The position numbers and the translations under genes were made by a program. 64,000 nucleotides of DNA from contig CALRMN020000015.1 of NCBI GenBank assembly GCA_943369245.1, positions 916 to 64,915 on the forward strand, in the 5' to 3' direction. Source of the stretch: Synechococcus sp. UW140. GTDB lineage: Bacteria > Cyanobacteriota > Cyanobacteriia > PCC-6307 > Cyanobiaceae. The notes under the pieces were generated by a model. The model had not been told where the DNA came from, made no database searches, and saw nothing but the letters and a program-made list of their open reading frames with translations. Of the stretch, positions 1 through 64,000 are shown one piece after another (position 1 is the stretch's first letter; every line of letters starts with the position of its first letter).

Positions 1-264
1 AGCTGCAACTCCCTAGCGATAGCAAGACTGAGCGCGGAAGACTAGACTAAAATGAGGGAGGTGCGTCGCCTCTTAGCCCTTCACTCTAATGTAGGTTGCC
101 GAAACACCATCCGAGAGGTGGCATGAATCCTCAACAACAAGATGCCAACATGAGGATGCCAGAGCAGCACAGGCAAACCAAGGATCAGAATCAGGCATAC
201 GTCGCAGAAGCTACGCCATCAAGAGCTGACACGTGTTAAGATTAAATAGATATTGGATATTTGA

Positions 265-1134
265 ATGAGCGAAAACATCACAAGGCATGATCCCTTTGAG
301 TTAATCAAAGATCTGATTGGGTCGACATATGATCATGTTGTCTACATTCCTAATCCAGGTAACCTTGGCGATGCCCTAATCGCTGCTGCTACATTGCAAA
401 ACTTTGACTCTCATAGCATAAGCTACAAGATAGGCACAAAGGATATTATCTCCAAGGCCGAGCCTAGGACTCTCTACGTATATGCAGGAGGTGGAAACTA
501 CATTCCAATTTATCATGGCCTAAGAAGCTTTCTGGATTCACTCTCAGAAAGAAAGGAGACTATTGTAGTACTGCCACATTCCTCCTACGGAATGAATGAA
601 CACTTATGCACTTACGATGGGGAACTGCATTTCTTCTGCAGGGAGCTCAGTACATATGAGCGACTGAAAGGAGTCATCAGGAATGGAAGACTATATCATC
701 ACGATGACGTTGCCTTATCGTTCAATATTAAGGCCAAGGAGTTATTGCCCTATCATCGTTATCTTGAACTGGTAGCTCAACTTGAACCGCATGAGGCAAG
801 GCTCAATGCATTCAGGATGGACAAGGAGTCCAGGCTAAGGCAACATGCAAAAAGACTGGAAGCCAATTTCGATGTTTCCACGTACTATGATCCAAAGGCA
901 ATCAGATGGGGCAAACTTGATGAAGCCAGCCTATATGAACAGGTTAGCTGGTTGTTCACTTATCTTCATAGTTTTTCCGAAATACATACCGATCGCCTGC
1001 ACATAGCCATTGCTTCGCTCTTGGCCAACAAGAAAGTCGTTGCCTACGACAACGACTATGGAAAGGTAAGTAGTATTTACGAATACTCACTTAAGCCATT
1101 ATTCCCCGACCAAATCACAATGTCAACACTCTAA
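265..1134 (+). CDS. Polysaccharide pyruvyl transferase family protein
   Basis: N-terminal PNPGNLGDALI motif, YAGGGN, and C-terminal HTDRLHIAIASLL...VAYDNDYGKV, typical of pyruvyltransferases; low-GC codon usage. Confidence 0.85.
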   Translation: MSENITRHDPFELIKDLIGSTYDHVVYIPNPGNLGDALIAAATLQNFDSHSISYKIGTKDIISKAEPRTLYVYAGGGNYIPIYHGLRSFLDSLSERKETIVVLPHSSYGMNEHLCTYDGELHFFCRELSTYERLKGVIRNGRLYHHDDVALSFNIKAKELLPYHRYLELVAQLEPHEARLNAFRMDKESRLRQHAKRLEANFDVSTYYDPKAIRWGKLDEASLYEQVSWLFTYLHSFSEIHTDRLHIAIASLLANKKVVAYDNDYGKVSSIYEYSLKPLFPDQITMSTL

Positions 1135-1261
1135 CCGATGTCTAGTTATAATTGCTAGCAACAAACCACATAACTGTTATATCAGATGACATATTCAACG
1201 CCAGTTATTTACACAAAGGGCTCTCATGCTGTATTCTGTTGGGCATCTATGCAGTCAACAT

Positions 1262-2344
1262 CTACTTAACGAAATTCGTGAACAAAATATCTTGCATACT
1301 CTTAGTGGTGTTCAATACAGATCTATCAGGCTTGCCCCATTTGATCTCCATATTGCGCATTGACCAGCCTAGTCGTGTAGCTTCTGCTGATAGGGGGTCA
1401 AAATGTAGTTCGGCATTGAGATGAAACTGAATGAGTCCATAATCAGCAGGATCAGAGGAAAGCGAAACACTCGGATATGCTTTCTTAGCGGCATCAATGG
1501 CCAGCAACATGTTTTTCTTGGTGATTCGATACTTATAGCCTTTCCAGCCAAGCCATGGCTTCCCTTGATAGACATCAGATCCGGTCATCATATCGACACG
1601 CTTTGTTTGAGGCAGTAGAGGTGCATTGAACATGAAGTCACTGGTATCACGATCAACACGAACTGAACCTTCAATAGGTCGATCGTGTCGATGGAAGAAT
1701 AGCATCACATTAAATGTGAGTTCACCTCCAGACTTTTTATCGCGAAAGAGATAGTTAGCATTGACAAACGTCTTGCTCTTGGGGGAGCTACGATCTTCTG
1801 CGACTGGGACTTGCAAGTCAAATGATGACTGCAGAAACCCTTGAGAAGTCGAATAGATATAAACTGGTTTTGGAAAACGAATTACCGGAGTGATCATCAT
1901 TTTGTTACGATGAGATCCATTGGGTAGATCACTTGATGTAAGATATACGCCCATCACACTGCCCTGTAGTTGAACCATCGAACTACCGCAAGCATTACTG
2001 TAAGCCGACTGATACTTCGAAGCATTCCCTACAACTGACATTCCGGTAAGATGATAGGTTGCACGGCACGTATTTGGAATCATCAAGCCCATACTTTCTG
2101 GTGCAGGATTAGATTGCCATGATAGGATCTGAAAAGATCCTCGTGTTCTGGAATCGCGAACTTTCTTTGCCTGCTCTGAACTTGCTGGCGGTACAAGCAA
2201 ATAGTTTGATATCGGACCGGTTACGTATGGCTGCTTAAATAGCAGGACACTGCGACTGTCAGCAACGCGATAGCCAACCAAGGATAGGCTGACAAGCCCC
2301 AATGCACATACTTGGCCAAGCAACTTGATGCGTAGTTTTGGCAT
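1262..2344 (-). CDS. Hypothetical exported or membrane-anchored protein (360 aa)
   Basis: Long ORF in a low-GC region; basic-then-hydrophobic N-terminus (MPKLRIKLLGQVCALGLVSLSLVG); no family recognised. Confidence 0.65.
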   Translation of the reverse strand: MPKLRIKLLGQVCALGLVSLSLVGYRVADSRSVLLFKQPYVTGPISNYLLVPPASSEQAKKVRDSRTRGSFQILSWQSNPAPESMGLMIPNTCRATYHLTGMSVVGNASKYQSAYSNACGSSMVQLQGSVMGVYLTSSDLPNGSHRNKMMITPVIRFPKPVYIYSTSQGFLQSSFDLQVPVAEDRSSPKSKTFVNANYLFRDKKSGGELTFNVMLFFHRHDRPIEGSVRVDRDTSDFMFNAPLLPQTKRVDMMTGSDVYQGKPWLGWKGYKYRITKKNMLLAIDAAKKAYPSVSLSSDPADYGLIQFHLNAELHFDPLSAEATRLGWSMRNMEIKWGKPDRSVLNTTKSMQDILFTNFVK

Positions 2345-2579
2345 ACAGCTAACGCAGGAAAAACAGCTGAGTTAATGAAGTTTAAGTGCCTTAGGCTATG
2401 AACACCTCTCACATTGGCATTATTGACTCTGGCCATGATAGAGGGGACCAGCCAAGCGTCTGATTATAGGTCCTAGACAATCGACGTGGGTGAAAAGGAA
2501 TGCTGACTCAAGGATATACATCTTTAGATATTAGAACACGAGCCTAGTCAGAAAAGGTTGTGGCGAACAATTTAAACAA

Positions 2580-3326
2580 CTATGATGCTACAAAGTCTGA
2601 ATGGACTCGTGTGCCCTCAAGGCCAAGATGGTGTACCATGGGGGGAGTAATAGCGTAGGTATTCAGTATTCCCATGCTTGGAGGCCGAAGCTTACTGTGA
2701 TGGTCTTTTATTATTCTTTTTAGCTGCGAGTCACTGGAAATTGCATCTAATACACTTTGCGGTACAGAGTATCTCAATAGGCGGCCATCAATGTGACCAT
2801 AATATCCATCCACTGAGATCTGTTTGATCAGCTTACGTGCTCCTTGTTCTGTTACGAGATAACCATCTGTCCCAGAACCCTTTTTATGGCGTGTTTCAAC
2901 GAATTGAAGAATATCCTGTATCGAAATAACACGATATGAGTTTCCTCGCCCAGGGGGGGACATGCGGTTATTCAGATAAAGAAGATCCAAGTCATCTGGA
3001 TACTCTATAGTTTCCAGCGCCTCAAGACAAGATATTGCTATATCATCTTCAATAACAATTCCATATCCTTTCTTAGACGAAACAATTTGCTCCCAAATAT
3101 TCATATGAGACAAGAAGCAACCAACAGCTCCACGTCTTACCTCCCATGCAGTATCATCGAACAACAATCGCATGAGAGTGCGTGGAAGAGCTGATCCTAA
3201 TACTGCTGGAACAACAGTGATATTTAAGTTGGGAATATTTGTTAACTGCAGCATCATGCTTTCAAGCCTGTCCTTATCGCGTTCAAGATTAAGAAGATAG
3301 ACTTGAAGTGGATTGGTGAGTTTCAT
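2580..3326 (-). CDS. Glycosyltransferase family 25
   Basis: YLLNLERDKDR, GCFLSH, VIEDD and GTDGYLV motifs of GT25. Confidence 0.9.
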   Translation of the reverse strand: MKLTNPLQVYLLNLERDKDRLESMMLQLTNIPNLNITVVPAVLGSALPRTLMRLLFDDTAWEVRRGAVGCFLSHMNIWEQIVSSKKGYGIVIEDDIAISCLEALETIEYPDDLDLLYLNNRMSPPGRGNSYRVISIQDILQFVETRHKKGSGTDGYLVTEQGARKLIKQISVDGYYGHIDGRLLRYSVPQSVLDAISSDSQLKRIIKDHHSKLRPPSMGILNTYAITPPMVHHLGLEGTRVHSDFVAS

Positions 3327-3406
3327 TGGATGTAATTAACTTGAGCAAGAAGCTTTGAGACAATGGCTTTAGCTATAATTGAAGCAATAGGCATTGAAAT
3401 CTATTG

Positions 3407-4420
3407 TTAGGATATGTCCGAGGTAACAAGAGCCTCAATTAGTGACAGATAAGTGGACGGCCAGTCAGGCACATAAGAATCATCTAGTTTTGTGGTAACT
3501 GGTGAAGCTGGACTATGAATAGCAATGGCTTGGCTACCTAACAAGAATGTATTTACATAGTCAAGAATAGGCATATTATTCACAATATACGCAGACAGAA
3601 CTTCTTCTGGTATATAATAACTTCTAAGTTCAGGGGCTGAGGATGGTCTTTTAATCAGTTGGTTTCCAAGGACTCTACAGAGACTTCGGCCATTGTCGAG
3701 ACTTAATAGATTTTCCATCGCTTCCTGCTCATTTCTCGTTAACGAACGATTCTGGAGACGTGGAGAATGAACAGGCTTTAATGAAGGATTAAGAATATGA
3801 AAGAATCCATTCAACAGATCATGCTTTTCGTGATCAAAATTTTTGATTACTAAAGATGAGGCACCAAAGCATTCAGTGTATACATGGAGTGTGTTTCCAA
3901 AGGGAATTTTTGCTGAGCCGATATAGTCAAGAAGACTTCTTGGAGGATTTGAACCCGGATAAGCCGAGAAGCCAGTCTTTAGATGCTGTAGATACTCTGA
4001 GATTGAATAGTCAATTGCAGTTCTGACATAGAATATGATTCGGATGGAAAATAAAAGAGATTGAGCTATTGATAGAAGTCTATGAAGACGCTCGGGCCGC
4101 GCAAATTGAAGTGCTTCACTTGAGAATAAGACATCTTGTTGTCTATCAGCCGCTAAACTCAGGGTGATTGAAAGCCACTTCCACGCCTCATCTTCATCAA
4201 ATGTCTGTGGGTATCTAAAGCCTGGGTTAAGCAGCTTGGCTAGCGTGAAAGCAAAGCCACTGGCAACTCTGCCACGATATTCGATCGCAGCTGATTGAGT
4301 AGGATCAAGCGGAGCAGTTACTCCAATATCCAGCAGTGCATGCCGCATAAGTGGAATCGTAGCTTGTATCGATGTAGTCGCGGTTTTCCCTGCGCCAACA
4401 TGGAGAAAAAGCGTAGCCAT
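3407..4420 (-). CDS. Sulfotransferase-fold protein (polysaccharide-locus type)
   Basis: N-terminal LHVGAGKTATTSIQ (5'-PSB-like loop), LFSSEAL, IIFYVR. Confidence 0.7.
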   Translation of the reverse strand: MATLFLHVGAGKTATTSIQATIPLMRHALLDIGVTAPLDPTQSAAIEYRGRVASGFAFTLAKLLNPGFRYPQTFDEDEAWKWLSITLSLAADRQQDVLFSSEALQFARPERLHRLLSIAQSLLFSIRIIFYVRTAIDYSISEYLQHLKTGFSAYPGSNPPRSLLDYIGSAKIPFGNTLHVYTECFGASSLVIKNFDHEKHDLLNGFFHILNPSLKPVHSPRLQNRSLTRNEQEAMENLLSLDNGRSLCRVLGNQLIKRPSSAPELRSYYIPEEVLSAYIVNNMPILDYVNTFLLGSQAIAIHSPASPVTTKLDDSYVPDWPSTYLSLIEALVTSDIS

Positions 4421-4452
4421 AGTTGTTACTTAGTATGCATCAGTACTTCGGG

Positions 4453-5226
4453 TCAAAGGGTGATGTCCCATCGAGAGCAGGTTTCTGAGCAGATCTCCAT
4501 AAAGTGATGGGCTTGCTTTTCTCCAAGATTGATCTGGCTGAGAGGCTTATAGGCAGAATTCTCAATTGACTTGGTGAGCACGTCCTCTCGTGATCGGCTA
4601 GATAGAGCTACTGCATCCGTGATACAGCTCTCAGGAAGCTGCAGAAATTGGAAGAGCTTCGGTACCGCGCTGCCAGGATCAACTCGGAGTTCAAGCTGTG
4701 ACACGACATGAAGATCAGCCCCATAGGGGGAAGCCGCAAGCTTTTCGATACCACTCATCGCACCAACCCATCCCTCCGCTAATTGAACAGGATCAACATT
4801 ACCGGCGTCCCCTTCCCTGCTGCCGAATTTCTGAACAGCAGACTCATAGACTTCAACAGGACTACGCACACAAGCCACAAAACAAGCATTGGGGAAGATC
4901 GACTTCACGACAGCCCAGCCGTTGCAAGCTGTAGGGCCAGGGGTTTTGTCGATGAAACCTTCACCACCATAGGTCTGCAGATAGAACTCACGAAAGAATC
5001 TTATGTTGATGTCCTTGAGTGCATGCAGATCCAGCTCCTTGATGAGCTCTGTACCTGTAAAGTCTTTTCGACTTCTACAGAGATTGATCTGATGAATGAT
5101 GTGCTGCAAGAGTGGAGTGGTATGAGCCTCGCCATGGGATGGATAACCAGTGAATGTCCCAATGAGCTTGCCAACGAATGATGTTCCAGACCGTGGATAA
5201 CCGATGACAAAAATGGGTGCACGCAT
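4453..5226 (-). CDS. Sulfotransferase family protein
   Basis: IFVIGYPRSGTSF PAPS-binding motif, IDKTP, CVRSPVEV; start reassigned to the ATG at 5226 (MRAPIF). Confidence 0.85.
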   Translation of the reverse strand: MRAPIFVIGYPRSGTSFVGKLIGTFTGYPSHGEAHTTPLLQHIIHQINLCRSRKDFTGTELIKELDLHALKDINIRFFREFYLQTYGGEGFIDKTPGPTACNGWAVVKSIFPNACFVACVRSPVEVYESAVQKFGSREGDAGNVDPVQLAEGWVGAMSGIEKLAASPYGADLHVVSQLELRVDPGSAVPKLFQFLQLPESCITDAVALSSRSREDVLTKSIENSAYKPLSQINLGEKQAHHFMEICSETCSRWDITL

Positions 5227-5290
5227 GAATGGAAGAATCGCGAAGGAATGAAAACAAGTGTACTCACTATCTGGTAGGGCTAGTGCTGCA

Positions 5291-5965
5291 TCAAGTGGTA
5301 ATGGCAAAAAGGCTAGATACGGCCTTCAATCGTGTCGGCGTGACATGCTCTAAGGTAAGAAGTCTCTGGATGTCCATCAGAGCCTGCTTAGGAACTGGTA
5401 CTTGCTGCTGAAGCAAGGGAGCGGCCTCAGCCGCGAAACCATCGAAACAGGAAGTCTGAACATTCACTCCGGCCTGGCGGTAGAACTCCTCCAACCTTCT
5501 AAACGCTTCGCTCGGTATCTGCAGAAAAGCAGATGCCGGTGGAAGCAGTTTCGACCGGGTTGATTCCTCAGCCTGAATCCATTCCATGAGAGAGATGGTG
5601 GCCTCCAGGGCTTCTCGGATGCCGTTAACAGCTTCAATCAAATCTCCGGGTCCACCTTCGTCAATATTCTGAAAGCGAATTTGATCAATCTGTCTGGCAA
5701 TGCCATTCGAATCGACCAAAAGAATAACCGTGTCCGCACTCTCCGCAAGCTGCCTCCAGTAAGTTGGAGGATAGCGATATCCGATTACGAAGTGATGCTC
5801 ACTGCTGTCCAGCAGCTTCGTGATCCAGGCGCCGGGGTCTGCCTTATCGAGTTGTTGTGCTGGTGGATCGATGCACTGGTGGTTGTTGAGTTCAGCAAGC
5901 CGTTGCACGAAGCTGAAGAAGATCGAATCGATCCCCAGCGGTGCAGAAATAGTGAGATGGATCAT
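5291..5965 (-). CDS. Hypothetical protein (224 aa)
   Basis: ORF inside the operon; ATGA overlap with the upstream GT4 stop; no family recognised. Confidence 0.65.
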   Translation of the reverse strand: MIHLTISAPLGIDSIFFSFVQRLAELNNHQCIDPPAQQLDKADPGAWITKLLDSSEHHFVIGYRYPPTYWRQLAESADTVILLVDSNGIARQIDQIRFQNIDEGGPGDLIEAVNGIREALEATISLMEWIQAEESTRSKLLPPASAFLQIPSEAFRRLEEFYRQAGVNVQTSCFDGFAAEAAPLLQQQVPVPKQALMDIQRLLTLEHVTPTRLKAVSSLFAITT

Positions 5966-7254
5966 GCCCGCCCTCCAATGGCCAGAGCGCTGAAATAGCT
6001 CTCCAGTGCTCGACGTGGATGAAGGCGCCGGGCGCTTTCGTGCGCCGCCTGTGCCATCTCCAGGTACCGCTCCTCACCCATCTCCAGAATCAGCGCCATT
6101 TTTGCGGCCAAATCGGCTGGATCCCGCGCTACGAAGTTGAAACCGTCCACCCCGTGCTCCACCCGCTCGGCCAGACCGCCGATGAAGGCCGCGATCACCG
6201 GCTTGTAGCAGGCGAACGCCTCGGTAACAACAAGTCCGAACACCTCCGGCCAGGTAGAGGGCACCACCACCACATCCACACCGGCCATGCGGCTGAGCAG
6301 TTCGTCGTGGGTGTAGCCACCCAGCTCAACCACTTCCCCATGTTCCCACTTGTGGCTCTCGCTAATCATTTCTTCCACCTTCTGCTGGTAGTCGCCCGTA
6401 GCGAAGTTCTTGTTGCCGCCATTGATCACAATCTGAAAGGGCCTCAGAGGCTGGCTGCGTTCCAGCAGCTCCCCCGCCTTAAGCAGGACGTGAATACCCT
6501 TGTTGTCCACGAACTGGCCGAAGAAGCCGAAGCGCACCGGCTTCTGGCGTCGGGGTTCCGGTGGCGGCGCGGGGTAGCGCTCCAGATCAATCGGATGGTT
6601 GATCACATGGATCCGCTGCACGTCGACCCCCATCTCCCGCTCCAGCACACCACCGAGATGCCTGGCCGGCACGATGTAGCTGTCGGCCATTTCCAGCAGG
6701 TCCACATTGAGCTTGTGCCGCGCCATGAAGGTGTCTGCAGTGATGTGGGGGAAACACATGGAGCAGAGTTCTGGTTCGGCCTTGCTGCACAGGCCACCAT
6801 TCGTTTTCTTCACCATCTGACCATCGGCCAGACAGGCAAACAGCATCTCATGCAGCCCCACGCTGATGTGCACCTCCGGCAGGGCGAAGCGCAGGAGTCC
6901 AATCATGTCAATGCCGATGTGCATGTAGTGCGACAGGAACACCGAGCGAGGATCCATGTTGCGGATGAACAGGGTGAGATCCTTGATTGCCCGAGAATCC
7001 ACGCAGTTGTGCCAGAAGTAGTCGTACTCGCCAGTAAAGAAATAGTATTCATCCTCGGCACCGGGTACCTTTCGCACATAGGCTGAAGCCTTGGTACGCA
7101 GATTCGTCTGGGGAGAGGTGGCGCCGATGAAGCACACCTGCAGATCTGAATACTTGCGTAGGTTAAGAAACAAGTCGTAGGCACATTGCTGGGCACCGCC
7201 ATGTACCACCTTGGGGTGAAAGAGGCTTAGGATAACCAGATCGTAGGATTTCAC
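5962..7254 (-). CDS. Glycosyltransferase family 4 (GT-B)
   Basis: HGGAQ N-terminal motif, FGFFGQFVDNKGIHVL, VVVPSTWPEVFGLVVTEAFACYKPVIA (EX7E), GGLAERV. Confidence 0.92.
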   Translation of the reverse strand: MKSYDLVILSLFHPKVVHGGAQQCAYDLFLNLRKYSDLQVCFIGATSPQTNLRTKASAYVRKVPGAEDEYYFFTGEYDYFWHNCVDSRAIKDLTLFIRNMDPRSVFLSHYMHIGIDMIGLLRFALPEVHISVGLHEMLFACLADGQMVKKTNGGLCSKAEPELCSMCFPHITADTFMARHKLNVDLLEMADSYIVPARHLGGVLEREMGVDVQRIHVINHPIDLERYPAPPPEPRRQKPVRFGFFGQFVDNKGIHVLLKAGELLERSQPLRPFQIVINGGNKNFATGDYQQKVEEMISESHKWEHGEVVELGGYTHDELLSRMAGVDVVVVPSTWPEVFGLVVTEAFACYKPVIAAFIGGLAERVEHGVDGFNFVARDPADLAAKMALILEMGEERYLEMAQAAHESARRLHPRRALESYFSALAIGGRA

Positions 7255-9260
7255 AGTGAATACTCCACAGGTAAATCCATGCTCTCAAGTAGGTTTCGCC
7301 ATTTCAACGAAAAAAGCAGTCGATTGATGTGACTGGTGGTACCACTCAGGTGGTATGGGGCCACAGATCCCGTGCCTTCGGCGTGATAAAAACGAATGTC
7401 GTTCCACACCTGCACGGGAATCCCCTCCTGCCTTGCCCGCAGGCACAGGTCAAAGTCTTCGAAGTGGGCATACACGATATCTTCGCTGAAGCCGCCCAAA
7501 TGGCGAAACAACGGCCCGCTGATCGCCATCAAAGATCCTGAGCAGGCGATCACATCCGCCCGCGTCTGGTTGCGGCCCACCGAGAAACCGTTGAACAGCT
7601 GTATAGCGCTAGCTTTGGCTGTGGTCAGCCGTGTAGCGGTAAGGCCTTCTTGCATCAAGGTTCCATCGGTGAAGTATTGGTAGGCGCTGTGGATGGAATT
7701 AGGTTCATTAAGGGCTCTCGTGATCAGCAGCTTGTAGTCGACAACAGAATCTGCGAATAGATCATTGTTGTGGAAGAGCAGACATTCTCCAGAGGCATGC
7801 TCGGCCCCGAGGTTGCAGCCAGCCGAGAATCCGAGGTTCAGGGCTCGGTTGAGGATGCCGATGCGCAGGCCCGTCCGGATGTCTGCAAAGCGGTCAAGAA
7901 TGTGGAAGGTTTCCGAAAACAGCTCCGGTGAGTTGTTCACCACGATCAGCTCCAGAGGCAGGCCGGTCTTTGCCAGCTGCAGGATCGCCGGCTTGGCCGC
8001 CAGGAACGAGCCCAGCTGCACGAAGATGACCGAAGCCAGTGGTGGGGCGTCCATGGGGCTGCGCGTGAGCCAGTGGACTTCCACGTCATGCCGCTCTTCA
8101 GCCACATGGCGTGCGAACTGACCCGACACCTCCAGCAACGTCTGGGGCGTGAACAGTCGCAGGGATTCCGTCCAGCGGTTGCCGCTGTCGATCGACACCC
8201 GGAACAGGCCCAGAGTGGCCTCGAAGAATCGGGGCGTGCTGGTTTCCTCCGGCACGTCCGCCAAGCAGAGCTCCACCGAGGTGGTCTTCGACCCCTGCTG
8301 ACCCTCGGGATCCACCATCAGCCGCAGCAGGCCCAGTTGCGACCAACGCCGGAATCCGGATACATCGATCAGGGTGGCAAATCCATGTTTCTGGTGGTCC
8401 GGCAGTCCCAGGGCCTGGCACACATCGGGCCGGTGGTAGAAGGTGGCTGATCCCACGGCATGAGCCCCTGGAGCCTGGGGATCACTCAGCCGGAAGCGCG
8501 AACCGCTGGCGAACGGTTCCCGACACCAGCCGATCAACAGCAGCAGGGAGCCGCAGCGCAGGCTGCGGTCAAGATGCACATCCACCAAACCCCCAGCCAC
8601 CACGGCCTGGGCCGTGATCGCATCGAGGTGGCCCAGAGGAACATCGTGTTCGCTGGTGGTGCGGCTGGCCTCAATGGCGGCCCATGTGAACTCCGGCTGG
8701 ATTCCCCTGGCCTCCCGAAAGCAGAGGTAAGCCTCGTCGGCCTGGCCCAGCGCCTTGTAGATCAGACCTAGCTCAAAGGGAATCCAGGGAATGCTGGCTT
8801 CCTCGCGGAAAGGCTGCAGGATCGGCAGAGCTTGCTCGGGGTTGCCGATCTGTCGGTAGGCATGGGCTCGAATGAAGGCCACCATCGGATCGTCGGCCTG
8901 GCCATTGGCGCTGCCAATCCATTCCTCCACCAAGCTGATAGCGGGCTCGAACTCCCCCTGATCCACCAGGTGCTTGGCGCGCTGGAAAATCCCCTCAGCG
9001 CTGTGGTGGGCGATCGTCGGCTCAGCGAAGACACCTCGCTGCAAGGGTTCCAACTCCCGCGCGGGTTGCTCTCGACGGGCCACCGCGGGCTCGGGCCTCA
9101 ATGCAGGGGCCGCAGCCACGGCCGAGACGGCCACACTCTCCGGTTCATTAGCAGCTCGCACACGCTTGGGTTCGATCAGGTAAGCCAGCCGCTCCCAGCC
9201 CTGGTCATCGTCGGGGCGTTCCAACAGTTGTCGCTGCAGCCTGGTGAGATCCGTTGCCAT
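7251..9260 (-). CDS. TPR-containing glycosyltransferase family 2
   Basis: TPR-like helices (FIRAHAYRQIGNPEQAL, FELGLIYKALGQADEA) followed by GT2 motifs NLGFSAGCNLGA, LLFHNND, GSLMAI, GGFSE..HFEDFDLCLRA. Confidence 0.85.
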   Translation of the reverse strand: MATDLTRLQRQLLERPDDDQGWERLAYLIEPKRVRAANEPESVAVSAVAAAPALRPEPAVARREQPARELEPLQRGVFAEPTIAHHSAEGIFQRAKHLVDQGEFEPAISLVEEWIGSANGQADDPMVAFIRAHAYRQIGNPEQALPILQPFREEASIPWIPFELGLIYKALGQADEAYLCFREARGIQPEFTWAAIEASRTTSEHDVPLGHLDAITAQAVVAGGLVDVHLDRSLRCGSLLLLIGWCREPFASGSRFRLSDPQAPGAHAVGSATFYHRPDVCQALGLPDHQKHGFATLIDVSGFRRWSQLGLLRLMVDPEGQQGSKTTSVELCLADVPEETSTPRFFEATLGLFRVSIDSGNRWTESLRLFTPQTLLEVSGQFARHVAEERHDVEVHWLTRSPMDAPPLASVIFVQLGSFLAAKPAILQLAKTGLPLELIVVNNSPELFSETFHILDRFADIRTGLRIGILNRALNLGFSAGCNLGAEHASGECLLFHNNDLFADSVVDYKLLITRALNEPNSIHSAYQYFTDGTLMQEGLTATRLTTAKASAIQLFNGFSVGRNQTRADVIACSGSLMAISGPLFRHLGGFSEDIVYAHFEDFDLCLRARQEGIPVQVWNDIRFYHAEGTGSVAPYHLSGTTSHINRLLFSLKWRNLLESMDLPVEYSL

Positions 9261-9263
9261 GGC

Positions 9264-10079
9264 TCAGCGCTCCGCTTCCATCACGAAAATCGCCGGGATC
9301 TCGCTGCCCAGCACGCCATGCTTCCAGCTGGCGATGGCATGCATGCAAGCCCGCGTGAATCCCAGCGTCCGGGCTTGGTCAAGGATCGACCAGCCCGGCA
9401 CCTGATACACCATCGATCCCTGCTGGGGCCGGATCGGGTCGCCATGCAGCTCCAGTTCAGCGAGCAGCTCCACCCGGCCGTCGTCCGGATGACGCACCGC
9501 CTTGCGGATCTGCTCGTGCTGGCCGTAGGCGAATGGGAAGGTGCAGATCATCCTGCCGCCAGGCTTCAGCACCCGTGCGATCTCCCCCAATGCGGCATCC
9601 AGAGAATGCACGTGCTCGAAGAGTTCGTTGGTGATCACGAGGTCGAAGGCGGCGTCCGCAAAGCTGAGGGCGCAGAGATCTTCGTGGCGCACACCATCGC
9701 TGAAGCTTTCGGTTGCACCCTCCAGATATTCACTCAGCACCACATCGGGCACCCACTGCTGCAGCCGCCGCGCGAATCCGGTGAGTGCTTCTGCAAGGTA
9801 GACCCTCTCGCCAGCCAGGCCCTGGGGACTGCCGTAGAGCCTCTCCAGCAGCATCAACACGGCACGATGCCGGCTCAGGCAGCCTTCAGCCGTGATCGAT
9901 TCGCGATAGTTCTCAGATCCGATCAGCAACTCCTCAGGGCGGACATGCCGATTGGTGAAGGGTTCGATGATCCCCAGTTGGCGGATCACAGCAATGCAAT
10001 CCGGAATCTGACGGGTGCTGTTCACCAGCGGACCAAGAGAATCCTGAAAGGCACCAAAGGATTGGAATTGCAACTCCAT
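9264..10079 (-). CDS. Class I SAM-dependent methyltransferase (Methyltransf_11-like)
   Basis: EDLCALSFADAAFDLVITNELFEHV and EIARVLKPGGRMICTFP; start uncertain (ATG at 10079 chosen, 10193 possible). Confidence 0.85.
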   Translation of the reverse strand: MELQFQSFGAFQDSLGPLVNSTRQIPDCIAVIRQLGIIEPFTNRHVRPEELLIGSENYRESITAEGCLSRHRAVLMLLERLYGSPQGLAGERVYLAEALTGFARRLQQWVPDVVLSEYLEGATESFSDGVRHEDLCALSFADAAFDLVITNELFEHVHSLDAALGEIARVLKPGGRMICTFPFAYGQHEQIRKAVRHPDDGRVELLAELELHGDPIRPQQGSMVYQVPGWSILDQARTLGFTRACMHAIASWKHGVLGSEIPAIFVMEAER

Positions 10080-10233
10080 GTTGTGGAGTGCCAGGCAGCC
10101 GGCCTTTGGCTTCATCAGCGGCTGGGATGCAGCAATCAAGGTGTTCAGGCGCTGCGGTGGTGCGGATGGTACGCGCCGCATCCCAGACCCCATGGTGCTT
10201 TTGGCGACAGCGTCGTTCTGATGCGCGGACTTG

Positions 10234-11991
10234 CTAACCCTCGTCGCCCAGGCGCCGCCACTGGCTCGAATTCCGGTCCTGGGCGCCCCACACCGGCTCC
10301 TCACCCGGCCGCTCCACCCCATAGAGCTGAGGCAACTCGACCCCGAAGCCCAGGCAGCGCAACCCGTGGCGATCTCGCAGGGCACGGCACAGCGGCAGCC
10401 GGTAGGTCCCCGCTCCGATCAGCGCCAGCGTGGCCGGCTGCTGGTCCAGCAGCCGCTCCACCGCCTCCAAGCAGTGCGCCAGGCTCGCCTCGAAGCCGCC
10501 ATGGGGCCGGCGCGGATGGCGCGATTCGGGCGGTGCCAGGCAGCGCAGGCCGTGGGGGGCCACCTCCCGGCCCTGCCACAGCCGCCAGCAGCGTCCTTCC
10601 CTCCACTGCGCCTCGACCACCTCCGCCAGCGGCCCGATGTAGAGCACCTCCTGGCCCGCCAAAAGCGCCTGCAGCACCGCCAGCTCGGGCCGCCCCCCCA
10701 CCTTGGCGAAACGGCCCGAGCCGCGGCTGAGCTGCTGATGCAGGGGCAGCAGCAGCCACTCGGGCGCCTCCGCCGCGCTCCACAGCGTCACCCGCTCCAG
10801 CAGCGCCGCCTCCGCCAGCAGGGCCAGGCCGTCGTGGCACCAGGCCCGCAGGCTGGCCAGCGGATCCTCCCGGGCGGGGTAGAAGCCCAGTTCGCGCGCA
10901 AAACGGCGCAACACGTCAACCACCACCAGCTCGCCCTGCCACCACTGCCGCTTGCGCTCCCCCTGGCGCCAGAAGCCAGGATCGCGCTCGCTCTGCTCCA
11001 GGGTGTGCAAGGCAGCCGCCAGCTCGTCGTCGTCGCGCATCGCTCCCAGCTGCAGCACCGCCAGCTCGATGGCATCCAGCTCCAGCACCATCTCCTGCCC
11101 CTCAAGGCGCTGCGGCAAGCGCATCAGGCCCTGCATCGCCAGACCTGGGCCCAGGCCGGCCGCCTGCTCCATCCAGGCCGCCGACGCCCGTTGCAGCGCC
11201 GGCAGCCGCTCCGGCGGCAGTTCTTCGCCCAGGAGGGCCAGCACGGCCAGATCCGTACCCAGGCTGGTCAACGGGTGGACGATCGTCACGGACGCTGGCG
11301 CGCTCGGCGCATCCGTCGCCTGCTCCCGCAGAAAGGCGGCCAGCCGCTCCGGCGGTGGCTCCTGCTCGTTCGTCTCCAGGGCCGGCGCCAGATTGAACAG
11401 CCGCCGATCCCCGCTGGCGATCAGCTCCGCCTGGCCGGGCCTCAGCACCAGCTCAAGCCACAAAGGCTGGGCCGTTGCCAAAACCGGCGTGTTCCACTCC
11501 AGCTCCTGAAGGCTTGTGCTCACCCAGGCCGGGCAGGGTTCCAGCAGTTGCGCCAGCCGCTGAAACATCGCCAGCGCCCGCGGCTCCGCCTGCTCCCGCA
11601 CGCCGATGGCCTCCCGCCAGAGCAAGGCCCCGTGCCGCACCAGCTGCTCCTCCGCCACCGGCAACCAGCCGGGGCGCTCCAGCGGCAGGCTTCCATGGCG
11701 CTCCAGCAGCGTCGCCAGCCGCCAGCACAGCTCCGCCCGGTCTTCGGCCGCAAGGCCGCCTTCCTCAGCAGCAACGATGCGTGGATGAACCGCGCCGATC
11801 AGCGCTTGCACCAGCTTGGCGTGAGCTTCCAGGGGGATCTCGCCGCTCCCCTGGCCCGCGCTGAGGGCGTCCCGCACCAACGTCTGGGCCCGCTCCACCT
11901 GCTCCAGAGCCTGCTGCCACTCGCCCGCCTGAAGCACCGCCCGAGCCTGGCGATCACAGCGCTGGTGCTCGGCGGCGAGCGGCCGGCTCAT
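10234..11991 (-). CDS. Unknown protein with C-terminal putative GT-D-like domain; paralogue of 13859-15847
   Basis: C-terminal ALIGAGTYRLPLC...GLRCLGFG..LPQLYGV; ATG at 11991 overlaps the upstream stop (ATGA); collinear similarity to 13859-15847. Confidence 0.7.
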   Translation of the reverse strand: MSRPLAAEHQRCDRQARAVLQAGEWQQALEQVERAQTLVRDALSAGQGSGEIPLEAHAKLVQALIGAVHPRIVAAEEGGLAAEDRAELCWRLATLLERHGSLPLERPGWLPVAEEQLVRHGALLWREAIGVREQAEPRALAMFQRLAQLLEPCPAWVSTSLQELEWNTPVLATAQPLWLELVLRPGQAELIASGDRRLFNLAPALETNEQEPPPERLAAFLREQATDAPSAPASVTIVHPLTSLGTDLAVLALLGEELPPERLPALQRASAAWMEQAAGLGPGLAMQGLMRLPQRLEGQEMVLELDAIELAVLQLGAMRDDDELAAALHTLEQSERDPGFWRQGERKRQWWQGELVVVDVLRRFARELGFYPAREDPLASLRAWCHDGLALLAEAALLERVTLWSAAEAPEWLLLPLHQQLSRGSGRFAKVGGRPELAVLQALLAGQEVLYIGPLAEVVEAQWREGRCWRLWQGREVAPHGLRCLAPPESRHPRRPHGGFEASLAHCLEAVERLLDQQPATLALIGAGTYRLPLCRALRDRHGLRCLGFGVELPQLYGVERPGEEPVWGAQDRNSSQWRRLGDEG

Positions 11992-12830
11992 GCCGACGGC
12001 AACGGCAGATTCACCCACTCGGCCTGGGGTTTGAGCTGCACACGCGGCGGTGCGTCATCGAGGGCGGCACGCCGCCGCTGCAGAGCCACCCGCTTGCGCT
12101 CCAGGTCGCTCACCGCCGCCAGCCGCTCCTCCAGCCGCTGTTCAACACGGCGCTGAAGGCTCAGATCCAGCTCCGTCAGAGCCAGTCCCAACGGCGTGTG
12201 CGCCAACCGCGCCTCCGGCGCCATCGGTTGATTGGCTGCGCCAGCCTCCCGGGTGGTGTTGACCGGCCTCGCATAGGCCAGGTCCATCGCCATACCCATC
12301 CGCTCCAGCTGGTCTTCCAGCGCCAGGATCGAGTCGTCGTAGCGCTCCACCAGCCCCACGAAAAGATCCTTGCGGCTCAGATCGATCAGCTCCGGCCGGG
12401 CGGCCCAGCCCCGGCGCAGCACCCAGTCGCCAGGCTCCTGGGGCGAGAGGTGCCGGGTCTGGAAATTCGCCAGGGTTCCCCGCTGCAGGCCCTCCAGATA
12501 CTCGCGGAACGGCACCGGTTGCGCCGTCTTCTGCACCTGGGTCTGGAAACGGTAGGCCGAGGCGATGCGCTCGATCGGCTCCCGCAGGAAGGCCACCTTC
12601 AGTGCGGCGACCGCCCCCGGGGGCGGCAGGCAGATCAGATGGGAGGTGATCGCCTGGGGCTGGCGACCCAGGGTGGCCAGGTAATCCCGCGCCAGCCGCC
12701 AGTCGAGCCGGTCACCGGCCCCCGGGGATTCGAGGTAGAGCACATCTCCCTTCGTGGCCCGCTCCAGCGACCAGATGAAGGTGCTTCCCGCGCACTTGAA
12801 GCCGTGGAGGTGGAGGAGGTTGGCGAGCAC
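11988..12830 (-). CDS. Sulfotransferase family 2-like protein
   Basis: HLHGFKCAGSTF, FLREPIERIASAY, FVGLVERYDDS. Confidence 0.8.
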   Translation of the reverse strand: MLANLLHLHGFKCAGSTFIWSLERATKGDVLYLESPGAGDRLDWRLARDYLATLGRQPQAITSHLICLPPPGAVAALKVAFLREPIERIASAYRFQTQVQKTAQPVPFREYLEGLQRGTLANFQTRHLSPQEPGDWVLRRGWAARPELIDLSRKDLFVGLVERYDDSILALEDQLERMGMAMDLAYARPVNTTREAGAANQPMAPEARLAHTPLGLALTELDLSLQRRVEQRLEERLAAVSDLERKRVALQRRRAALDDAPPRVQLKPQAEWVNLPLPSA

Positions 12831-12842
12831 CCGCGCCGGTTC

Positions 12843-13862
12843 TTAATCGTTAGACAATAAGGAATGGTCTTCACGTCGGGGCGGCACGGGATCAGCGTTG
12901 AACCGCCGCACCAGCTCGGCGGCGGCGGAATAGTCGGCCGCAGCGATCTTGCGCGCCATCAGACGGTCGCCCGTGGCAAGGATCGCCGGGATCTCCTCGA
13001 GCGGGATCCGTTGCGGCCCCCCCTGCCGGTGGCGCAGATTGTCCGGACACATCGCGGCCAGAAAGGGATTCTCCGGGCTGTACAGGGTCATCGCGAAGAT
13101 CAGTTCGTCGGTGCAGAAGCAACCCGCCATGAACTTCAGCGCCCGCTCCAGGATGGTCGACCCCAGCAGCCACTCCACGATCGAGCGGTGCAGCACCAGC
13201 CAGCTGCGGCCGTAGCGCAACGGCTGCTCCGCCAGGAACCGCGCCCGCTGCTCCAGTTCAGCGGGGCTGAGCGGCCGCACCCAGTAGGTGTTCTTCTCCA
13301 CTTCGGTGTACATCAGCCCCACCCGCTGACCGATGTTCCGGGCCGGATCCAGCCGCTTCTCCTCCACCATCTCCTTCAGGCAGGGATCCACCAGCAGCCG
13401 CGCCCGCCCGTACACCTCGTGGCTGAAGCACCGCTTCGGGGCCGCCGGTTCCATCTGGCTGGAGATCCAGGCCAGCGGCTTGCCCAGTCGGTAGCAGTCG
13501 CAGAAGCCCAGCCATCCCTGGGCGGCCTGCTCTTCAAGCAGCTGTTGCGCCCAGGCAGGGCTGCGCAGGGGCAGACAACTGCCGGAGGCATTGATGAAGT
13601 ACGTCCAGTCCGGCAGCTGCAGGGCCCGGTCCATGGCCTCGATCATCTCGGTGTGAATCCCAGTCCCCGACCAGGAGACGGAAGGCGAGCGCCGCAGGCT
13701 CAGGGCAGGACCCTGGTTGCCCAGCGCAGAGCTCAGGTTCTCCAGAGCCCCATCGGCGGCATCGAAGCTGACATCGATCGAGACGCCGGGCCCTTCGAGA
13801 AGACTCACCAGCTGGGGCAGGTTCGCACCCGCGCCGTGGTCCTGGATCGCGTAGTGGATCAT
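12843..13862 (-). CDS. Core-2/I-branching (GT14) beta-1,6-glycosyltransferase-like protein
   Basis: MIHYAIQDH start (ATGA overlap at 13859-13862), YFINASGS.LPL, GRSWLVLHRSIVEWL, TDELIF, MARKI. Confidence 0.75.
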   Translation of the reverse strand: MIHYAIQDHGAGANLPQLVSLLEGPGVSIDVSFDAADGALENLSSALGNQGPALSLRRSPSVSWSGTGIHTEMIEAMDRALQLPDWTYFINASGSCLPLRSPAWAQQLLEEQAAQGWLGFCDCYRLGKPLAWISSQMEPAAPKRCFSHEVYGRARLLVDPCLKEMVEEKRLDPARNIGQRVGLMYTEVEKNTYWVRPLSPAELEQRARFLAEQPLRYGRSWLVLHRSIVEWLLGSTILERALKFMAGCFCTDELIFAMTLYSPENPFLAAMCPDNLRHRQGGPQRIPLEEIPAILATGDRLMARKIAAADYSAAAELVRRFNADPVPPRREDHSLLSND

Positions 13863-15847
13863 GCGGCCACGGTGCGCCAGTGCTCGCTGATCCGGCTGGC
13901 GGAGCGCCAATCGCCGCCGCCCTCCGGCTCCACGCCGAAGTAGGCGTTCATGCGGTCGCCGCTGCACAGGCAGCTCACCCCGTAGATCCGGTTCACGGCT
14001 TCACAAAGCGGCAATCCGTAGGCGCCGCAGGCGGCCACGAACACCCGGAACGGGCGCTGCCGGTGCAGAGCCTCGATGCGCTCAAGGCACTCGTCCAGGC
14101 TGGCCCCGAAGTCGGCGGCCGGACGCTGCGGATAGCGCGACAGCGGCGCCTGCACGCAGCGCAGGCCGTAGGGGGCGATCGGCAGGTCGGTGAACAGCTC
14201 GAAGGAATGGCCGCTGCGGTGCTGCTCCTCCACCTGGGCCGCCAGAGTGGTGGCGGCCACCACCTCCTTGCCGGCCAGGAACCGGTAGATGGCCGCATCC
14301 GAGGGCCACTGGAACAGCTCGGGCACCCGGCCGGTGTTCTCGAAGAGCTTCTGGGCCACCGGATAGAAGCCCGTGCTGGCGGCCGATCCGGCCACCTGAC
14401 CGCCCAGCAGAGCCTGCAGCACCTTCTGGCTCCACTGCTGCAGGCTCTCCAGCGGGGCGTGGCCGCTGGCATAGAAGCCCGCCTGCGTGTGCAGCCGGCG
14501 CAGGATCTCCTCCCTGTCAGCACTGCCGTCCGGACCCGGCGCGCCAGGCCGTGCCATCCAGCCCGGGTCGAGGTGGCGGCGGCGGATCTCGGCCATCACC
14601 TCCTCCAGAGCCCCGGCCTCGAACAACACCGCATGCAGGGCGGCCAGCTCCAGAGCCTCCGGGGCCAGCACACTCAGGCCCTCCCGCAGCTCCGCCGCCG
14701 CGAAGCTGGAGGCCAGCGGCCGCGAACCCAGGGCCCCGGGGCCGCCGCAACGGTTCCAGGTGGCCGTGGCCTCCGCCAGCCGCCGGAAGGCGGCCTGGCT
14801 CAGTGTGTCTCCCTGACGCCAGAGCAGGCCAAGGGCGTCGTAGAGGCTGCTGCTGGGCTCCCGCAGGGTGAAGCCAGGCCCCCGCTGCTGGTCGCGGATC
14901 GGGGCGAAGAAGGCCTGCACGAGCCGATCCAGCGCCTCCGGATCCGCCAGGTTGAGCAGGGGCGCCAGGTTGAGATCGAGCCGCTGGCCGTCGTGGGGCA
15001 CCACCCGCGCCCCCGGCACGCACACCAGCCGCAGCTCCGCCGGCACCGTGCCGGCGGGATTGTCCTCCAGCCAGTGCACCACGCTCTCGCGGATCTTCTC
15101 CTCCAGGTCATCGGCGTCGGCCGCCGCGGGCTGGGGGGATGGCGGCGGCAGCAGGGCGGCGAGTTTCGCCTCGAGGCCGGGATCTGATAAGTCCACCTGG
15201 GCCAGCTGCCCCTGCCAGAGGCGCAGCCGCTCGCAAGTGTCCTCATCGAGCGGGCCGGCCGCCGCCAGACGCTCGGCAGCGTCGAGCTCCTCCCGCAGCA
15301 GATCCCGCGCGAAGCCAACCATCCAGGGCTTGGGCGGCGCATGCAGGCCGCAGAGCCGCAGCAGCAGAGCGAGGGCCCGGGGCCGTGCCTCGGCGCAGTC
15401 GGGATCGTCGCGATGGCGATCCACCCACAGCTGCGACCCGATACGCGTGAGTTGTTCCTCCAGGGGAGGCAGCCAATGGGGCAGCTCCCGGCCGCGGCTG
15501 CGCAGCCGGTCGATCAGCACCGGCACCTGCCAGCAGAGCTCGGCCCGCTCCGCCGGGCTGGCCGCCCCGTCGTCGCTCCGCCGCACCCGTCCGGCAATCG
15601 CCGCCAGCAGCTGGGCCAGCATCTCCGCCTCCTCGGCCTCCAGGGCCTGCCGCCCCTCGGCCAGGGCCACCCACAGCCAGCCGTAGGAGCGCAGCACATC
15701 CGGGATCAGCGCCAGGGCGCGGGCGTCGTCTCCCCGCTCCAGAGCCTCGAGCGTGTCGATCACCAGCTGGCGCGAGCGGGTGAACAGCTCCTCCGGCCCA
15801 TCCGCCGTGTCCTTGCTCTCCAAAGGGGTGGTCTCCAGTGGGGTCAC
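13859..15847 (-). CDS. Unknown protein with C-terminal putative GT-D-like domain; first gene of the leftward operon
   Basis: C-terminal FVAACGAYGLPLC...GVSCLCSG..MNAYFGV; paralogue of 10234-11991. Confidence 0.72.
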   Translation of the reverse strand: MTPLETTPLESKDTADGPEELFTRSRQLVIDTLEALERGDDARALALIPDVLRSYGWLWVALAEGRQALEAEEAEMLAQLLAAIAGRVRRSDDGAASPAERAELCWQVPVLIDRLRSRGRELPHWLPPLEEQLTRIGSQLWVDRHRDDPDCAEARPRALALLLRLCGLHAPPKPWMVGFARDLLREELDAAERLAAAGPLDEDTCERLRLWQGQLAQVDLSDPGLEAKLAALLPPPSPQPAAADADDLEEKIRESVVHWLEDNPAGTVPAELRLVCVPGARVVPHDGQRLDLNLAPLLNLADPEALDRLVQAFFAPIRDQQRGPGFTLREPSSSLYDALGLLWRQGDTLSQAAFRRLAEATATWNRCGGPGALGSRPLASSFAAAELREGLSVLAPEALELAALHAVLFEAGALEEVMAEIRRRHLDPGWMARPGAPGPDGSADREEILRRLHTQAGFYASGHAPLESLQQWSQKVLQALLGGQVAGSAASTGFYPVAQKLFENTGRVPELFQWPSDAAIYRFLAGKEVVAATTLAAQVEEQHRSGHSFELFTDLPIAPYGLRCVQAPLSRYPQRPAADFGASLDECLERIEALHRQRPFRVFVAACGAYGLPLCEAVNRIYGVSCLCSGDRMNAYFGVEPEGGGDWRSASRISEHWRTVAA

Positions 15848-15977
15848 TCCGGCGCCGGCTCTCTGGCCCGCATTGTGGGCGGATGATCCGGATGCTGATG
15901 TCTTCGCTTGAGCAGCTTGCGTCCTCAGCCAGGGAAAGACGACCTAGTTTCTGAGCCTCGACCCTGACACTCGCCCC

Positions 15978-18857
15978 GTGCCGCTGAACCTGCCCCCGCC
16001 GTTGCAGGCCATGGCCCGCGGATCGGTGATCGGTGGGTTCGAGGGATTCGCTCCCGATGGCACCCTGGGCGGCTGGGCCTGCCCCCTGGCCGATCAGCCC
16101 GACGGAGCGCCCCCCCTGAGCGTGCTGCTCCAGGTGGAGGATCTGCTCAACCCCGGCCGCATCTGGAGTCTGGGAGCCGCGGAAGCCTCGCTGCCCCGCC
16201 CCGATCTCGTCCAGCAGGGGCTTGCCCGGAGCTGCGGCTTCGCCTTCCCGGGCCGCAGTGGCATGGAGATCCCCCCCCGCTCCACCGGCCTGGTGCTGCG
16301 CGCCCTCGTGCAGGGCGATCCCGCCGTGGAGCTGCCCGGAAGCCCCCTCCGCCTCGACGACGCCCGCTACCGGGCCCTCGAGCAGCTCGGCCGCCGCGCC
16401 GCCGGCCGCTCCGTGCGCCTCGACGCCCTGAGTGGCCCCTTCGTGGTGGGCTGGGCGCCCCCTGGCCAGGAGCTGGAACTGCGCCTCGATGGGGTGCCTG
16501 CCGGCCGGGCCAGCGCCAGGCCCGACGGGCAGTTCCATCTGCCCCTGCCCGCCGCCAGCTGCGATGGCCGTCCTCACCATCTCGCCATCCACGACGGCGA
16601 GGGGGTGCTGCGGGCCGAGAGCCTGGAGATCACCCCCTTCCAGCTCACCCCCTGGTCGGCCCTCCAGGACCATGGCCGGCCGCCCTTCCCCGACCAGCTC
16701 AACCCCCTGGCCCGGGAGCACCTCCGCAGCCTCACCACCTGGCTGCACTGGGCCGACACCCACGGCACCCCCCTGCCCGCCGACCTGCCCCTGCTGCAGC
16801 GGCTGCTGAGCGGACCCATCAGCCCCCCCGCCAACGCCGCCCCCGGCGAGGAGGCCGGGCCCCAGGGCGTGCCGGTGGCCCGCCAGCCGATCCACCTGCC
16901 GCTCAGCGCCGAACCCCTGGTGTCGGTGGTGGTGCCGGCCCACAACCAGTACGCCGTCACGCGCCGCTGTCTGGCCGCCCTGGCCTACGCCCCCACCCGC
17001 GTGCCCTTCGAGCTGATCGTCGTCGACGACGGCTCCTCCGACGGCACCGCCGAAGCCCTGAGCCGGGAGGCACCAGGCGTGCAGATGATCCGCCACGACT
17101 ACGCCCGCGGCTTCAACCAGGCCTGCCACAGCGGCGTGGCCGCCGCCCGCGGCAGCTTCATCGTGCTGCTCAACAACGACACCGAGCCCTGTGCCCTCTG
17201 GCTGGAGGAGCTGCTCGAGCCGTTCCAGCGCTGGCCCGACACCGGCATGACCGGCTCCCAGCTGCTCTATCCCGACGGACGGCTGCAGGAGGCCGGCGGC
17301 ATCGTCTGGGGCAATGGCGAACCCTGGAACTACGGGCGGGGGCGCAATCCCCATGAACCGGGCGTGAGCTACACCCGCCAGGTGGACTACGTGAGTGGTG
17401 CCGCCCTCGCCCTGCGGCGGGAGCTCTGGGGGCAGCTGGGCGGCTTCAGCCCTGAGTTCTCCCCCGCCTACTACGAGGACACCGATCTGGCCTTCAAGGT
17501 GCGCCAGGCCGGCCTGGTGGTGCGCTACGCCCCCCTCTCCCGGGTGATCCACCACGAGGGCCTCAGCTGCGGCACTGACACCAATCCCGAGACCAGCGAG
17601 GGCCTCAAGCGCTTCCAGACCCTGCATGGGCCCACGTTCCAGCGCAAGTGGCAGCACGCCTTCGAGGGGGAGAAGGAGCCCTCCTTCGAGGCCGCCGAGC
17701 GGATCAAGGACCGGGGCATCCTCGGCCGTGCCCTCTTCATCGATCACGCCACCCCACGCCCCGACCGGGATGCCGGCAGCCATGCCGCCCTGGCCGAGAT
17801 GGACCTGGTCCAGGCCCTCGGCTACAAGATCACCTTCCTGCCGGCCAACCTGGCCTGGCTCGGCACCTACACCGAGGAGCTGCAGCGCCGCGGCATCGAG
17901 GTGATCCATGCCCCCTTCGTGCTCTCCCTCGACCAGTTCCTCAGGGAGCGCGGCCGCGAATTCGACCTCATCTATCTCACCCGCTACACCACTGTGCGCG
18001 ACAGCCTGCCCCTGCTCAAGGAGCATGCCCCCCAGGCCCGGCTGATCTTCTGCAACGCCGACCTCCACTACCTGCGCGAGCTGCGCCAGGCCCAGAACGC
18101 CGGGCTCAGCGGCGAGCCCGGCGAAGCAGCCCTGGCCTCCGTGCGTGAAACCCGCCGCCAGGAGCTCGAGGCGATGGCCGGGGTCGACCTCACCCTCACC
18201 TACAGCGAGATCGAGCAGGCGGTGATCGCCGCCGAGACCCTCGGCCAGGCCGCCACCTCCCTCTGCCCCTGGGTGGTGGACCTGGTGGAACAGCCCTCAC
18301 CCCTGGTCAGCCGCAGCGGCATCACCTTCCTTGGTAGCTACCAGCACCCACCCAACCAGGACGCCGTGGAAAGCTTCCTCGGAGATGTCTGGCCCCTGCT
18401 GAACGAGCGTCTGCCCGAACTCGAGTTCCATCTCTATGGCAGCGGGCTGGGCCCCGAGCTGCAGGAGAGGTGGCAGTCCATCCAGGGGGTGCGGGTGCAC
18501 GGCTGGGTCACCGACGCCAGCTCGGTCTACGAGCGCCACCGGGTCTTCATCGCGCCGCTGCGCTCCGGCGCCGGCATCAAGGGCAAGGTGATCGCCGCCC
18601 TCGCCCACGGCATTCCCCAGGTGCTCAGCCCGGTGGCCGCCGAAGCCACCGGCTTGCGCCACGGTGCCGAGGCCTTCATCGCCCGCGAGCCCGAGGCCTG
18701 GTGCGCTGCCATCACCGACCTGATCGTCGACGACGGCCTCTGGAGCCGCACCAGCGAGGCCGCCCGTGACCACGCCCGGGCCCACTTCTCCCGCGGCCAC
18801 GGCCTCGATCTGATGGCCACCGCACTCGAGCGTCTCTCCCTGCCCTGCCGGCGATGA
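15978..18857 (+). CDS. Bifunctional GT2 + GT4 glycosyltransferase
   Basis: GT2: VSVVVPAHN, ELIVVDDGSSD, VLLNNDTE, LQEAGG, PAYYEDTDL. GT4-like: PDRDAGS, PPNQDAV, PLRSGAGIKGKVIAALAHGIPQV. GTG start. Confidence 0.92.
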   Translation: MPLNLPPPLQAMARGSVIGGFEGFAPDGTLGGWACPLADQPDGAPPLSVLLQVEDLLNPGRIWSLGAAEASLPRPDLVQQGLARSCGFAFPGRSGMEIPPRSTGLVLRALVQGDPAVELPGSPLRLDDARYRALEQLGRRAAGRSVRLDALSGPFVVGWAPPGQELELRLDGVPAGRASARPDGQFHLPLPAASCDGRPHHLAIHDGEGVLRAESLEITPFQLTPWSALQDHGRPPFPDQLNPLAREHLRSLTTWLHWADTHGTPLPADLPLLQRLLSGPISPPANAAPGEEAGPQGVPVARQPIHLPLSAEPLVSVVVPAHNQYAVTRRCLAALAYAPTRVPFELIVVDDGSSDGTAEALSREAPGVQMIRHDYARGFNQACHSGVAAARGSFIVLLNNDTEPCALWLEELLEPFQRWPDTGMTGSQLLYPDGRLQEAGGIVWGNGEPWNYGRGRNPHEPGVSYTRQVDYVSGAALALRRELWGQLGGFSPEFSPAYYEDTDLAFKVRQAGLVVRYAPLSRVIHHEGLSCGTDTNPETSEGLKRFQTLHGPTFQRKWQHAFEGEKEPSFEAAERIKDRGILGRALFIDHATPRPDRDAGSHAALAEMDLVQALGYKITFLPANLAWLGTYTEELQRRGIEVIHAPFVLSLDQFLRERGREFDLIYLTRYTTVRDSLPLLKEHAPQARLIFCNADLHYLRELRQAQNAGLSGEPGEAALASVRETRRQELEAMAGVDLTLTYSEIEQAVIAAETLGQAATSLCPWVVDLVEQPSPLVSRSGITFLGSYQHPPNQDAVESFLGDVWPLLNERLPELEFHLYGSGLGPELQERWQSIQGVRVHGWVTDASSVYERHRVFIAPLRSGAGIKGKVIAALAHGIPQVLSPVAAEATGLRHGAEAFIAREPEAWCAAITDLIVDDGLWSRTSEAARDHARAHFSRGHGLDLMATALERLSLPCRR

Positions 18858-19654
18858 GCACCACTCACCTCTCCGGTGTCAGGCCGCCCGCCCTGATCGC
18901 CATCTCCCCCCGCAAGCCCCTGCTCTCGGTGGACGAAACCAACCGCCTGCTGCGCCAGCAGGGGGTCTGCCTGGCCCTGGCCCAGGGGGTGGTGCTCGAT
19001 CGGGTCGTGCAGAGCATCAGCCTCAGCGACGACGAGGAGAATGCCCTGATGCGCGCCTACCTGGAGGGTGAAGGCGTCAAGGACGACCAGTCCCTGGCTT
19101 CCTGGCTGGCCCGCAAGGGCTGGTCGACGGCCGATCTGCGCTACTTCGCCACCAAGGCCGAACGGCTGCGTCGCTACAGCCAGGCCCGCTACGGCAGCGA
19201 AGCGGAGATCCGCTTTCTCGATCGCAAGCTCGATCTCGACCAAGTCACCTATTCCCTCCTGCGCGTCTCCGACCGCGACGAGGCCGAGGAGCTCTACCTG
19301 CAGCTGCGCGAAGGCGAGGCCGACTTCGCCGCCCTGGTGGCCGCCCATTCCGAGGGCCGCGAGCGCATCACCCGCGGCCTGATCGGCCCGATCGCCCTCA
19401 CCGCCGGCCACCCCAGCCTCACCGAGCGGCTGCGGGTGGGCAGCCCCGGCCAGCTCTGGCCGCCCTTCGAAGTGGCCGGATGGTGGCTGTTGGTGCGGCT
19501 CGAGCAGCGCTTTCCTGCTCAACTCGACGACGCCATGCGCGTCCGCATGGTGGACGAACTCTTCCAGGTCTGGTTCAAGGAGCAGGTGAGCCTGCTGATG
19601 GCCGGCGAAGACCTCATGCCCCTGCCCCGCGATCCCAACGCCCCGTCCGCATGA
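18854..19654 (+). CDS. PpiC/parvulin-type peptidyl-prolyl isomerase (T1SS-associated)
   Basis: VTYSLLRV, ADFAALVAAHSEG.E, GLIGPI, GQLWPPFEVAGWWLLVRLE; ATGA overlaps at both ends. Confidence 0.85.
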   Translation: MSTTHLSGVRPPALIAISPRKPLLSVDETNRLLRQQGVCLALAQGVVLDRVVQSISLSDDEENALMRAYLEGEGVKDDQSLASWLARKGWSTADLRYFATKAERLRRYSQARYGSEAEIRFLDRKLDLDQVTYSLLRVSDRDEAEELYLQLREGEADFAALVAAHSEGRERITRGLIGPIALTAGHPSLTERLRVGSPGQLWPPFEVAGWWLLVRLEQRFPAQLDDAMRVRMVDELFQVWFKEQVSLLMAGEDLMPLPRDPNAPSA

Positions 19655-22600
19655 GCACCATCCCCACCAGCCGCTCCGAACAACGCCAGAAGGCCCTGCT
19701 GGCCGGCGTCCGCCCCTTCGACCGCCTGCCCGCCGAGGTGCTGGCCGGTCTCGACTCCCTGCTCGACACCCGCCGCTACCGCCTCGGCCAGACCCTGCTG
19801 CGCCGCGAGAGCATGCCCGAGGGTCTGCTGCTGCTGCGCTCCGGCAGCCTGCGCGTGCTGGCCACCGACCCGCTCAGCGGTGATCTCACCACCATCGACC
19901 GGCTCCAAGCCGGCGCCTGCGTCGGCTGGTGTTCCCTGCTCAGCGGCGAGCCCTGCGAGCAGCTGCGCGTGTCGGCGGAGGCGGAGGTGCTGGTGCTGCC
20001 CACCGGCCTCTTCCACGACCTGCTCGCCGACCACGACGCCTTCCGGCTCTGGTACCAGACCACCCTGCCGGCCTCCGAGCTGCACCGGCTCCTGGTCGAC
20101 CTCCACAGCCAGAACCCCGCCTGGGCCGAAGCCCTGCGCGCCTGGCCCGCCATCCGCCCGGCGGCGCGGGTGCGCAGCCTCACCCCCTCCGACAAGGCCG
20201 ACGGCCCGCTCGCCCTCAGCGCCGAGCTCACCTGGTTCCACAGCAGCGGTGGTCCCCTCGGGCAGCCCTGGCCCATCGGCGGCAAGCCCGTGCCACCCCG
20301 TGCGGGTGCGCCCTGGCTGCGCCTGGTGGGGCTGCCGCCCCTTGACCAGCAGCCGGAAACAACCCCCGATCTGCAGATCGGCAGCGCGTCCGAAGCACCG
20401 GCCACCGAAGCCACGGCCCCGGACGCGGCGGCCTCCACCCCCGCTCCGCAGGCCGGGGCTCTGGCCCCCCCGCCGGCCCCGGGCAGCGGAGCGGGCACCT
20501 ATGCCCTCTCCCCGCCTGCGCCTGCCCCCCGCACGGATGGTCATGGCGAGGAGGCCGAGCTGCGCCTGCAGCGCGCCACCGGCCCCCGCGATGCTCCGAT
20601 CGCCGTCTGCATCGCCCTGGCCAACTACTTCGGCGTGCCGGTGAACCGCGATGCCCTGCGCGATCAGGTGCAGGCGGTTCTGGCCCGCCAGGGCAGCCTC
20701 AACCTGATCAACCTCGGCCAGATACTCGATGCCCTCGGGCTGCGGGTGGTGCTCACCAAGCTCCCCGCCGACCGCCTCGGCCGCGCCACCACCCCGGCCG
20801 TGTTCCACGCCCAGGGCCACTTCGCCATCCTCGAAGGCGTCGACGACGACGGGCGCCTGCGCCTGCTCGAACCCGAAATGGGCCCCCTGCTACTGCCGCC
20901 GGGCCAGCTCGCCGGCGACGGCGACGACGGGGTGGAGCTGCTGCTGCTGCAGCGCAAGAGCGACGCCAAGGAACAGACCTTTAGCTGGGGCTGGTTCCTG
21001 CCCTTCCTGCGCGAGCACCGCCGCCAACTGGTTGAAGTGGTGGCCCTCTCCTTCGTGATCAACCTGCTGGCCCTGGCCCAGCCACTGGGCCTGCAGGTGC
21101 TGATCGATCAGGTGGTGCGCCAGCGCAACGTCAACGCCCTGCTCACCATCTGCTTCGTGATGCTGCTGGCGGCCCTGGTGGCGGCCGTGCTCAAGACCCT
21201 GCGCGGCTACATCTTCACCGACACCGCCAACCGGGTGGACCAGGCCACCAAGAGCACCATCCTCGATCACCTGGTGCGGCTGCCCCAGGGCTTCTTCGAC
21301 AGCCGGCCGGTGGGCCAGGTGATGTTCTACTTCGGCCAGCTCGACAAGCTGCGCGACTTCCTGCTCGGCAACAGCCTCACCACCGTGGTGGATCTGGCCT
21401 TCAGCTTCCTCTACCTGTTCGTGCTGTTCGCCCTCAGCGTGCCGCTCACCTTCGCCACCCTCTCAACCCTGCCGCTGTTGCTGGCCCTCGCCTTCTTTAG
21501 CAACCCGCTGGTGCGCGCCCAGATCAAGCGCAGCATGGGCGCCTCGGTGAAGACCTACTCCTACCTCAACGAATCAATCACCGGCATCCAGACGATCAAA
21601 TCCCAAAACGCCGAACTGAAAACCCGCTGGGAGTTCCAGAACCGCTATGCCCGCTTCATCGGCGAAGACTTCAAACTCAAGATCACCAAAGAGACTATTA
21701 CCAATCTTGCAAATTTTATCAATGACCTAAACAGCCTGATCACGATTGGAGTAGGTGTCTATCTTCTCATTCAACAAGAGGCAACGATTGGTGGATTCAT
21801 CGCTTTCAGAATTCTTAGTGGTTACATTACCCGTCCTCTGGTACAGCTAATTACCACCTGGCAGACGTTCCAGCAGTGCACCGCCTCGATCCAGCTGGTG
21901 GCCGACGTGGTCGACCGCCCCACCGAGCAGAGCGACGCCGAGGCGCTCAACATCCCGATGCCGCCCCTCAGCGGCCGGGTGGAGTTCCAGAACGTGAGCT
22001 TCCGCTTCGCCGACGACGGCCCCCTCGTGCTCCAGGGCATCAACCTGGAGGTGCCTGCCGGATCCTTCGTGGGCATGGTGGGAGGCTCCGGCAGCGGCAA
22101 GAGCACCCTGCTCAAGCAGCTGCCCCGCTTCTACCGGCCGCTCGAGGGCAAGGTGGTGATCGATGGCCTCGACATCAACAAGGTTGAGCTCTACTCCCTG
22201 CGCCGCCAGATCGGCGTGGTGCCCCAGGACAGCGTGCTCTTCGACGGCACCGTGCGCGAGAACCTGCTGCTGGTGAAGCCCGACGCCACCGCCGACGAGA
22301 TGATCCGCGCCGCCCGCATCGCCTGCGCCCACGATTTCATCATGGAACTCCCCAAGGGCTACAACTCCGATGTGGGCGAGCGGGGTGCCGGTCTCTCCGG
22401 CGGCCAGCGCCAGCGCCTTGCCCTTGCCCGCGCCGTGCTCCAGAACCCCCGCATGCTCATCCTGGATGAAGCCACCAGCGCCCTCGATGCCCGCACCGAA
22501 CGCCAGGTCTGCATCAACCTCTTCGAAGCCTTCCGCGGCCGCACGGTGTTTTTCATCACCCACCGCCTCAGCACCGTCCAGCCGGCCGACTGCATCGTGA

Positions 22601-22710
22601 TGATGGACAAGGGCGCGATCATGGAGACGGGCAGCCACCGGGAGCTGATGCAGCGCCAGGGCTGGTACTACGCCCTCCATTCCAGCCAGGGTCAGGAGGG
22701 AGGTCTCTGA
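19651..22710 (+). CDS. hlyB: Type I secretion ABC transporter (HlyB family): cNMP-binding domain + C39-like domain + TMD + NBD
   Basis: Walker A GGSGSGKST, VVPQD Q-loop, signature LSGGQRQR, Walker B LILDEATSALD, FITHR; N-terminal CAP_ED-like segment; ATG at 19651. Confidence 0.93.
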   Translation: MSTIPTSRSEQRQKALLAGVRPFDRLPAEVLAGLDSLLDTRRYRLGQTLLRRESMPEGLLLLRSGSLRVLATDPLSGDLTTIDRLQAGACVGWCSLLSGEPCEQLRVSAEAEVLVLPTGLFHDLLADHDAFRLWYQTTLPASELHRLLVDLHSQNPAWAEALRAWPAIRPAARVRSLTPSDKADGPLALSAELTWFHSSGGPLGQPWPIGGKPVPPRAGAPWLRLVGLPPLDQQPETTPDLQIGSASEAPATEATAPDAAASTPAPQAGALAPPPAPGSGAGTYALSPPAPAPRTDGHGEEAELRLQRATGPRDAPIAVCIALANYFGVPVNRDALRDQVQAVLARQGSLNLINLGQILDALGLRVVLTKLPADRLGRATTPAVFHAQGHFAILEGVDDDGRLRLLEPEMGPLLLPPGQLAGDGDDGVELLLLQRKSDAKEQTFSWGWFLPFLREHRRQLVEVVALSFVINLLALAQPLGLQVLIDQVVRQRNVNALLTICFVMLLAALVAAVLKTLRGYIFTDTANRVDQATKSTILDHLVRLPQGFFDSRPVGQVMFYFGQLDKLRDFLLGNSLTTVVDLAFSFLYLFVLFALSVPLTFATLSTLPLLLALAFFSNPLVRAQIKRSMGASVKTYSYLNESITGIQTIKSQNAELKTRWEFQNRYARFIGEDFKLKITKETITNLANFINDLNSLITIGVGVYLLIQQEATIGGFIAFRILSGYITRPLVQLITTWQTFQQCTASIQLVADVVDRPTEQSDAEALNIPMPPLSGRVEFQNVSFRFADDGPLVLQGINLEVPAGSFVGMVGGSGSGKSTLLKQLPRFYRPLEGKVVIDGLDINKVELYSLRRQIGVVPQDSVLFDGTVRENLLLVKPDATADEMIRAARIACAHDFIMELPKGYNSDVGERGAGLSGGQRQRLALARAVLQNPRMLILDEATSALDARTERQVCINLFEAFRGRTVFFITHRLSTVQPADCIVMMDKGAIMETGSHRELMQRQGWYYALHSSQGQEGGL

Positions 22711-24203
22711 TGGCCAACAGCAGCGAGTCCTCCGGGTCTCTGGTCGACCTCTACGAGCGCGCCCTCGGCTGGCTGCGCTCCCCCCGCCGTCACCGGCCCC
22801 GCCGGGATCAGCGGGTGGTGCCGGTCCGCGTCGACCTGGTCGGCGACAGCCCCCCCCCAGCATCGGTTCCGGAGCCGGTGAACCATCCATTTCTGACTCC
22901 CGCCGCACCGGCTGACGCTGGCTCAGGCAGCCAGGGCGCCCTCGCCCCCCTCGCCACCGCCGACTGGCAGTTCAACCAGCCGGTGCTGCTGCGCAAGAGC
23001 GGCCGAGCCTCCAGCCTGATCGTCTGGACGCTGCTCGGTGGTGTGGGCGCCATCGGCGTCTGGGCCGTTCTGGCCCCCCTGGGTGAAACCATCGCCGTGC
23101 AGGGCAAGCTCCAGCCCGGCAGCAAGGTCAAGACGATCGAGGCGCCCGTGCCCGGTGTGATCGAAGCCGTGCTCGTCAAAGACGGCGAAAGCGTCCGCCA
23201 GGGACAGGAGCTCATCCGCTTCGATCTGCGCGAGACCCGCAGCCGCCTCACCGCCGCCGAGGCGATCCGCGAACGGCTGCTCAACGAGAACCAGATTCTC
23301 GCCGCCTCCCTGGGCGACACCCAGGCCAGCGGCCTCTCCGCCAACCAGCGGCTCCAGCTCAGCAACCAGAGCGAGGATCTGCGCACTAGGCGCCTGGCGG
23401 CCGACGAACAGCTGCGGGCCAGCGAGGCCCGGATCGCCGGCCTGCGCACCAGCCTGGCCACCGCCCGCAACATCGCCGAACGCTTCGAGGCGCTCGCGCG
23501 CAGCGGCGCCGTCAGCGAGGTGCAGGCCCTCGAGAGCCGCAACAAGGTCAATGAGATAGAGGCCAACCTCGCCAGCGAGGAGCGCACCGCCGCCAGCCTC
23601 AGCGCCTCGGCCCTCAACGCCGGTGCAGCCCCCGGCGCCGACCTGCGCGGCCGCATCGAGGCCAACCTGCGCCAGATCGCCGAACTCGACAGCCAGATCC
23701 GCCTGGCCCGGGTGCAGCTCCAGTACAGCGTGCTCACCGCCCCCAGCGCCGGCTCCGTCTTCGACATCGACGTCTCCCCCGGCTCGGTGGTGGAGAGCGC
23801 CAAGACACTCCTGCGGGTGGTCCCCGGCGATGCGCTCGAAGCAAAAGTGTTCATCCCCAACGATGTGATCGGCTTCCTCTCCCCCGGCCAGAGCGCCGAG
23901 ATCTCGATCGCCACCTTCCCCTCGTCCGAGTTCGGCAGCGTGCCCGCCACGGTGGAGCGCATCGGCTCCGATGCCCTCACCACCCAGGAGATGGCCGAAA
24001 CCCTCCAGACCGACGCCCAGGGCCTCTTCTATCCCGCCGTGCTGCAGCTGCGCCGCCAGAGCCTCCAGGGCAGCACCCGCCCGATTCCACTCAAGCCGGG
24101 CATGGCCCTCTCCGCCGACATCCAGCTCCGCCAGCGCACCTTCATCAGTCTGTTCACCAGCTTCCTCAACGACCGCCGCAAAGACCTCGAGCGCCTGCGC
24201 TGA
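22710..24203 (+). CDS. hlyD: HlyD-family membrane fusion (periplasmic adaptor) protein
   Basis: Single TM helix, IEAPVPGVIEAVLVKDGESVRQGQEL lipoyl-like motif, coiled coil, LTAPSAG, FPSSEFG, LKPGMALSADI. Confidence 0.92.
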   Translation: MANSSESSGSLVDLYERALGWLRSPRRHRPRRDQRVVPVRVDLVGDSPPPASVPEPVNHPFLTPAAPADAGSGSQGALAPLATADWQFNQPVLLRKSGRASSLIVWTLLGGVGAIGVWAVLAPLGETIAVQGKLQPGSKVKTIEAPVPGVIEAVLVKDGESVRQGQELIRFDLRETRSRLTAAEAIRERLLNENQILAASLGDTQASGLSANQRLQLSNQSEDLRTRRLAADEQLRASEARIAGLRTSLATARNIAERFEALARSGAVSEVQALESRNKVNEIEANLASEERTAASLSASALNAGAAPGADLRGRIEANLRQIAELDSQIRLARVQLQYSVLTAPSAGSVFDIDVSPGSVVESAKTLLRVVPGDALEAKVFIPNDVIGFLSPGQSAEISIATFPSSEFGSVPATVERIGSDALTTQEMAETLQTDAQGLFYPAVLQLRRQSLQGSTRPIPLKPGMALSADIQLRQRTFISLFTSFLNDRRKDLERLR

Positions 24204-24490
24204 TGGCCCGGCGCCCCACCCGCGAACCGGTGGCCGACTGGTCGGCCTATGTGCCCCCCGGCCGGCGCCGCAGCCTGCTGCTGAAGCGGGCCTGCCACCG
24301 CTTTCGCTCCAGCCTCGCGAGCCAGAGGGTGCTGATCACACTGATGGTGCTGATTTACCTGGCCATCTGCCTCGGCCTCATCCTCTGGGGAGGGCTCAGC
24401 CTCGGTGTGCTGGCCCTGCTGCCCCTCCTGCTCGGCCCTCCCGTGGGCTATCTCGCCTACTGGCTGGTCTGGCGGGAGTTCCACGAATGA
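24203..24490 (+). CDS. Small two-TM membrane protein
   Basis: Two hydrophobic helices, ending LAYWLVWREFHE; TGATG overlap with hlyD. Confidence 0.7.
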   Translation: MARRPTREPVADWSAYVPPGRRRSLLLKRACHRFRSSLASQRVLITLMVLIYLAICLGLILWGGLSLGVLALLPLLLGPPVGYLAYWLVWREFHE

Positions 24491-24529
24491 ACTGAACTCC
24501 CAGCCCGTGCGCCCAGCTGGGGCCGGAAC

Positions 24530-25675
24530 TCAGCCCTGCTGGCTGGCCCGGCCCCGCAGTGTGGTGAGTTCCTGCAGCAGCCACTCGGGCAGAACCTTCT
24601 CGGCCGAGCTGAGGTTGACTTTGTTGGCGGGGTAGTAGAGCAGCGCCGCCATCAAAGCGTTCAGGGCGCGGGGATGGCGCATCGAGGTCACGATCTCCCC
24701 CAGCCGACGGCGGGCGGCATCCTCCTCGGCGGGCATGGCCTCCCGGCTGAATCCCGAGCCGATCAGGTTCTGGCTGAGCTGGCCGAAGGGGGCCCGGTAG
24801 AGGGTCTCCAGGTTCTCGGGTTCCACATCCAGCCAGATCTGCGCCACCTGCCGCCGCAGCACGGCCAGTTCGCGCTTGAGTTCGGCGTCGGTCGGATCGA
24901 TCGCGTAGAGGTTGATCAGGCCGCTCATCCGGCCCAGGAATTCGTTGTCCTGGATCAGGGGCAAGCAGGCCTCTCCCCGCTTCTCGGAGAACAGGGGCAG
25001 GGGCCTGTTGTCGGCCGGGGAGGAGGGGGAAGCAGGGGCCAGTGCAGGGACTCCACCGGCGGCGGTGGAGCCGGTGCCGCCCTGCTGCCTCAGGCGCAGT
25101 TTCTGCAGCAGCTGGGGATCGCAGCGCTCGGCATAGTCGCCCAGCAGCCACTTCGGGATCTGCCGCAGCGGATCAGCCACCTTCATGGCGTTCCGGTCGT
25201 AATAGGGCATCACGGCCAGCAGCAGATTGGGAGTCTCGTGATGCTCGAAGGCCTTGAGCAGCCGCTGGCTCAGGCCTGCCTTCCAGCGTTCATCGATGGG
25301 CCGCAATGGAAGAGCAGGCAGCACGCCACGCAGCATCAACCTGTAGGCCTCACCGATCGGCCCGCTGTAGAGGATCTCCAGACAATCCACCGGAGCGCTG
25401 AGCCAGAAGCGGGTGAAGCAGGAACGCGCGGCCTGGGCATCCTGCACGGCCTGCTGGTTGGGGGATTGGTCGAGTTGAGTGAAGATCGTCTGCAACCGCC
25501 GCACCGACCAGGCGGTGATCTCCATCGGCAGTTCGATCTCGTCCTGGGGGCTGCTGCTGACCAGGCGGTTGACGGACAGAGCCACGGCGGCAGGGACCGG
25601 CTCCAGGTCCGGCTCGGACGTCTGTCGCCCATGGGAGTGGCTGCCGCGACCGAACAGACTGCGCAGGGAAGGCAT
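24530..25675 (-). CDS. Hypothetical helical protein with an internal two-fold duplication
   Basis: Repeats FWLSAPVDCLEILY / IWLDVEPENLETLY, LLLAVMPYY / LMAALLYY, IPKWLL / LPEWLL. Confidence 0.75.
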   Translation of the reverse strand: MPSLRSLFGRGSHSHGRQTSEPDLEPVPAAVALSVNRLVSSSPQDEIELPMEITAWSVRRLQTIFTQLDQSPNQQAVQDAQAARSCFTRFWLSAPVDCLEILYSGPIGEAYRLMLRGVLPALPLRPIDERWKAGLSQRLLKAFEHHETPNLLLAVMPYYDRNAMKVADPLRQIPKWLLGDYAERCDPQLLQKLRLRQQGGTGSTAAGGVPALAPASPSSPADNRPLPLFSEKRGEACLPLIQDNEFLGRMSGLINLYAIDPTDAELKRELAVLRRQVAQIWLDVEPENLETLYRAPFGQLSQNLIGSGFSREAMPAEEDAARRRLGEIVTSMRHPRALNALMAALLYYPANKVNLSSAEKVLPEWLLQELTTLRGRASQQG

Positions 25676-25756
25676 CGAAGTGCGCGGGCGAAAAATCTGC
25701 GTGAACTGTACCGACGTTTTTCAGGACTTATGTTGTATGCAAGACAGCCGCGGTCG

Positions 25757-26986
25757 ATGCAAGACCTGCTGATCCATCAGGCATTCCCGGCCCAGTTCCT
25801 GCCCATCGTCGAGTCCCTGCTGGCGGCTGGCCATGAGGTCCATGCCATTGGTGCCGATGGGGCCGCCGCGCTGCCGTCCGGCTGCCGGTTCCACCCTTAC
25901 GAGGCTCCCGCGGCGGAACGGCTGCCTCCCGGCCTCAGCGATCCGGGGCTGGAGAGCGCCCTGATCCGCGGCGAGAGGGTGGCGGACCTGGCCCGGTCCC
26001 TGAAACAGAAGGGTCTTGAGCCACGCCTGATCCTGTTCCACAGCGCCTGGGGCGAGGGGCTCTACCTGCGTGAGCTCTGGCCCGATGCGCTGCTGGTCAC
26101 CTATCCGGAACTGTTCGGCTCCGAGTCCCTGCTCGGAACCGCCGATCCGGACACCCCGCCCCTCAGCGACGGGCGCCGCCGCCTGCTGGTGCGCAACAAC
26201 CTGATGGCGCTCTCGGCCCTGGCCGCCGCCGACGCCGCCCTCACCCCCACCCTCTTCCAGCGCGACAGCTTTCCGGCCCCCTGGCGCGGCCGCTTCCAGG
26301 TGATCCACGAAGGGATCGACACCGCCAGCCTGCGTCCGGCCCCGCCGCGGGGCCTGCGCCTCGGCGCCGACCTGGTGCTGGCTGCCGACGTGCCCCTGCT
26401 CACCTTCGTGAGCCGCAACCTTGAGCCCCTGCGCGGGTTCTGCCGCTTCATGCGGGCCCTGCCGTTCCTCCTTGGTAACCACCCCGATCTCCAGGTGGTG
26501 ATCGTGGGGGGGCACGGCCACACCTACAGCCCGCCCAGCCCACATCCCGACGGCTACCTGGGCGCCATGGTCGAACTGCTGGGCGATGGCATCGATCGAC
26601 GGCGGTGTCATGCCGTGGGCCAGCTGCCTCGTGATCAGCTCACTGCCCTGCTGCAGCGCAGCACTGTGCACGCCTATCTCTCCCATCCCTACGTGCTCTC
26701 CTGGAGCCTGCTGGAGGCGATGGCCTGCGGAGCGGCCGTGGTGGCCTCCGACACGGCGCCGGTGCGAGAGGTGATCCGGGACGGGGTGAATGGTCGCCTG
26801 GTGCCCCTCGACAATCCGGCCGGGATCGCCGCGGGCCTCGATGCCCTACTGCGCGACCCGGAAGCCCGGCGCTCCCTCGGCCAGGCAGCCCGGGCCACCG
26901 TGCTGGAGCGCTACCGCCGTGATCGCTGCCTGGAGGCCTTCAACCGCTGGATCGAGTCGCTGCTGCTGCTGCGCTCCAGCCGCTGA
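25757..26986 (+). CDS. Glycosyltransferase family 4 (HQxFPxQF type)
   Basis: LIHQAFPAQF, HSAWGEGLYL, VIHEGIDT, FVSRNLEPLRGF, PYVLSWSLLEAMACG; ATG at 25757 in frame. Confidence 0.9.
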   Translation: MQDLLIHQAFPAQFLPIVESLLAAGHEVHAIGADGAAALPSGCRFHPYEAPAAERLPPGLSDPGLESALIRGERVADLARSLKQKGLEPRLILFHSAWGEGLYLRELWPDALLVTYPELFGSESLLGTADPDTPPLSDGRRRLLVRNNLMALSALAAADAALTPTLFQRDSFPAPWRGRFQVIHEGIDTASLRPAPPRGLRLGADLVLAADVPLLTFVSRNLEPLRGFCRFMRALPFLLGNHPDLQVVIVGGHGHTYSPPSPHPDGYLGAMVELLGDGIDRRRCHAVGQLPRDQLTALLQRSTVHAYLSHPYVLSWSLLEAMACGAAVVASDTAPVREVIRDGVNGRLVPLDNPAGIAAGLDALLRDPEARRSLGQAARATVLERYRRDRCLEAFNRWIESLLLLRSSR

Positions 26987-28256
26987 AGGCCGTGAGCAGC
27001 CGCTCGATCGCACTGGCCCAGTCTCCCGTCGCGCTCTGACGAAACAGCCGCAGCGAGCCATACCAAGGGCTGTCGTCCCGCTGCCGCAGCCAGCGGGGAT
27101 CGGCGCTCCAGGGCAGCAGAATCCAGCCGGTGGCCCCCATGGCACCCACCAGATGGGCCATGGCGGTGTCGACACTGATCACCAGATCCAGCTGGGCCAC
27201 CACCCGCGCCACATGGGCGAAGTCGCCCAGATCCAGCCGTGGTGCACTCAGCTGGAAACCCAGTGCGGCCGCCAGCTCCTGATCGTCGCCGAACTGAAGC
27301 GGGATCAGCGCGGCACCGGCCTGGCGCAGGCCATCGATCAGCTGCCAGAGGGCCAGGGGGGGCAGGCTGCGTTTCAGATACTCCCGCTGGGTGAAGGGGT
27401 CGTCGAGCTTGCGTCCCGACGCCCAGACCAGTCCGACCCGTGGCCCGTCCGGCAGACCGTCGGGCAGCAGGGAGACGCCGGTGGCGCTCCAGAGAGGTGA
27501 GTGCAGTGTGGGCTGGACCGATTCGGCCATGGGCCCTGTACCCAGCAGATGCGGCAGGCTCATCAGGGGCCCATGAGCAGCCAGGGGCTGGAAGGTCAGC
27601 GCCTGCTTGGCCACCACGCGAGGAGGAGCCTCCATCCAGGCCAGACCCTCCTGCAGGATCCGCACGAGGTTGGCCTCCACCACCAGATGCAGCGGGCCGG
27701 GCCGCCGGGCCAGAGCGGGGATCCAACGCAGATACTGAAAGGTGTCGCCATAGCCCTGCTCACTCCAGGTCCAGAGGGGCTGGTCTGGATCGAGATCCTC
27801 CATGCTCCCCCCACCCCAGAACGGGGCCGGCCGGAAGGGGCTCCAGCTCGCCAGCCTGCAGCGGGCCTCGGCGGCGGCGAACGCTTCGCCGTAGCGCTCC
27901 AGGCCGATCAGCAGCTGGCTCAGCCCCCAGCGGGCCTGCTCATCGCCGGCATCCTCATAGAGGGGCACCGCCTCCTCGAACCGGTTGAGATCCCGCAGGG
28001 TGTTGGCCAGGCCGCAGAGCGCGGCGGATACCCCGATCGAATCAGCCAGTGCTCTCCGGTAGGGGTGCTCGGCCGCCTGAGGGAGGTCGGCCATCCACAG
28101 GGCGTGGCCGAGATTGCACCACACCCGGCCGTCACCTGGCTCAAGGGTCAGGGCGCGGCCATAGGCGGTCGCGGCGGCCAGCCAGTCGTGGCTGCGCTCA
28201 TGGGCGGCGGCGATCTGAAGCCACTCAACCGACTGCTGGGGCTGGGACACGGCCAT
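26940..28256 (-). CDS. TPR-containing GT9-like glycosyltransferase
   Basis: TPRs (WCNLGHALW, LCGLANTLRDLNRFEEA), then EQGYGDTFQYLRWI, VGLVWASG, LDLVISVDTAMAHLVGA, DSPWYGSLRLFRQ; start at 28256 or 28301. Confidence 0.88.
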   Translation of the reverse strand: MAVSQPQQSVEWLQIAAAHERSHDWLAAATAYGRALTLEPGDGRVWCNLGHALWMADLPQAAEHPYRRALADSIGVSAALCGLANTLRDLNRFEEAVPLYEDAGDEQARWGLSQLLIGLERYGEAFAAAEARCRLASWSPFRPAPFWGGGSMEDLDPDQPLWTWSEQGYGDTFQYLRWIPALARRPGPLHLVVEANLVRILQEGLAWMEAPPRVVAKQALTFQPLAAHGPLMSLPHLLGTGPMAESVQPTLHSPLWSATGVSLLPDGLPDGPRVGLVWASGRKLDDPFTQREYLKRSLPPLALWQLIDGLRQAGAALIPLQFGDDQELAAALGFQLSAPRLDLGDFAHVARVVAQLDLVISVDTAMAHLVGAMGATGWILLPWSADPRWLRQRDDSPWYGSLRLFRQSATGDWASAIERLLTAFSGWSAAAAATRSSG

Positions 28257-28657
28257 GGGGTCTGTGGTCACCAGCGGAGCACAGCGCGGAGCCTGCTCCA
28301 AACGAGACCCAGCATGGCTCTGTCAGGAGAGGCCGACCTGGATCTTCATCCATAAGCAATACTTATGAAGCATTCTCTTTCTCATTAAGCGATGTGTCGT
28401 TAGCTGCATTTTCCAAGAGGTATTTGTATTCGACGAGTCGTTTCAGCGTCAATTCTGAGCGATGGGACACACGCCAGTCACAACCTGTCGCAGGCCGAAT
28501 TCGCTTACCAAGTAGCATTCAATACATGATGCATGTGCTTCTCGCGAGTCTCTGCTTGCAACGGAACGACAGATCCAGACAACTCTGGTAGCTTTCGGTG
28601 ACTCGGGAATCCATTCCGGATTTCAACTTCACCTGAGTTCAATCTCACTCTGAAGCC

Positions 28658-29113
28658 ATGCCTACTACCCTGTCCATCAGCGGCGGTTATTCGAAATTTC
28701 TAGAGAGGCTCGAAGACCGCTTTGAAGATGCACCCCCTTCCTTCAAGGAAAAGCTCGGTGTCTTCGGCGAAAAAATCGAAAATTCCATTGACTTTTTACA
28801 GGACAGAGTCGACCAAAATGACGATCTGATCATTGGGGACAAACTCGGCGAGGAGATTTTCACCAAGCTCAACAAGTTTTTCCCTAACGGCGAAGAATCC
28901 ATTGCCCTTGGCATCGATTTCCTGAAGTCAGAGCCTGCGCCAAGCGATTTCCCGGAAGTTACAGATGTCATCGACTCTGTTTCTCCAATCGTGTTCGGCT
29001 CCACCGAGGAAACCGGCGGCGGTGGATCCGACCTTCTTGGTCTTCTCGATCAACTCCCTGGTAATGACAATCTTGGTCCGCTCGACGATTTCTTCCCAGG
29101 TGGACGGAACTGA
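28658..29113 (+). CDS. Small acidic protein with C-terminal RTX-like nonapeptides; candidate T1SS substrate
   Basis: 151 aa, about 31 D/E versus 12 K/R, no Cys/His/Trp, no signal peptide; GGGGSDLLG and QLPGNDNLG near the C-terminus; followed by a terminator. Confidence 0.75.
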   Translation: MPTTLSISGGYSKFLERLEDRFEDAPPSFKEKLGVFGEKIENSIDFLQDRVDQNDDLIIGDKLGEEIFTKLNKFFPNGEESIALGIDFLKSEPAPSDFPEVTDVIDSVSPIVFGSTEETGGGGSDLLGLLDQLPGNDNLGPLDDFFPGGRN

Positions 29114-29160
29114 CCCTCAGGTTAGATTCACGCCCAGCTTTGACTAATTGAAGAGCACCG

Positions 29161-29192
29161 AACCCTGGAGCCTCAAGGCTCCAGGGTTTTTT
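29161..29192 (+). terminator. Intrinsic terminator, probably shared by the convergent 28658-29113 gene and clpB
   Basis: Perfect 12-bp stem AACCCTGGAGCC-tcaa-GGCTCCAGGGTT followed by a T run. Confidence 0.85.
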
Positions 29193-29208
29193 CTTAGGCA
29201 GCGGCGAA

Positions 29209-31842
29209 CTAGCCGGCCATCACCAGTTCATGGCTTCTGGCCTGCTGGAAGCGCAGATGGGCTGGGGTCTCCCCGGCTGTGGTCACGTCCACCGCGATCG
29301 TGCTGCCCTCAGGGAAGGTGCCGGCCAGGATCGCCTTGGCGATCGGCGTTTCCAGTTCGCGCTGGATCGCCCGCTTCAGCGGCCGTGCTCCATACACCGG
29401 GTCGTAGCCGGCATTGGCCAGCCAGTCGAGAGCAGCCCCATCAAGCTCCAGACCCAGCTTGCGGTCCTCCAGGCGCTGACGCAGGCGGGCCACCTGCAGC
29501 TCCACGATCTGGCGCAGTTCCTCGGCCCGCAGGCTGTGGAAGATGATCGATTCATCCAGACGGTTGAGGAACTCGGGCCGGAAGTGGGCGCGCAGGGCCT
29601 CGTTCACCCGCTTCTCCATCTCGCCGTGGCGGGCTGGATCACCGGCCAGGTCGAGGATCGAGGCGCTGCCGATGTTGCTGGTGAGGATCAGCACCGTGTT
29701 GGTGAAATCCACCGTGCGCCCCTGGCCGTCGGTGACACGGCCGTCATCGAGGATCTGCAGCATCACGTTGAACACATCGGGGTGGGCCTTCTCCACCTCG
29801 TCGAACAGGATCACGGCGTAGGGGCGTCGGCGCACCGCTTCGGTGAGCTGGCCACCCTCCTCGTAGCCCACATAGCCCGGAGGCGCTCCGATCAGCCGGC
29901 TCACGGCGTGTTTCTCCATGTATTCGCTCATGTCGATGCGCACCATGGCGTCATCGCTGTCGAACAGCTGGGAGGCCAGGGCCTTGGAGAGTTCCGTCTT
30001 GCCCACACCGGTGGGGCCGAGGAACAGGAAGCTGGCGATCGGGCGGTTGGGATCGGAGAGCCCCGCGCGGGAACGCTGAATCGCATCGGCCACGGCTGTC
30101 ACCGCCTGCTCCTGGCCGATCACACGGGTGTGCAGCTCCTCCTCCAGCTTCAGCAGCTTCTCCATCTCGCTCTGCACCAGCCGGCTCACGGGAATGCCGG
30201 TCCACTTGGCAATCACTTCGGCGATGTCGTCCTCGGTGACCTCCTCCCGCAGCAGCGTTTTCTCGCCATCACCGGCATTGAGCTCGGCCTCCTTGGCCGC
30301 CAGCTTCTTGTTCAGCTCCGCCAGGGTGCCGTATTCCAGCTCCGCGGCCTTGTTGAGGTCGTACTGGCGCTTGGCCTGCTCCACCTGCAGCTGCACCTGC
30401 TCGATCTCCTCCTTGATGGCGCTGAGCTGATCGATCGCTCCCTTCTCCTGCTGCCACTGGGCATTGAGGGCGCTCTGCTGCTCACTCAGATCGGCCAGTT
30501 CCTTCTGGAGCCGTTCCAGGCGGTCCTTGCTGGCGGCATCGGATTCGCGGCCCAGGGAGAGTTTCTCCATCTCCAGCTGCAGGATGCGGCGGTCGAGTTC
30601 ATCGATCGCCTCCGGCTTGGAGGTGATCACCATCTTCAGGCGCGCCGCCGATTCATCCATCAGATCGATCGCCTTGTCCGGCAGGAAGCGGTCGGCGATG
30701 TAGCGGCTGGAGAGCACCGCCGCCGCCACCAGGGCGTTGTCAGCGATGCGCACGCCGTGGTGCACCTCATAGCGCTCCTTCAGACCGCGCAGGATCGAGA
30801 TTGTGTCTTCCACCGTGGGCTGATCCACGAACACCTGCTGGAAGCGGCGCTCCAGAGCCGGATCCTTCTCGATGTGCTGACGGTGCTCATCGAGGGTGGT
30901 GGCGCCGATGCAGCGCAGTTCGCCTCTCGCCAGCATCGGCTTGAGCAGGTTGCTGGCATCCATGGCACCGCCGGTGGCACCGGCCCCCACCACCGTGTGG
31001 ATCTCGTCGATGAACAGCACAATCTGCCCTTCGCTGGAGGTCACCTCCTTGAGCACGGCCTTGAGCCGTTCCTCGAACTCACCGCGGTACTTGGCTCCGG
31101 CGATCAGGGCGCCCATGTCGAGGGCGATCAGCTGCCGATTCTGCAGCGCCTGCGGTACATCACCATTGACGATGCGCTGAGCCAGGCCCTCCACGATCGC
31201 GGTCTTGCCCACGCCGGGTTCACCGATCAGCACCGGGTTGTTCTTGGTGCGGCGGCTGAGGATCTGGATCGTGCGGCGGATCTCCTCGTCGCGGCCGATC
31301 ACCGGATCCAGCTTGCCGTCGCGGGCCGCCTGGGTGAGATCGCGGCCGTACTTCTCGAGGGATTCGTAGGTGCCTTCGGGGTTCTGATCGGTCACGCTCT
31401 GGTTGCCGCGCACGGCCTGGACGGCGTCCTTGAGTTTGTCAGCGCTGGTGCCGGCCTGGGAGAGCAGCCGCTTGCCGCAGCGGTCATCGATCGCCAGGGC
31501 CAGCAGCAGGTGCTCGATCGAGATGAAGCTGTCGCCGTAGGTCGCCTTGAGCTGTTCGGCCTGATCGAGCACCTCATTGAGGCCTTTGCCGAGGAACACG
31601 TTCTCCGGAGCGGCGCCGAGGCTGGGCTGGCGCGAGAGGAAGGACTCCACCGACTGGTTCAGGGCTGCCACATCGACGCCGGCCTTCTCGAGGATGCGGG
31701 TGGCCAGTCCGGGCTGGCTGATCAGGCTGGCGAAGAGATGCTCGCTCTCCAGTTGTTGCTGCCGGCGCTGCTTGGCCAGCTGCTGAGCGGCCACGATGGC
31801 GGCCCAGGCCTTCTCCGTGAACGCTTCGGCGGTGGGGTGCAT
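29209..31842 (-). CDS. clpB: ATP-dependent chaperone ClpB
   Basis: [64 protein letters not shown], middle coiled-coil domain; ATG at 31842 with SD AGAGGAG. Confidence 0.98.
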
Positions 31843-31973
31843 GGAGGATCTCCTCTTGGGTGGTCGTTGGAGGAAGGCTATGAACGACCCCAAGGCCAGC
31901 ACAGGATGGGTAGCCCGAAACAATTGGCGAATCATCCGAACGGCAGTTCAGGCCGGTCCGTAACGTCAAGCCC

Positions 31974-32465
31974 ATGCCACGCCCGCACCCGATGTCCAGG
32001 ACCCGTTCTCTCCTCGCGCTCGCCGCCCTCTCGCTGCTGTCAGCGGGCCTGGCCCCCGGCGCTGAGGCCGCCAGCTGCAGCTACCTGCCGGCCGTGGGGG
32101 GAGGCACCAGCGTCAGCAAGTCGATCCAGTTGAACGGCCCCTTGGTGTTCCCCTTCGGCCGCACCAACTTCAACACCGACTTCACGGTGAACCGGGCCTT
32201 CTCCAGTTACAAGGTGAACTTCAAGTCCACCTCCACGGAGCGTGGCCCCTACCCCATCCAGGCCTACCTCAAGTTCAGCGATGGCACCAATCTGCAGGTG
32301 GTGAATGAAACCCTTGATGCCCCCCCGGGGCTGTTTCGCCAGTTCGGCCCCTTCTACCCGCCGGCCGGCAAGCTGGTGACACAGGTGAATGTGAAAGTGG
32401 GCTCGGGCTACAACGCCAACGCCACCGGCTTCAGCTACACGATCTCGGTGTTCGGCTGCCGCTGA
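31974..32465 (+). CDS. Hypothetical secreted protein
   Basis: Signal peptide with AxA cleavage (AEAA); beta-rich mature region with a Cys near each end. Confidence 0.75.
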   Translation: MPRPHPMSRTRSLLALAALSLLSAGLAPGAEAASCSYLPAVGGGTSVSKSIQLNGPLVFPFGRTNFNTDFTVNRAFSSYKVNFKSTSTERGPYPIQAYLKFSDGTNLQVVNETLDAPPGLFRQFGPFYPPAGKLVTQVNVKVGSGYNANATGFSYTISVFGCR

Positions 32466-32486
32466 GGGAGCGAAAGCGAACCCGCT

Positions 32487-32822
32487 TCAGAGGTCCAGGC
32501 TCGGCACGGCCCGCGGGCAGAGCCTGAGCGGGCAACCGTCGGCGCTGTAGATGGCATCCGCCGCCGAAAGGCAGCCGCCGGCGTTCTTGCGCGGCACCTG
32601 TCGTGGCTCGATCCGCAGCGGCTGAAGCGCCGAGTCCCGCAGGGGAACCAGCAGCGGGCAGGCAGCACCCGGCACCCTGGGCGCGCTGGACAGGGGCGGT
32701 ACCGCCAGGGGCTGCTGGGCCAGGGCGGAAGCGGGGGCGCCGAGCATAAGGGGCAGCGCCGCCAGAAGGCTCGTCAGGCTCAGACCGTCGGCGAGCGAAC
32801 CGTTCAGAACTGGAGTTGCCAT
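32487..32822 (-). CDS. Hypothetical small exported protein with four Cys
   Basis: Hydrophobic N-terminus ending ALA; GGCLSAADAIYSADGCP motif. Confidence 0.6.
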   Translation of the reverse strand: MATPVLNGSLADGLSLTSLLAALPLMLGAPASALAQQPLAVPPLSSAPRVPGAACPLLVPLRDSALQPLRIEPRQVPRKNAGGCLSAADAIYSADGCPLRLCPRAVPSLDL

Positions 32823-32858
32823 GATGACGCCGCGTCAGGCCACGGGTCCAGGGTAGGG

Positions 32859-33065
32859 ATGAGCAACGAGGAGAGGGAAGCCCTGGTGCTGCGCCTGGCG
32901 CAGGAATCCCGCGACTTCGAGGGCACCAGCAAGGATCCGGAGCGCAACTGCTGGCTGGTGGTGCACCGCCACGCCCATGGGGTGCTGCCCAGCGAATACG
33001 ACATCCGCGACGTGCCCGAAGACCTCTACCTCGAAGTGCTCGCCAGGCGCCGCGAACTCAGCTGA
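32859..33065 (+). CDS. Small hypothetical protein (68 aa)
   Basis: ATG start, GC3-rich codon usage, CWLVVHRHAHGVLPSEYDIRD. Confidence 0.7.
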   Translation: MSNEEREALVLRLAQESRDFEGTSKDPERNCWLVVHRHAHGVLPSEYDIRDVPEDLYLEVLARRRELS

Positions 33066-33316
33066 GGCTTCCGGCCGGTCACTGAGCTCAGCAGATCGGC
33101 CACGGGGGCGATCCGGGCCCGCTCCAGGAACCTGGAGGCAGCCTCCGCGGCACTGGCCTGTTGCAGATCGGCCCACTCGATCGGGTAGCCCAAGGCCCTG
33201 GCCCTCTCGATCAGCCCTTGCCAGGGCCGGTCGTGATCACCCTGGCGCAGGAGGGCCCTCAGCCCAGGCTGGTGCTCGGCGTCGGCCACCAGCCGCCGCA
33301 GGTGTTCAAGGGACAT
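33026..33316 (-). CDS. Nif11-like leader domain protein
   Basis: MSLEHLRRLVADAEHQPGLRALL...LIERARALGYPIEWADL resembles the Nif11 domain pattern. Confidence 0.6.
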   Translation of the reverse strand: MSLEHLRRLVADAEHQPGLRALLRQGDHDRPWQGLIERARALGYPIEWADLQQASAAEAASRFLERARIAPVADLLSSVTGRKPQLSSRRLASTSR

Positions 33317-33388
33317 CCCACTGCTTCATCGGTCGTGGTCACCATCGCTCTGCCGAGCGGGCCTGGCCAGGGACCGCACACAAAGCAC

Positions 33389-33415
33389 AAAAAAACCACC
33401 CCTGGCAGGGGTGGT
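33389..33415 (-). terminator. Intrinsic terminator downstream of petJ
   Basis: ACCACCCCT-ggc-AGGGGTGGT stem next to an A7 run on the + strand (U-tract on the - strand). Confidence 0.8.
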
Positions 33416-33455
33416 GAGTGAAGACAATGCTCAAGCGATGGCAGGGAGCCCGGAC

Positions 33456-33797
33456 TCAGGCCCAGCCCTTGGAAGCCATTTCCTCGACGTAGGCGGCCAC
33501 ATCGGCAATGTCGCCTTCGGTGAGCTTGCCGGTGAAGGCGGGCATGGCGTTCTTGCCGTTGGTGACCTGCGTGACGATGGCCGCTTCATGGTCGCTGCTG
33601 TAGTTGGCCAGATAGGCCTCGAGAGCATCGGCCTTGAGCGTGCGCTCGGCGTTCACCACATTGCCGCCGCCCATGTGGCAGGCAGCGCAGTTGGCGGAGA
33701 AGATCTGCCCGCCGTGGGCAGCGTCGGCGGCAAAGCTGGGGGCGGCTCCCAGCAGCAGTGCCAGGCAGACGGCGAAGAATGAAAGCAGGCGACGCAT
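33456..33797 (-). CDS. petJ: Cytochrome c6
   Basis: Signal peptide, GGQIFSANCAACH (CxxCH), GKNAMPAF, IADVAAYV. Confidence 0.96.
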   Translation of the reverse strand: MRRLLSFFAVCLALLLGAAPSFAADAAHGGQIFSANCAACHMGGGNVVNAERTLKADALEAYLANYSSDHEAAIVTQVTNGKNAMPAFTGKLTEGDIADVAAYVEEMASKGWA

Positions 33798-33840
33798 CAG
33801 GGAGGCGAGCAATGGAGCGGGCAACCCGTCAAAAATAGAG

Positions 33841-33871
33841 TCCCGCCACCGGATCGGAGCCGGCGGCGGGA
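33841..33871 (-). terminator. Hairpin between petE and petJ (terminator or processing site)
   Basis: On the - strand TCCCGCCGCCGG-ctccgat-CCGGTGGCGGGA (12 bp, one G-U), then CTCTATTTTT. Confidence 0.6.
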
Positions 33872-33910
33872 GCGGATCGAAACAATGTCGTTACCGAGCC
33901 CCAATCGGGT

Positions 33911-34303
33911 TCACTCGACGATCACCTTGCCGACCATGCCGGCTCCGCGGTGGGGCTCGCACCAGTAGTCGTAGGTGCCGGCCTGATCGAAGGTTTCATC
34001 CCAGCTCTCCCCGGGGGCGAAGGCCAGGGTGGTGTGGCTGAGCTCCTCGTGGCCATCGAAGACGGCGTTGTGGGGGGCCAGCTTGTTGTTCACGAAGTGG
34101 ACCGTGTCACCCTTGCTGATCGTGACCACACTCGGCTCGAACGCCAGCATGCCGCCGTCGGTGCCGAGTTTCACCTCAATGGTGGCGGCCTCGGCCGGCT
34201 GCACGGAGCTGACGCTCACCAGCACCAGCAGGGCCCCGAGCAGCGCAAAGGAGGCGACGCCGCTCAGAAGGCGAGCCGCGGAAGCCATCAGAGCTCGAAC
34301 CAT
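33911..34303 (-). CDS. petE: Plastocyanin
   Basis: [32 protein letters not shown] type-1 copper ligands; start at 34303 or 34288. Confidence 0.97.
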
Positions 34304-34339
34304 CAGGACGTCCTAACACTGATCAAAGTGTATGCGTCT

Positions 34340-35350
34340 TCACACAGCGCCGCGGTGAGGCAGGCCCGCCAGCTCGAACACCGCCTCGAGACTGGGGGCA
34401 TGGCTCACCAGACCGAAGCGCTCCGGCGGGCTCACCGGGTCGTGGATGAAGTGGCGCTGGCGGATGCTGAAGCGGTCCCAGGCATTCACCTCGATCGGCA
34501 GCACCCGGATCAGGGCTTCGATCCACCAGCCGTTCAGCGCCAGCCCCAGCGGCGGCCGCCAGCTGCGACGCCAGCGGCAGAGGCGGCTGACGGTATCGTC
34601 GACTGTGACGGCCGGCTGCCCCAGCACCAGTCGGCGCAGCGGCCCCTGATCCGGCTCCGGATTGGGCTGGTGGGGGTTGAGGGCCAGATGGGCGCAGACC
34701 AGGGCGATGTCAACGGCATGGATGAAATGGAAGCTGGCCTCCGCCCGCAGCCACTTCGCCAGCCACAGCCAGCGCACCGCCTCCCTGAGGCCGGCCGTGA
34801 GGTAGCTGGTGGGGAGGGGATCGCCGCCACCCACCGATCCGCCGAACACGAGGGTGGGAAAGACCGCCACGATCCGCTCGGCCAGGGGATGGCGCTCCAG
34901 CTGCTGCAGACAGAGGGCCTTGGTCTGGATGTACTCGGTGCCGTAGGCCGCCGCTTCGGGCAGCAGTTTCAGCTGGCGATCGAGAATGCTGGCAGTGGAG
35001 AAATAGATGATCTGCTCCAGCCGATCGGGATCGAGCCGGCCCAGCAGCTCTTTGACGGCCACCACATTCACCTGCTGGGCCCGCTCGGGATCACCCCAGG
35101 CGGTGGCGGTGTGGATCACCCTGGTGGCCGAGGCGATCGCGGCGGCGTGGGGCTCCTGATCGCGCAGATCCCCCACCAGCAGGGTGATGCGCGGGTGCTG
35201 CCGGGGCACGGCCGTGAGCTTGGCGGGATCCCGCAGCCAGAGCAGCAGCTCGGCCTCGGAGTTGGTGAGCAATTGCTGGGCAATGGCCTGGCCGACGCAT
35301 CCGCTCGCTCCCGTGATCAGAATCCGGGAGCGTCCGTTCGCGCCGCTCAA
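34340..35350 (-). CDS. NAD-dependent epimerase/dehydratase family protein
   Basis: [11 protein letters not shown] Rossmann motif, HTATAWG, YFSTAS, YIQTK. Confidence 0.88.
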
Positions 35351-36405
35351 ACGGCTGCCCCCAGCAGCTCGTTCACCGACTTGCCGGCCTCGAAGAACAC
35401 CCGGGCGTTCTCCTCGGGCGTGCCCGGCAGGATGCCATGGCCGAGGTTGAGGATGTGGCGGCGGCCCCGGGCCTTGAGCACGGTGTCGACGATGCGTGCC
35501 CTGATCGCCTCCGGCGTGCCGAAGAGCAGGCCTGGATCCACATTGCCCTGCACACCGAGGTGCTGCGGCAGACGGGCGCAGCCGTCGGCCATGTCCACGG
35601 TCCAGTCGAGCGAGATGAAATCGACGCCGGTGGTGGCCATCCGCTCCAGCACACCGGCGCTGCCGGAGATGTAGAGAATCAGGGGGGTGTCCGGATGCTT
35701 CGCTTTGACCTGATCCACCACCCGTTTCTGATAAGGAGCCGCGAACACGTCGTAGTCGATCGGGCTGAGTTGACCCGCCCAGGAATCGAACAGCTGCACC
35801 ACCTGGGCGCCGCTCTCGATCTGATAGCTCACGTAAGCGGCGATCGAATCGGCCAGGAGGCCCAGCAGGCGGTGCAGCAGCGCCGGCTCCTGGAAGGCCA
35901 TCGCCTTGATCACGGCGTAGTTCTTGCTGCTCCTGCCCTCCACCGCATAGGCGGCGAGGGTCCAGGGAGCCCCCACGAAGCCCAGCACTGCCGCCTCATT
36001 GCCCACGCTCTGGCGCAGCCGGCCCAGGACCTCGCCCACGAATGGAAGTGAAGCCGCGGCATCCAGGGGCCTCAGCGCCTCCACCTGGGCGAGGGTCCGG
36101 ATCGGTGGGTCGATGATCGGCCCCTTGCTCTCGATGATGTCGAAGTCGATGCCCATCCCCGGCAGCGGCGTGAGGATGTCGGAGAAGAGAATCACCCCAT
36201 CGGGCTGAAAGGCCCGATACGGCTGCATCGAGATCTCATAGGAGAGATCGGGCTGCTCCGAGCGTTCCCGGAAGCCCGGATGACGGTCGCGCAGGTCGCG
36301 GTAGACCTTCATGTAGCGCCCGGCCTGGCGCATCATCCAGACCGGGGGCCGCTCCACCTGCTCACCTCGGGCGGCGCGCAGCAGCAGGGGGAGCGTTTCG
36401 GCCAT
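35347..36405 (-). CDS. hemE: Uroporphyrinogen decarboxylase
   Basis: [42 protein letters not shown]. Confidence 0.98.
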
Positions 36406-36431
36406 GGGTGAAGAGAATGCCAGGGGCGAAC

Positions 36432-38741
36432 CTACCCGACGGCACCACCTGTTTCGGTGGCTTCGTCACAGAGGGTCTGGCTGCGCGCCGGGTCGTGCTG
36501 CAGCACCAGCACGCTCAGGGGCGGCAGGCAGAGGTCGAGTGACTGCTCGTAGCCATGCAGCGGCCACTCGTCGCTGAATTTGCCCCCCAGATTGCCGAGG
36601 TTGCTGCCGCCGTAGCGGCTGCTGTCGGTGTTGAAGGCTTCGGCGTAGTAGCCCTCCTTCGGCACCCCCACCCGGTAGTGGGAATGGCTCTGGGGGGTGA
36701 AGTTGGCGACCACCACCACCCAGCGGCCGGTGAGGTTCTCCCGGCGCATGAAGCTGATCACCGAATGGGAGCTGTCGCTGCAGTCGATCCACTGGAAGCC
36801 GTAGTGGTCGAAGTCGTCCCGCCAGAGGGCCGGCTCCTCGCGGTAGAAGCGGTTGAGGTCGTCGACCAGGTTGCGCAGCCCCTGATGGGCCTCGTACTGC
36901 AGCAGGTCCCACTGCAGGTCGCCCCAGACGTTCCATTCGGAGCGCTGGCCGAACTCCATGCCCATGAAGATGGTCTTCTTGCCCGGGTGGGTCCACATGT
37001 AGGCGAGCAGGGCGCGCACATTGGCGAACTTCTGCCAGTCGTCGCCCGGCATCTTGTGCAGCAGATGGCTCTTGCCATGCACCACTTCATCGTGGCTGAG
37101 AGCCAGCATGAAGTTCTCGGTGTAGTGGTACATGATCGAGAACGTGACATTGTTCTGGTGGAACTGGCGGAACCAGGGATCCAGCTCGAAGTAATCGAGC
37201 ATGTCGTGCATCCAGCCCATGTTCCACTTGAGGTTGAACCCGAGGCCACCCATGTCGGTGGGCTTGGTCACCATCGGCCAGGTGGTGGATTCCTCCGCAA
37301 TCGAGAGGGCACCGGGGAAGTGGTGGAACAGCACCGAATTGGCCTGCTGCAGGAAGCGCACGGCTTCCAGGTTCTCCCGCCCCCCGTGCTCGTTCGCCAG
37401 CCATTCGCCTTCGGGACGCAGGTAGTCGCGGTAGAGCATCGAGGCCACCGCATCCACCCGGATGCCGTCGATGTGGAACTCCTCGAACCAGTACACCAGG
37501 TTCGCCACCAGGAAGTTGCGCACCTCGTTGCGGCTGTAGTTGAAGATCAGCGTGCCCCACTCCTTGTGCTCGCCGATGCGGGAATCGGCGTGCTCATAGA
37601 GGTGGCAGCCATCAAAGAAGGCCAGGCCATGGCTGTCCTTGGGAAAGTGACCGGGCACCCAGTCGAGGATCACCCCGAGCCCTGCGGCATGACAGCGATC
37701 CACGAAGGCCCGGAATTCATCGGGCGGACCGAAACGGCTGGTGGGGGCGTAGAAGCCCGTCACCTGATACCCCCAGGAGCCATCGAAGGGATGCTCGGCG
37801 ACCGGCATCAGCTCCAGGTGGGTGAACCCGCGCTCCTTCACGTAGGGGATCAGCCGGTCGGCCAGCTCGGGATAGGTGAGCAGGCGTGCGCCGGGCTTGA
37901 GATCCGCGGCCGCCACGGTCGGCCGCGGGCTGCCGTCGGCCTCCAGGAAGGGCTGATCGGCAGGGCCGTGCATCCAGCTGCCCAGGTGCAGTTCATACAC
38001 CGAGATCGGCTGGTTCAGAGGATCGCGGCCATCGCGCTCGGCCAGCCAGGCCTGATCGCCCCAGCGGTACTGGCCCAGCTGGGAGACCACCGAGCCCTGG
38101 CGGGGGCGGACCTCGTGCTGGAAGCCGTAGGGATCGGCCTTCACATAGCAGTGGCCCTCGGGGGAGCGCACTTCGTATTTATAGAGATCTCCGGGTTTCA
38201 GCCCGGGCACGAACAGTTCCCAGATCCCGCCGATGCGCAGCTGCATCGGGTGATGCCGACCATCCCAGCTGTTGCATTCAGCCAGCAGGGCCACACTGCG
38301 GGCATTGGGGGCCCAGAGGGCGAACTGCACGCCGGCGATGCCATCGCGCTCGCAGGGGTGGGCGCCGAGACGGCGCCAGATGTGATGGTGGTTGCCCTCG
38401 GCGAAGAGATGGCGATCGAGTTCGCCCATCCACTCTTCGCGGAAGGCCCACGGGTCATGCTGCTGGTGCTCGATGCCCCCACGCTGCACCCTGTATTCGT
38501 AGCGGCGGCCCGGGTCTTCGCTCAGCTCGACTTCAAACACCCACGGATGGTTGGGCGTGGCCATCGGCAGGGTGCGGCCATGGAGCACCAGGTCCACCTG
38601 GCTCGCCTCCGGCATCCAGGCCCTCACCACCCAGCCATCACCGTGGGGCTGGGGACCCAGCACGGCGAAAGGATGATCGTGCCGGCAGTCCTGAAGCCTC
38701 TGGCCGTCTTGGACCATCCATTCGAGGCTGGAGGGGGGCAT
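36432..38741 (-). CDS. glgB: 1,4-alpha-glucan branching enzyme
   Basis: [52 protein letters not shown]. Confidence 0.98.
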
Positions 38742-38797
38742 CGAGCATGAGCGGACGGAACGGGAGCTTAGGCCGGCAGATCCTCGGCTCCCAGCGC

Positions 38798-39514
38798 TCA
38801 GGGCAAGGGGGTGCCGGGTTGGCCCGGATCCTCAGGGAAGTCGACACCGATGATGTGACCCTGGGCGTCGAAGATCACGAACAGGTTGTCGGTGACCCGC
38901 TGAAACTGGGTGGTGACGAGCACCAGCTGCTGAGGCCCCCCTTCACTGGCCACCACGGTTGCGCGCAGGCGCTGGAATGACCCGGTGAGTTTCTCGAGAT
39001 TCTTCCAGCGGTTGAGCAGATCCTGGGGGGTGATCTCGTCCTGGAGATCCCTGATCAACAGGCTGCGGGCATCCACCACCCGGCCCTGGCTGAGGGCCGT
39101 GATGAAGTTGGTGGCGATCTGCTTGATCGGCTTGTCCTGCTGATCGAGTTCCCAGCCCAGCAGACGTCCACGGCCATCGAGCACCAGCACGAGGGGACGG
39201 TTACCGCTGGGCCCCCTCAGCACCGCTTCCACGGTGCTGTCGTCCACCCCCGTCGACACCTCGGTGATGCGGCTGCCCAGGATGGGGCCCTGCTGTTGCA
39301 GGCGCTCCCGTACCCGCTCCACCGTGGTCAGCTTCTGCAGGTCCGGTGCCAGACGGTCGAACACGGCCTGACTGTCCTGACGCTTGAGGGCATCGAGCAA
39401 CACCTGCCCGGCTGCTCTGGCCTGGGCAGGCTCCAGCGCGGAGGTGGCCAGAGCACCACCACCATGAAGTCCACAGGCCAGGGCCATCGCCAGCAGAGGG
39501 ACGCGCAGGTTCAC
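38798..39514 (-). CDS. DUF3887-like exported protein (two tandem NTF2-like units)
   Basis: Signal peptide; two similar halves; ends [17 protein letters not shown]. Confidence 0.7.
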
Positions 39515-39538
39515 GGAGGGGCGGGCGTTGAGCTGGCG

Positions 39539-41110
39539 TCAGTCTGCCCGAGAATCGAGCGGCAGCAGGCGCAGACTGGCCTCGGCCAGCTGCAGCTCAA
39601 GGGTGATCACCCGGTGGCCCGGGCCCACGGGACCCAAGGGGCAGTCACCGGTGCCGGGGTTGACGGTCACCTGGGGCCAGGCCGAGGCCGCCAGCGACAG
39701 GCGCAACTGCTCCCCGGCCGCCAGGGTCGCCACCAGGGGCTGCAGGCTCAGCCGCCGCCGCTGACGGCGGCGGCAGTGGGGCCCCAGGGACCGGAGCACT
39801 CCGGTGCTCAGCTGCCAGACCCTCCCCTGGCGGATCACCGAAAGGGCCCCGCAGAGATCGAAACCGTCCTGGTCACAGCTGAGCTCCAGCTCCAGCTCCG
39901 GCCGCCCCGCCAGCTCCAGCGGACCGGCCAGGGGCGTGGCCGTGAAGCAGGCCACATCGGCGCGGGCGTCGAGATCGGTGCGGTCCACCAGACCGGCATC
40001 CAGGCCCAGATGGCCTCCCCGTCCGGGGGCGGGCCGCCAGGGATCGTGCACCAGCCAGACCGTGCCGGCTCCGTCCCCCTCGGCCACCAGCCGGCCCTCA
40101 CCGGCATCGATCGCGGCCAGCCCGTCGCTGCGCAGGGACCAGCGGTGCCGGTGGCCTGCGCCTTCGGCCAGGCTCCGCCAGGAGCCGGCTCCCAGATCCG
40201 CCAGCGACTCCCGGGGATGGGCCTCCAGGCCCTCCCGGTCGCGCAGGTGCCGGTCGAAGAAGGCCAGCTGCAGGCGGTCGAGGCCACCGGCCCAGTTCAG
40301 GTGGGTCCACGCGCCGATGCGCAGCCAGGGAGCACCACCGGCGGCATGGGCGCGGGCCCGCAGATCGAGCACTCCACTGAGGTGGGGGTCATGCCAGCCG
40401 CCCACCAGCAGCATCGGCCGGCGCAGCAGGCCCTCCGGCGGCTCATGGCGCCTCCAGCCGGCGGGACTGGCGGGATCCAGACGCAGCCAACCCAGACCCA
40501 TGCCCTCAGGATCGTGCTGCTGCAGCAGCGCCAGCCCCTCGCGCAGGACCGTGCCCCCCTCCAGGCTCAGGCGCAGGCGGCGCCAGGCGGCCTCGTCCCC
40601 GGCGCGACGCGCCGATTCGGCCGCCAGCTGCAGCGCCCAGCCCAGACCCAGGGCCCACCAGTGGGCTCCCCCTTCGCTGGCCCAGTGCAACCGTTCATCC
40701 AGGCCGGCCATCGCCGGAGCGAGGGCGTCGGGCAGCGGGCAGCCAGGGCTGAGCAGCAGCTGAGTGAGCCCCTGGTAGGAGAAGCCGTAGGTTCCGACCC
40801 GTCCGTTGACATAGGCCAGGCTGCGCACCCAGGCCAGGGCCACGGCGCCATCGGCGGCCTCCTGGGCAAAGCCCCTGAACTCCCCCGTGGAATCGCCCCG
40901 GCCACGCACGTCCTGCACCGCCACCGCATAGCCCTGGGCGGCATACCAGCGCGGATGGGCGTAGGTGACGCTGGAGGCGATGGCGCGCGCGTAGGGCTGG
41001 CGCATCAGCAGCAGGGGCCAGCGTCCCGTCCCAGTGGGTTTCCAGACCCTGGTGGCCAGCCTCGCGCCGTCGGGGCAAGGCATCCATTCCTCGAGAACCT
41101 CTGTGTCCAC
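39539..41110 (-). CDS. CocE/NonD family serine hydrolase
   Basis: DGARLATRVWKP, LLMRQPY, QDVRGRGDSTG, GTYGFSYQG nucleophile, GGWHDPH. Confidence 0.92.
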   Translation of the reverse strand: MDTEVLEEWMPCPDGARLATRVWKPTGTGRWPLLLMRQPYARAIASSVTYAHPRWYAAQGYAVAVQDVRGRGDSTGEFRGFAQEAADGAVALAWVRSLAYVNGRVGTYGFSYQGLTQLLLSPGCPLPDALAPAMAGLDERLHWASEGGAHWWALGLGWALQLAAESARRAGDEAAWRRLRLSLEGGTVLREGLALLQQHDPEGMGLGWLRLDPASPAGWRRHEPPEGLLRRPMLLVGGWHDPHLSGVLDLRARAHAAGGAPWLRIGAWTHLNWAGGLDRLQLAFFDRHLRDREGLEAHPRESLADLGAGSWRSLAEGAGHRHRWSLRSDGLAAIDAGEGRLVAEGDGAGTVWLVHDPWRPAPGRGGHLGLDAGLVDRTDLDARADVACFTATPLAGPLELAGRPELELELSCDQDGFDLCGALSVIRQGRVWQLSTGVLRSLGPHCRRRQRRRLSLQPLVATLAAGEQLRLSLAASAWPQVTVNPGTGDCPLGPVGPGHRVITLELQLAEASLRLLPLDSRAD

Positions 41111-41137
41111 GAGAACCTCGGTCTTCAGCGGAGCGGC

Positions 41138-41425
41138 TCAGCGCACGTCAGGACAGTGAAGCCCGACCACATAGGTGGTGAGAATCTCCGCGTCGGTGGA
41201 GTTCAGGCCCTGGCTGCGGGCCACCATGGCGATCGCCTCCGGGGAGTTGGAACTCACGCCGCGGCTGTTGAGCTGGCGCAGGTCCGCGCAGATGCGCTTG
41301 GCCAGCTGCGGGTTCTGCTTGACCGACTCCAGCAGCGGTGAGGCCGCCTGGAGGGGGGTGAAGGGCAGCCCGACGCCCAGGAGCACGGCCAGTGCCGTGA
41401 GGCTGAGAAGGGAGAGAACAGGCAA
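41138..41425 (-). CDS. Small exported hypothetical protein
   Basis: Signal peptide; AKRICADLRQLN...YVVGLHCPDV with two Cys. Confidence 0.7.
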   Translation of the reverse strand: MPVLSLLSLTALAVLLGVGLPFTPLQAASPLLESVKQNPQLAKRICADLRQLNSRGVSSNSPEAIAMVARSQGLNSTDAEILTTYVVGLHCPDVR

Positions 41426-41493
41426 GGACCGTCCACCGCAGGGAGGATCTGTCCATTTGAGGGTCTGGGCGAGACCGGTTGGAGCAGTCCTGG

Positions 41494-41883
41494 TCAGTTT
41501 GGTGGGCGACCGGTGGCCCGGCGCGCCGTGGCGATCCAGGCGCGCACCTGCGTGGAGTCGGGCGTGGCCACAGCGGATCCGGTCAGGGAGCGCTGCAGCC
41601 GGCCCAGCTGGCGCAGGAGCTGCTGGGGCGAGGCCTCGGCCAGCCCGGCGGAGCTGGCGATGCCCGCATACAACAGCAGGGCGGCCTGGTCCGGCTGCAG
41701 CCCCAGCTCACTGATCAGGCGGGCCTGGCCCCGCAGTCTGATCAGGCGCTGCTCCGAGGCGCCGCAGCGGGCCAGGCGCCTCAGAGCCAGATCGCTCTGG
41801 GCGGCCAGCGACGGCCAGTCCGTCAGACCCGCCTGGCTCAGCTGGCTCTGCTCGGCACGGAAGTGGGCGGGAAGGACAAGCAT
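41494..41883 (-). CDS. DUF4332 (helix-hairpin-helix-like) protein
   Basis: QAALLLYAGIAS..LAEASPQQL and VRAWI; TGATG overlap with ycf51. Confidence 0.75.
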   Translation of the reverse strand: MLVLPAHFRAEQSQLSQAGLTDWPSLAAQSDLALRRLARCGASEQRLIRLRGQARLISELGLQPDQAALLLYAGIASSAGLAEASPQQLLRQLGRLQRSLTGSAVATPDSTQVRAWIATARRATGRPPN

Positions 41884-42350
41884 CAACGCAGCACCTGCAC
41901 CGTGCCGTCACTGAGGCTGCGGGTGGCCTCCGCCAGCACCACCGGCCGGCTGACGCCGGCGCCGGCCGGCTCCACCCGCCTCAGGCGCACGTGCACCAGC
42001 CCATCGGCGCTGCTGCGGCCGCTGCCGCGCAGGTTGAGGGCCAGCTGCTCCACCGTGGGGCCGTAGGCGTCGGCTGAAAGATCGTCCGGGGCGGCGGCGA
42101 TCACCAGGTTGCTGCCGTTGTCGAACACCACCGGCACGGTCACAGCCCCCTCCACCTGGGTGCGGGGTGAGTAGCTGATGGCGAAGGCCAGACAGGACAG
42201 GGAGAGCAGGGCCGTGAAGCTCGTGACCCCGACCAGGCGGAAGCGGACTCCCCAGCCCAGCACGAAGCCCGCCACCATCAGCACCGCCAGGACACCACTG
42301 GCGGCCCCCAGCCAGAGCCCGGCTTTGAGCAACAGCGGATCAACGGGCAT
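41883..42350 (-). CDS. ycf51: Ycf51 (DUF2518) family protein
   Basis: WGVRFRLVGVTSFTALL, VPVVFDNG, NLRGSGR; ATG at 42350. Confidence 0.85.
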   Translation of the reverse strand: MPVDPLLLKAGLWLGAASGVLAVLMVAGFVLGWGVRFRLVGVTSFTALLSLSCLAFAISYSPRTQVEGAVTVPVVFDNGSNLVIAAAPDDLSADAYGPTVEQLALNLRGSGRSSADGLVHVRLRRVEPAGAGVSRPVVLAEATRSLSDGTVQVLR

Positions 42351-42418
42351 GGCGGCCAGGACGGAAGCGGAAACCCCTTTATATTGCGGCGTCCTCAGGC
42401 GGTGACAGCGACGAGCCG

Positions 42419-45400
42419 ATGGGGTCCCCGCCTTCGCCTGAAACGGGAACCCAGTCCCGGAGCCGTCGCCAGCGGCTACTGCTGGCCGCCACCCTGGGCG
42501 GTGGCGCAGGGCTGATCGCAGCCTGGTGGGGGACCGATCACCTGGCTCGCTGGGCCTACGAGAGCTGGCGGCCACAGCTGCAGCTGCTGATCGGCCGTGG
42601 GCTGGGGCACCCCGTCCAGCTCGGTCCCTATGAAGGGCTCAGGCCCTGGGGACTCAGCATCGGTCCCAGCCGCGTCCTCAGCGGTCCGGCCGACAGCTCC
42701 AACCTGCTCCTCGATGGGATCGGGGTGAACCTCGATCCCCTGGCCAGCCTGGTGGAGCGAGCCCCGGTGCTGGATCTGCGGCCCAGGGGAGCCCGGCTCA
42801 ACCTGATCCCCAACACCAGGGGGCAACTCTGGGTCTTCGGGCCGGCGGGCACCAGGAAGCCGCCAAGGCTGACCCTCAACGTGCTGCTGGAGAAGCCTGC
42901 CCGCCTGCAGCTGGGCTCCGGCGCTCTAGGTCTGAAGGTGCAGGGCCGGGCAGGTGTGAGGCTGCATCGCCGCAGCGTCGACTGGCGCGCCACCGCCAGA
43001 GCAGGCGCCGGCAGCGGCCGTGCCCTGGTGCGTGGCACGGCGGACTGGGGCAGCGGAGCCGTGAAGCTCGGCCTCGACCTGCGCCGCTGGGATCTGGCCC
43101 CCCTGGTGTCTCTGGTTCCCCGCGCCCGCCCCCCGCGCCGGCAGACGTTGAAGGGAACCGCCGACGGCCGTCTCGAACTCAGGCGGCGCCCCGGCAACAT
43201 CAGCTGCCGAGGCGCCTTGCGCCTGGGGGGAGTGGAGCTGCGGGATCCGCTGTTGCCGGCCCCGCTCCAGGCCAGACGCCTGGGCGTCGGTTGCCGCGGT
43301 CAGCAGATCCTGCTGGAGGGGGATCCCTGGCAGATGGCGAACTGGCGCGGAACGGTGCGCGGTTCCCTGGACCCCGGCAGCCGCTTCGACCTGCGGCTCA
43401 CGGCCAGCGACCCCCAGCGCGGCGACCGGCTGGGCCTGGGGATCAATGGCCCCTGGCGGCAGCCTCTGCTGGCGCTCGATGGCCATATCCCCCTGGGCAA
43501 GGGCACACCCGCCAGCCCCCAGCCGCTGAAGCTCAACGCCCTGATCCGCGCCGACTGGCGGCGTGGCCTCCAGTTGACGCTCGACAGTCTTCGCCTGCGC
43601 TCCGGCCGCTCCGGACTCACGGCCAATGGTCAGATCTGGCCGAGGCTCGACGTGCGCAGCCAGCAGCTGCGGCTGCACCCCTCCCTCTGGCAGCCGGCCG
43701 GAGCCACAGCCCAGGCGCTGCTGGGCCGTGACGCCTGGCTGGAGGGTGGCCTTCTCCTGGGTGGAACCGTGCGGCAGCCGACCCTCAGCGCCAGGGTCCT
43801 GCGTCAGGGGAGCACCCTGCTCACCGTGCAGGCCAGCGGTGGCCCCAACGGTCAACGGGGCGGGCCCCTCGGGCGCCTGCAGGCCAGGCTCACGGCCCCC
43901 TCCGGCATCCGGCTGACGGACACCCCATTGCTGGGGGCAGCCAGCGCCGACCTGGTCTGGTTCGAGGATCGCCTGCACCTGCGCCGCTTCGAGAGCCCGG
44001 AGCTCAGCGGCGATGGCAGCCTGCCCCTGCGCTGGCAGCGCCGGCGCGGCCTGGTGGCCGGTGATCTGGGCCTGAACCTGAACCTCAGGCCCTACGCCCT
44101 GGCGCGGCTCGGGCCCCTGGTGGGCAGCACGCTCCAGGGGGAGCTCAGCGCCCGAGGCACGCTCAGTGGCCCCCTGGCGGCCCTGCGCCCGGACTTCTGG
44201 CTGTCGGTGCGTCAGCCCGGTGGCGGCCCCCTGCAACTCCAGGAAACCTGGGAAGGGCGGCTCACCGCCCGGGGCGGCGGCGGCGGCGACCTGACCCTGA
44301 CGGCGCTGGCACCGGCCCAGCAGGGGAGCCTCAAGGCCCGGCTGAACCGGTCCTGGCTCCCCACCGAGGTGGAACTGCGGCGCCAACGGGGGGTGCTGAG
44401 CCTGACGGGCGATGCGCGCCGCTACCACTGGCAGGCGAGACGCTTCCCCATCGGGGGACTGCGCCTCGCCGTTGGTGGTGCCTCCAGGCCCAGGGCCCTC
44501 GACGGCCTGCTCAGCGGCAAGGGAATTCTCGATCTGCAGCCCCTGGCGATGGAGGGCAGCGTGGAGGTCGACCGTCCCCTGCTGCTGGGGGTCCGAGGCC
44601 AGCGGCTCACGGCCTCGGGCCGCTTCGCAGCTGGCCAGTTCCGCTTCAACGGGGAGCTCATGCCCCTGGCCGGCGGAACCGTGGCCCTCAGCGGCGATGG
44701 CGTACGCAAGGGCCGCCTGCGCAGCCGCCTCGAGGGGCGGGGATTGCCGCTGCAGCTGTTCCAGGAGCTGGCCGAGGCGCTGACGATCTGGAGGGGCGAC
44801 ACACCACTGCCCAGGGGACGGGCCAGCGACCTGGGCACCCTCGTGGTCGACACCCTGGGCGGAACGATCGACGGCCAGCTCCGGGCCCTGCGAGCGGCGC
44901 AGGAACGGCTGGCGGACCTCCGACCCACGACGACCGCCGGATCACGGGTGCAGCTCGCGGACCTGCGCGGTCTGGTGGATCTGGACATCAGCCTGGCCGG
45001 ACCCGATCTGGAGCGCCTCAGGCTGGATGCGGGCGCCAAGGGCCACCTCTGGCTGCGGGCCGACGACCGCGACGAGGCCCTGCGGCTGGAGCCGTTCCAG
45101 GTGCGCCTGGCCGGTCCGATCCGGGGCGGAAAGGGACACTTCAGTCTCGAGAACCTGCCTCTGGCGCTGCTGGCCCTGGCCACGCCGGTGCCCAGAAGCC
45201 TGCGGGGGGGACTGAACCTGGAGGGCAGCTATCAGCTGGCCTCGCCCGGCCATGAGCCCGCGTTCCGCACCAGCCTCAGCCTGAGCGACGCCAGCCTGAA
45301 CGGGATCCCGCTGCGTCTCGAAGACACCAGCGTGAGCCTGGAGGGCAAGACCCTGGCTCTGTCGGCCTCCCTCAGCAGCCAAGGGGCCGACAGCCGTGTC

Positions 45401-46963
45401 GATCTGAGCGGCAGCGTCCCCCTCGATCCCGGCCAGGAGGGCCTGAAGCTGCGCCTCTCCAGCCGCGGTGACGGCCTGCGCTTCATCAGCACCCTGGTGG
45501 GACGTGGGCTCGACTGGCGCAAAGGCAGTGCCGATCTGGAGCTGCTGATGCGGGGCAGCCTGCTCAAGCCGCTGGCGAACGGCTTCCTGCGCTTCCGCGA
45601 TGGCGAGCTGGTGGTGGCCGGTCAGGAGATCAGGGACCTCCAGGCCACGGTGCTCTTCGATTTCGAGGAACTGCTGGTGCAGGAGTTCAAGGCGCGCATG
45701 GGCAGCACGGGCGAACTCGATGGCCGGGGCGGCCTCGGCCTGTTCCGCGACATTCCCCAGCGCCAACCCCTCAACCTCACGGTCAAGACCGCCCGGATCA
45801 GCGCGCCCCGCCTCAACGCCCTCACCGACGGCACCCTGGCCCTGCGCGGCAGCCTGCTGCGACCGCTGCTCAGCGGCGAGCTGAGCCTGAGCAAGGGCAC
45901 GATCAACGGTCAGCCGGGCACCCTGGCCCAGGAGGACGACAAGGGCGTCCTCAAGCCCAAACCGGCCCGGCGCCTGGTGGAGGAGTCGTGGAACTTCGAG
46001 AAACCGCTCGTGCTGCTCGGGCCGGAGGTGGAGAGCGACACGGCCCTGTCCCTGCGCGACTCGGTCCCGCGGGTGCCTCTGCTGCGCCTGAACAACCTGC
46101 GCCTCAGCCTCGGCCCCGATCTCGAGGTGGTGGTGCCTCCCGTGGCCAGCTTCAAGACGGGTGGCACCCTCACCCTCAACGGCCGCATCGACCCCAGCCT
46201 CAGCGCCAGCGGCGTGGTCCGGCTGCGCGGTGGCCGTCTGAGCCTGTTCACCACCAATTTCACCCTCGATCCCGACGCTCCCAACGTGGCGGTGTTCACC
46301 CCGAGCCTCGGCCTGGTCCCCTACGTGGACATCGCCCTGCGCACCCGGGTCTCGGACACGCTCAGCGTGGGGCGGAGCGGTGGAGGAATCAACGACTTCG
46401 ACCTTCGGGGCGGTTACACCCCGCTGGATCAGCTCAACCTGGTGAAGGTGGTGGTGACCGTGAGTGGACCGGCCGACCGGATCGCCGAATCGCTCACGAT
46501 CCGCAGCTCCCCTCCCCTGCCGGAAGAGCGGCTGGTGGCCCTGATCGGCGGCAATTCCCTGGCCGGCCTCAGCGGCGGCAACGCCACGACGGCCCTGGCC
46601 ACGGTCTTCGGACAGTCGCTGCTCTCGCCCCTGGTGGGAACCCTGAGCAACGCCTTCGGCCAGCGCGTCAGTTTCTCGATCTTTCCCACCTTCTTCTCCC
46701 CCTCCACCCAGGAGGTGGGCAACAACGCCTCCGGCTCCCGGCAGGAGTCACGCCGCGCCCCGGCCCAGCTGGTGCTCGGTTCGGAGCTGGGCCTCGACAT
46801 CACCGAACGCTTCAACTTCTCGGTGCTGGCGGCACCGAACCGCACCGACATCCCCCCCCAGCTCACCCTGCGCTACCAGGCCAATGACACCCTGGGCCTG
46901 CAGGGATCCTTCGACACCGAAGGGCGCTGGCAGGGCCAGCTGCAGTTGTTCTTCCGCTTCTGA
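42419..46963 (+). CDS. tamB: Translocation/assembly module TamB (DUF490) protein
   Basis: 1514 aa, N-terminal TM anchor, beta-taco-like Gly-rich strands, C-terminal SSPPLPEERLVALIGG...LQLFFRF. Confidence 0.88.
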   Translation: MGSPPSPETGTQSRSRRQRLLLAATLGGGAGLIAAWWGTDHLARWAYESWRPQLQLLIGRGLGHPVQLGPYEGLRPWGLSIGPSRVLSGPADSSNLLLDGIGVNLDPLASLVERAPVLDLRPRGARLNLIPNTRGQLWVFGPAGTRKPPRLTLNVLLEKPARLQLGSGALGLKVQGRAGVRLHRRSVDWRATARAGAGSGRALVRGTADWGSGAVKLGLDLRRWDLAPLVSLVPRARPPRRQTLKGTADGRLELRRRPGNISCRGALRLGGVELRDPLLPAPLQARRLGVGCRGQQILLEGDPWQMANWRGTVRGSLDPGSRFDLRLTASDPQRGDRLGLGINGPWRQPLLALDGHIPLGKGTPASPQPLKLNALIRADWRRGLQLTLDSLRLRSGRSGLTANGQIWPRLDVRSQQLRLHPSLWQPAGATAQALLGRDAWLEGGLLLGGTVRQPTLSARVLRQGSTLLTVQASGGPNGQRGGPLGRLQARLTAPSGIRLTDTPLLGAASADLVWFEDRLHLRRFESPELSGDGSLPLRWQRRRGLVAGDLGLNLNLRPYALARLGPLVGSTLQGELSARGTLSGPLAALRPDFWLSVRQPGGGPLQLQETWEGRLTARGGGGGDLTLTALAPAQQGSLKARLNRSWLPTEVELRRQRGVLSLTGDARRYHWQARRFPIGGLRLAVGGASRPRALDGLLSGKGILDLQPLAMEGSVEVDRPLLLGVRGQRLTASGRFAAGQFRFNGELMPLAGGTVALSGDGVRKGRLRSRLEGRGLPLQLFQELAEALTIWRGDTPLPRGRASDLGTLVVDTLGGTIDGQLRALRAAQERLADLRPTTTAGSRVQLADLRGLVDLDISLAGPDLERLRLDAGAKGHLWLRADDRDEALRLEPFQVRLAGPIRGGKGHFSLENLPLALLALATPVPRSLRGGLNLEGSYQLASPGHEPAFRTSLSLSDASLNGIPLRLEDTSVSLEGKTLALSASLSSQGADSRVDLSGSVPLDPGQEGLKLRLSSRGDGLRFISTLVGRGLDWRKGSADLELLMRGSLLKPLANGFLRFRDGELVVAGQEIRDLQATVLFDFEELLVQEFKARMGSTGELDGRGGLGLFRDIPQRQPLNLTVKTARISAPRLNALTDGTLALRGSLLRPLLSGELSLSKGTINGQPGTLAQEDDKGVLKPKPARRLVEESWNFEKPLVLLGPEVESDTALSLRDSVPRVPLLRLNNLRLSLGPDLEVVVPPVASFKTGGTLTLNGRIDPSLSASGVVRLRGGRLSLFTTNFTLDPDAPNVAVFTPSLGLVPYVDIALRTRVSDTLSVGRSGGGINDFDLRGGYTPLDQLNLVKVVVTVSGPADRIAESLTIRSSPPLPEERLVALIGGNSLAGLSGGNATTALATVFGQSLLSPLVGTLSNAFGQRVSFSIFPTFFSPSTQEVGNNASGSRQESRRAPAQLVLGSELGLDITERFNFSVLAAPNRTDIPPQLTLRYQANDTLGLQGSFDTEGRWQGQLQLFFRF

Positions 46964-46979
46964 GAGGCCCCGCTTGACG

Positions 46980-47864
46980 ATGGAACTGATCGGCGTGGAT
47001 CTCGGGGGCACCGCCATCAAGCTCGGCCGCTTCGATGCCAGCGGAGCCTGCCTGGCCGAACTGGAGTGTCCCACCCCCCACCCCGCCCTGCCCGGTGCGG
47101 TGTGCACGGCGCTGGTGGAGGCGATCACGGCGGTGGATCCCGGGCGCCGGGCCGCTCGGGTGGGAATCGGGCTGCCCGGACCGATGGACCGCGACGGCCG
47201 GGTGGCGAGGGTGTCGATCAACCTGCCCGGCTGGCACGATGTCCCCCTGGCCGACTGGCTGGAGCCCCAGCTGGGGCGGCGGGTGATCCTGGGCAACGAC
47301 GCCAACTGCGCCCTGCTGGGGGAGGCCTGGCTGGGGGCGGCCCGCGGAAGGTCCGACGTGCTGCTGCTCACCCTGGGCACGGGCGTCGGTGGGGCCGCGC
47401 TGCTGGGGGGCCGTCTGTTCACGGGACGCGACGGGGCGGCGATCGAGCCCGGCCTGATCGGTGTGGATCCGGAAGGTCCCCCCTGCCACAGCGGCAACCG
47501 GGGCTCGCTGGAGCAGTACTGCAGCATCACCGGGCTGGGCCGCCTCAGCCCCCTGGATCCCGCCGAGCTCGACCGCCGCGCCAGCGCCGGCGATGCCGAG
47601 GCCCTGGCTGTGTGGGCCCGCTACGGCCGCTGGCTGGGGATCGGCCTGAGTTCACTGCTCTATGTGCTGACCCCTGAACTGGTGCTGATCGGCGGTGGTC
47701 TCAGCGCCGCCAGTGATCACTTCCTGCCGGCGGTGTGGCGGGAGGTGGAGGAGCGGGTGCTGCCGGTGAGCCGCCGGGGACTGGAGATCCGCCGCTGCGC
47801 CCTGGGCAACGGCGCCGGGCGGCTGGGGGCGGTGCGGCTGGCCCTCGAGTCCCTGCCGGCCTGA
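46980..47864 (+). CDS. ROK family sugar kinase
   Basis: [42 protein letters not shown]. Confidence 0.93.
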
Positions 47865-47896
47865 GTCGCTGCCGCTGCGGCTGGAATGATGGACCG

Positions 47897-49216
47897 ATGG
47901 CTTTCCCCCCGTCCGGAGTCCCCGACCCCAGCCCCGAGCTGCTCATCCGCGCCGCCTCCGTGCGCCGGGCCGCCATGGCCCTGGGCCAATGCAGCGATGA
48001 CCAGCGGCAGCAGGCGCTGCTGGCGATGGCCCAGGCCCTGGGGCGCTCGGCCGAGGCGATCGCGGCTGCCAACAGGGCCGATCTGGAGGCGGCGGCTGAT
48101 GATCAGCTGCCGCCGGCCCTGGTCGCCCGGCTGAAGCTCGACGGCGCCAAGCTCAGTGGAGCGATCGAAGGAGTGCGGCAGCTGGCGGCGCTGCCGGATC
48201 CGGTCGGGCGTCGCCAGCTGCACACCGAACTCGATGCCGGCCTGGTGCTGGAGCGGGTCACCGTGCCCCTGGGGGTGGTGGGGGTGATTTTCGAGGCACG
48301 CCCCGACGCGCTGATCCAGATCGCTGCGCTGGCGATCCGCTCCGGCAACGGCGCCCTGCTCAAGGGGGGCCGCGAAGCCAGCCGCAGCTGCGCAGCGATC
48401 TTCGCGGCCCTGCAGGAGGGTCTGGCGGCGAGCGCGGTGGATCCGGAGGCCCTCGCCCTGCTCACCACCCGCCAGGAGAGCCTGGGGATGCTGCGGCTCG
48501 ACGGCCTGGTGGATCTGATCATCCCCAGGGGCTCGAACGACCTGGTGCGCTTCATCCAGGACAACACCCGCATCCCCGTGCTCGGCCACGCCGACGGGGT
48601 CTGTCATCTGTTCCTGGACCGCTCGCTGAATCTGGAGCAGGCCCTGCGCATCGCCATCGACAGCAAGACGCAGTATCCAGCCGCCTGCAATGCGATCGAG
48701 ACCCTCCTGTTGCACGAGGAGGTGGCCGATCGGGTCCTGCCGGCGGTCATCAGTGCCTTCCAGGCCGAAGCTGTGGAACTGCGGGGCTGTCCCCGCGCCT
48801 GCTCCCTCGGGGTGGCCCGTGCCGCCAGCGACGACGACTGGGGCCGGGAATTCTCCGACCGCATCCTGGCGGTGAAGGTGGTTCAAAGCCTGGAGGAGGC
48901 CCTGGAGCACATCGCCCGTCACGGCTCCCGCCACACGGACGCCATCTGCACCACCGATCCCGAGGCGGCCGGGCGCTTCCTCTCGGCGGTCGACAGCGCC
49001 GGGGTGTACCTCAACTGCTCCACCCGTTTCGCCGATGGCTTCCGCTACGGCTTCGGGGCCGAGGTGGGCATCAGCACCCAGACCCTTCCCCCGCGGGGGC
49101 CGGTGGGGCTGGAGGGGCTGGTCACCTACCGCTACCGCCTGCGCGGCGAGGGCCACATCGCCGCCGACTACGCCAGTGGCCTGCGCCGCTTCAGCCACCG
49201 CTCCCTGCCCCTCTGA
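47897..49216 (+). CDS. proA: Gamma-glutamyl phosphate reductase
   Basis: [59 protein letters not shown]. Confidence 0.97.
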
Positions 49217-49223
49217 AACGCCC

Positions 49224-49646
49224 ATGGCGGATCCGGCCAGCCCACTGCCTGCCGCACGGCCTCCTGCACGGCCCGGCCTTGACGCGATCCATCTGCGCGC
49301 CCTGCGGCTGTGGGCCCATGTGGGGGTACTGGAGCGGGAGCGGGAGCTGGGCCAGTGGTTCGAGCTCTCCCTCAGCCTCTGGCACGATCTGGGCCCCGCC
49401 GGCCGCAGTGATGATCTGGGCGACAGCCTCGATTACAGCCTGGCGATCCGGGCGCTGCAGGAACAGGCACGCACGATCCGCTGCCTCACCCTGGAGCACT
49501 ACGCCGAGCGGATGATGGACTGCATCGAGCAGCTCTACGGCCCCGTCACCCAGCGCCTGATCCTGGGCAAATGCGCCGCCCCCGTGCCCGGCTTCAGCGG
49601 TCTGGTGCAGGTGGAACGCTGGCGTCATGGGGCCCCGGCCAACTGA
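49224..49646 (+). CDS. folB: Dihydroneopterin aldolase
   Basis: WAHVGVLERERELGQWF, DDLGDSLDY, TLEH. Confidence 0.88.
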   Translation: MADPASPLPAARPPARPGLDAIHLRALRLWAHVGVLERERELGQWFELSLSLWHDLGPAGRSDDLGDSLDYSLAIRALQEQARTIRCLTLEHYAERMMDCIEQLYGPVTQRLILGKCAAPVPGFSGLVQVERWRHGAPAN

Positions 49647-49650
49647 AGCG

Positions 49651-50244
49651 ATGCCCCCCCCTCCCCTGGTGCTGGTGCATGGGCTGTGGGATTCGCCCCG
49701 CCTATTCCGGCGCCTGGAGCAGCGCCTGGCGGGAGCCCGCGACCCGTTGCTGGTTCCCCACCTCATCCACCGCCTCGGCGCCACCCCCCTGCTGGACCTG
49801 GCCGAGCGGCTGGGACAAGCCATCGAGAGCCGGTTCGGAGCGGAGGAGCCGATCGATCTGCTCGGGTTCTCGATGGGCGGGGTGATCGCCCGCTGCTGGC
49901 TGCAGCTGCTGGGGGGAGAGGAGCGCACCCGCCGTTTCATCAGCGTGGCCAGCCCTCAGCAGGGCACGATCACGGCCCAGCCCTGGCCGGCGTTTCTGCT
50001 GGGAGGCATCGCCGACATGAAACCGGGCAGCTCACTGCTGCGCCGGCTCAATGAGGAGCCCCATGCCCTGGCGAGGGTGGACTGCCTGAGCTTCTACACA
50101 CCAACCGACCAGGTGGTGGTGCCGGGCTGGAAGGCGGTGCTGCCCTTCGGCCCGGCCAGGCCCCTGCCCGTGTGGCTGCACCAGAACGTGCTCAGCGCGC
50201 CGGCGTCGCTGGAGGTGCTGCGTCGGGAGCTGCTGCGACCCTGA
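49651..50244 (+). CDS. Alpha/beta-fold lipase/esterase
   Basis: LVLVHGLWD, GFSMGG nucleophile elbow, ASPQQGT. Confidence 0.88.
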   Translation: MPPPPLVLVHGLWDSPRLFRRLEQRLAGARDPLLVPHLIHRLGATPLLDLAERLGQAIESRFGAEEPIDLLGFSMGGVIARCWLQLLGGEERTRRFISVASPQQGTITAQPWPAFLLGGIADMKPGSSLLRRLNEEPHALARVDCLSFYTPTDQVVVPGWKAVLPFGPARPLPVWLHQNVLSAPASLEVLRRELLRP

Positions 50245-50262
50245 GCGCCAGGGCGGCTCGCG

Positions 50263-52398
50263 TCAGGCCGCCACCAGGCCGGAATGGCGAATCAGGGCCT
50301 CCGGCGAGGGCTCACGGCCGCGGAAGGCCCTGAACACATCGGCGGGGCTGCGGCTGCCCCCGAGGCTGAGCACCGTGTCGCGGAAGCGGCGGCCTGTGCG
50401 GCGCACGGCCGTCTCATCCTCGAGACCCACCTCCTCGAAGGCGCTGAAGGCATCGGCACTGAGCACCTCGGCCCACTTGTAGGAGTAGTAGCCGGCGGAG
50501 TACCCGCCGGCGAAGATGTGGCTGAAGGCGCAGAGGAAGGCATCCTCCGGAATGGGGGGCAGCACCGTTGTGGTGGTAGCGATCTGGCGGCGCAGATCCT
50601 CGGGGCTCTGGCCCGAAGCGGGAGTCCAGACGCTGTGCAGGCGCAGGTCGACCAGGGCGAAGTGCACCTGGCGCAGGGTGGCGCTGCCGCCCATGAACGT
50701 GCGGGCCGCCAGGAGTTTGGCGAACTCCTCCTCGGGCAGGGGCTCAGCGGTCTGCCAGTGCCGGGCCATGCCCAGCAGCGTGGCCCGGTCGTAGCACCAG
50801 TTCTCCATGAACTGGCTGGGCAACTCCACCGCGTCCCACTCCACGTGGTTGATGCCGGCCGCCTGGGGCCGCTCGACGGTGGTGAGCATGTGCTGAAGCC
50901 CGTGTCCGAATTCGTGGAAGAGCGTCTCCACCTCCTCGAAGGTCATCAGGCTGGGGATCTCGCCCACCGGCGGACTCTGGTTGCAGATCAGGTAGGCCAC
51001 CGGCAGCACCGGGCGCCCGGCGGCGTCGGTGTGGCGATCCAGGCAGGTGTCCATCCAGGCTCCACCGCGCTTGCTGCCGGGGCGGCTGTAGGGATCGAGG
51101 TAGAAGCTGGCGATGGCCTGGCCGCTGCCGCTGTCGAAGACCCGGAAGAAGCGCACATCGGCATGCCACACCGGCGCTTCGCCATCGGCGGCTTCGATGC
51201 GGATGCCGAAGAGACGGCCGCAGAGGGCGAACAGGCCATCGAGCACCCGCGGCAGGGGGAACCAGGGGCGCAGCGCCTCGCCATGGAGATCGAAACTCTC
51301 GCGCCGCAACACTTCGGCCCAGAAGCTCACGTCCCAGGGTTTGAGATCGCCGGCCTCAGGGGCACCCTGGCGCCCGGCGCAGGCGGCGAGGGCCTGCAGC
51401 TCCCGCTCCGCAGCCGGATAGGACGCCGCCCGCAGATCCTCCAGCAGGCGTTCCACCGACTCCACGGAGTCGGCCATTTTCGAGGCCAGACTCACCTCGG
51501 CCCAGTTGGCGTAGCCCAGCCGCACGGCCTGCTCGCCCTTGAGCATGAGGATCCGTTCGATCAGGGGCCGGTTGTCCAGATCACCGGATGAGGCACGGCT
51601 CACCTGGGCCTTGTAGAGCCGCTCGCGCAGGTCGCGGCGGCGGCTGTACTTCAGGAAGGGCATGGCCCGAGGGATGTCCAGCCCCAGCAGCCAGGGACCG
51701 TCCTCGGCGCTGGCCTCACGGCCATCGGCGCCGCTCAGCCCGGCATCCCGCGCCGCCTGGGCCAGCAGCTGGCGCAGGCTTTCAGGCAGACCCTCCACCT
51801 CCTCCGGAGTGTTGAGGGTCAGCGTCCAACCGTTGGTGGCATCGAGCACGTGGTTGCCGAAGCAGGTGGCGAGCCCGGCCAGCTCCTCACTGGCGGCGTT
51901 GAACGCCGCCTGGTCCTCGCCCTCCAGCGCCACGCCCCGCAGCCGCATCTCCAGCAGCTCGGCGTCGAGGATGCGCTCCTGGGTTGTGTCGAGGGGCAGG
52001 TGGCCTTCCCGGTGCTGCTCCTGAAGCCGCTCCAGGGCCCGGAACACCGTGCGGCTCTGGCCCGCGCGGTTGCCGAAGGCCACCACCGCCGCCTGCTGGC
52101 TCTGGTGTGCCTCGCGCAGCTCCGGGCTGTTGCAGACGCCATTGAGATGGCTGACCACGCCCCAGCTCCAGCGCAGTCGCTCACCCAGCCGCTGCAGGGG
52201 ATCCATGACCTCAGGCCAGCCCAGGGGTTCAGCGGAGTCGAGGGCCAGGTCCAGGCGCTGCTCCAGTGCACTGAGACCGGCGTTGAGCTCGTCGAGCAGG
52301 ACGGGAATCTGCTGGCGCACCTGCTCGGAGGTGATGGCCGGAAAGTCAGGCAGACCCTCGCCGCGAAGCAGGGGGGGCGCAAGCAGGGAAGCGCTCAT
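50263..52398 (-). CDS. prlC: Oligopeptidase A (M3 family)
   Basis: TLFHEFGHGLQH zinc motif, WDAVELPSQFMENW, YSAGYYSYKWAE. Confidence 0.96.
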   Translation of the reverse strand: MSASLLAPPLLRGEGLPDFPAITSEQVRQQIPVLLDELNAGLSALEQRLDLALDSAEPLGWPEVMDPLQRLGERLRWSWGVVSHLNGVCNSPELREAHQSQQAAVVAFGNRAGQSRTVFRALERLQEQHREGHLPLDTTQERILDAELLEMRLRGVALEGEDQAAFNAASEELAGLATCFGNHVLDATNGWTLTLNTPEEVEGLPESLRQLLAQAARDAGLSGADGREASAEDGPWLLGLDIPRAMPFLKYSRRRDLRERLYKAQVSRASSGDLDNRPLIERILMLKGEQAVRLGYANWAEVSLASKMADSVESVERLLEDLRAASYPAAERELQALAACAGRQGAPEAGDLKPWDVSFWAEVLRRESFDLHGEALRPWFPLPRVLDGLFALCGRLFGIRIEAADGEAPVWHADVRFFRVFDSGSGQAIASFYLDPYSRPGSKRGGAWMDTCLDRHTDAAGRPVLPVAYLICNQSPPVGEIPSLMTFEEVETLFHEFGHGLQHMLTTVERPQAAGINHVEWDAVELPSQFMENWCYDRATLLGMARHWQTAEPLPEEEFAKLLAARTFMGGSATLRQVHFALVDLRLHSVWTPASGQSPEDLRRQIATTTTVLPPIPEDAFLCAFSHIFAGGYSAGYYSYKWAEVLSADAFSAFEEVGLEDETAVRRTGRRFRDTVLSLGGSRSPADVFRAFRGREPSPEALIRHSGLVAA

Positions 52399-52453
52399 GG
52401 CGGGGAAACGGTTCGGTGGGCCCATTCCAGCGGATCAGCGCCGCCCCGGCGGT

Positions 52454-54028
52454 TCAGCCAAGAGCGGAAAGCCGCCCCACCGCCATGACGCTGGAGGCAC
52501 TGAGCCCCTCGGCCAGGGCCGTGGTGGTGGCGCCGTAGAAGTCGATCGCCAGGCGGGGCCAGAAGCCGATCGCCAGGGTCGGCACCAGCAGGCAGAGCCC
52601 GATCACCAGCTCCCTTGGTTTCATGTCTCCCACCACCGCCAGGGCCGGGATCCTGGGACCGAAGAAGACACGGCGGCAGAGCGAGAGCAGGTACACGGGG
52701 GTGAGCACCAGGCCGATGGCCGCCAGCACGATCGTGACCACCCGGAAGGGCACGGTGAAGCCCTCGTTGGCGGTGATCCCCAGGAACACGGTGATCTCGC
52801 TGATGAAGCCGCTCATGCCAGGCAGAGCCAGGGAGGCGAGCGAACTGGCCAGGAAGAAGGCGAAGGTGATCGGCAGGACCTTGGCCAGGCCACCCATGTT
52901 CGGGATCGAGAGAGTCTTGGTGCGCTCGTAGAACACTCCCGTCACGAAGAACATCGAGGCGGCGATCAGGCCGTGGCTGATCATCTGCAGCATTGCCCCG
53001 CTCATGCCGAGGCTGTCGATGGCACCGATGCCGAGCAACACGAAGCCCATGTGACTCACCGAACTGCAGGCGATCCGCCGCTTGACGTTGTCCTGGGCGA
53101 AGGCGTTGAGGGCCCCGTAGATGATGTTGACGATGCCCAGCACCACCAGGGCCGGCGCCAGCTGCACATGGGCGTCGGGGAGCATCTGCACGTTGAAGCG
53201 CAGCAGGGCATAGCCGCCCATCTTCAGCAGCACCCCCGCGAGCAACATCGACACCGGGGCATTGGCCTCACCATGGGCGTCGGGCAGCCAGGTGTGCAGA
53301 GGGAACATCGGCAACTTCACCCCGAAGCCGATCAGGAAGCCCAGGTAGCAGAGCAGTCCGAAGCTGCCGCCATAGGACCGCTCGCTCAGGGCCTGCAGGT
53401 TGAGGGTGAAACCATCACCGCCCAGGGCCAGGGCCAGACCGCTGATCAGGATCAGCAGGGAGGCGGTTGCGGTATAGAGAATGAATTTGGTGGCGGCGTA
53501 CTGGCGCTGGGTTCCACCCCAGATCGCGATCAGCAGGTAGACCGGCACCAGCTCCAGTTCCCAGGCCAGGAAGAAGAGCAGAAAGTCCTGGGACAGAAAC
53601 ACCAGGGACTGAGCGGAGGCCTGCAGCAGCAGCAGGCCGAAGTAGAGCTGGGTCTTGCGGTTGACGTTCCAGCTGGCCGCCACCGCCAGCAGGGTGACCA
53701 GCCCACTGAGCACCACCAGGGGGGCCGAGAGGCCATCAGCTCCGAGCGACCACTCCAGTCCGAGCAGGGGGACCCAGGGCACCCGCTCCACCAGCTGCAG
53801 GCCGCTCAGTCCACCGTCGAAACGCTGGCTGAACACCCACATCATCAGAAGCAGGTCGGCCAGCAGCACCACCAGGGCAATGGTGCGGGGGGCTCTGGGA
53901 TCGGTGCCGTCGCCCGGGAGCAGCGGCATCATCAGGGCACCGGCCGCCGGCAACAGGGCGATCAGGCTGAGCCAGGGAAAGGACGCAGGCAGGCTGGACG
54001 CAACCGTGAGGGGCAGTGTGGCGTCCAT
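52454..54028 (-). CDS. ndhD: NAD(P)H-quinone oxidoreductase subunit 4 (NdhD; probably the D2-type paralogue, as it is not next to ndhF)
   Basis: [47 protein letters not shown]. Confidence 0.95.
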
Positions 54029-54119
54029 TCGAGACTGCGGAAGGGTCGGTTGTAGCCGGAGGAACCGGCATTCGGGCACTGAATGTATCAGTTAGGTAGT
54101 TGTACTCAGGAGCGCCTGC

Positions 54120-55073
54120 TCAGGGGCGGTCGGGGAGGTCGTGCCAGCGGCTGCCGCTCAGCTGCACCCGCAGCACTTCGGCCCGGGAGGCGACCCCCTC
54201 CCGCTCCCAGGCCGACACCATCGCCCGGCTCACGGCCGCGGCATGGTCGGCACTGGTCAGGGCCAGCAGGCTGGGCCCGGCGCCGCTGATCACACAGCCC
54301 CATGCTCCGGCATCGAGGGCCGCCTGGCGCACCTGGCGCCCCCCCTGGATCAGGCCCCAGCGGTAGGGCTCATGCAGCCTGTCGTGCATGCCGTCGGCGA
54401 TCAGATCGCCGTTGCCTGTGCGCAGACCCTGCAGCAGCAGGGTGAGCGAGCCCAGGTTCACCACCGCATCGGCAATCGGAATCACCTTGGGCATGACCCG
54501 CCTCGCCTCGCTGGTGGAGAGCCGGATGGCCGGGATCACCACCACCGCCTTGACACTCTCCTGCCATTCGCAGCGCACCACCCTCCAGCGGTGGGAGGCC
54601 GCCCGAGCGGTCATGCAGAGGCCACCGAGCAACGAAGGAACGACATTGTCGGGATGTCCCTCAATGTCGATGGCCAGCTCCAGCAGCTTCTCCTTGCTCA
54701 GGGGTTCCCCCACCAGGGCGTTGGCGCCGATCAGCCCGGCCACGATCGCCGTGGCACTGCTGCCCAGCCCCCGGGCCGGTGGAACCGCCAGCCGCACCCG
54801 GGCCTCGAGAGCCACCGGCTGCTGGCCCGCCTCCTTCCACACCCGCTGGGCGGAACGGTAGACGAGGTTGTCGGGTCCACCGCGCAGGTGGGCCCCTTCG
54901 CTGCCTTCGATCAACAGGTCGAAGCGCTCACCATCCCCCTCGATGCAGCGCAGCTCGAAGCGGTTGTTCAGCTCCAGGGCCGCCCCCAGACAATCGAACC
55001 CTGGACCCAGGTTGGCGGTGGTCGCCGGTACATCCACCTGCACACCCTGCCCGATGCGGGGCCTCACCATCAC
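54120..55073 (-). CDS. thrB: Homoserine kinase
   Basis: VPATTANLGPGFD, PPARGLGSSATA, EGHPDN, ISGAGPS. Confidence 0.97.
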   Translation of the reverse strand: MMVRPRIGQGVQVDVPATTANLGPGFDCLGAALELNNRFELRCIEGDGERFDLLIEGSEGAHLRGGPDNLVYRSAQRVWKEAGQQPVALEARVRLAVPPARGLGSSATAIVAGLIGANALVGEPLSKEKLLELAIDIEGHPDNVVPSLLGGLCMTARAASHRWRVVRCEWQESVKAVVVIPAIRLSTSEARRVMPKVIPIADAVVNLGSLTLLLQGLRTGNGDLIADGMHDRLHEPYRWGLIQGGRQVRQAALDAGAWGCVISGAGPSLLALTSADHAAAVSRAMVSAWEREGVASRAEVLRVQLSGSRWHDLPDRP

Positions 55074-55115
55074 AACCGTTCTGCTCGAGACAGTGTCCCA
55101 TCCGCCCGAGCTGCC

Positions 55116-56150
55116 TCAGCCCAGCAGCATCCGTGCCCGGCAGGCGGCACTGAACAGGCCGGCCTCGGGATCGGTCAGGGCCAGGAGCGGGATCCTCTCA
55201 AGCACCGGCGTCAGCCGGCCCTTGGCGGCCAGGGGGCCGAGAAAGGCCTGGGAACGCAGCTGGGGCAGAAGCTTGGCGGCGGTACCACCCCCCAGCCAGA
55301 GTCCGCCGCGGCAGAGGCTCTGCAGGGCCACGTCCCCCGCTACAGAGCCGTAGGCCCCCAGCCAGAGATCGAGGGCGGCGGAGGCCAAGGGATCAGCGGC
55401 GGCTGCAGCGGCGGCCACCAAGGCCGGCAGATCGGGGCGATCCGCCTCGCCGCGGAGTTCGGCCAGGGCCCAGATCCCCGCCGCCGCCGCCAGTTCATGG
55501 GGCGCGCCGGCCCCGGCAGCCTCGTGGAGAAACCAGCGGAAGACATGGCCCAGGCCGGTGCCGCTGACGATCCGCTCGATCGAGACCCGCTCCAGGGACA
55601 GGTCGCGCAGCAACCACTGCTTCAGACGCCACTCCCGCTCCTGCCGCGGCGCGAATTCGCCGTGGGCGGCCTCACTGGCCAGGGCGATCAGGCCCCGGGG
55701 GCCCGGCACTCCGATGGCCACGCCAAGGCCGGTGCCGGCCCCGAGAATCGCCAGTGGGCCCGACTGGGACTCTCCCTCTCTCACCACCGCCTGCTGGGAC
55801 TCCCTCAGATGCGGCAGTCCGTAGATCAGCACGGCGAAGTCGTTGACCAGCTCCAGCCGCTTGAGCCCGCAGGCGGAAGCCAGCTCCAGCTCGTCGAGCT
55901 CCCAGGGCAGGTTGGTCAGCCGGACCCGGCCGTCCTGCACGGGCCCGGCAATCGCCAGACAGCCATGGCTGGGGGCCTCGGATCCGGCTCCGCCACCGGC
56001 GAGGAACCGGCGCACCAGCGCGGAGAAGTCGTCCCAGGCGGCTGAGGCGAATCGCTCACAGCGGAGCTGCACCAACGCGCCCCCCTCGAGCCGGTAGGTG
56101 GCCAGCAGGGTCTTGGTGCCACCGATGTCACCGGCCAGCAGGGTGGTCAT
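55116..56150 (-). CDS. glk: Glucokinase (Glk family)
   Basis: GDIGGTKT, LTNLPW, VNDF, GAGTGLG, SEAAH, ERIVSGTG. Confidence 0.95.
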   Translation of the reverse strand: MTTLLAGDIGGTKTLLATYRLEGGALVQLRCERFASAAWDDFSALVRRFLAGGGAGSEAPSHGCLAIAGPVQDGRVRLTNLPWELDELELASACGLKRLELVNDFAVLIYGLPHLRESQQAVVREGESQSGPLAILGAGTGLGVAIGVPGPRGLIALASEAAHGEFAPRQEREWRLKQWLLRDLSLERVSIERIVSGTGLGHVFRWFLHEAAGAGAPHELAAAAGIWALAELRGEADRPDLPALVAAAAAAADPLASAALDLWLGAYGSVAGDVALQSLCRGGLWLGGGTAAKLLPQLRSQAFLGPLAAKGRLTPVLERIPLLALTDPEAGLFSAACRARMLLG

Positions 56151-58018
56151 CCGGAGGCCGGCGCAGGCTCCAGACCCAGGCCGGGGGCGCGGGTCTCGCT
56201 GGCGGCCCTGGCGGCTGCCACCAGCACAGGGGTCTCGACGCTGCCGAGGTCACCGTCACGGCGGGAGCGGAGGCTGACGCTGCCCTGCTCGGCCTCCTTG
56301 GCGCCGATCACCGCCAGGACCGGAATCTTCTGCTGCTCCCCGTGGCGAATAAGCTTGCCGAGGCGATCGCCACTGCGATCAATGGCGGCGCGCACACCCG
56401 CTGAACGCAGCCGAGCCAGCACCTCCTCGGCATAGGGGATCACCTCGTCGGTGACGGGCAGCAGACGGACCTGTTCGGGAGCCAGCCAGAAGGGAAAGTC
56501 GCCGGCATAGTTCTCGACCATGATCCCGAAGAACCTCTCCAGCGAGCCGAAGATCGCCCGGTGAATCATGATCGGCCGCTGGCGGCTGCCGTCGGCGGCC
56601 ACGTAGTGCAGATCGAAGCGCTCGGGCAGGTTGAAATCGAGCTGAATCGTGGAACACTGCCACATCCTGCCGATGGCATCCTCGATCTTGATGTCGATCT
56701 TGGGGCCGTAGAAGGCTCCGCCACCCTCATCGACCTTGTAGGGCCAGCCCTTGCGTTCCAGGGCCTCGATCAGGCCGGCGGTGGCCAGCTCCCAGACGGC
56801 ATCATCACCGATCGATTTCTCCGGTCGGGTGGAGAGATTCACCTCATAGGTGTGAAAGTCGAAGCTGGAGAGGATCGTTTCGGTGAGGTTCAGAACCCCG
56901 AGGATCTCATCGCCGATCTGCTCGGGCAGGCAGAAGATATGGGCGTCGTCCTGGGTGAAGCCGCGCACCCGCATCAGCCCATGCATCACACCGGGGCGTT
57001 CGTATCGGTACACCGTGCCCAGCTCGGCCCAGCGGATCGGCAGCTCGCGGTAGGAGCGCAGGGTGCTGGCATAGGTGAGCACGTGGAACGGGCAGTTCAT
57101 CGGCTTGAGCTGATACTGGCGCTCATCCACCTGCATGGGCCCGAACATGCTCTCGCTGTAGAAGTCGAGGTGGCCGGAGGTTTTCCAGAGGCTCAGGTCG
57201 GCCACGTGGGGTGTGTAGAGCAGGTCGTAGCCCGCCGCGAAGTGGGCCTGCCGCCAGAACTCTTCGATGAGCAGGCGCATGCGGGCGCCGCGGGGGTGCC
57301 AGAACACCAGACCGGCGCCGGCTTCATCCTCGATCGAGAAGAGCTGCAGGTCGGTGCCGAGGCGGCGGTGATCGCGGCGCAGGGCCTCCTGCTTGCGGTG
57401 CTTGTACTCGGTCAGCTGCTCCGGGGTCTGCCAGGCGGTGCCGTAGATGCGCTGCAACTGGGCTCTGGTTTCATCCCCGCGCCAGTAGGCACCGGCCACG
57501 CTCTCGAGCTCGAAGGCCTTGGGGTTGAGTTCGCTGGTGTTGGCCACGTGGGGCCCGGCGCAGAGGTCCCACCATTCGTCACCGAGGGTGTAGAGGGTGA
57601 TGGGCTCCTGAATCCCCGCCAGGATCTCGAGTTTGTAGGGCTCGTTCTGGGCCTTGATGCGCTCCTCGGCCTGCTCGCGGCTCACCTCGAGTCGCTGCAG
57701 CGGCAACTTGCGGGCGATGATCTTGCCCATCTCCTTCTTGATGGCCTTGAGATCGGCCTCGGTGAAGGGTTCGGGATTGTCGAAGTCGTAGTAGAAGCCG
57801 TTCTCGGTCCAGGGACCGATCGTGACCTGGGCGCTGGGGAAGAGCTTCTGCACAGCCATGGCCAGCACATGGCTCATGGAATGGCGGATCCGCAGCAACT
57901 CCGGGCTCTCGCTCGTGCGGGGCAGACGCATCCGGGGGGCCTCGCCGCCCTGGGTGACCGCCGGCTCCGGGCTCGGGCCAGGGCCAGAGGCCGGGAGCGT
58001 CGACGGGGATGGGGACAC
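56147..58018 (-). CDS. thrS: Threonine--tRNA ligase
   Basis: RIRHSMSHVLA, DLCAGPHV, RDHRRLG, KPMNCPFH, RVRGFTQDDAH, HRAIFGSLERF. Confidence 0.98.
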   Translation of the reverse strand: MSPSPSTLPASGPGPSPEPAVTQGGEAPRMRLPRTSESPELLRIRHSMSHVLAMAVQKLFPSAQVTIGPWTENGFYYDFDNPEPFTEADLKAIKKEMGKIIARKLPLQRLEVSREQAEERIKAQNEPYKLEILAGIQEPITLYTLGDEWWDLCAGPHVANTSELNPKAFELESVAGAYWRGDETRAQLQRIYGTAWQTPEQLTEYKHRKQEALRRDHRRLGTDLQLFSIEDEAGAGLVFWHPRGARMRLLIEEFWRQAHFAAGYDLLYTPHVADLSLWKTSGHLDFYSESMFGPMQVDERQYQLKPMNCPFHVLTYASTLRSYRELPIRWAELGTVYRYERPGVMHGLMRVRGFTQDDAHIFCLPEQIGDEILGVLNLTETILSSFDFHTYEVNLSTRPEKSIGDDAVWELATAGLIEALERKGWPYKVDEGGGAFYGPKIDIKIEDAIGRMWQCSTIQLDFNLPERFDLHYVAADGSRQRPIMIHRAIFGSLERFFGIMVENYAGDFPFWLAPEQVRLLPVTDEVIPYAEEVLARLRSAGVRAAIDRSGDRLGKLIRHGEQQKIPVLAVIGAKEAEQGSVSLRSRRDGDLGSVETPVLVAAARAASETRAPGLGLEPAPASG

Positions 58019-58094
58019 GGAATCAGGCGAGGCCAGGGTCGATCCTACGCACCGGATTCGGCCCTGCCGCCCGATGGATTCCTAAGGTTGAGGG

Positions 58095-58469
58095 GTGAGT
58101 GATCTTCCCTCGACACCGGATTCGGCCCCCAGGCCGGGGGCTGCAGGCGAGCTGCTCGACCAGCTGCTGGGTTCCCTGCTGCTGGATTTCGACTTCTGGT
58201 TCGATCGGGGACTGCTGCTGCTCCGGCACTGCCCGGAAAGCGTGCTGAGCGCCGCTGAACAGAAGGCTCTGAGCGAACGCCTGAACACCGCCCGCAAGGA
58301 ACTGATTGCCGCCAGAACCCTGCGCTCGGCCGCACCGGTGAGCATGGCCCTCGACATGCAGGCCATGGCCCCCTGGCATCGCCTGGTGCTGAGTGTCTGG
58401 AATCTGTCGGCGGAGCTGCGCCAGGCCGGGGTGGCCCTGCCGGAGCTGCCCGCGGCGCCCAAGCCTTGA
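58095..58469 (+). CDS. DUF2605-like hypothetical protein
   Basis: LLDQLLGSLLLDFDFWFDR and MAPWHRLV; typical picocyanobacterial gene beside thrS. Confidence 0.7.
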   Translation: MSDLPSTPDSAPRPGAAGELLDQLLGSLLLDFDFWFDRGLLLLRHCPESVLSAAEQKALSERLNTARKELIAARTLRSAAPVSMALDMQAMAPWHRLVLSVWNLSAELRQAGVALPELPAAPKP

Positions 58470-58951
58470 AACGTCCGTCAGCCCCCGGGATCAGCCGGCA
58501 GCGGCGCCACGTGGCCCCAGGCTATCTGCTCTGGGCCCTGGGCCTCTTCGGGGTCTGCGGCCTTCAGCGCTTCTATGCCCGCAAGCCGCTGAGCGGCACC
58601 CTCTGGCTGCTCACCTTCGGCCTCTGCTTCATTGGCCAGCTGGTGGATCTGTTCCTGATTCCGGAGCTGGTGGATCAGGCCAACCAGCCGCTCCTGCTCC
58701 AGGAAGCGCTGGAGGCTCTGGAGGCCGGTACCCCCGGCGATGCCCCGCCGCCCCTGGACCGCCAGTTGCTGGCCCTGGCCCGGCGCGCAGGCGCCGCCGG
58801 CTTCACCTACAACGACGCCCTGCTGGAGTGCCAGCTAGCCCGGGACACCCCGCGGGAGCGGGTTCGCGAGGAAATCCAGCGGCTCATGCACGACGACCTT
58901 CTGGACGTCGGCAACGACGACCGGGGCCGGGTGGTCTACAGGGAGCCCTGA
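58466..58951 (+). CDS. TM2/NINE domain membrane protein
   Basis: GYLLWALGLFGVCGLQRFY..K..SGTLWLLTFGLCFIGQLVDL. Confidence 0.85.
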   Translation: MKRPSAPGISRQRRHVAPGYLLWALGLFGVCGLQRFYARKPLSGTLWLLTFGLCFIGQLVDLFLIPELVDQANQPLLLQEALEALEAGTPGDAPPPLDRQLLALARRAGAAGFTYNDALLECQLARDTPRERVREEIQRLMHDDLLDVGNDDRGRVVYREP

Positions 58952-59641
58952 TCAGCCCAGCCGGCTGCCGGCCGCTGGCGGGGTCGGACCGCGGAGCTGC
59001 TGATCGAAGAAGCGGCGCAGCTCCCCGGCACTCTTCACCGGTTGGCCATAGGCGCTGCCGCCATGGTGCAGGGGGAAGGACGCCCACTCCCCAGCCAGGC
59101 GAGCCATGGCCTCATCGGAGAGCTGGCCCCGGTCGACCGACGCGAGGGCACCACGCTGATCGGCCAGGTAAAGGGCTGCCTGGTCCTGGTTGGCAGGCCC
59201 GAAACCGCGCAGACCGAGGTGGCTGCTGGCCGCCATCCAGGTGGCCGGCAGCATCTGGTAGGCCCCGGCGGCGGCACTGGCGTAGCGCTTCACCACCACG
59301 ATGTCGGGGTGACGCTCCAGGGAGGACACCAGCTCGCCCCCGTAGAGGGTCCGGTAGCCATCGGCAGACCCCCCGGCCCAGGTGCCTTCGGCGAAACGGA
59401 TCGTGGCCAGGAGAGCCTTCCGTTGGCGCGTGAGGGGATAGCGGACCGCCCTCGGGGCGGGCCGGGCCGCGGCGATGGCAGGCGTCGTCGCCAGCGCTGG
59501 TGCGGGAGGAACGGGAGGCGCGGGTGGCACATCTGCCAGCGCAGCGCCATAGCGGCTGGTGATGAGCGCCGGCAGGGCCAGCAGCAGGGCGATGGTGCCG
59601 AGAGCCTGGACGGACCCACGGGATGCTCCCTTGGCAACCAT
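58952..59641 (-). CDS. Exported lambda-R-like muramidase/lytic transglycosylase (GH104-type)
   Basis: Signal/TM segment, Pro-Ala linker, ALLATIRFAEGT (catalytic Glu), AAGAYQ, NQDQAA, EWASFP. Confidence 0.88.
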   Translation of the reverse strand: MVAKGASRGSVQALGTIALLLALPALITSRYGAALADVPPAPPVPPAPALATTPAIAAARPAPRAVRYPLTRQRKALLATIRFAEGTWAGGSADGYRTLYGGELVSSLERHPDIVVVKRYASAAAGAYQMLPATWMAASSHLGLRGFGPANQDQAALYLADQRGALASVDRGQLSDEAMARLAGEWASFPLHHGGSAYGQPVKSAGELRRFFDQQLRGPTPPAAGSRLG

Positions 59642-59872
59642 GCCGAATCAAAAACTTAAAGATTGGGAAACTGTGCTGGTTGTCACATCCTTCCGGCGTC
59701 GAATCCCTGAAGGACTGGACAACGGGGTCCCTGCCGTGCTTGACGGACAGCCAGACAAGTTCGCCTGGCCCGGAGCGGGCACCAGCACAGGAACTCCGGG
59801 TGCTGGAGCTACCACACACCACCGGATCGGCAAGCCCCCTCAGCAGGGCTCGTTGATCAGATCCACTGATCA
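59642..59872 (-). promoter_or_regulatory. Putative structured 5' leader RNA of the muramidase gene
   Basis: Four back-to-back hairpins, a 10-bp long-range helix and a 7-bp stem forming a possible pseudoknot (see findings). Confidence 0.55.
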
Positions 59873-59887
59873 GTCCTTGGCCGTCGA

Positions 59888-60904
59888 TCAGCGTGCCGGC
59901 AGAAATCCCATGGCCGCACGCACCCTGTCCAGGGAGGCCTGGGCCACGACACGGGCCCGCTCCCGGCCGCGGCGCAGCACCTGATCCAGGTAGCCCGTCT
60001 CGGCCCGGATGGCCTCGTAGCGCTCCTGCAGGGGGCGCAGGGCCTCCACGGCCACCTCCGCCAGCAGGGGCTTGAACTGACCCCAGCCCATCGAGGCGCA
60101 CTCCCGGGCGGCAGCCTCACGGTCCACCCCACTGAGCAGGGCATAGAGCCCTAGAAGATTGTCAGCCTCGGGTCGCTCGGGGTTGCCGAATTCGAGCCCC
60201 ATCACCGGATCGGTCTTCGCCCGCTTGATCTTGCGGGTGATCAGCTCGGGGGGATCGAGCAGGTTGATGCGCGAGCCCTCGTTGGGGTCGCTCTTGCTCA
60301 TCTTGCTGCGGCCATCCGCCAGGCTCATCACCCGAGCGCCCTCGGCGAGGATCAGCGGTTCGGGGACTTTCAGCAGCGGCTCGTCCTCCGGGGCGAAGCG
60401 GGCATTGATGCGCTGCTGGGCAATGTCGCGGGCCAGCTCGAGATGCTGCTTCTGGTCTTCGCCCACCGGCACCAGATCGGCGTCGTAGAGCAGGATGTCC
60501 GCCGCCATCAGTACGGGGTAATCCAGCAGACCCACCGAGACGTTCTCGCCCTGTTTGCGGGCCTTTTCCTTGAACTGGATCATCCGCTCCAGCCAGTTCA
60601 GTGGCGTGACGCAGTTCAGGAGCCAGGTGAGCTCGCTGTGGGCCGTCACCTGGCTTTGCACGAAGACGCTGGAAAGCTCCGGATCGATGCCGCTGGCGAG
60701 GTAGAGCGCGGCGGTGCGACGGGTGTTCTCCGCGAGCAGCGCCGGATCGTGGGGCACCGTGATGGCATGCAGATCGACCACACAGAAGAAGGTGTCGTGG
60801 TCGTCCTGGAGGCTGACCCAGTTGCGGATGGCCCCGAGCCAGTTCCCCAGGTGCAGAGCACCGGTGGGCTGGACACCGGAGAGGACCCGGGGCCTACTGC
60901 TCAC
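59888..60904 (-). CDS. trpS: Tryptophan--tRNA ligase
   Basis: LSGVQPTGALHLGN (HIGH), YPVLMAADILLY, VPVGEDQKQHLE, KMSKS. Confidence 0.98.
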   Translation of the reverse strand: MSSRPRVLSGVQPTGALHLGNWLGAIRNWVSLQDDHDTFFCVVDLHAITVPHDPALLAENTRRTAALYLASGIDPELSSVFVQSQVTAHSELTWLLNCVTPLNWLERMIQFKEKARKQGENVSVGLLDYPVLMAADILLYDADLVPVGEDQKQHLELARDIAQQRINARFAPEDEPLLKVPEPLILAEGARVMSLADGRSKMSKSDPNEGSRINLLDPPELITRKIKRAKTDPVMGLEFGNPERPEADNLLGLYALLSGVDREAAARECASMGWGQFKPLLAEVAVEALRPLQERYEAIRAETGYLDQVLRRGRERARVVAQASLDRVRAAMGFLPAR

Positions 60905-61470
60905 GGTTGCGTCTCAGACGCTTCGGCGGACGGGGCGGCGGCCTCCTCCGGCTCCGAGATCACCACCTCAAGGGTCTGATCAGGGGCATCGACAGCCTCG
61001 ACAGCCTCGACGGCCTCGTGGACCTCGGTGGCCTCCGGCTCAGGGGCCGGGGCCTGGGGGCGGCTGGGCCGCGCGAATGGATCCGGACGGCTGGAGCGCC
61101 GCTCGCCACGGCCCTCGGCGGGGGATCGCCGGGCCCGCTGCCCGTCGCGGGGAGTGCCCTCGTTCCGGGGGGCGCCGCCCTGGGCGCGGTGCTCGGCCAG
61201 CAGCGCGTCCAGCTGGCCTTGCTCCAGCAGCTGGGCCACGGTTCGGATCGAGAAACCCAGCGCCGCCACGGTGGAGCGGAGCTGGAAGGCTTCCTGAACG
61301 GCGTTGGCGGCACGGAGCTCGTTGTCGCTCAGCCGGATGCGAAAGCCTCCGGTCTCGCGCTCACGTCCGCCGCCCCCGCCACCACTGCCCCGTCCCGACT
61401 CGATGCGCCGGGTGCGAGCGGGCTGGTCCTGCTCGGACCGGGCCACTGCTGCTGTGTTCTCGTCGGCCAT
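60901..61470 (-). CDS. Hypothetical protein with a possible ribbon-helix-helix core
   Basis: GFRIRLSDNELRAA...STVAALGFSIRTVA core flanked by low-complexity tails; GTGA overlap with trpS. Confidence 0.72.
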   Translation of the reverse strand: MADENTAAVARSEQDQPARTRRIESGRGSGGGGGGRERETGGFRIRLSDNELRAANAVQEAFQLRSTVAALGFSIRTVAQLLEQGQLDALLAEHRAQGGAPRNEGTPRDGQRARRSPAEGRGERRSSRPDPFARPSRPQAPAPEPEATEVHEAVEAVEAVDAPDQTLEVVISEPEEAAAPSAEASETQP

Positions 61471-61514
61471 CGCCGGAGCCTTCAATCAGGGGGCAAGTGT
61501 GCCGCATCAACGGT

Positions 61515-62012
61515 TCACGGGGCTGCCAGCCAGAGCAGACGGTGGGGTTCAGCTGATCCGGCGCGGGCGAGGATCAACAGCGGCAACGGCCGTGGACCCG
61601 CTGAGGCAAAGGACTGCCGGTAGCGGGCGAGGAAGGCGAGGTAGATCTGCAGGGTCCAGCCGCCATGGCCCCGCTCCTGGGCCTGCCAGTGCCGTTTGAG
61701 GGCGAGCCGGCAGGCCTCCTCCCCGAACTCCCGCCAGCAGTGGGCTTCGGCAGCCTCCGGGCTCAGTCCCTCACGGCAGCAGTGGCGGAAGGCCTCCAGC
61801 TCGGGGGCCGCCGCCGTGCAATCCGGCGGCAGCTCCAGCGTCAGGCGCTCCACCGGGACCGCCTGGAGCTGCAACCAGCAGCGATCCAGCAGCAGCACCG
61901 GCAGCCCCCCGTGCCAGTGCCGTTCCTGTTGCTGATGATGCAGCCGCCGCGCCAGCTCCAGCTCCAGACGGGGGGTGAGCTTCAGACTGGCGGCTTCGGC
62001 CGTCTCCACCAT
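61515..62012 (-). CDS. Hypothetical protein
   Basis: Trp/Cys-rich ORF (LPVLLLDRCWLQL, CWREFGEEAC); ATG at 62012. Confidence 0.65.
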   Translation of the reverse strand: MVETAEAASLKLTPRLELELARRLHHQQQERHWHGGLPVLLLDRCWLQLQAVPVERLTLELPPDCTAAAPELEAFRHCCREGLSPEAAEAHCWREFGEEACRLALKRHWQAQERGHGGWTLQIYLAFLARYRQSFASAGPRPLPLLILARAGSAEPHRLLWLAAP

Positions 62013-62116
62013 GGCAAGGCCGCTCGACCCGTCCAGTCTGGGGGTGATCCAGGCCGCCTGGGCAGGAGTGGGCGGCTGAGCTAGAGAGGCTCTGCTTCGG
62101 CAGCACCGCACCGCCC

Positions 62117-63526
62117 TTGACCACCCCCGCCGCTTCCCCGGTCACCGCCGCTCAGGCCTGCGCAGACGACGCCGGGGCCAGGGCACGGAGCTGGCGGCCG
62201 GGGATGCCCTGGATGCCGGCGGCCCTGGTGCTGGCCGGCGGCCTGCTGCTGGGCGACAGCCTGCACGGCAGCCTCTCCGGTGCGGTGGTGGTCGCCGCGG
62301 CTGCTGGGGGCCTGTGGTGGCTCAGCCGCGGCAAGGCCACGATCCAACCCAGGCTTCCCTCCAACTGGAAGGGCTGGATCGAGCGTTGCGAAGGGCTGCT
62401 GAATCAATTTGAGCAGCTCCAGCCCACTGAGAACGATCCGGCCGCCAGCGCCGAGCAGCAGGGCCGGCGCCAGAGCCTGCAGCAGCTGCGCGACCGTCAG
62501 CCGCGACAGCAGCTGCAGGTGGGGCTGGCGGGGGTCAGCCTGCCACCCGCGAGCCTGCAGCCGGAGCTGATCCGGGCGCTCAGGCCCCCCCTGCCCCTCT
62601 GCCTGCACTGGGGGCACCCACTGCCGAGCCACAGCCCCGACTGGCGCTGGCCCCTGCTGTTCCAGCAGTGCGACCTGCTGCTCGTTCACCTGGAGACGCC
62701 CCTGAGGGCTGCGGATCTGCGCTGGCTCGAATCCCTGCCCGCAGGTCAGGACGTGTCCCTGCTGGTGACGAGCACCGACCAGGCGCAGCCGGCGGAGCTG
62801 GAGCAGGAGTTGCATGCCCAGCTGCCGGTGACCCTGGCCGATCAGGTGATCCTCTGGAACGGCAAGGAGGAACAGCTCAGGGCTGCCCTGGAGCCCTGCA
62901 GCCGGCTGCTGCGCGCCCGCGGCCGGAGCCTGCTGCTGCAGACCGAGCTGCGCTGCCTCGAGACCCTGCACGCGGAGTGGCAGACGAGGCTGGAGAGCCT
63001 GAGGCGAGGGCGTCTCGATGGACTGGTGCGGCGCACCCAGTGGCTGGTGGCCGCCGGGGTGTTCGCGGCCCCCATGCCCAGCGTTGATCTGCTGGTGCTG
63101 GCGGTGGCCAATGGCCTGATGCTCAGGGAGATGGCCGAGCTCTGGGATTGCCCCTGGCAGCTGGCTCAGCTGCGAGAGGCCGCCACTGAGCTGGCCAAGG
63201 CGGCGCTGGCCCTGGGCGTGACCGAGTGGACCAGCCAGGCCCTGCTCTCGGCCATGCGCCTGGAGGGAACCACCTGGCTGGTGGGGGGTGCGCTGCAGGC
63301 CCTGAGCGCCGCCTACCTGACCCGGGTGGTGGCCCATGCCATGGCCGATGTGCTCGCCCTCTCCAGCGGGGTGCCCGAGCTGGATCTGCAGGTGCTCCGC
63401 CAACAGGCTCCTCTGCTGGTGGCCAGGGCCGCCGAGGCGGAACGGCTCGACTGGAAGGGATTTCTCAGCCAGGGGCAGGCCTGGTGGCGCAGCCAGACGA
63501 CGCCGGGACTGGAGGCCGCCGGCTGA
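62117..63526 (+). CDS. YcjF/DUF697 family membrane protein
   Basis: Two N-terminal TMs, C-terminal APMPSVDLLVLAVANGLML and GGALQALSAAYLTRVV. Confidence 0.75.
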   Translation: MTTPAASPVTAAQACADDAGARARSWRPGMPWMPAALVLAGGLLLGDSLHGSLSGAVVVAAAAGGLWWLSRGKATIQPRLPSNWKGWIERCEGLLNQFEQLQPTENDPAASAEQQGRRQSLQQLRDRQPRQQLQVGLAGVSLPPASLQPELIRALRPPLPLCLHWGHPLPSHSPDWRWPLLFQQCDLLLVHLETPLRAADLRWLESLPAGQDVSLLVTSTDQAQPAELEQELHAQLPVTLADQVILWNGKEEQLRAALEPCSRLLRARGRSLLLQTELRCLETLHAEWQTRLESLRRGRLDGLVRRTQWLVAAGVFAAPMPSVDLLVLAVANGLMLREMAELWDCPWQLAQLREAATELAKAALALGVTEWTSQALLSAMRLEGTTWLVGGALQALSAAYLTRVVAHAMADVLALSSGVPELDLQVLRQQAPLLVARAAEAERLDWKGFLSQGQAWWRSQTTPGLEAAG

Positions 63527-63545
63527 ACCCCGCGCCAGACAATTT

Positions 63546-63602
63546 CTTCATGAAGACTTGATGAAGTTATTCATGAAGTTCTCTATAGACACGAAACGTT
63601 TC
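63546..63602 (+). promoter_or_regulatory. AT-rich psbA promoter region with three phased ATGAAG repeats
   Basis: ATGAAG at 63550, 63561 and 63573; palindromes CTTCATGAAG (63546-63555) and GAAACGTTTC (63593-63602). Confidence 0.5.
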
Positions 63603-63737
63603 AAGGTATTCACGGGCCGGAACGGGGGCTTTGCCTAGCGTCGAATGGCGCCCACCATGGCCAGTTCCGGAGTCAGGGTCTCGAACCTGATCCGGATCTG
63701 AATCCAGGGGCGAGTCCATCCCGTCCTCATTCCTCCA

Positions 63738-64000
63738 ATGACCACGGCCGTTCGCAGCGGACGCGCTGGCAACTGGGAAAACTTCTGTCAGTGGGTCACC
63801 TCCACCGACAACCGCATCTATGTCGGTTGGTTCGGTGTGCTGATGATTCCCTGCCTCCTGTCAGCCACCATCTGCTTCATCATTGCCTTCATCGCCGCTC
63901 CCCCCGTCGACATCGACGGCATCCGGGAGCCCGTTGCAGGATCGTTCCTGTACGGCAACAACATCATCTCCGGCGCCGTTGTTCCTTCCAGCAACGCCAT
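63738..64000 (+). CDS. psbA: Photosystem II D1 protein, 5' part (runs off the window); D1:1-like N-terminus
   Basis: Missed by the ORF track. Manual translation: [87 protein letters not shown]. Confidence 0.98.

What the first reader, a model, noticed from the sequence alone, without database searches (positions are those of the whole stretch)
15978..29192. Putative T1SS-coupled protein-glycosylation system
Seen: GT2-GT4, PPIase, HlyB, HlyD and a small membrane protein form an unbroken chain of ATGA/TGATG overlaps (18854-7, 19651-4, 22710, 24203). They are followed by a helical-repeat protein, GT4, TPR-GT9 and a small RTX-like protein. A divergent glycan operon starts at 15847. Established: TPR-fused GTs often act on protein acceptors, and cyanobacterial surface glycoproteins (SwmA, S-layers) depend on T1SS plus nearby GTs. 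Inference: a self-contained fold-glycosylate-export machine for a surface glycoprotein. TolC must be encoded elsewhere.
Basis: partly seen in the sequence, partly recalled or inferred. Interest (0 to 1): 0.75.

Follow-up and report, generated by a model that had tools for sequence, protein, structure and literature searches.

The report
Secretion pump cassette with sugar-adding enzymes
A freshwater picocyanobacterium carries a conserved gene cassette that joins a one-step protein export pump to several soluble sugar-adding enzymes and a small, highly variable acidic protein that is probably the exported cargo; this makes testable how such exported proteins could get their sugars.

Summary
GT2-GT4 fusion, parvulin-type PPIase, ABC exporter, HlyD and a 95-aa two-helix membrane protein are chained by ATGA/TGATG overlaps. 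They are followed by a helical protein (- strand), a GT4 (+), a TPR-GT9 (- strand) and a 151-aa acidic protein (+).

The PPIase-ABC-HlyD core matches the 'group I bacteriocin cluster' of cyanobacteria (Wang 2011). Its C39-like domain has no catalytic cysteine, so it looks like a HlyB-type type I secretion system. The genome has a second, near-universal copy and a TolC-like gene elsewhere.

The whole cassette is syntenic in at least 10 related genomes. Every complete copy carries, next to the TPR-GT9 gene, an acidic, cysteine-free protein with a shared N-terminus (M-x-T-T/L-T-L-S). Distant copies have RTX-like GxGxD repeats. This gene is the divergence hot spot of the locus.

Across the family, 39 of 40 assessable PF12000-type GT4 genes lie within 20 kb of such an export module. 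No lipid-carrier, flippase or polymerase gene is in the island.

Export system plus cargo plus linked GTs is well supported. Glycosylation of the cargo remains inferred.

The parts
15978..18857 (+). GT2-GT4 fusion glycosyltransferase (959 aa). It is soluble and has a 300-aa N-terminal domain with no family match. It is the first gene of the export operon.
   Evidence: Pfam GT2 at residues 316-439 and Glyco_trans_1_4 at 781-917. No TM segment. 73-94% identical orthologues sit directly upstream of the PPIase in all close cassettes.
18854..19654 (+). SurA-like, PpiC/parvulin-type PPIase (266 aa). It has no signal peptide, so it is predicted to be cytoplasmic.
   Evidence: Rotamase_2 27.9 bits; TIGR04500 'peptide maturation' 41.8 bits, below its cut-off. 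ATGA overlaps on both sides. A 43% identical paralogue sits in the second module on C10.
19651..22710 (+). Long-type ABC exporter (1019 aa): cNMP-binding domain, Pro/Ala-rich linker, C39-like domain without a catalytic Cys, six-helix TMD and NBD.
   Evidence: Pfam. Best NCBIfam model is TIGR01846 HlyB. E. coli HlyB structures 7sgr/8dck match residues 323-1007. No conserved Cys at the catalytic position in 18 homologues.
22710..24203 (+). HlyD-family periplasmic adaptor (497 aa) with one TM helix near residue 102.
   Evidence: HlyD_3 71.9 bits; TIGR01843 192 bits against a cut-off of 208.65.
24203..24490 (+). 95-aa basic protein with two TM helices, start-overlapped with hlyD. It is specific to this cassette type.
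   Evidence: Conserved at 45-87% identity at the same position in all cassettes, including distant ones (90-95 aa gene calls in L046-L049). TM scan. No family match.
24530..25675 (-). 381-aa protein made of two duplicated all-helical domains joined by a disordered linker. Function unknown. It is a core member of the cassette.
   Evidence: GC3 pattern. About 100 homologue clusters, all unnamed and all from picocyanobacteria. AF2 model with pLDDT 84.5 and two domains above 90. No PDB fold match with E below 0.1. Internal repeat with E = 9e-6.
25727..26986 (+). GT4 glycosyltransferase with a PF12000 (Glyco_trans_4_3) N-domain (419 aa), soluble.
   Evidence: PF12000 113.5 bits, Glycos_transf_1 78 bits. 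The family-wide link of PF12000 genes to PPIase-ABC-HlyD modules.
26940..28301 (-). TPR + GT9-like (heptosyltransferase-fold) protein (about 440-453 aa). It is always adjacent to the cargo gene.
   Evidence: TPR_1 41 bits. Glyco_transf_9 only 16 bits, below its cut-off, but the same weak hit recurs in the L047-L049 orthologues. Present in every cassette. It is the most divergent enzyme of the cassette.
28658..29113 (+). p151, the candidate cargo: 151 aa, pI 4.05, no Cys, no signal peptide, with degenerate RTX-like motifs.
   Evidence: Positional orthologues in all complete cassettes. Found in 6 of 61 relatives, only in cassette-bearing genomes and always adjacent. Only 7 clusters among 5.8 billion. 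Distant cassettes have 255-338-aa proteins with the same N-terminus and GxGxD repeats.
29160..29189 (+). Strong hairpin terminator (13-bp stem plus T-run) between p151 and the convergent clpB.
5962..15847 (-). Divergent operon of soluble glycan enzymes: 662-aa and 594-aa paralogues, GT14, a sulfotransferase-like protein, a methyltransferase, a TPR-GT2 and a GT4. Whether it belongs to the same pathway is uncertain.
   Evidence: No TM proteins.

Best explanation
The region is an accessory, lineage-restricted copy of the cyanobacterial PPIase / long-type ABC / HlyD export module. It most likely works as a HlyB-type type I secretion system together with the TolC-like protein encoded elsewhere.

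Its most likely cargo is the adjacent hypervariable, acidic, cysteine-free p151-family protein, a degenerate RTX-like beta-roll protein.

Inferred mechanism:
1. The cargo is made in the cytoplasm and kept export-competent by the signal-less parvulin-type PPIase.
2. It is recognised by the TPR-GT9, and possibly by the two-domain helical protein.
3. It is O-glycosylated by soluble GTs: TPR-GT9 as primer, then the PF12000 GT4 and the GT2-GT4 fusion as extenders.
4. It is passed through the non-catalytic C39-like domain of the ABC protein and exported in one step. The cNMP-binding domain may make export responsive to a cyclic nucleotide.

Shown: the gene content, the overlaps, the synteny, the strict cargo-cassette co-occurrence, the statistical GT-module linkage, the loss of the protease cysteine, and the absence of lipid-linked glycan genes. 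Inferred: which protein is exported, that it is glycosylated, and the order of the steps.
For: (1) Exporter identity. Pfam and NCBIfam hits, and a match to E. coli HlyB structures over residues 323-1007. A TolC-like OEP is present on C17.

(2) The catalytic Cys of C39 is replaced by A/G/V/I/T in cassette copies and by E in the universal copies. The His is not conserved either. Leader cleavage, i.e. the bacteriocin mode, is therefore unlikely.

(3) The trio corresponds to the 'group I' clusters of Wang et al. 2011 (PMC3140520). The HlyB/HlyD analogues Sll1180/Sll1181 of Synechocystis export the S-layer protein Sll1951 (Agarwal 2018, as cited in PMC11594277).

(4) Cargo.
- The p151 family is present only in cassette-bearing genomes and always at the same position.
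- pI is 4.0-4.4, with no Cys and no signal peptide.
- Distant cassettes carry 255-338-aa proteins with the same N-terminal motif and GxGxD-x-hydrophobic repeats.
- The AF2 model is all-beta (pTM 0.81). Its top 12 PDB hits are all RTX beta-roll proteins, but all are non-significant.

(5) GT linkage.
- GT2-GT4 is translationally coupled to the exporter operon.
- In the family, 39 of 47 PF12000 GT4 genes lie within 20 kb of a PPIase module. That is 39 of the 40 that share a contig with one, at a median distance of 6.9 kb. In other cyanobacterial families the count is 0 of 9.
- In G008:C27 the PF12000 GT4 follows hlyD end to start.
- In G032 and G008 the universal module is followed by RTX-type proteins (PF00353 above its cut-off in G032, below it in G008), a PF12000 GT4 and, in G008, a sulfotransferase.

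(6) The only integral membrane proteins in the island are the ABC protein, HlyD and the 95-aa protein (one low-GC ORF, 1262-2344, has a single hydrophobic N-terminal segment). The 40 kb upstream in the complete genome of the close relative G004 has no multi-TM ORF.

(7) Type I substrates bypass the periplasm (established knowledge). Glycosylated type I substrates known in cyanobacteria, SwmA and oscillin (PMC3034196; PMC2943079), would therefore need cytoplasmic GTs.

(8) TPR + GT-B fusions acting on proteins exported unfolded have a precedent in FlmG (PMC7591256).
Against: - There are no expression or protein data. No RNA runs are available.
- p151 itself has no Pfam RTX match, and the whole genome has no PF00353 protein.
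- The fold matches of the cargo model are non-significant (E > 0.1).
- The GT9 assignment is below the Pfam cut-off.
- The HlyB and HlyD NCBIfam scores are below their trusted cut-offs.
- The cargo gene is 4.2 kb from the exporter operon, separated by three genes on alternating strands.
- The glycan toolkit is much larger than needed for a 151-aa protein: at least 9 GT domains, sulfo-, pyruvyl- and methyltransferases.
- A heavily glycosylated chain may not fit a type I channel.
- Co-location of surface-structure genes in variable islands can occur without a shared pathway.
Confidence: 0.4

Rival explanations
1. Exporter and cargo are real, but the GTs build a separate cell-surface glycan: an LPS O-chain, an exopolysaccharide or an S-layer anchor glycan. 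That glycan would be started and exported by genes elsewhere. The secreted acidic protein then works with that glycan outside the cell or is merely co-located in a surface-variability island. This would resemble the Sinorhizobium meliloti galactoglucan cluster, where the ExpD1/ExpD2 type I system secretes the Ca-binding ExpE1 (my own recollection, not checked here).
For: - The toolkit is large and varied: GT2, GT4, GT14 and GT25, three sulfotransferase-like genes, a pyruvyl transferase and a methyltransferase. This is typical of polysaccharide decoration.
- The left part of the island has low GC and is hypervariable.
- The contig ends 915 bases left of the window, so further genes of the island in this genome are unseen.
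- Pyruvyl transferases (PF04230) are named for polysaccharide acceptors.
Against: - There is no phosphoglycosyl transferase, flippase, polymerase or ABC-2 permease in the window or in the 40 kb upstream in G004.
- GT2-GT4 is translationally coupled to the exporter.
- The PF12000 GT4 tracks the export modules across the family, even where no large glycan cluster was seen.
- The TPR-GT9 is always next to the cargo gene and diverges with it.
Confidence: 0.3
2. The ABC/HlyD pair exports a glycan or glycoconjugate made by the soluble GTs rather than a protein. p151 would then be an unrelated or accessory gene.
For: - No other exporter is present in an island full of GTs.
- Related B-family ABC proteins export glucans or lipid-linked sugars. 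The NCBIfam list includes the ChvA glucan exporter, HepA and PglK at lower scores.
Against: - The best models are HlyB-type protein exporters with a C39-like substrate-docking domain.
- Relatives' modules are flanked by RTX-type proteins, with PF00353 above its cut-off in G032.
- The Synechocystis homologues are reported to export a protein.
- The cargo gene co-occurs strictly with the cassette.
Confidence: 0.1
3. It is a bacteriocin-type system, as the module was first catalogued. p151 would be a double-glycine-type precursor (N-terminal ...SGG) or a glycosylated bacteriocin, exported by the ABC protein, with the 95-aa membrane protein acting as immunity factor.
For: - Wang et al. 2011 class the SurA + long ABC + HlyD trio as group I bacteriocin clusters with precursors of 45-164 aa.
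- p151 has Gly-Gly at residues 9-10.
- A small membrane protein follows hlyD.
- The cargo is hypervariable, as toxin-immunity pairs often are.
Against: - The peptidase cysteine is absent in every homologue.
- The putative 'leader' is only about 10 residues. GG is replaced by GS, or the motif is absent, in other members.
- The 95-aa protein is well conserved (87% in G004) while the cargo is 58%, so the two do not co-vary.
- Larger family members look like RTX beta-roll proteins.
Confidence: 0.08

Closest known systems
'Group I' putative bacteriocin gene clusters of cyanobacteria (Wang, Fewer & Sivonen 2011, PMC3140520)
   Same: The same three genes in the same order: SurA-like rotamase, long-type ABC protein with a CAP_ED/cNMP domain plus a C39 domain, and HlyD. 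They occur in 1-3 copies per genome. This genome has two.
   Different: - The C39 domain here and in all homologues checked lacks the catalytic Cys, so a protease/bacteriocin role is doubtful.
- This copy is an accessory paralogue, about 42% identical to the universal one.
- It is extended by a 95-aa membrane protein, a helical protein, three GTs and a dedicated cargo gene.
HlyB/HlyD/TolC type I secretion with a C39-like domain; Sll1180/Sll1181/Slr1270 of Synechocystis exporting the S-layer protein Sll1951
   Same: ABC exporter with a non-catalytic C39-like domain, HlyD adaptor, TolC encoded elsewhere, and acidic Cys-free Gly/Asp-repeat cargo.
   Different: - An extra N-terminal cNMP-binding domain.
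- A co-transcribed cytoplasmic PPIase and GT.
- The cargo is small (107-338 aa) and has only degenerate RTX-like motifs.
- I did not check that Sll1180 is orthologous to either copy.
SwmA (Synechococcus WH8102) and oscillin: glycosylated RTX surface proteins of cyanobacteria
   Same: Type I-type surface proteins reported as glycosylated (PMC3034196; PMC2943079). From my own recollection, motility mutants of WH8102 map to an ABC transporter and to glycosyltransferases (McCarren & Brahamsha; paper not held).
   Different: No sequence relationship of p151 to SwmA was tested. SwmA is 130 kDa and forms an S-layer. The glycosylating enzymes of SwmA are not defined.
FlmG-type cytoplasmic protein O-glycosyltransferases (TPR + GT-B) acting on flagellins (PMC7591256)
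   Same: An N-terminal TPR domain fused to a GT-B domain. The enzyme is soluble. The substrate would be a protein exported unfolded by a dedicated machine. The gene lies next to the presumed substrate gene.
   Different: Homology to FlmG was not tested. The GT domain here is GT9-like and scores below the cut-off. The export route is type I, not flagellar type III.
Accessory Sec (SecA2/Y2) with GtfA/B for serine-rich repeat adhesins; heptosyltransferases of autotransporters (TibC/AAH)
   Same: A dedicated export system encoded together with cytoplasmic GTs that modify the cargo before export (established knowledge).
   Different: Different transporters and different GT families. This is an analogy only.

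Membership tests
HlyB-type type I secretion system | ABC half-transporter with a TMD and an NBD of the HlyB subfamily | tested here: met
   ABC_membrane 113 bits and ABC_tran 113 bits. TIGR01846 is the best model (612 bits) but below its trusted cut-off of 725. E. coli HlyB structures match residues 323-1007.
HlyB-type type I secretion system | N-terminal C39-like domain lacking the catalytic Cys | tested here: met
   Peptidase_C39 23.5 bits. The position of the DCG cysteine holds A/G/V/I/T or E in 18 homologues. The alignment to the motif was made by hand from the conserved xACxxM helix.
HlyB-type type I secretion system | HlyD-family membrane fusion protein encoded next to the ABC gene | tested here: met
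   HlyD_3 71.9 bits. TIGR01843 192 bits, slightly below its cut-off of 208.65. TGATG overlap with the ABC gene.
HlyB-type type I secretion system | TolC-like outer membrane factor | tested here: met
   PF02321 gives two repeats in a 601-aa ORF at C17:2593-3852 of the same genome. Its partnership with this system was not tested.
HlyB-type type I secretion system | Cargo with RTX repeats and an uncleaved C-terminal signal | tested here: inconclusive
   p151 has no PF00353 hit, and neither does the whole genome. Distant cassette cargos have GxGxD repeats but no Pfam hit. RTX-type proteins, PF00353-positive in G032, flank related modules in G032 and G008. The C-terminal signal cannot be defined by sequence.
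Group I cyanobacterial 'bacteriocin' cluster (Wang 2011) | SurA-like rotamase + long-type (CAP_ED + C39) ABC + HlyD | tested here: met
Group I cyanobacterial 'bacteriocin' cluster (Wang 2011) | Active C39 peptidase cleaving a double-glycine leader | tested here: not met
   No catalytic Cys. The N-terminal GG in p151 is not conserved in the family.
Cytoplasmic protein O-glycosylation system (TPR-GT type) | Soluble GT with a protein-binding repeat domain fused to a GT-B domain | tested here: met
   TPR_1 41 bits plus a GT9-like C-terminal domain (16 bits, below its cut-off, but recurrent in orthologues). No TM segment.
Cytoplasmic protein O-glycosylation system (TPR-GT type) | Demonstrated glycan on the acceptor protein | not testable with these tools
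   Needs mass spectrometry of the secreted protein.
Lipid-carrier-dependent polysaccharide / O-antigen cluster | Initiating phosphoglycosyl transferase, Wzx/Wzy or an ABC-2 permease | tested here: not met
   A hydropathy scan finds no multi-TM protein other than the ABC protein among 22 island genes, and none in the 40 kb upstream in G004. The scan is crude, and genes elsewhere in the genome are not excluded.
Glycocin (SunS/GccA-type) cluster | Cys-containing precursor, active C39 ABC and thiol-disulfide oxidoreductases | tested here: not met
   The cargo is Cys-free, C39 is inactive and no thioredoxin-like gene was seen.

The most novel reading that the evidence does not exclude
Picocyanobacteria have a dedicated cytoplasmic glycosylation pathway for type I secretion cargo. 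A TPR-GT9 enzyme would recognise the conserved N-terminal M-x-T-T/L-T-L-S tag of a hypervariable RTX-like protein and prime it. PF12000-type GT4 enzymes, which track the PPIase-ABC-HlyD modules family-wide, and the operon-coupled GT2-GT4 fusion would extend the glycan. The parvulin and the C39-like domain would hand the glycoprotein to the exporter under cyclic-nucleotide control. The cargo gene would be replaced by recombination as a surface-antigen locus.
Probability: 0.3. Interest if true: 0.8.

Novelty: new variant of a known kind. Interest (0 to 1): 0.6.

Why it matters
Several cyanobacterial surface proteins that leave the cell by type I secretion are reported to be glycosylated: SwmA, oscillin and, by my recollection, the Synechocystis S-layer protein. 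As far as I know it has not been established where and by which enzymes this happens, given that type I cargo never enters the periplasm.

This cassette offers a compact, conserved and genetically tractable candidate. It has an exporter, one small cargo and three linked soluble GTs, and it is present in cultured freshwater Synechococcus/Cyanobium strains.

The analysis also suggests that the widespread 'group I bacteriocin clusters' of cyanobacteria are protein exporters with a dead protease domain. The PF12000 GT4 family appears to be their regular companion in picocyanobacteria.

The cargo gene is the divergence hot spot of the locus. That pattern is expected for a surface structure exposed to phages or grazers.

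Tried and rejected
- Canonical RTX cargo in this genome: none. There is no PF00353 hit, and a regex for GGxGxD runs found none either.
- Active bacteriocin protease: rejected, because no catalytic Cys is present.
- Sequence search of the C39-like segment alone against the PDB: no hit.
- PDB sequence searches with the TPR-GT9, PPIase and GT4b: only generic TPR, parvulin and GT4 matches, which do not tell the acceptor type.
- Fold search with the helical protein model: no significant match.
- Fold search with the cargo model: RTX beta-roll proteins rank first, but all have E > 0.1.
- RNA-seq evidence for co-transcription: no RNA runs hold the locus, only lake metagenome DNA.
- Sigma-70 promoter scan: uninformative, with 1 site found against 0.7 expected.
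- The McCarren & Brahamsha 2005 motility-mutant paper could not be read. Statements about it rest on my memory.
- Searching this genome for further proteins with the cargo N-terminal motif found only p151.
- The helical protein shows no homology to other cassette proteins.
- My ClpB row in the dN/dS table is erroneous and was discarded. Nucleotide identity was used for that flank instead.

Full report
**1. What is there**

The window is C15:916-64915 of a 2.99-Mb, 70% GC picocyanobacterial genome from lake water. Its closest relatives are named Synechococcus sp. CBW1107, J7-Johnson and Cruz-7E5, and Cyanobium sp. CZS48M. A codon-position GC analysis and Pfam/NCBIfam scans give this gene map:

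| Coordinates | Strand | Product |
|---|---|---|
| 13859-15847 | - | unknown 662-aa protein, first gene of the divergent operon |
| 15978-18857 | + | GT2-GT4 fusion |
| 18854-19654 | + | PpiC-type PPIase |
| 19651-22710 | + | ABC exporter |
| 22710-24203 | + | HlyD |
| 24203-24490 | + | 95-aa two-TM protein |
| 24530-25675 | - | 381-aa helical protein |
| ~25727-26986 | + | GT4 with a PF12000 N-domain ('GT4b') |
| 26940-28301 | - | TPR + GT9-like protein |
| 28658-29113 | + | 151-aa acidic protein ('p151') |
| 29160-29189 | + | strong terminator |
| 29209-31935 | - | clpB |

Everything to the right of clpB is housekeeping. To the left, a minus-strand operon of soluble glycan enzymes runs into a low-GC segment (42-44% GC) with a GT25, sulfotransferases and a pyruvyl transferase.

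**2. The exporter**

The ABC protein has a cNMP-binding domain, a Pro/Ala-rich linker, a C39-like domain, a TMD and an NBD. Its best family model is HlyB-type type I secretion (TIGR01846, 612 bits, below the trusted cut-off). It aligns with E. coli HlyB structures over residues 323-1007.

At the place of the C39 'DCG' catalytic cysteine, the cassette proteins read D-A/G/V/I/T-P. The paralogous universal copies read E-E-P. The histidine is not conserved either. This is therefore a non-catalytic C39-like domain of the kind that docks unfolded cargo in HlyB (established knowledge), not a leader peptidase.

A TolC-like gene sits on contig C17.

The genome holds a second PPIase-ABC-HlyD trio on C10, 43%, 42% and 33% identical respectively. 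Homologues of that trio occur in 50 of 61 related cyanobacterial genomes.

This trio is the 'group I bacteriocin gene cluster' of Wang et al. 2011: SurA-like rotamase, 'long-type' ABC with a CAP_ED and a C39 domain, and HlyD. It occurs in 1-3 copies in all but one of the genomes they surveyed, and few precursors were found for it (PMC3140520). In Synechocystis the HlyB/HlyD analogues Sll1180/Sll1181 are reported to export the S-layer protein Sll1951 (cited in PMC11594277).

**3. The cassette is a conserved unit**

The order is unk662(-) | GT2-GT4, PPIase, ABC, HlyD, 95-aa (+) | helical(-) | GT4b(+) | TPR-GT9(-) | small acidic protein | clpB. This order recurs with 45-95% protein identity (exporter and GTs 54-95%) in L024-L029, L039-L042 and L046.

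More distant versions (L047-L049) were found through the helical protein at 37-42% identity. They keep PPIase, ABC, HlyD, a 90-95-aa protein, the helical protein and the TPR-GT9-like protein. GT4b is present in two of the three, and a GT2/GT4 fusion in two of the three.

The cassette is accessory. It is present in 6 of 11 genomes of the genus and in 2 of 26 other genera of the family.

**4. The candidate cargo**

p151 is acidic (pI 4.05), has no Cys and has no signal peptide. Every complete cassette has a gene of this kind at the same position, next to the TPR-GT9 gene.

A profile of five members finds the family in 6 of 61 relatives, all of them cassette-bearing, with one copy each, always adjacent. 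G010 has a 107-aa S/T-rich version that the profile missed. Only 7 clusters exist among 5.8 billion proteins.

Members share these features:
- the N-terminus M-x-(A)-T-T/L-T-L-S-x-G
- an ESISLG motif
- a P-V-V-F-G-G-x-E motif
- an SDLVG motif

In the distant cassettes the gene at this position encodes 255-338-aa proteins with pI 4.2-4.5 and no Cys. They are S/T/N-rich and begin MPTLTLSS, MATLTLSS or MAATLTLQ. They carry repeats such as TGNGNDTLIFANT, LGEGADVVYF and MGEGNDLVIFGG.

An AF2 model of one of them is all-beta (pTM 0.81, pLDDT 70). Its top twelve PDB neighbours are all RTX beta-roll proteins secreted by type I systems, but every hit has E > 0.1, so this is only suggestive.

p151 itself and the whole genome lack a Pfam RTX match.

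**5. Divergence pattern**

The comparison is with G004, the closest complete genome.

| Segment | Nucleotide identity |
|---|---|
| GT2-GT4 and PPIase | 95-96% |
| ABC and HlyD | 87-96% |
| 95-aa, helical, GT4b | 86-90% |
| TPR-GT9 | 82-84% |
| p151 | ~72%, or not alignable |
| clpB | 92-96% |

Protein identities are 95, 94, 90, 78 and 58% for PPIase, GT2-GT4, helical protein, TPR-GT9 and p151.

Synonymous differences are saturated in p151 (pS 0.77) against 0.11-0.35 in its neighbours, while pN/pS is about 0.33. This looks like replacement by old, divergent alleles centred on the cargo gene, not simple relaxation. It is the pattern known from surface-antigen loci.

**6. Are the GTs tied to the exporter?**

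Three observations say yes.

- GT2-GT4 shares an ATGA overlap with the PPIase gene, and this holds in all close cassettes.
- PF12000-type GT4 genes track the export modules. In the window's family, 39 of 47 such genes lie within 20 kb of a PPIase module. That is 39 of the 40 that share a contig with one, at a median distance of 6.9 kb. 28 of 48 modules have one. My rough estimate of the chance expectation is about 3%. In other cyanobacterial families the figure is 0 of 9.
- Other architectures repeat the theme. In G008:C27 the genes run PPIase-ABC-HlyD-PF12000 GT4 end to start, with a GT2-GT4 homologue, an RTX protein and a sulfotransferase nearby. In G032 the universal module is followed by two PF00353 RTX proteins and then a PF12000 GT4. 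In G008 it is followed by a sulfotransferase, two RTX-like proteins and two PF12000 GT4 genes.

**7. Protein or polysaccharide acceptor?**

This cannot be decided by sequence. A hydropathy scan finds the ABC protein, HlyD and the 95-aa protein as the only integral membrane proteins among 22 island genes; one low-GC ORF (1262-2344) has a single hydrophobic N-terminal segment. The 40 kb upstream of the cassette in the complete genome G004 has no multi-TM ORF. So there is no phosphoglycosyl transferase, flippase, polymerase or ABC-2 permease.

Type I cargo bypasses the periplasm (established knowledge). The glycosylated type I proteins reported from cyanobacteria (SwmA, oscillin; PMC3034196; PMC2943079) would therefore need cytoplasmic GTs, which is what this cassette supplies. 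TPR + GT-B enzymes that glycosylate proteins before export have a precedent in FlmG (PMC7591256).

Against this, the toolkit in the divergent operon is very large for so small a protein. Initiating and export genes could lie elsewhere. Pyruvyl and sulfo decoration is typical of polysaccharides.

**8. Other components**

The 381-aa protein is an internal duplication (E = 9e-6) of an all-helical domain. It is modelled with high confidence (pLDDT above 90 in both domains) but has no structural neighbour. About 100 homologue clusters exist, all unnamed and all from picocyanobacteria. A role as cargo chaperone or GT scaffold is a guess.

The 95-aa two-TM protein is specific to this cassette type and well conserved (87% in G004). 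This argues against an immunity protein that co-varies with the cargo.

**9. Verdict**

- The exporter is a type I system of a catalogued cyanobacterial kind (about 0.9).
- The small acidic protein is its likely cargo (about 0.6).
- Linkage of soluble GTs to these modules is statistically strong.
- That the cargo is glycosylated by them is inferred (about 0.4 for the joint model).

The cassette is a new variant of a known kind. It is worth testing because it could show how type I cargo becomes glycosylated.

Noticed in passing
own genome C10:24558-29415 (outside the window): A second PPIase-ABC-HlyD trio, 43/42/33% identical to the cassette copy. It has no PF12000 GT, no 95-aa gene and no obvious cargo nearby. 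The genome has no PF00353 RTX protein at all, so the cargo of this near-universal module in this organism is unknown.
   Followed up: partly
L024/L050 (G004:C1, about 2806160-2807830): In the closest complete relative (Synechococcus sp. CBW1107 by the name on its helical-protein homologue), the GT2-GT4 gene is split near codon 70 by an insertion of about 1.67 kb that is absent from the window. It may be a mobile element. The strain may be a natural GT2-GT4 mutant.
   Followed up: partly
window 21600-22200: Inside the ABC transmembrane region, nucleotide identity to G004 drops to 87% between flanks of 95-96%. GC is also lower there, and the only sigma-70-like hit of the region lies there on the minus strand (21722-21694). 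This fits an earlier first-reader note of an AT-rich patch, and may be a recombination tract.
   Followed up: partly
window 1-5300: A low-GC (42-44%) segment at the contig end encodes a pyruvyl transferase, a GT25, a sulfotransferase and unknown proteins. This is typical of a horizontally exchanged, hypervariable glycan island. The contig starts only 915 bases left of the window.
   Followed up: partly
window 10234-12018 and 13859-15847 (- strand): Two paralogous proteins of about 600 aa (30-32% identical) with no Pfam family flank the GT14 and sulfotransferase-like genes. Orthologues of the 662-aa one sit next to the cassette in most relatives.
   Followed up: partly
L035 (G032:C1:1357700-1363200), L036 (G008:C32:200700-206300), G008:C27:17700-18600: In relatives the export modules are flanked by RTX-type proteins (PF00353 about 50 bits in G032; GGAGND repeats in G008:C27; only a sub-cut-off hit in L036). 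Next to the G008:C32 (L036) module lies a clear sulfotransferase (PF13469, 102 bits), between hlyD and the cargo genes. [quoted passage not shown]
   Followed up: partly
window 29160-29189: A 13-bp GC-rich hairpin with T-runs lies between the convergent p151 and clpB genes. It could terminate both. p151 thus looks like a monocistronic unit.
   Followed up: no
window 25676-25726: Only 51 bp separate the divergent starts of the helical-protein gene and GT4b. Either the promoters overlap or one start codon is placed wrongly.
   Followed up: no

Follow-up and report, generated by a model that had tools for sequence, protein, structure and literature searches.

In the present study, we analyzed a 64,000-nucleotide stretch of DNA from Synechococcus sp. 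UW140 (contig CALRMN020000015.1), referred to below as the window. A HlyB-type ABC exporter gene in the window carries an AT-rich patch of ~170 bp within its membrane domain. Our analysis indicates that this patch is probably a short homologous-recombination tract, of the gene-conversion type, whose source was another copy of the gene, functional and low in GC3. The substitutions are clustered, synonymous divergence is in excess, and the state of the patch is derived and lineage-specific, as in mosaic genes.

The exporter and the gene that follows it are located as follows.

19651..22710, plus strand: HlyB-type ABC exporter gene, 1019 amino acids (Pfam, match to the E. coli HlyB structure)
22710..24203, plus strand: HlyD-family membrane-fusion protein gene (Pfam HlyD_3, 8.8e-20)

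The mechanical open reading frame of the exporter opens at 19480 (19480-22710, plus strand). The true start is likely an ATG at 19651 overlapping the upstream PPIase gene's stop codon, because the orthologues begin there and GC3 is high from there on. Pfam places a cNMP-binding domain, a C39-like domain, a six-helix TMD and an NBD in this order (cNMP_binding 2.1e-9, Peptidase_C39 4.8e-5, ABC_membrane 2.3e-32, ABC_tran 1.9e-32). The Peptidase_C39 match has 23.6 bits against a cut-off of 22 and covers profile positions 14-112, and we call the predicted domain C39-like. E. coli HlyB (PDB 7sgr/8dck) matches residues 323-1007 of the exporter (E 4e-135), and the TMD aligns with HlyB 137-453 without gaps. 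The HlyD gene overlaps the exporter stop codon and has host composition (GC3 0.90), and the exporter/HlyD operon is flanked by glycosyltransferase genes (Pfam). The TMD and ATPase in one polypeptide, the C39-like domain and the adjacent HlyD gene suggest that the exporter belongs to a HlyB-type T1SS. Its nearest relative is in Synechococcus sp. CBW1107 (92% amino acid identity). The host genome has 2.99 Mb in 28 contigs and 65.7% GC, with a completeness of 99.98% and a contamination of 0.41%.

The composition of the patch differs sharply from that of the rest of the gene. An earlier note, made from the sequence alone, had described an AT-rich patch at 21691-21860, and an exact recount agrees with its figure of 70 G+C in 170 nt (0.412). 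The GC content of the exporter is 0.654 upstream (21000-21559) and 0.676 downstream (21861-22700), and a 150-nt GC profile has its minimum of 0.41 in the patch. The sharp bounds and GC3-rich flanks were likewise found: GC3 falls from 0.9-1.0 to 0.33-0.47 at ~21670-21850 and is back at 0.95-1.0 by 21850. The frame is intact, and the peptide that had been quoted for the patch is the one encoded. The patch as a whole has a GC3 of 0.42 and is T-rich. Rare codons, defined as those below 10% of their own synonymous family in the host genome, make up 26 of 60 codons in the patch and 30 of 959 in the remainder of the exporter, and a CAI-like index gives 0.23 for the patch versus 0.77 elsewhere in the gene. 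We scanned the genome in 50-codon windows with high-GC3 flanks, using long high-GC3 ORFs only. The patch has the lowest GC3 (0.36) among the 276,152 windows, for which the 0.01 percentile is 0.52. In the same genome, a GC3 dip was also seen in an RND transporter gene (contig C8:34383-34520). Two relatives have this dip as well, at 87-97% identity, and it is therefore inherited and not a parallel event.

A milder shift had been reported to start near 21560. The shift is real (0.51 GC) but lies outside the foreign tract, since all seven close orthologues have the same GC drop (0.46-0.54). It comes from a conserved peptide rich in K, N, I, T and S.

The patch itself is specific to this genome. 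The GC3 dip is absent from all 64 orthologues compared, seven close ones including CBW1107 and 57 further ones from the GTDB species set. An AT-rich segment shared among orthologues was looked for in 64 and found in none. Orthologue GC3 at this site ranges from 0.43 to 0.98 (7 + 57), with values of 0.85-0.97 throughout the host's own clade, and lineages with a GC3 of 0.43-0.58 at the site exist within the family. Nucleotide identity to CBW1107 is ~0.95 in either flank and 0.65-0.72 in the patch. The two genomes differ at 57 of 191 nt inside the patch region, compared with 6.4% of positions outside, and at 40 of the 57 sites this genome has A or T where CBW1107 has G or C. Over 55 kb syntenic with CBW1107, identity drops below 80% at ten peaks of divergence, and a GC shift is found at the patch alone (0.39 versus 0.57).

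The extent of the tract was delimited by two approaches, and the features obtained are listed here.

21686..21854, plus strand: core of the foreign tract, 169 nt, by maximum chi-square (56 differences from CBW1107, 33%; GC3 ~0.4)
21675..21866, plus strand: outer limits of the tract, by genome-specific substitutions
21622..21674, plus strand: left junction block, 53 nt, with zero genome-specific substitutions; encodes ...RYARFIGEDFK

The best two-breakpoint partition relative to CBW1107 is 21686-21854, with a chi-square of 186 versus at most 47 among 300 null permutations. Genome-specific sites were defined as those at which three close relatives (L003, L044 and L045) agree and this genome differs. 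They occupy 42 of 192 nt in 21675-21866 versus 30 of 2022 nt outside (odds ratio 18.6, Fisher p 6e-28, permutation p ≤ 5e-5), and the first one past 21866 is at 22156, 290 nt downstream. The RYARFIGEDFK peptide of the left junction block is invariant in 58 sequences, and this block is likely a crossover zone. The tract is thus bounded within ~20 nt on each side, beside the invariant motifs FIGEDFKLK on the left and TWQ.FQ on the right.

The divergence is mostly synonymous. By the Nei-Gojobori method and relative to CBW1107, the patch has a pS of 0.81 and a pN of 0.142, and the flanks have a pS of 0.14-0.15 and a pN of 0.012-0.022. The pS of the patch is 0.74-0.84 against each of the seven orthologues, so that synonymous sites are saturated there only. 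A pS in the tract far above that of the flanks, together with a low pN/pS, indicates a different coalescence time and not an altered selection. Recombination tests had been proposed together with the description of the patch. Substitution clustering and maximum chi-square were both significant; an AU test of the flank topology on the 61-column patch gave p 0.33 for the grouping of this genome with CBW1107 (range 0.33-0.58) and did not reject it, so that patch and flank trees show no significant incongruence.

Could the tract have been rewritten in place? Such rewriting would consist of AT-directed mutation or repair limited to the tract, or of selection for AT-rich DNA or RNA such as an internal promoter or a translational pause. 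The direction of change fits this in part, with 41 of the 57 departures from the clade consensus going from GC to AT. One weak promoter-like site was also found (antisense, 21722-21694), and a consensus match of this kind is expected in AT-rich DNA. However, the other 16 changes are not GC-to-AT, transitions and transversions are mixed (33/24), and no relative has such a feature. We simulated AT-directed mutation in 20,000 trials, each given as many changes as were observed. Stop codons arose in 86% of the simulated tracts. The 14% that were stop-free had at least 22 amino acid changes (mean 30), compared with 13 observed, and 29% of their replacements are used by orthologues, compared with 69% observed. 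None of the stop-free tracts reached either observed value. We therefore regard in-place rewriting as extremely unlikely. The mismatch with the simulation and the saturated pS, together with the conserved protein, instead suggest that the tract evolved for a long time inside a working gene with AT-biased codon usage. Neither an Rfam match nor notable flanking direct or inverted repeats were found that would indicate an embedded RNA or a mobile element in the tract.

The exact exporter protein is on record in one assembly only. This would fit an assembly or polishing chimera, in which reads of a co-occurring low-GC relative were spliced over ~170 bp. Such a chimera would, however, need two frame-keeping switches within 170 bp. 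Contamination is low, and neither another allele of high GC nor a leftover contig is present in the assembly. Owing to the saturation of synonymous sites, a wholly low-GC3 copy and the host flanks would have no k-mers of ≥21 nt in common. A graph path through the patch would therefore imply that molecules joining host-type flanks and patch really exist, and with them the mosaic. We consider a chimera very improbable.

We searched for a donor of the recombination tract at both the DNA and protein levels. In the genome itself (DNA and tblastn), the patch matched only itself, and the other match was a paralogue at 38% identity. No donor was found among 401 family genomes by DNA, where the best match to the patch was 71% nt, or among 185,579 GTDB species by back-translated peptides (best 69% nt, 81% aa). 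Searches with the patch only in 5.8 billion protein clusters (best 79% aa) and searches in metagenome contigs (best 62% aa) likewise gave no donor. Viral contigs and phage and plasmid collections gave no matches (blastn for phages and plasmids).

The protein sequence of the tract provided some insights into the nature of the donor. In a tree of the 61 patch residues, the sequence stays with CBW1107 and three MAGs (support 90/76), and its end branch is 0.166, 12 times longer than the 0.014 in the flank tree. The grouping with the host's clade suggests that the donor was a fairly close orthologue and not a distant low-GC organism. The pN of the patch to CBW1107 (0.14) equals that between CBW1107 and relatives that are ~75-80% identical overall, which again points to a fairly close orthologue, one with radically different codon usage. 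The earlier note had proposed import from a low-GC donor. Intragenic recombination and low-GC codon usage are borne out by the 64 orthologues without the dip, the 18-fold clustering, the pS saturation and the simulation; a distant low-GC organism as the source is not.

The window contains other low-GC DNA with a similar codon composition.

96..5829, unstranded: low-GC island of glycan-decorating genes (pyruvyl transferase, GT25, sulfotransferase), GC minimum 0.34

The island genes have a GC3 of 0.33-0.47, like that of the patch. The island shows no synteny with CBW1107, and no DNA match to it was found in 400 family genomes. It had been suggested that the patch changed in step with these glycan genes; their codon compositions are indeed alike, and the link between them is compositional only.

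The island raises the possibility of ectopic conversion inside the cell, by a second low-GC exporter copy that existed in the past or lies on unassembled island or plasmid DNA. The presence of matching codon usage in the same window, the lack of relatives of that island in the family genomes, the fragmentation of the assembly into 28 contigs and the clade membership of the tract protein all agree with it. On the other hand, a second copy is absent from the assembly at both the DNA and the protein level, and the assembly is nearly complete. We think ectopic conversion rather unlikely. It is a variant of the recombination explanation, from which it differs in the vehicle alone.

The recombination tract would have formed as follows. 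The event would lie on this strain's terminal branch, where about 170-190 bp of the resident exporter would have given way to the corresponding stretch of another functional copy. The source copy would have been under AT-biased codon usage for a long time, with a GC3 of ~0.4. The donor may have been an unsampled, lower-GC lineage that belongs to the same picocyanobacterial clade or is sister to it, or a copy on low-GC flexible DNA such as an island, a plasmid or a phage. The DNA could have entered by transformation or transduction, or the exchange could have been an ectopic conversion within the cell. The tract codon usage has not drifted toward that of the host, suggesting an event that is recent compared with the divergence from CBW1107-like strains. 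RecA-dependent recombination with a ~30% divergent partner is expected to be inefficient, which counts against import.

The position of the tract in the protein was examined with an AlphaFold2 model (local pLDDT ~81-87), from which the following elements were taken.

21604..21771, plus strand: TM5 codons, helix 652-707; the tract takes the last two-thirds
21772..21786, plus strand: periplasmic TM5-TM6 turn QQEAT, amino acids 708-712
21787..21915, plus strand: TM6 codons, helix 713-755; the tract takes the first half

The patch had been assigned to the last TM helices, and this assignment holds: its alignment to E. coli HlyB is gapless and covers HlyB residues 369-430, and in the model it runs from the outer portion of TM5 through the periplasmic turn and half-way into TM6. 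Host codon usage resumes within TM6 at ~21855. For type I exporters, a review (PMC8277102) assigns the cavity lining to TM6 and the dimer interface to TM5/TM6, and the location of the patch is functionally interesting for this reason.

Sixteen residues in the patch differ from CBW1107. Most of the replacements are conservative (T/S, D/E, L/I), 12 of the 16 are used by other orthologues at the same column, and all invariant alignment columns in the patch are kept. Four residues are unique to this genome, Q709 and A711 in the turn and I734 and T739. Seven replacements are in TM5, at positions 679, 682, 684, 688, 692, 695 and 698. Their spacing of 3-4 residues places them on one face of the helix, and this face is variable across the whole family. 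The TM5-TM6 hairpin is the most variable portion of the TMD and NBD in all 57 orthologue comparisons.

These observations bear on whether the swap was adaptive, that is, whether the hairpin was selected for retuning the channel to a new cargo or glycan gained with the low-GC neighbours. The place of TM5 and TM6 in the cavity and at the dimer interface, the high variability of the hairpin and the match in composition between patch and island speak for this. On the other side are the mostly conservative, orthologue-used replacements, the preserved invariant columns, the location of the TM5 changes on a face that varies family-wide and a pN in the tract far below pS. In addition, no donor or co-transferred gene ties the patch to a cargo or to the island. 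An adaptive swap thus seems quite unlikely. The same replacements, columns and general variability of the hairpin give no support to the retuning to a new substrate or glycan envisaged in the earlier note, and there is no sign of a change in pump specificity. The effect of the tract on the protein would be close to neutral. The phenotype would most likely be slower local translation through the 26 rare codons.

The recombination tract in the exporter is a clean case of very short-tract recombination between copies of opposite codon usage in freshwater/estuarine picocyanobacteria, where the phenomenon has so far been described mainly for photosystem genes and their phage copies. It also has a practical consequence, in that a single-gene phylogeny or codon-usage scan of the exporter would be skewed by 170 bp. 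The patch and the island together may mean that a low-GC pool absent from public genomes and metagenomes supplies this genome with whole genes, as in the glycan island, and with fragments of genes as well. A more specific scenario can be envisioned. The clade would keep an unsampled low-GC pool of island genes on flexible DNA (islands, plasmids and phages), from which short cassettes swap into resident genes. The TM5-turn-TM6 hairpin would then be a preferred exchange module that changes with a fast-turning cargo slot and the nearby low-GC glycan genes. If true, this would tie channel sequence to cargo turnover, but we consider the scenario decidedly improbable.

Comparison with known systems places the exporter and its patch in context. 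Like E. coli HlyB (7sgr/8dck) and PCAT1 (4ry2), the exporter has the order C39-like domain, TMD and NBD, and as in HlyB-type systems a HlyD-family gene is adjacent to it. Unlike HlyB and PCAT1, it adds an N-terminal cyclic-nucleotide-binding domain and an Ala/Pro-rich linker, a cyanobacterial architecture.

The patch resembles the variable regions of diversity-generating retroelements (DGRs): it is short, in frame and hyper-divergent, has sharp bounds and is confined to one gene. Unlike them, it lies mid-gene in a membrane domain. No template repeat was found in the genome, where the tract matches only itself, and the changes are not adenine-specific but of mixed spectrum. A DGR target was therefore ruled out, as there is no second copy of the tract in the genome.

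Patchiness in %G+C has been described as a mark of intragenic recombination for psbA as well as psbD of picocyanobacteria and cyanophages (Zeidner et al. 2005; Sullivan et al. 2006, PMC1484495). The exporter patch is similar to the psbA/psbD case known from marine Synechococcus and Prochlorococcus and from the phages of both: the family is the same, and the signal is a short intragenic G+C shift between high-GC and lower-GC copies. It is unlike psbA, whose lower-GC phage partners are known, in that no phage, plasmid or cellular partner was found for the exporter. To our knowledge, an ABC exporter is not known as a phage auxiliary gene.

Mosaic genes formed by recombination between diverged alleles or species include penA of Neisseria and pbp2x and pbp2b of Streptococcus. 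The exporter block shares with these mosaics an in-frame position in a native gene, a several-fold jump in divergence, sharp boundaries, a mostly synonymous signal and flanks that keep the species phylogeny. It differs from them in being very short (~170 bp), more divergent (33%) and marked by a switch in codon usage, and it has no known donor or evident selective agent. There is no hint of a novel mechanism or function. The exporter patch is a new instance of a known process, an ordinary mosaic gene, and it is unusual in three respects only: it is short, it is sharply bounded, and no donor was found for it in the collections searched.

Across the secretion locus (window 16180-29216), the closest relative of UW140 is Synechococcus sp. 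CBW1107, at 90-94% nucleotide identity; Cruz-7E5 reaches only 73-75% there. In the exporter gene itself, seven replacements relative to CBW1107 fall in TM5, in window 21685-21744 (aa 679-698). Their spacing of 3-4 residues places them all on a single helix face, at columns that also vary across all orthologues. The ATG at 19651 is probably where the exporter starts, although its mechanical ORF opens 57 codons earlier. The low GC3 of this extension (window 19480-19650), 0.15-0.4, is explained by its overlap with the PPIase gene, which is read in a different frame.

Other segments that diverge from CBW1107 or depart in base composition are listed below.

Divergent and compositionally shifted segments
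Window 96-5829, weaker to about 7815: low-GC island, GC minimum 0.34
Window 22782-22982, 24382-24632, 24932-25157, 26707-26982, 27382-27657 and 27932-28357: peaks of divergence, where identity to CBW1107 drops to 64-78% (150-nt windows)
Window 28276-29006: second short low-GC stretch, GC minimum 0.43
Contig C8 of the UW140 assembly, 34383-34520: GC3 dip of 40-45 codons in an RND (AcrB-like) transporter gene, GC3 0.27-0.53

None of the six divergence peaks between 22782 and 28357, one of the affected regions being the HlyD gene's 5' end, shows a GC shift. Such peaks could reflect either rapid local evolution or recombination with high-GC relatives. CBW1107 also carries ~1.67 kb of extra sequence just within the GT2-GT4 fusion gene at its 5' end, at window 16180-16193, where the alignment blocks on either side overlap by 14 nt. 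The second low-GC stretch covers a 151-aa ORF (28658-29113), and its alignable part in CBW1107 is only 320 nt long, at 71.5% identity. The island at the left end contains genes for pyruvyl transferase, GT25 and sulfotransferase, together with several ORFs without a Pfam match. Synteny with CBW1107 begins only at 9232, to the right of the island, and a 3.2-kb piece of it had a DNA relative in none of 400 genomes of the family.

The GC3 dip in the RND gene is common to two relatives, with 87-97% nucleotide identity, and a third shows it in weaker form. The dip is therefore inherited; it may stem from an older import whose codon usage is gradually approaching that of the host. For this gene Cruz-7E5 is the closer strain (about 98% nucleotide identity, compared with about 95% for CBW1107). 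The nearest relative thus differs between the secretion locus and the RND gene, which points to frequent recombination among the UW140, CBW1107 and Cruz-7E5 strains.
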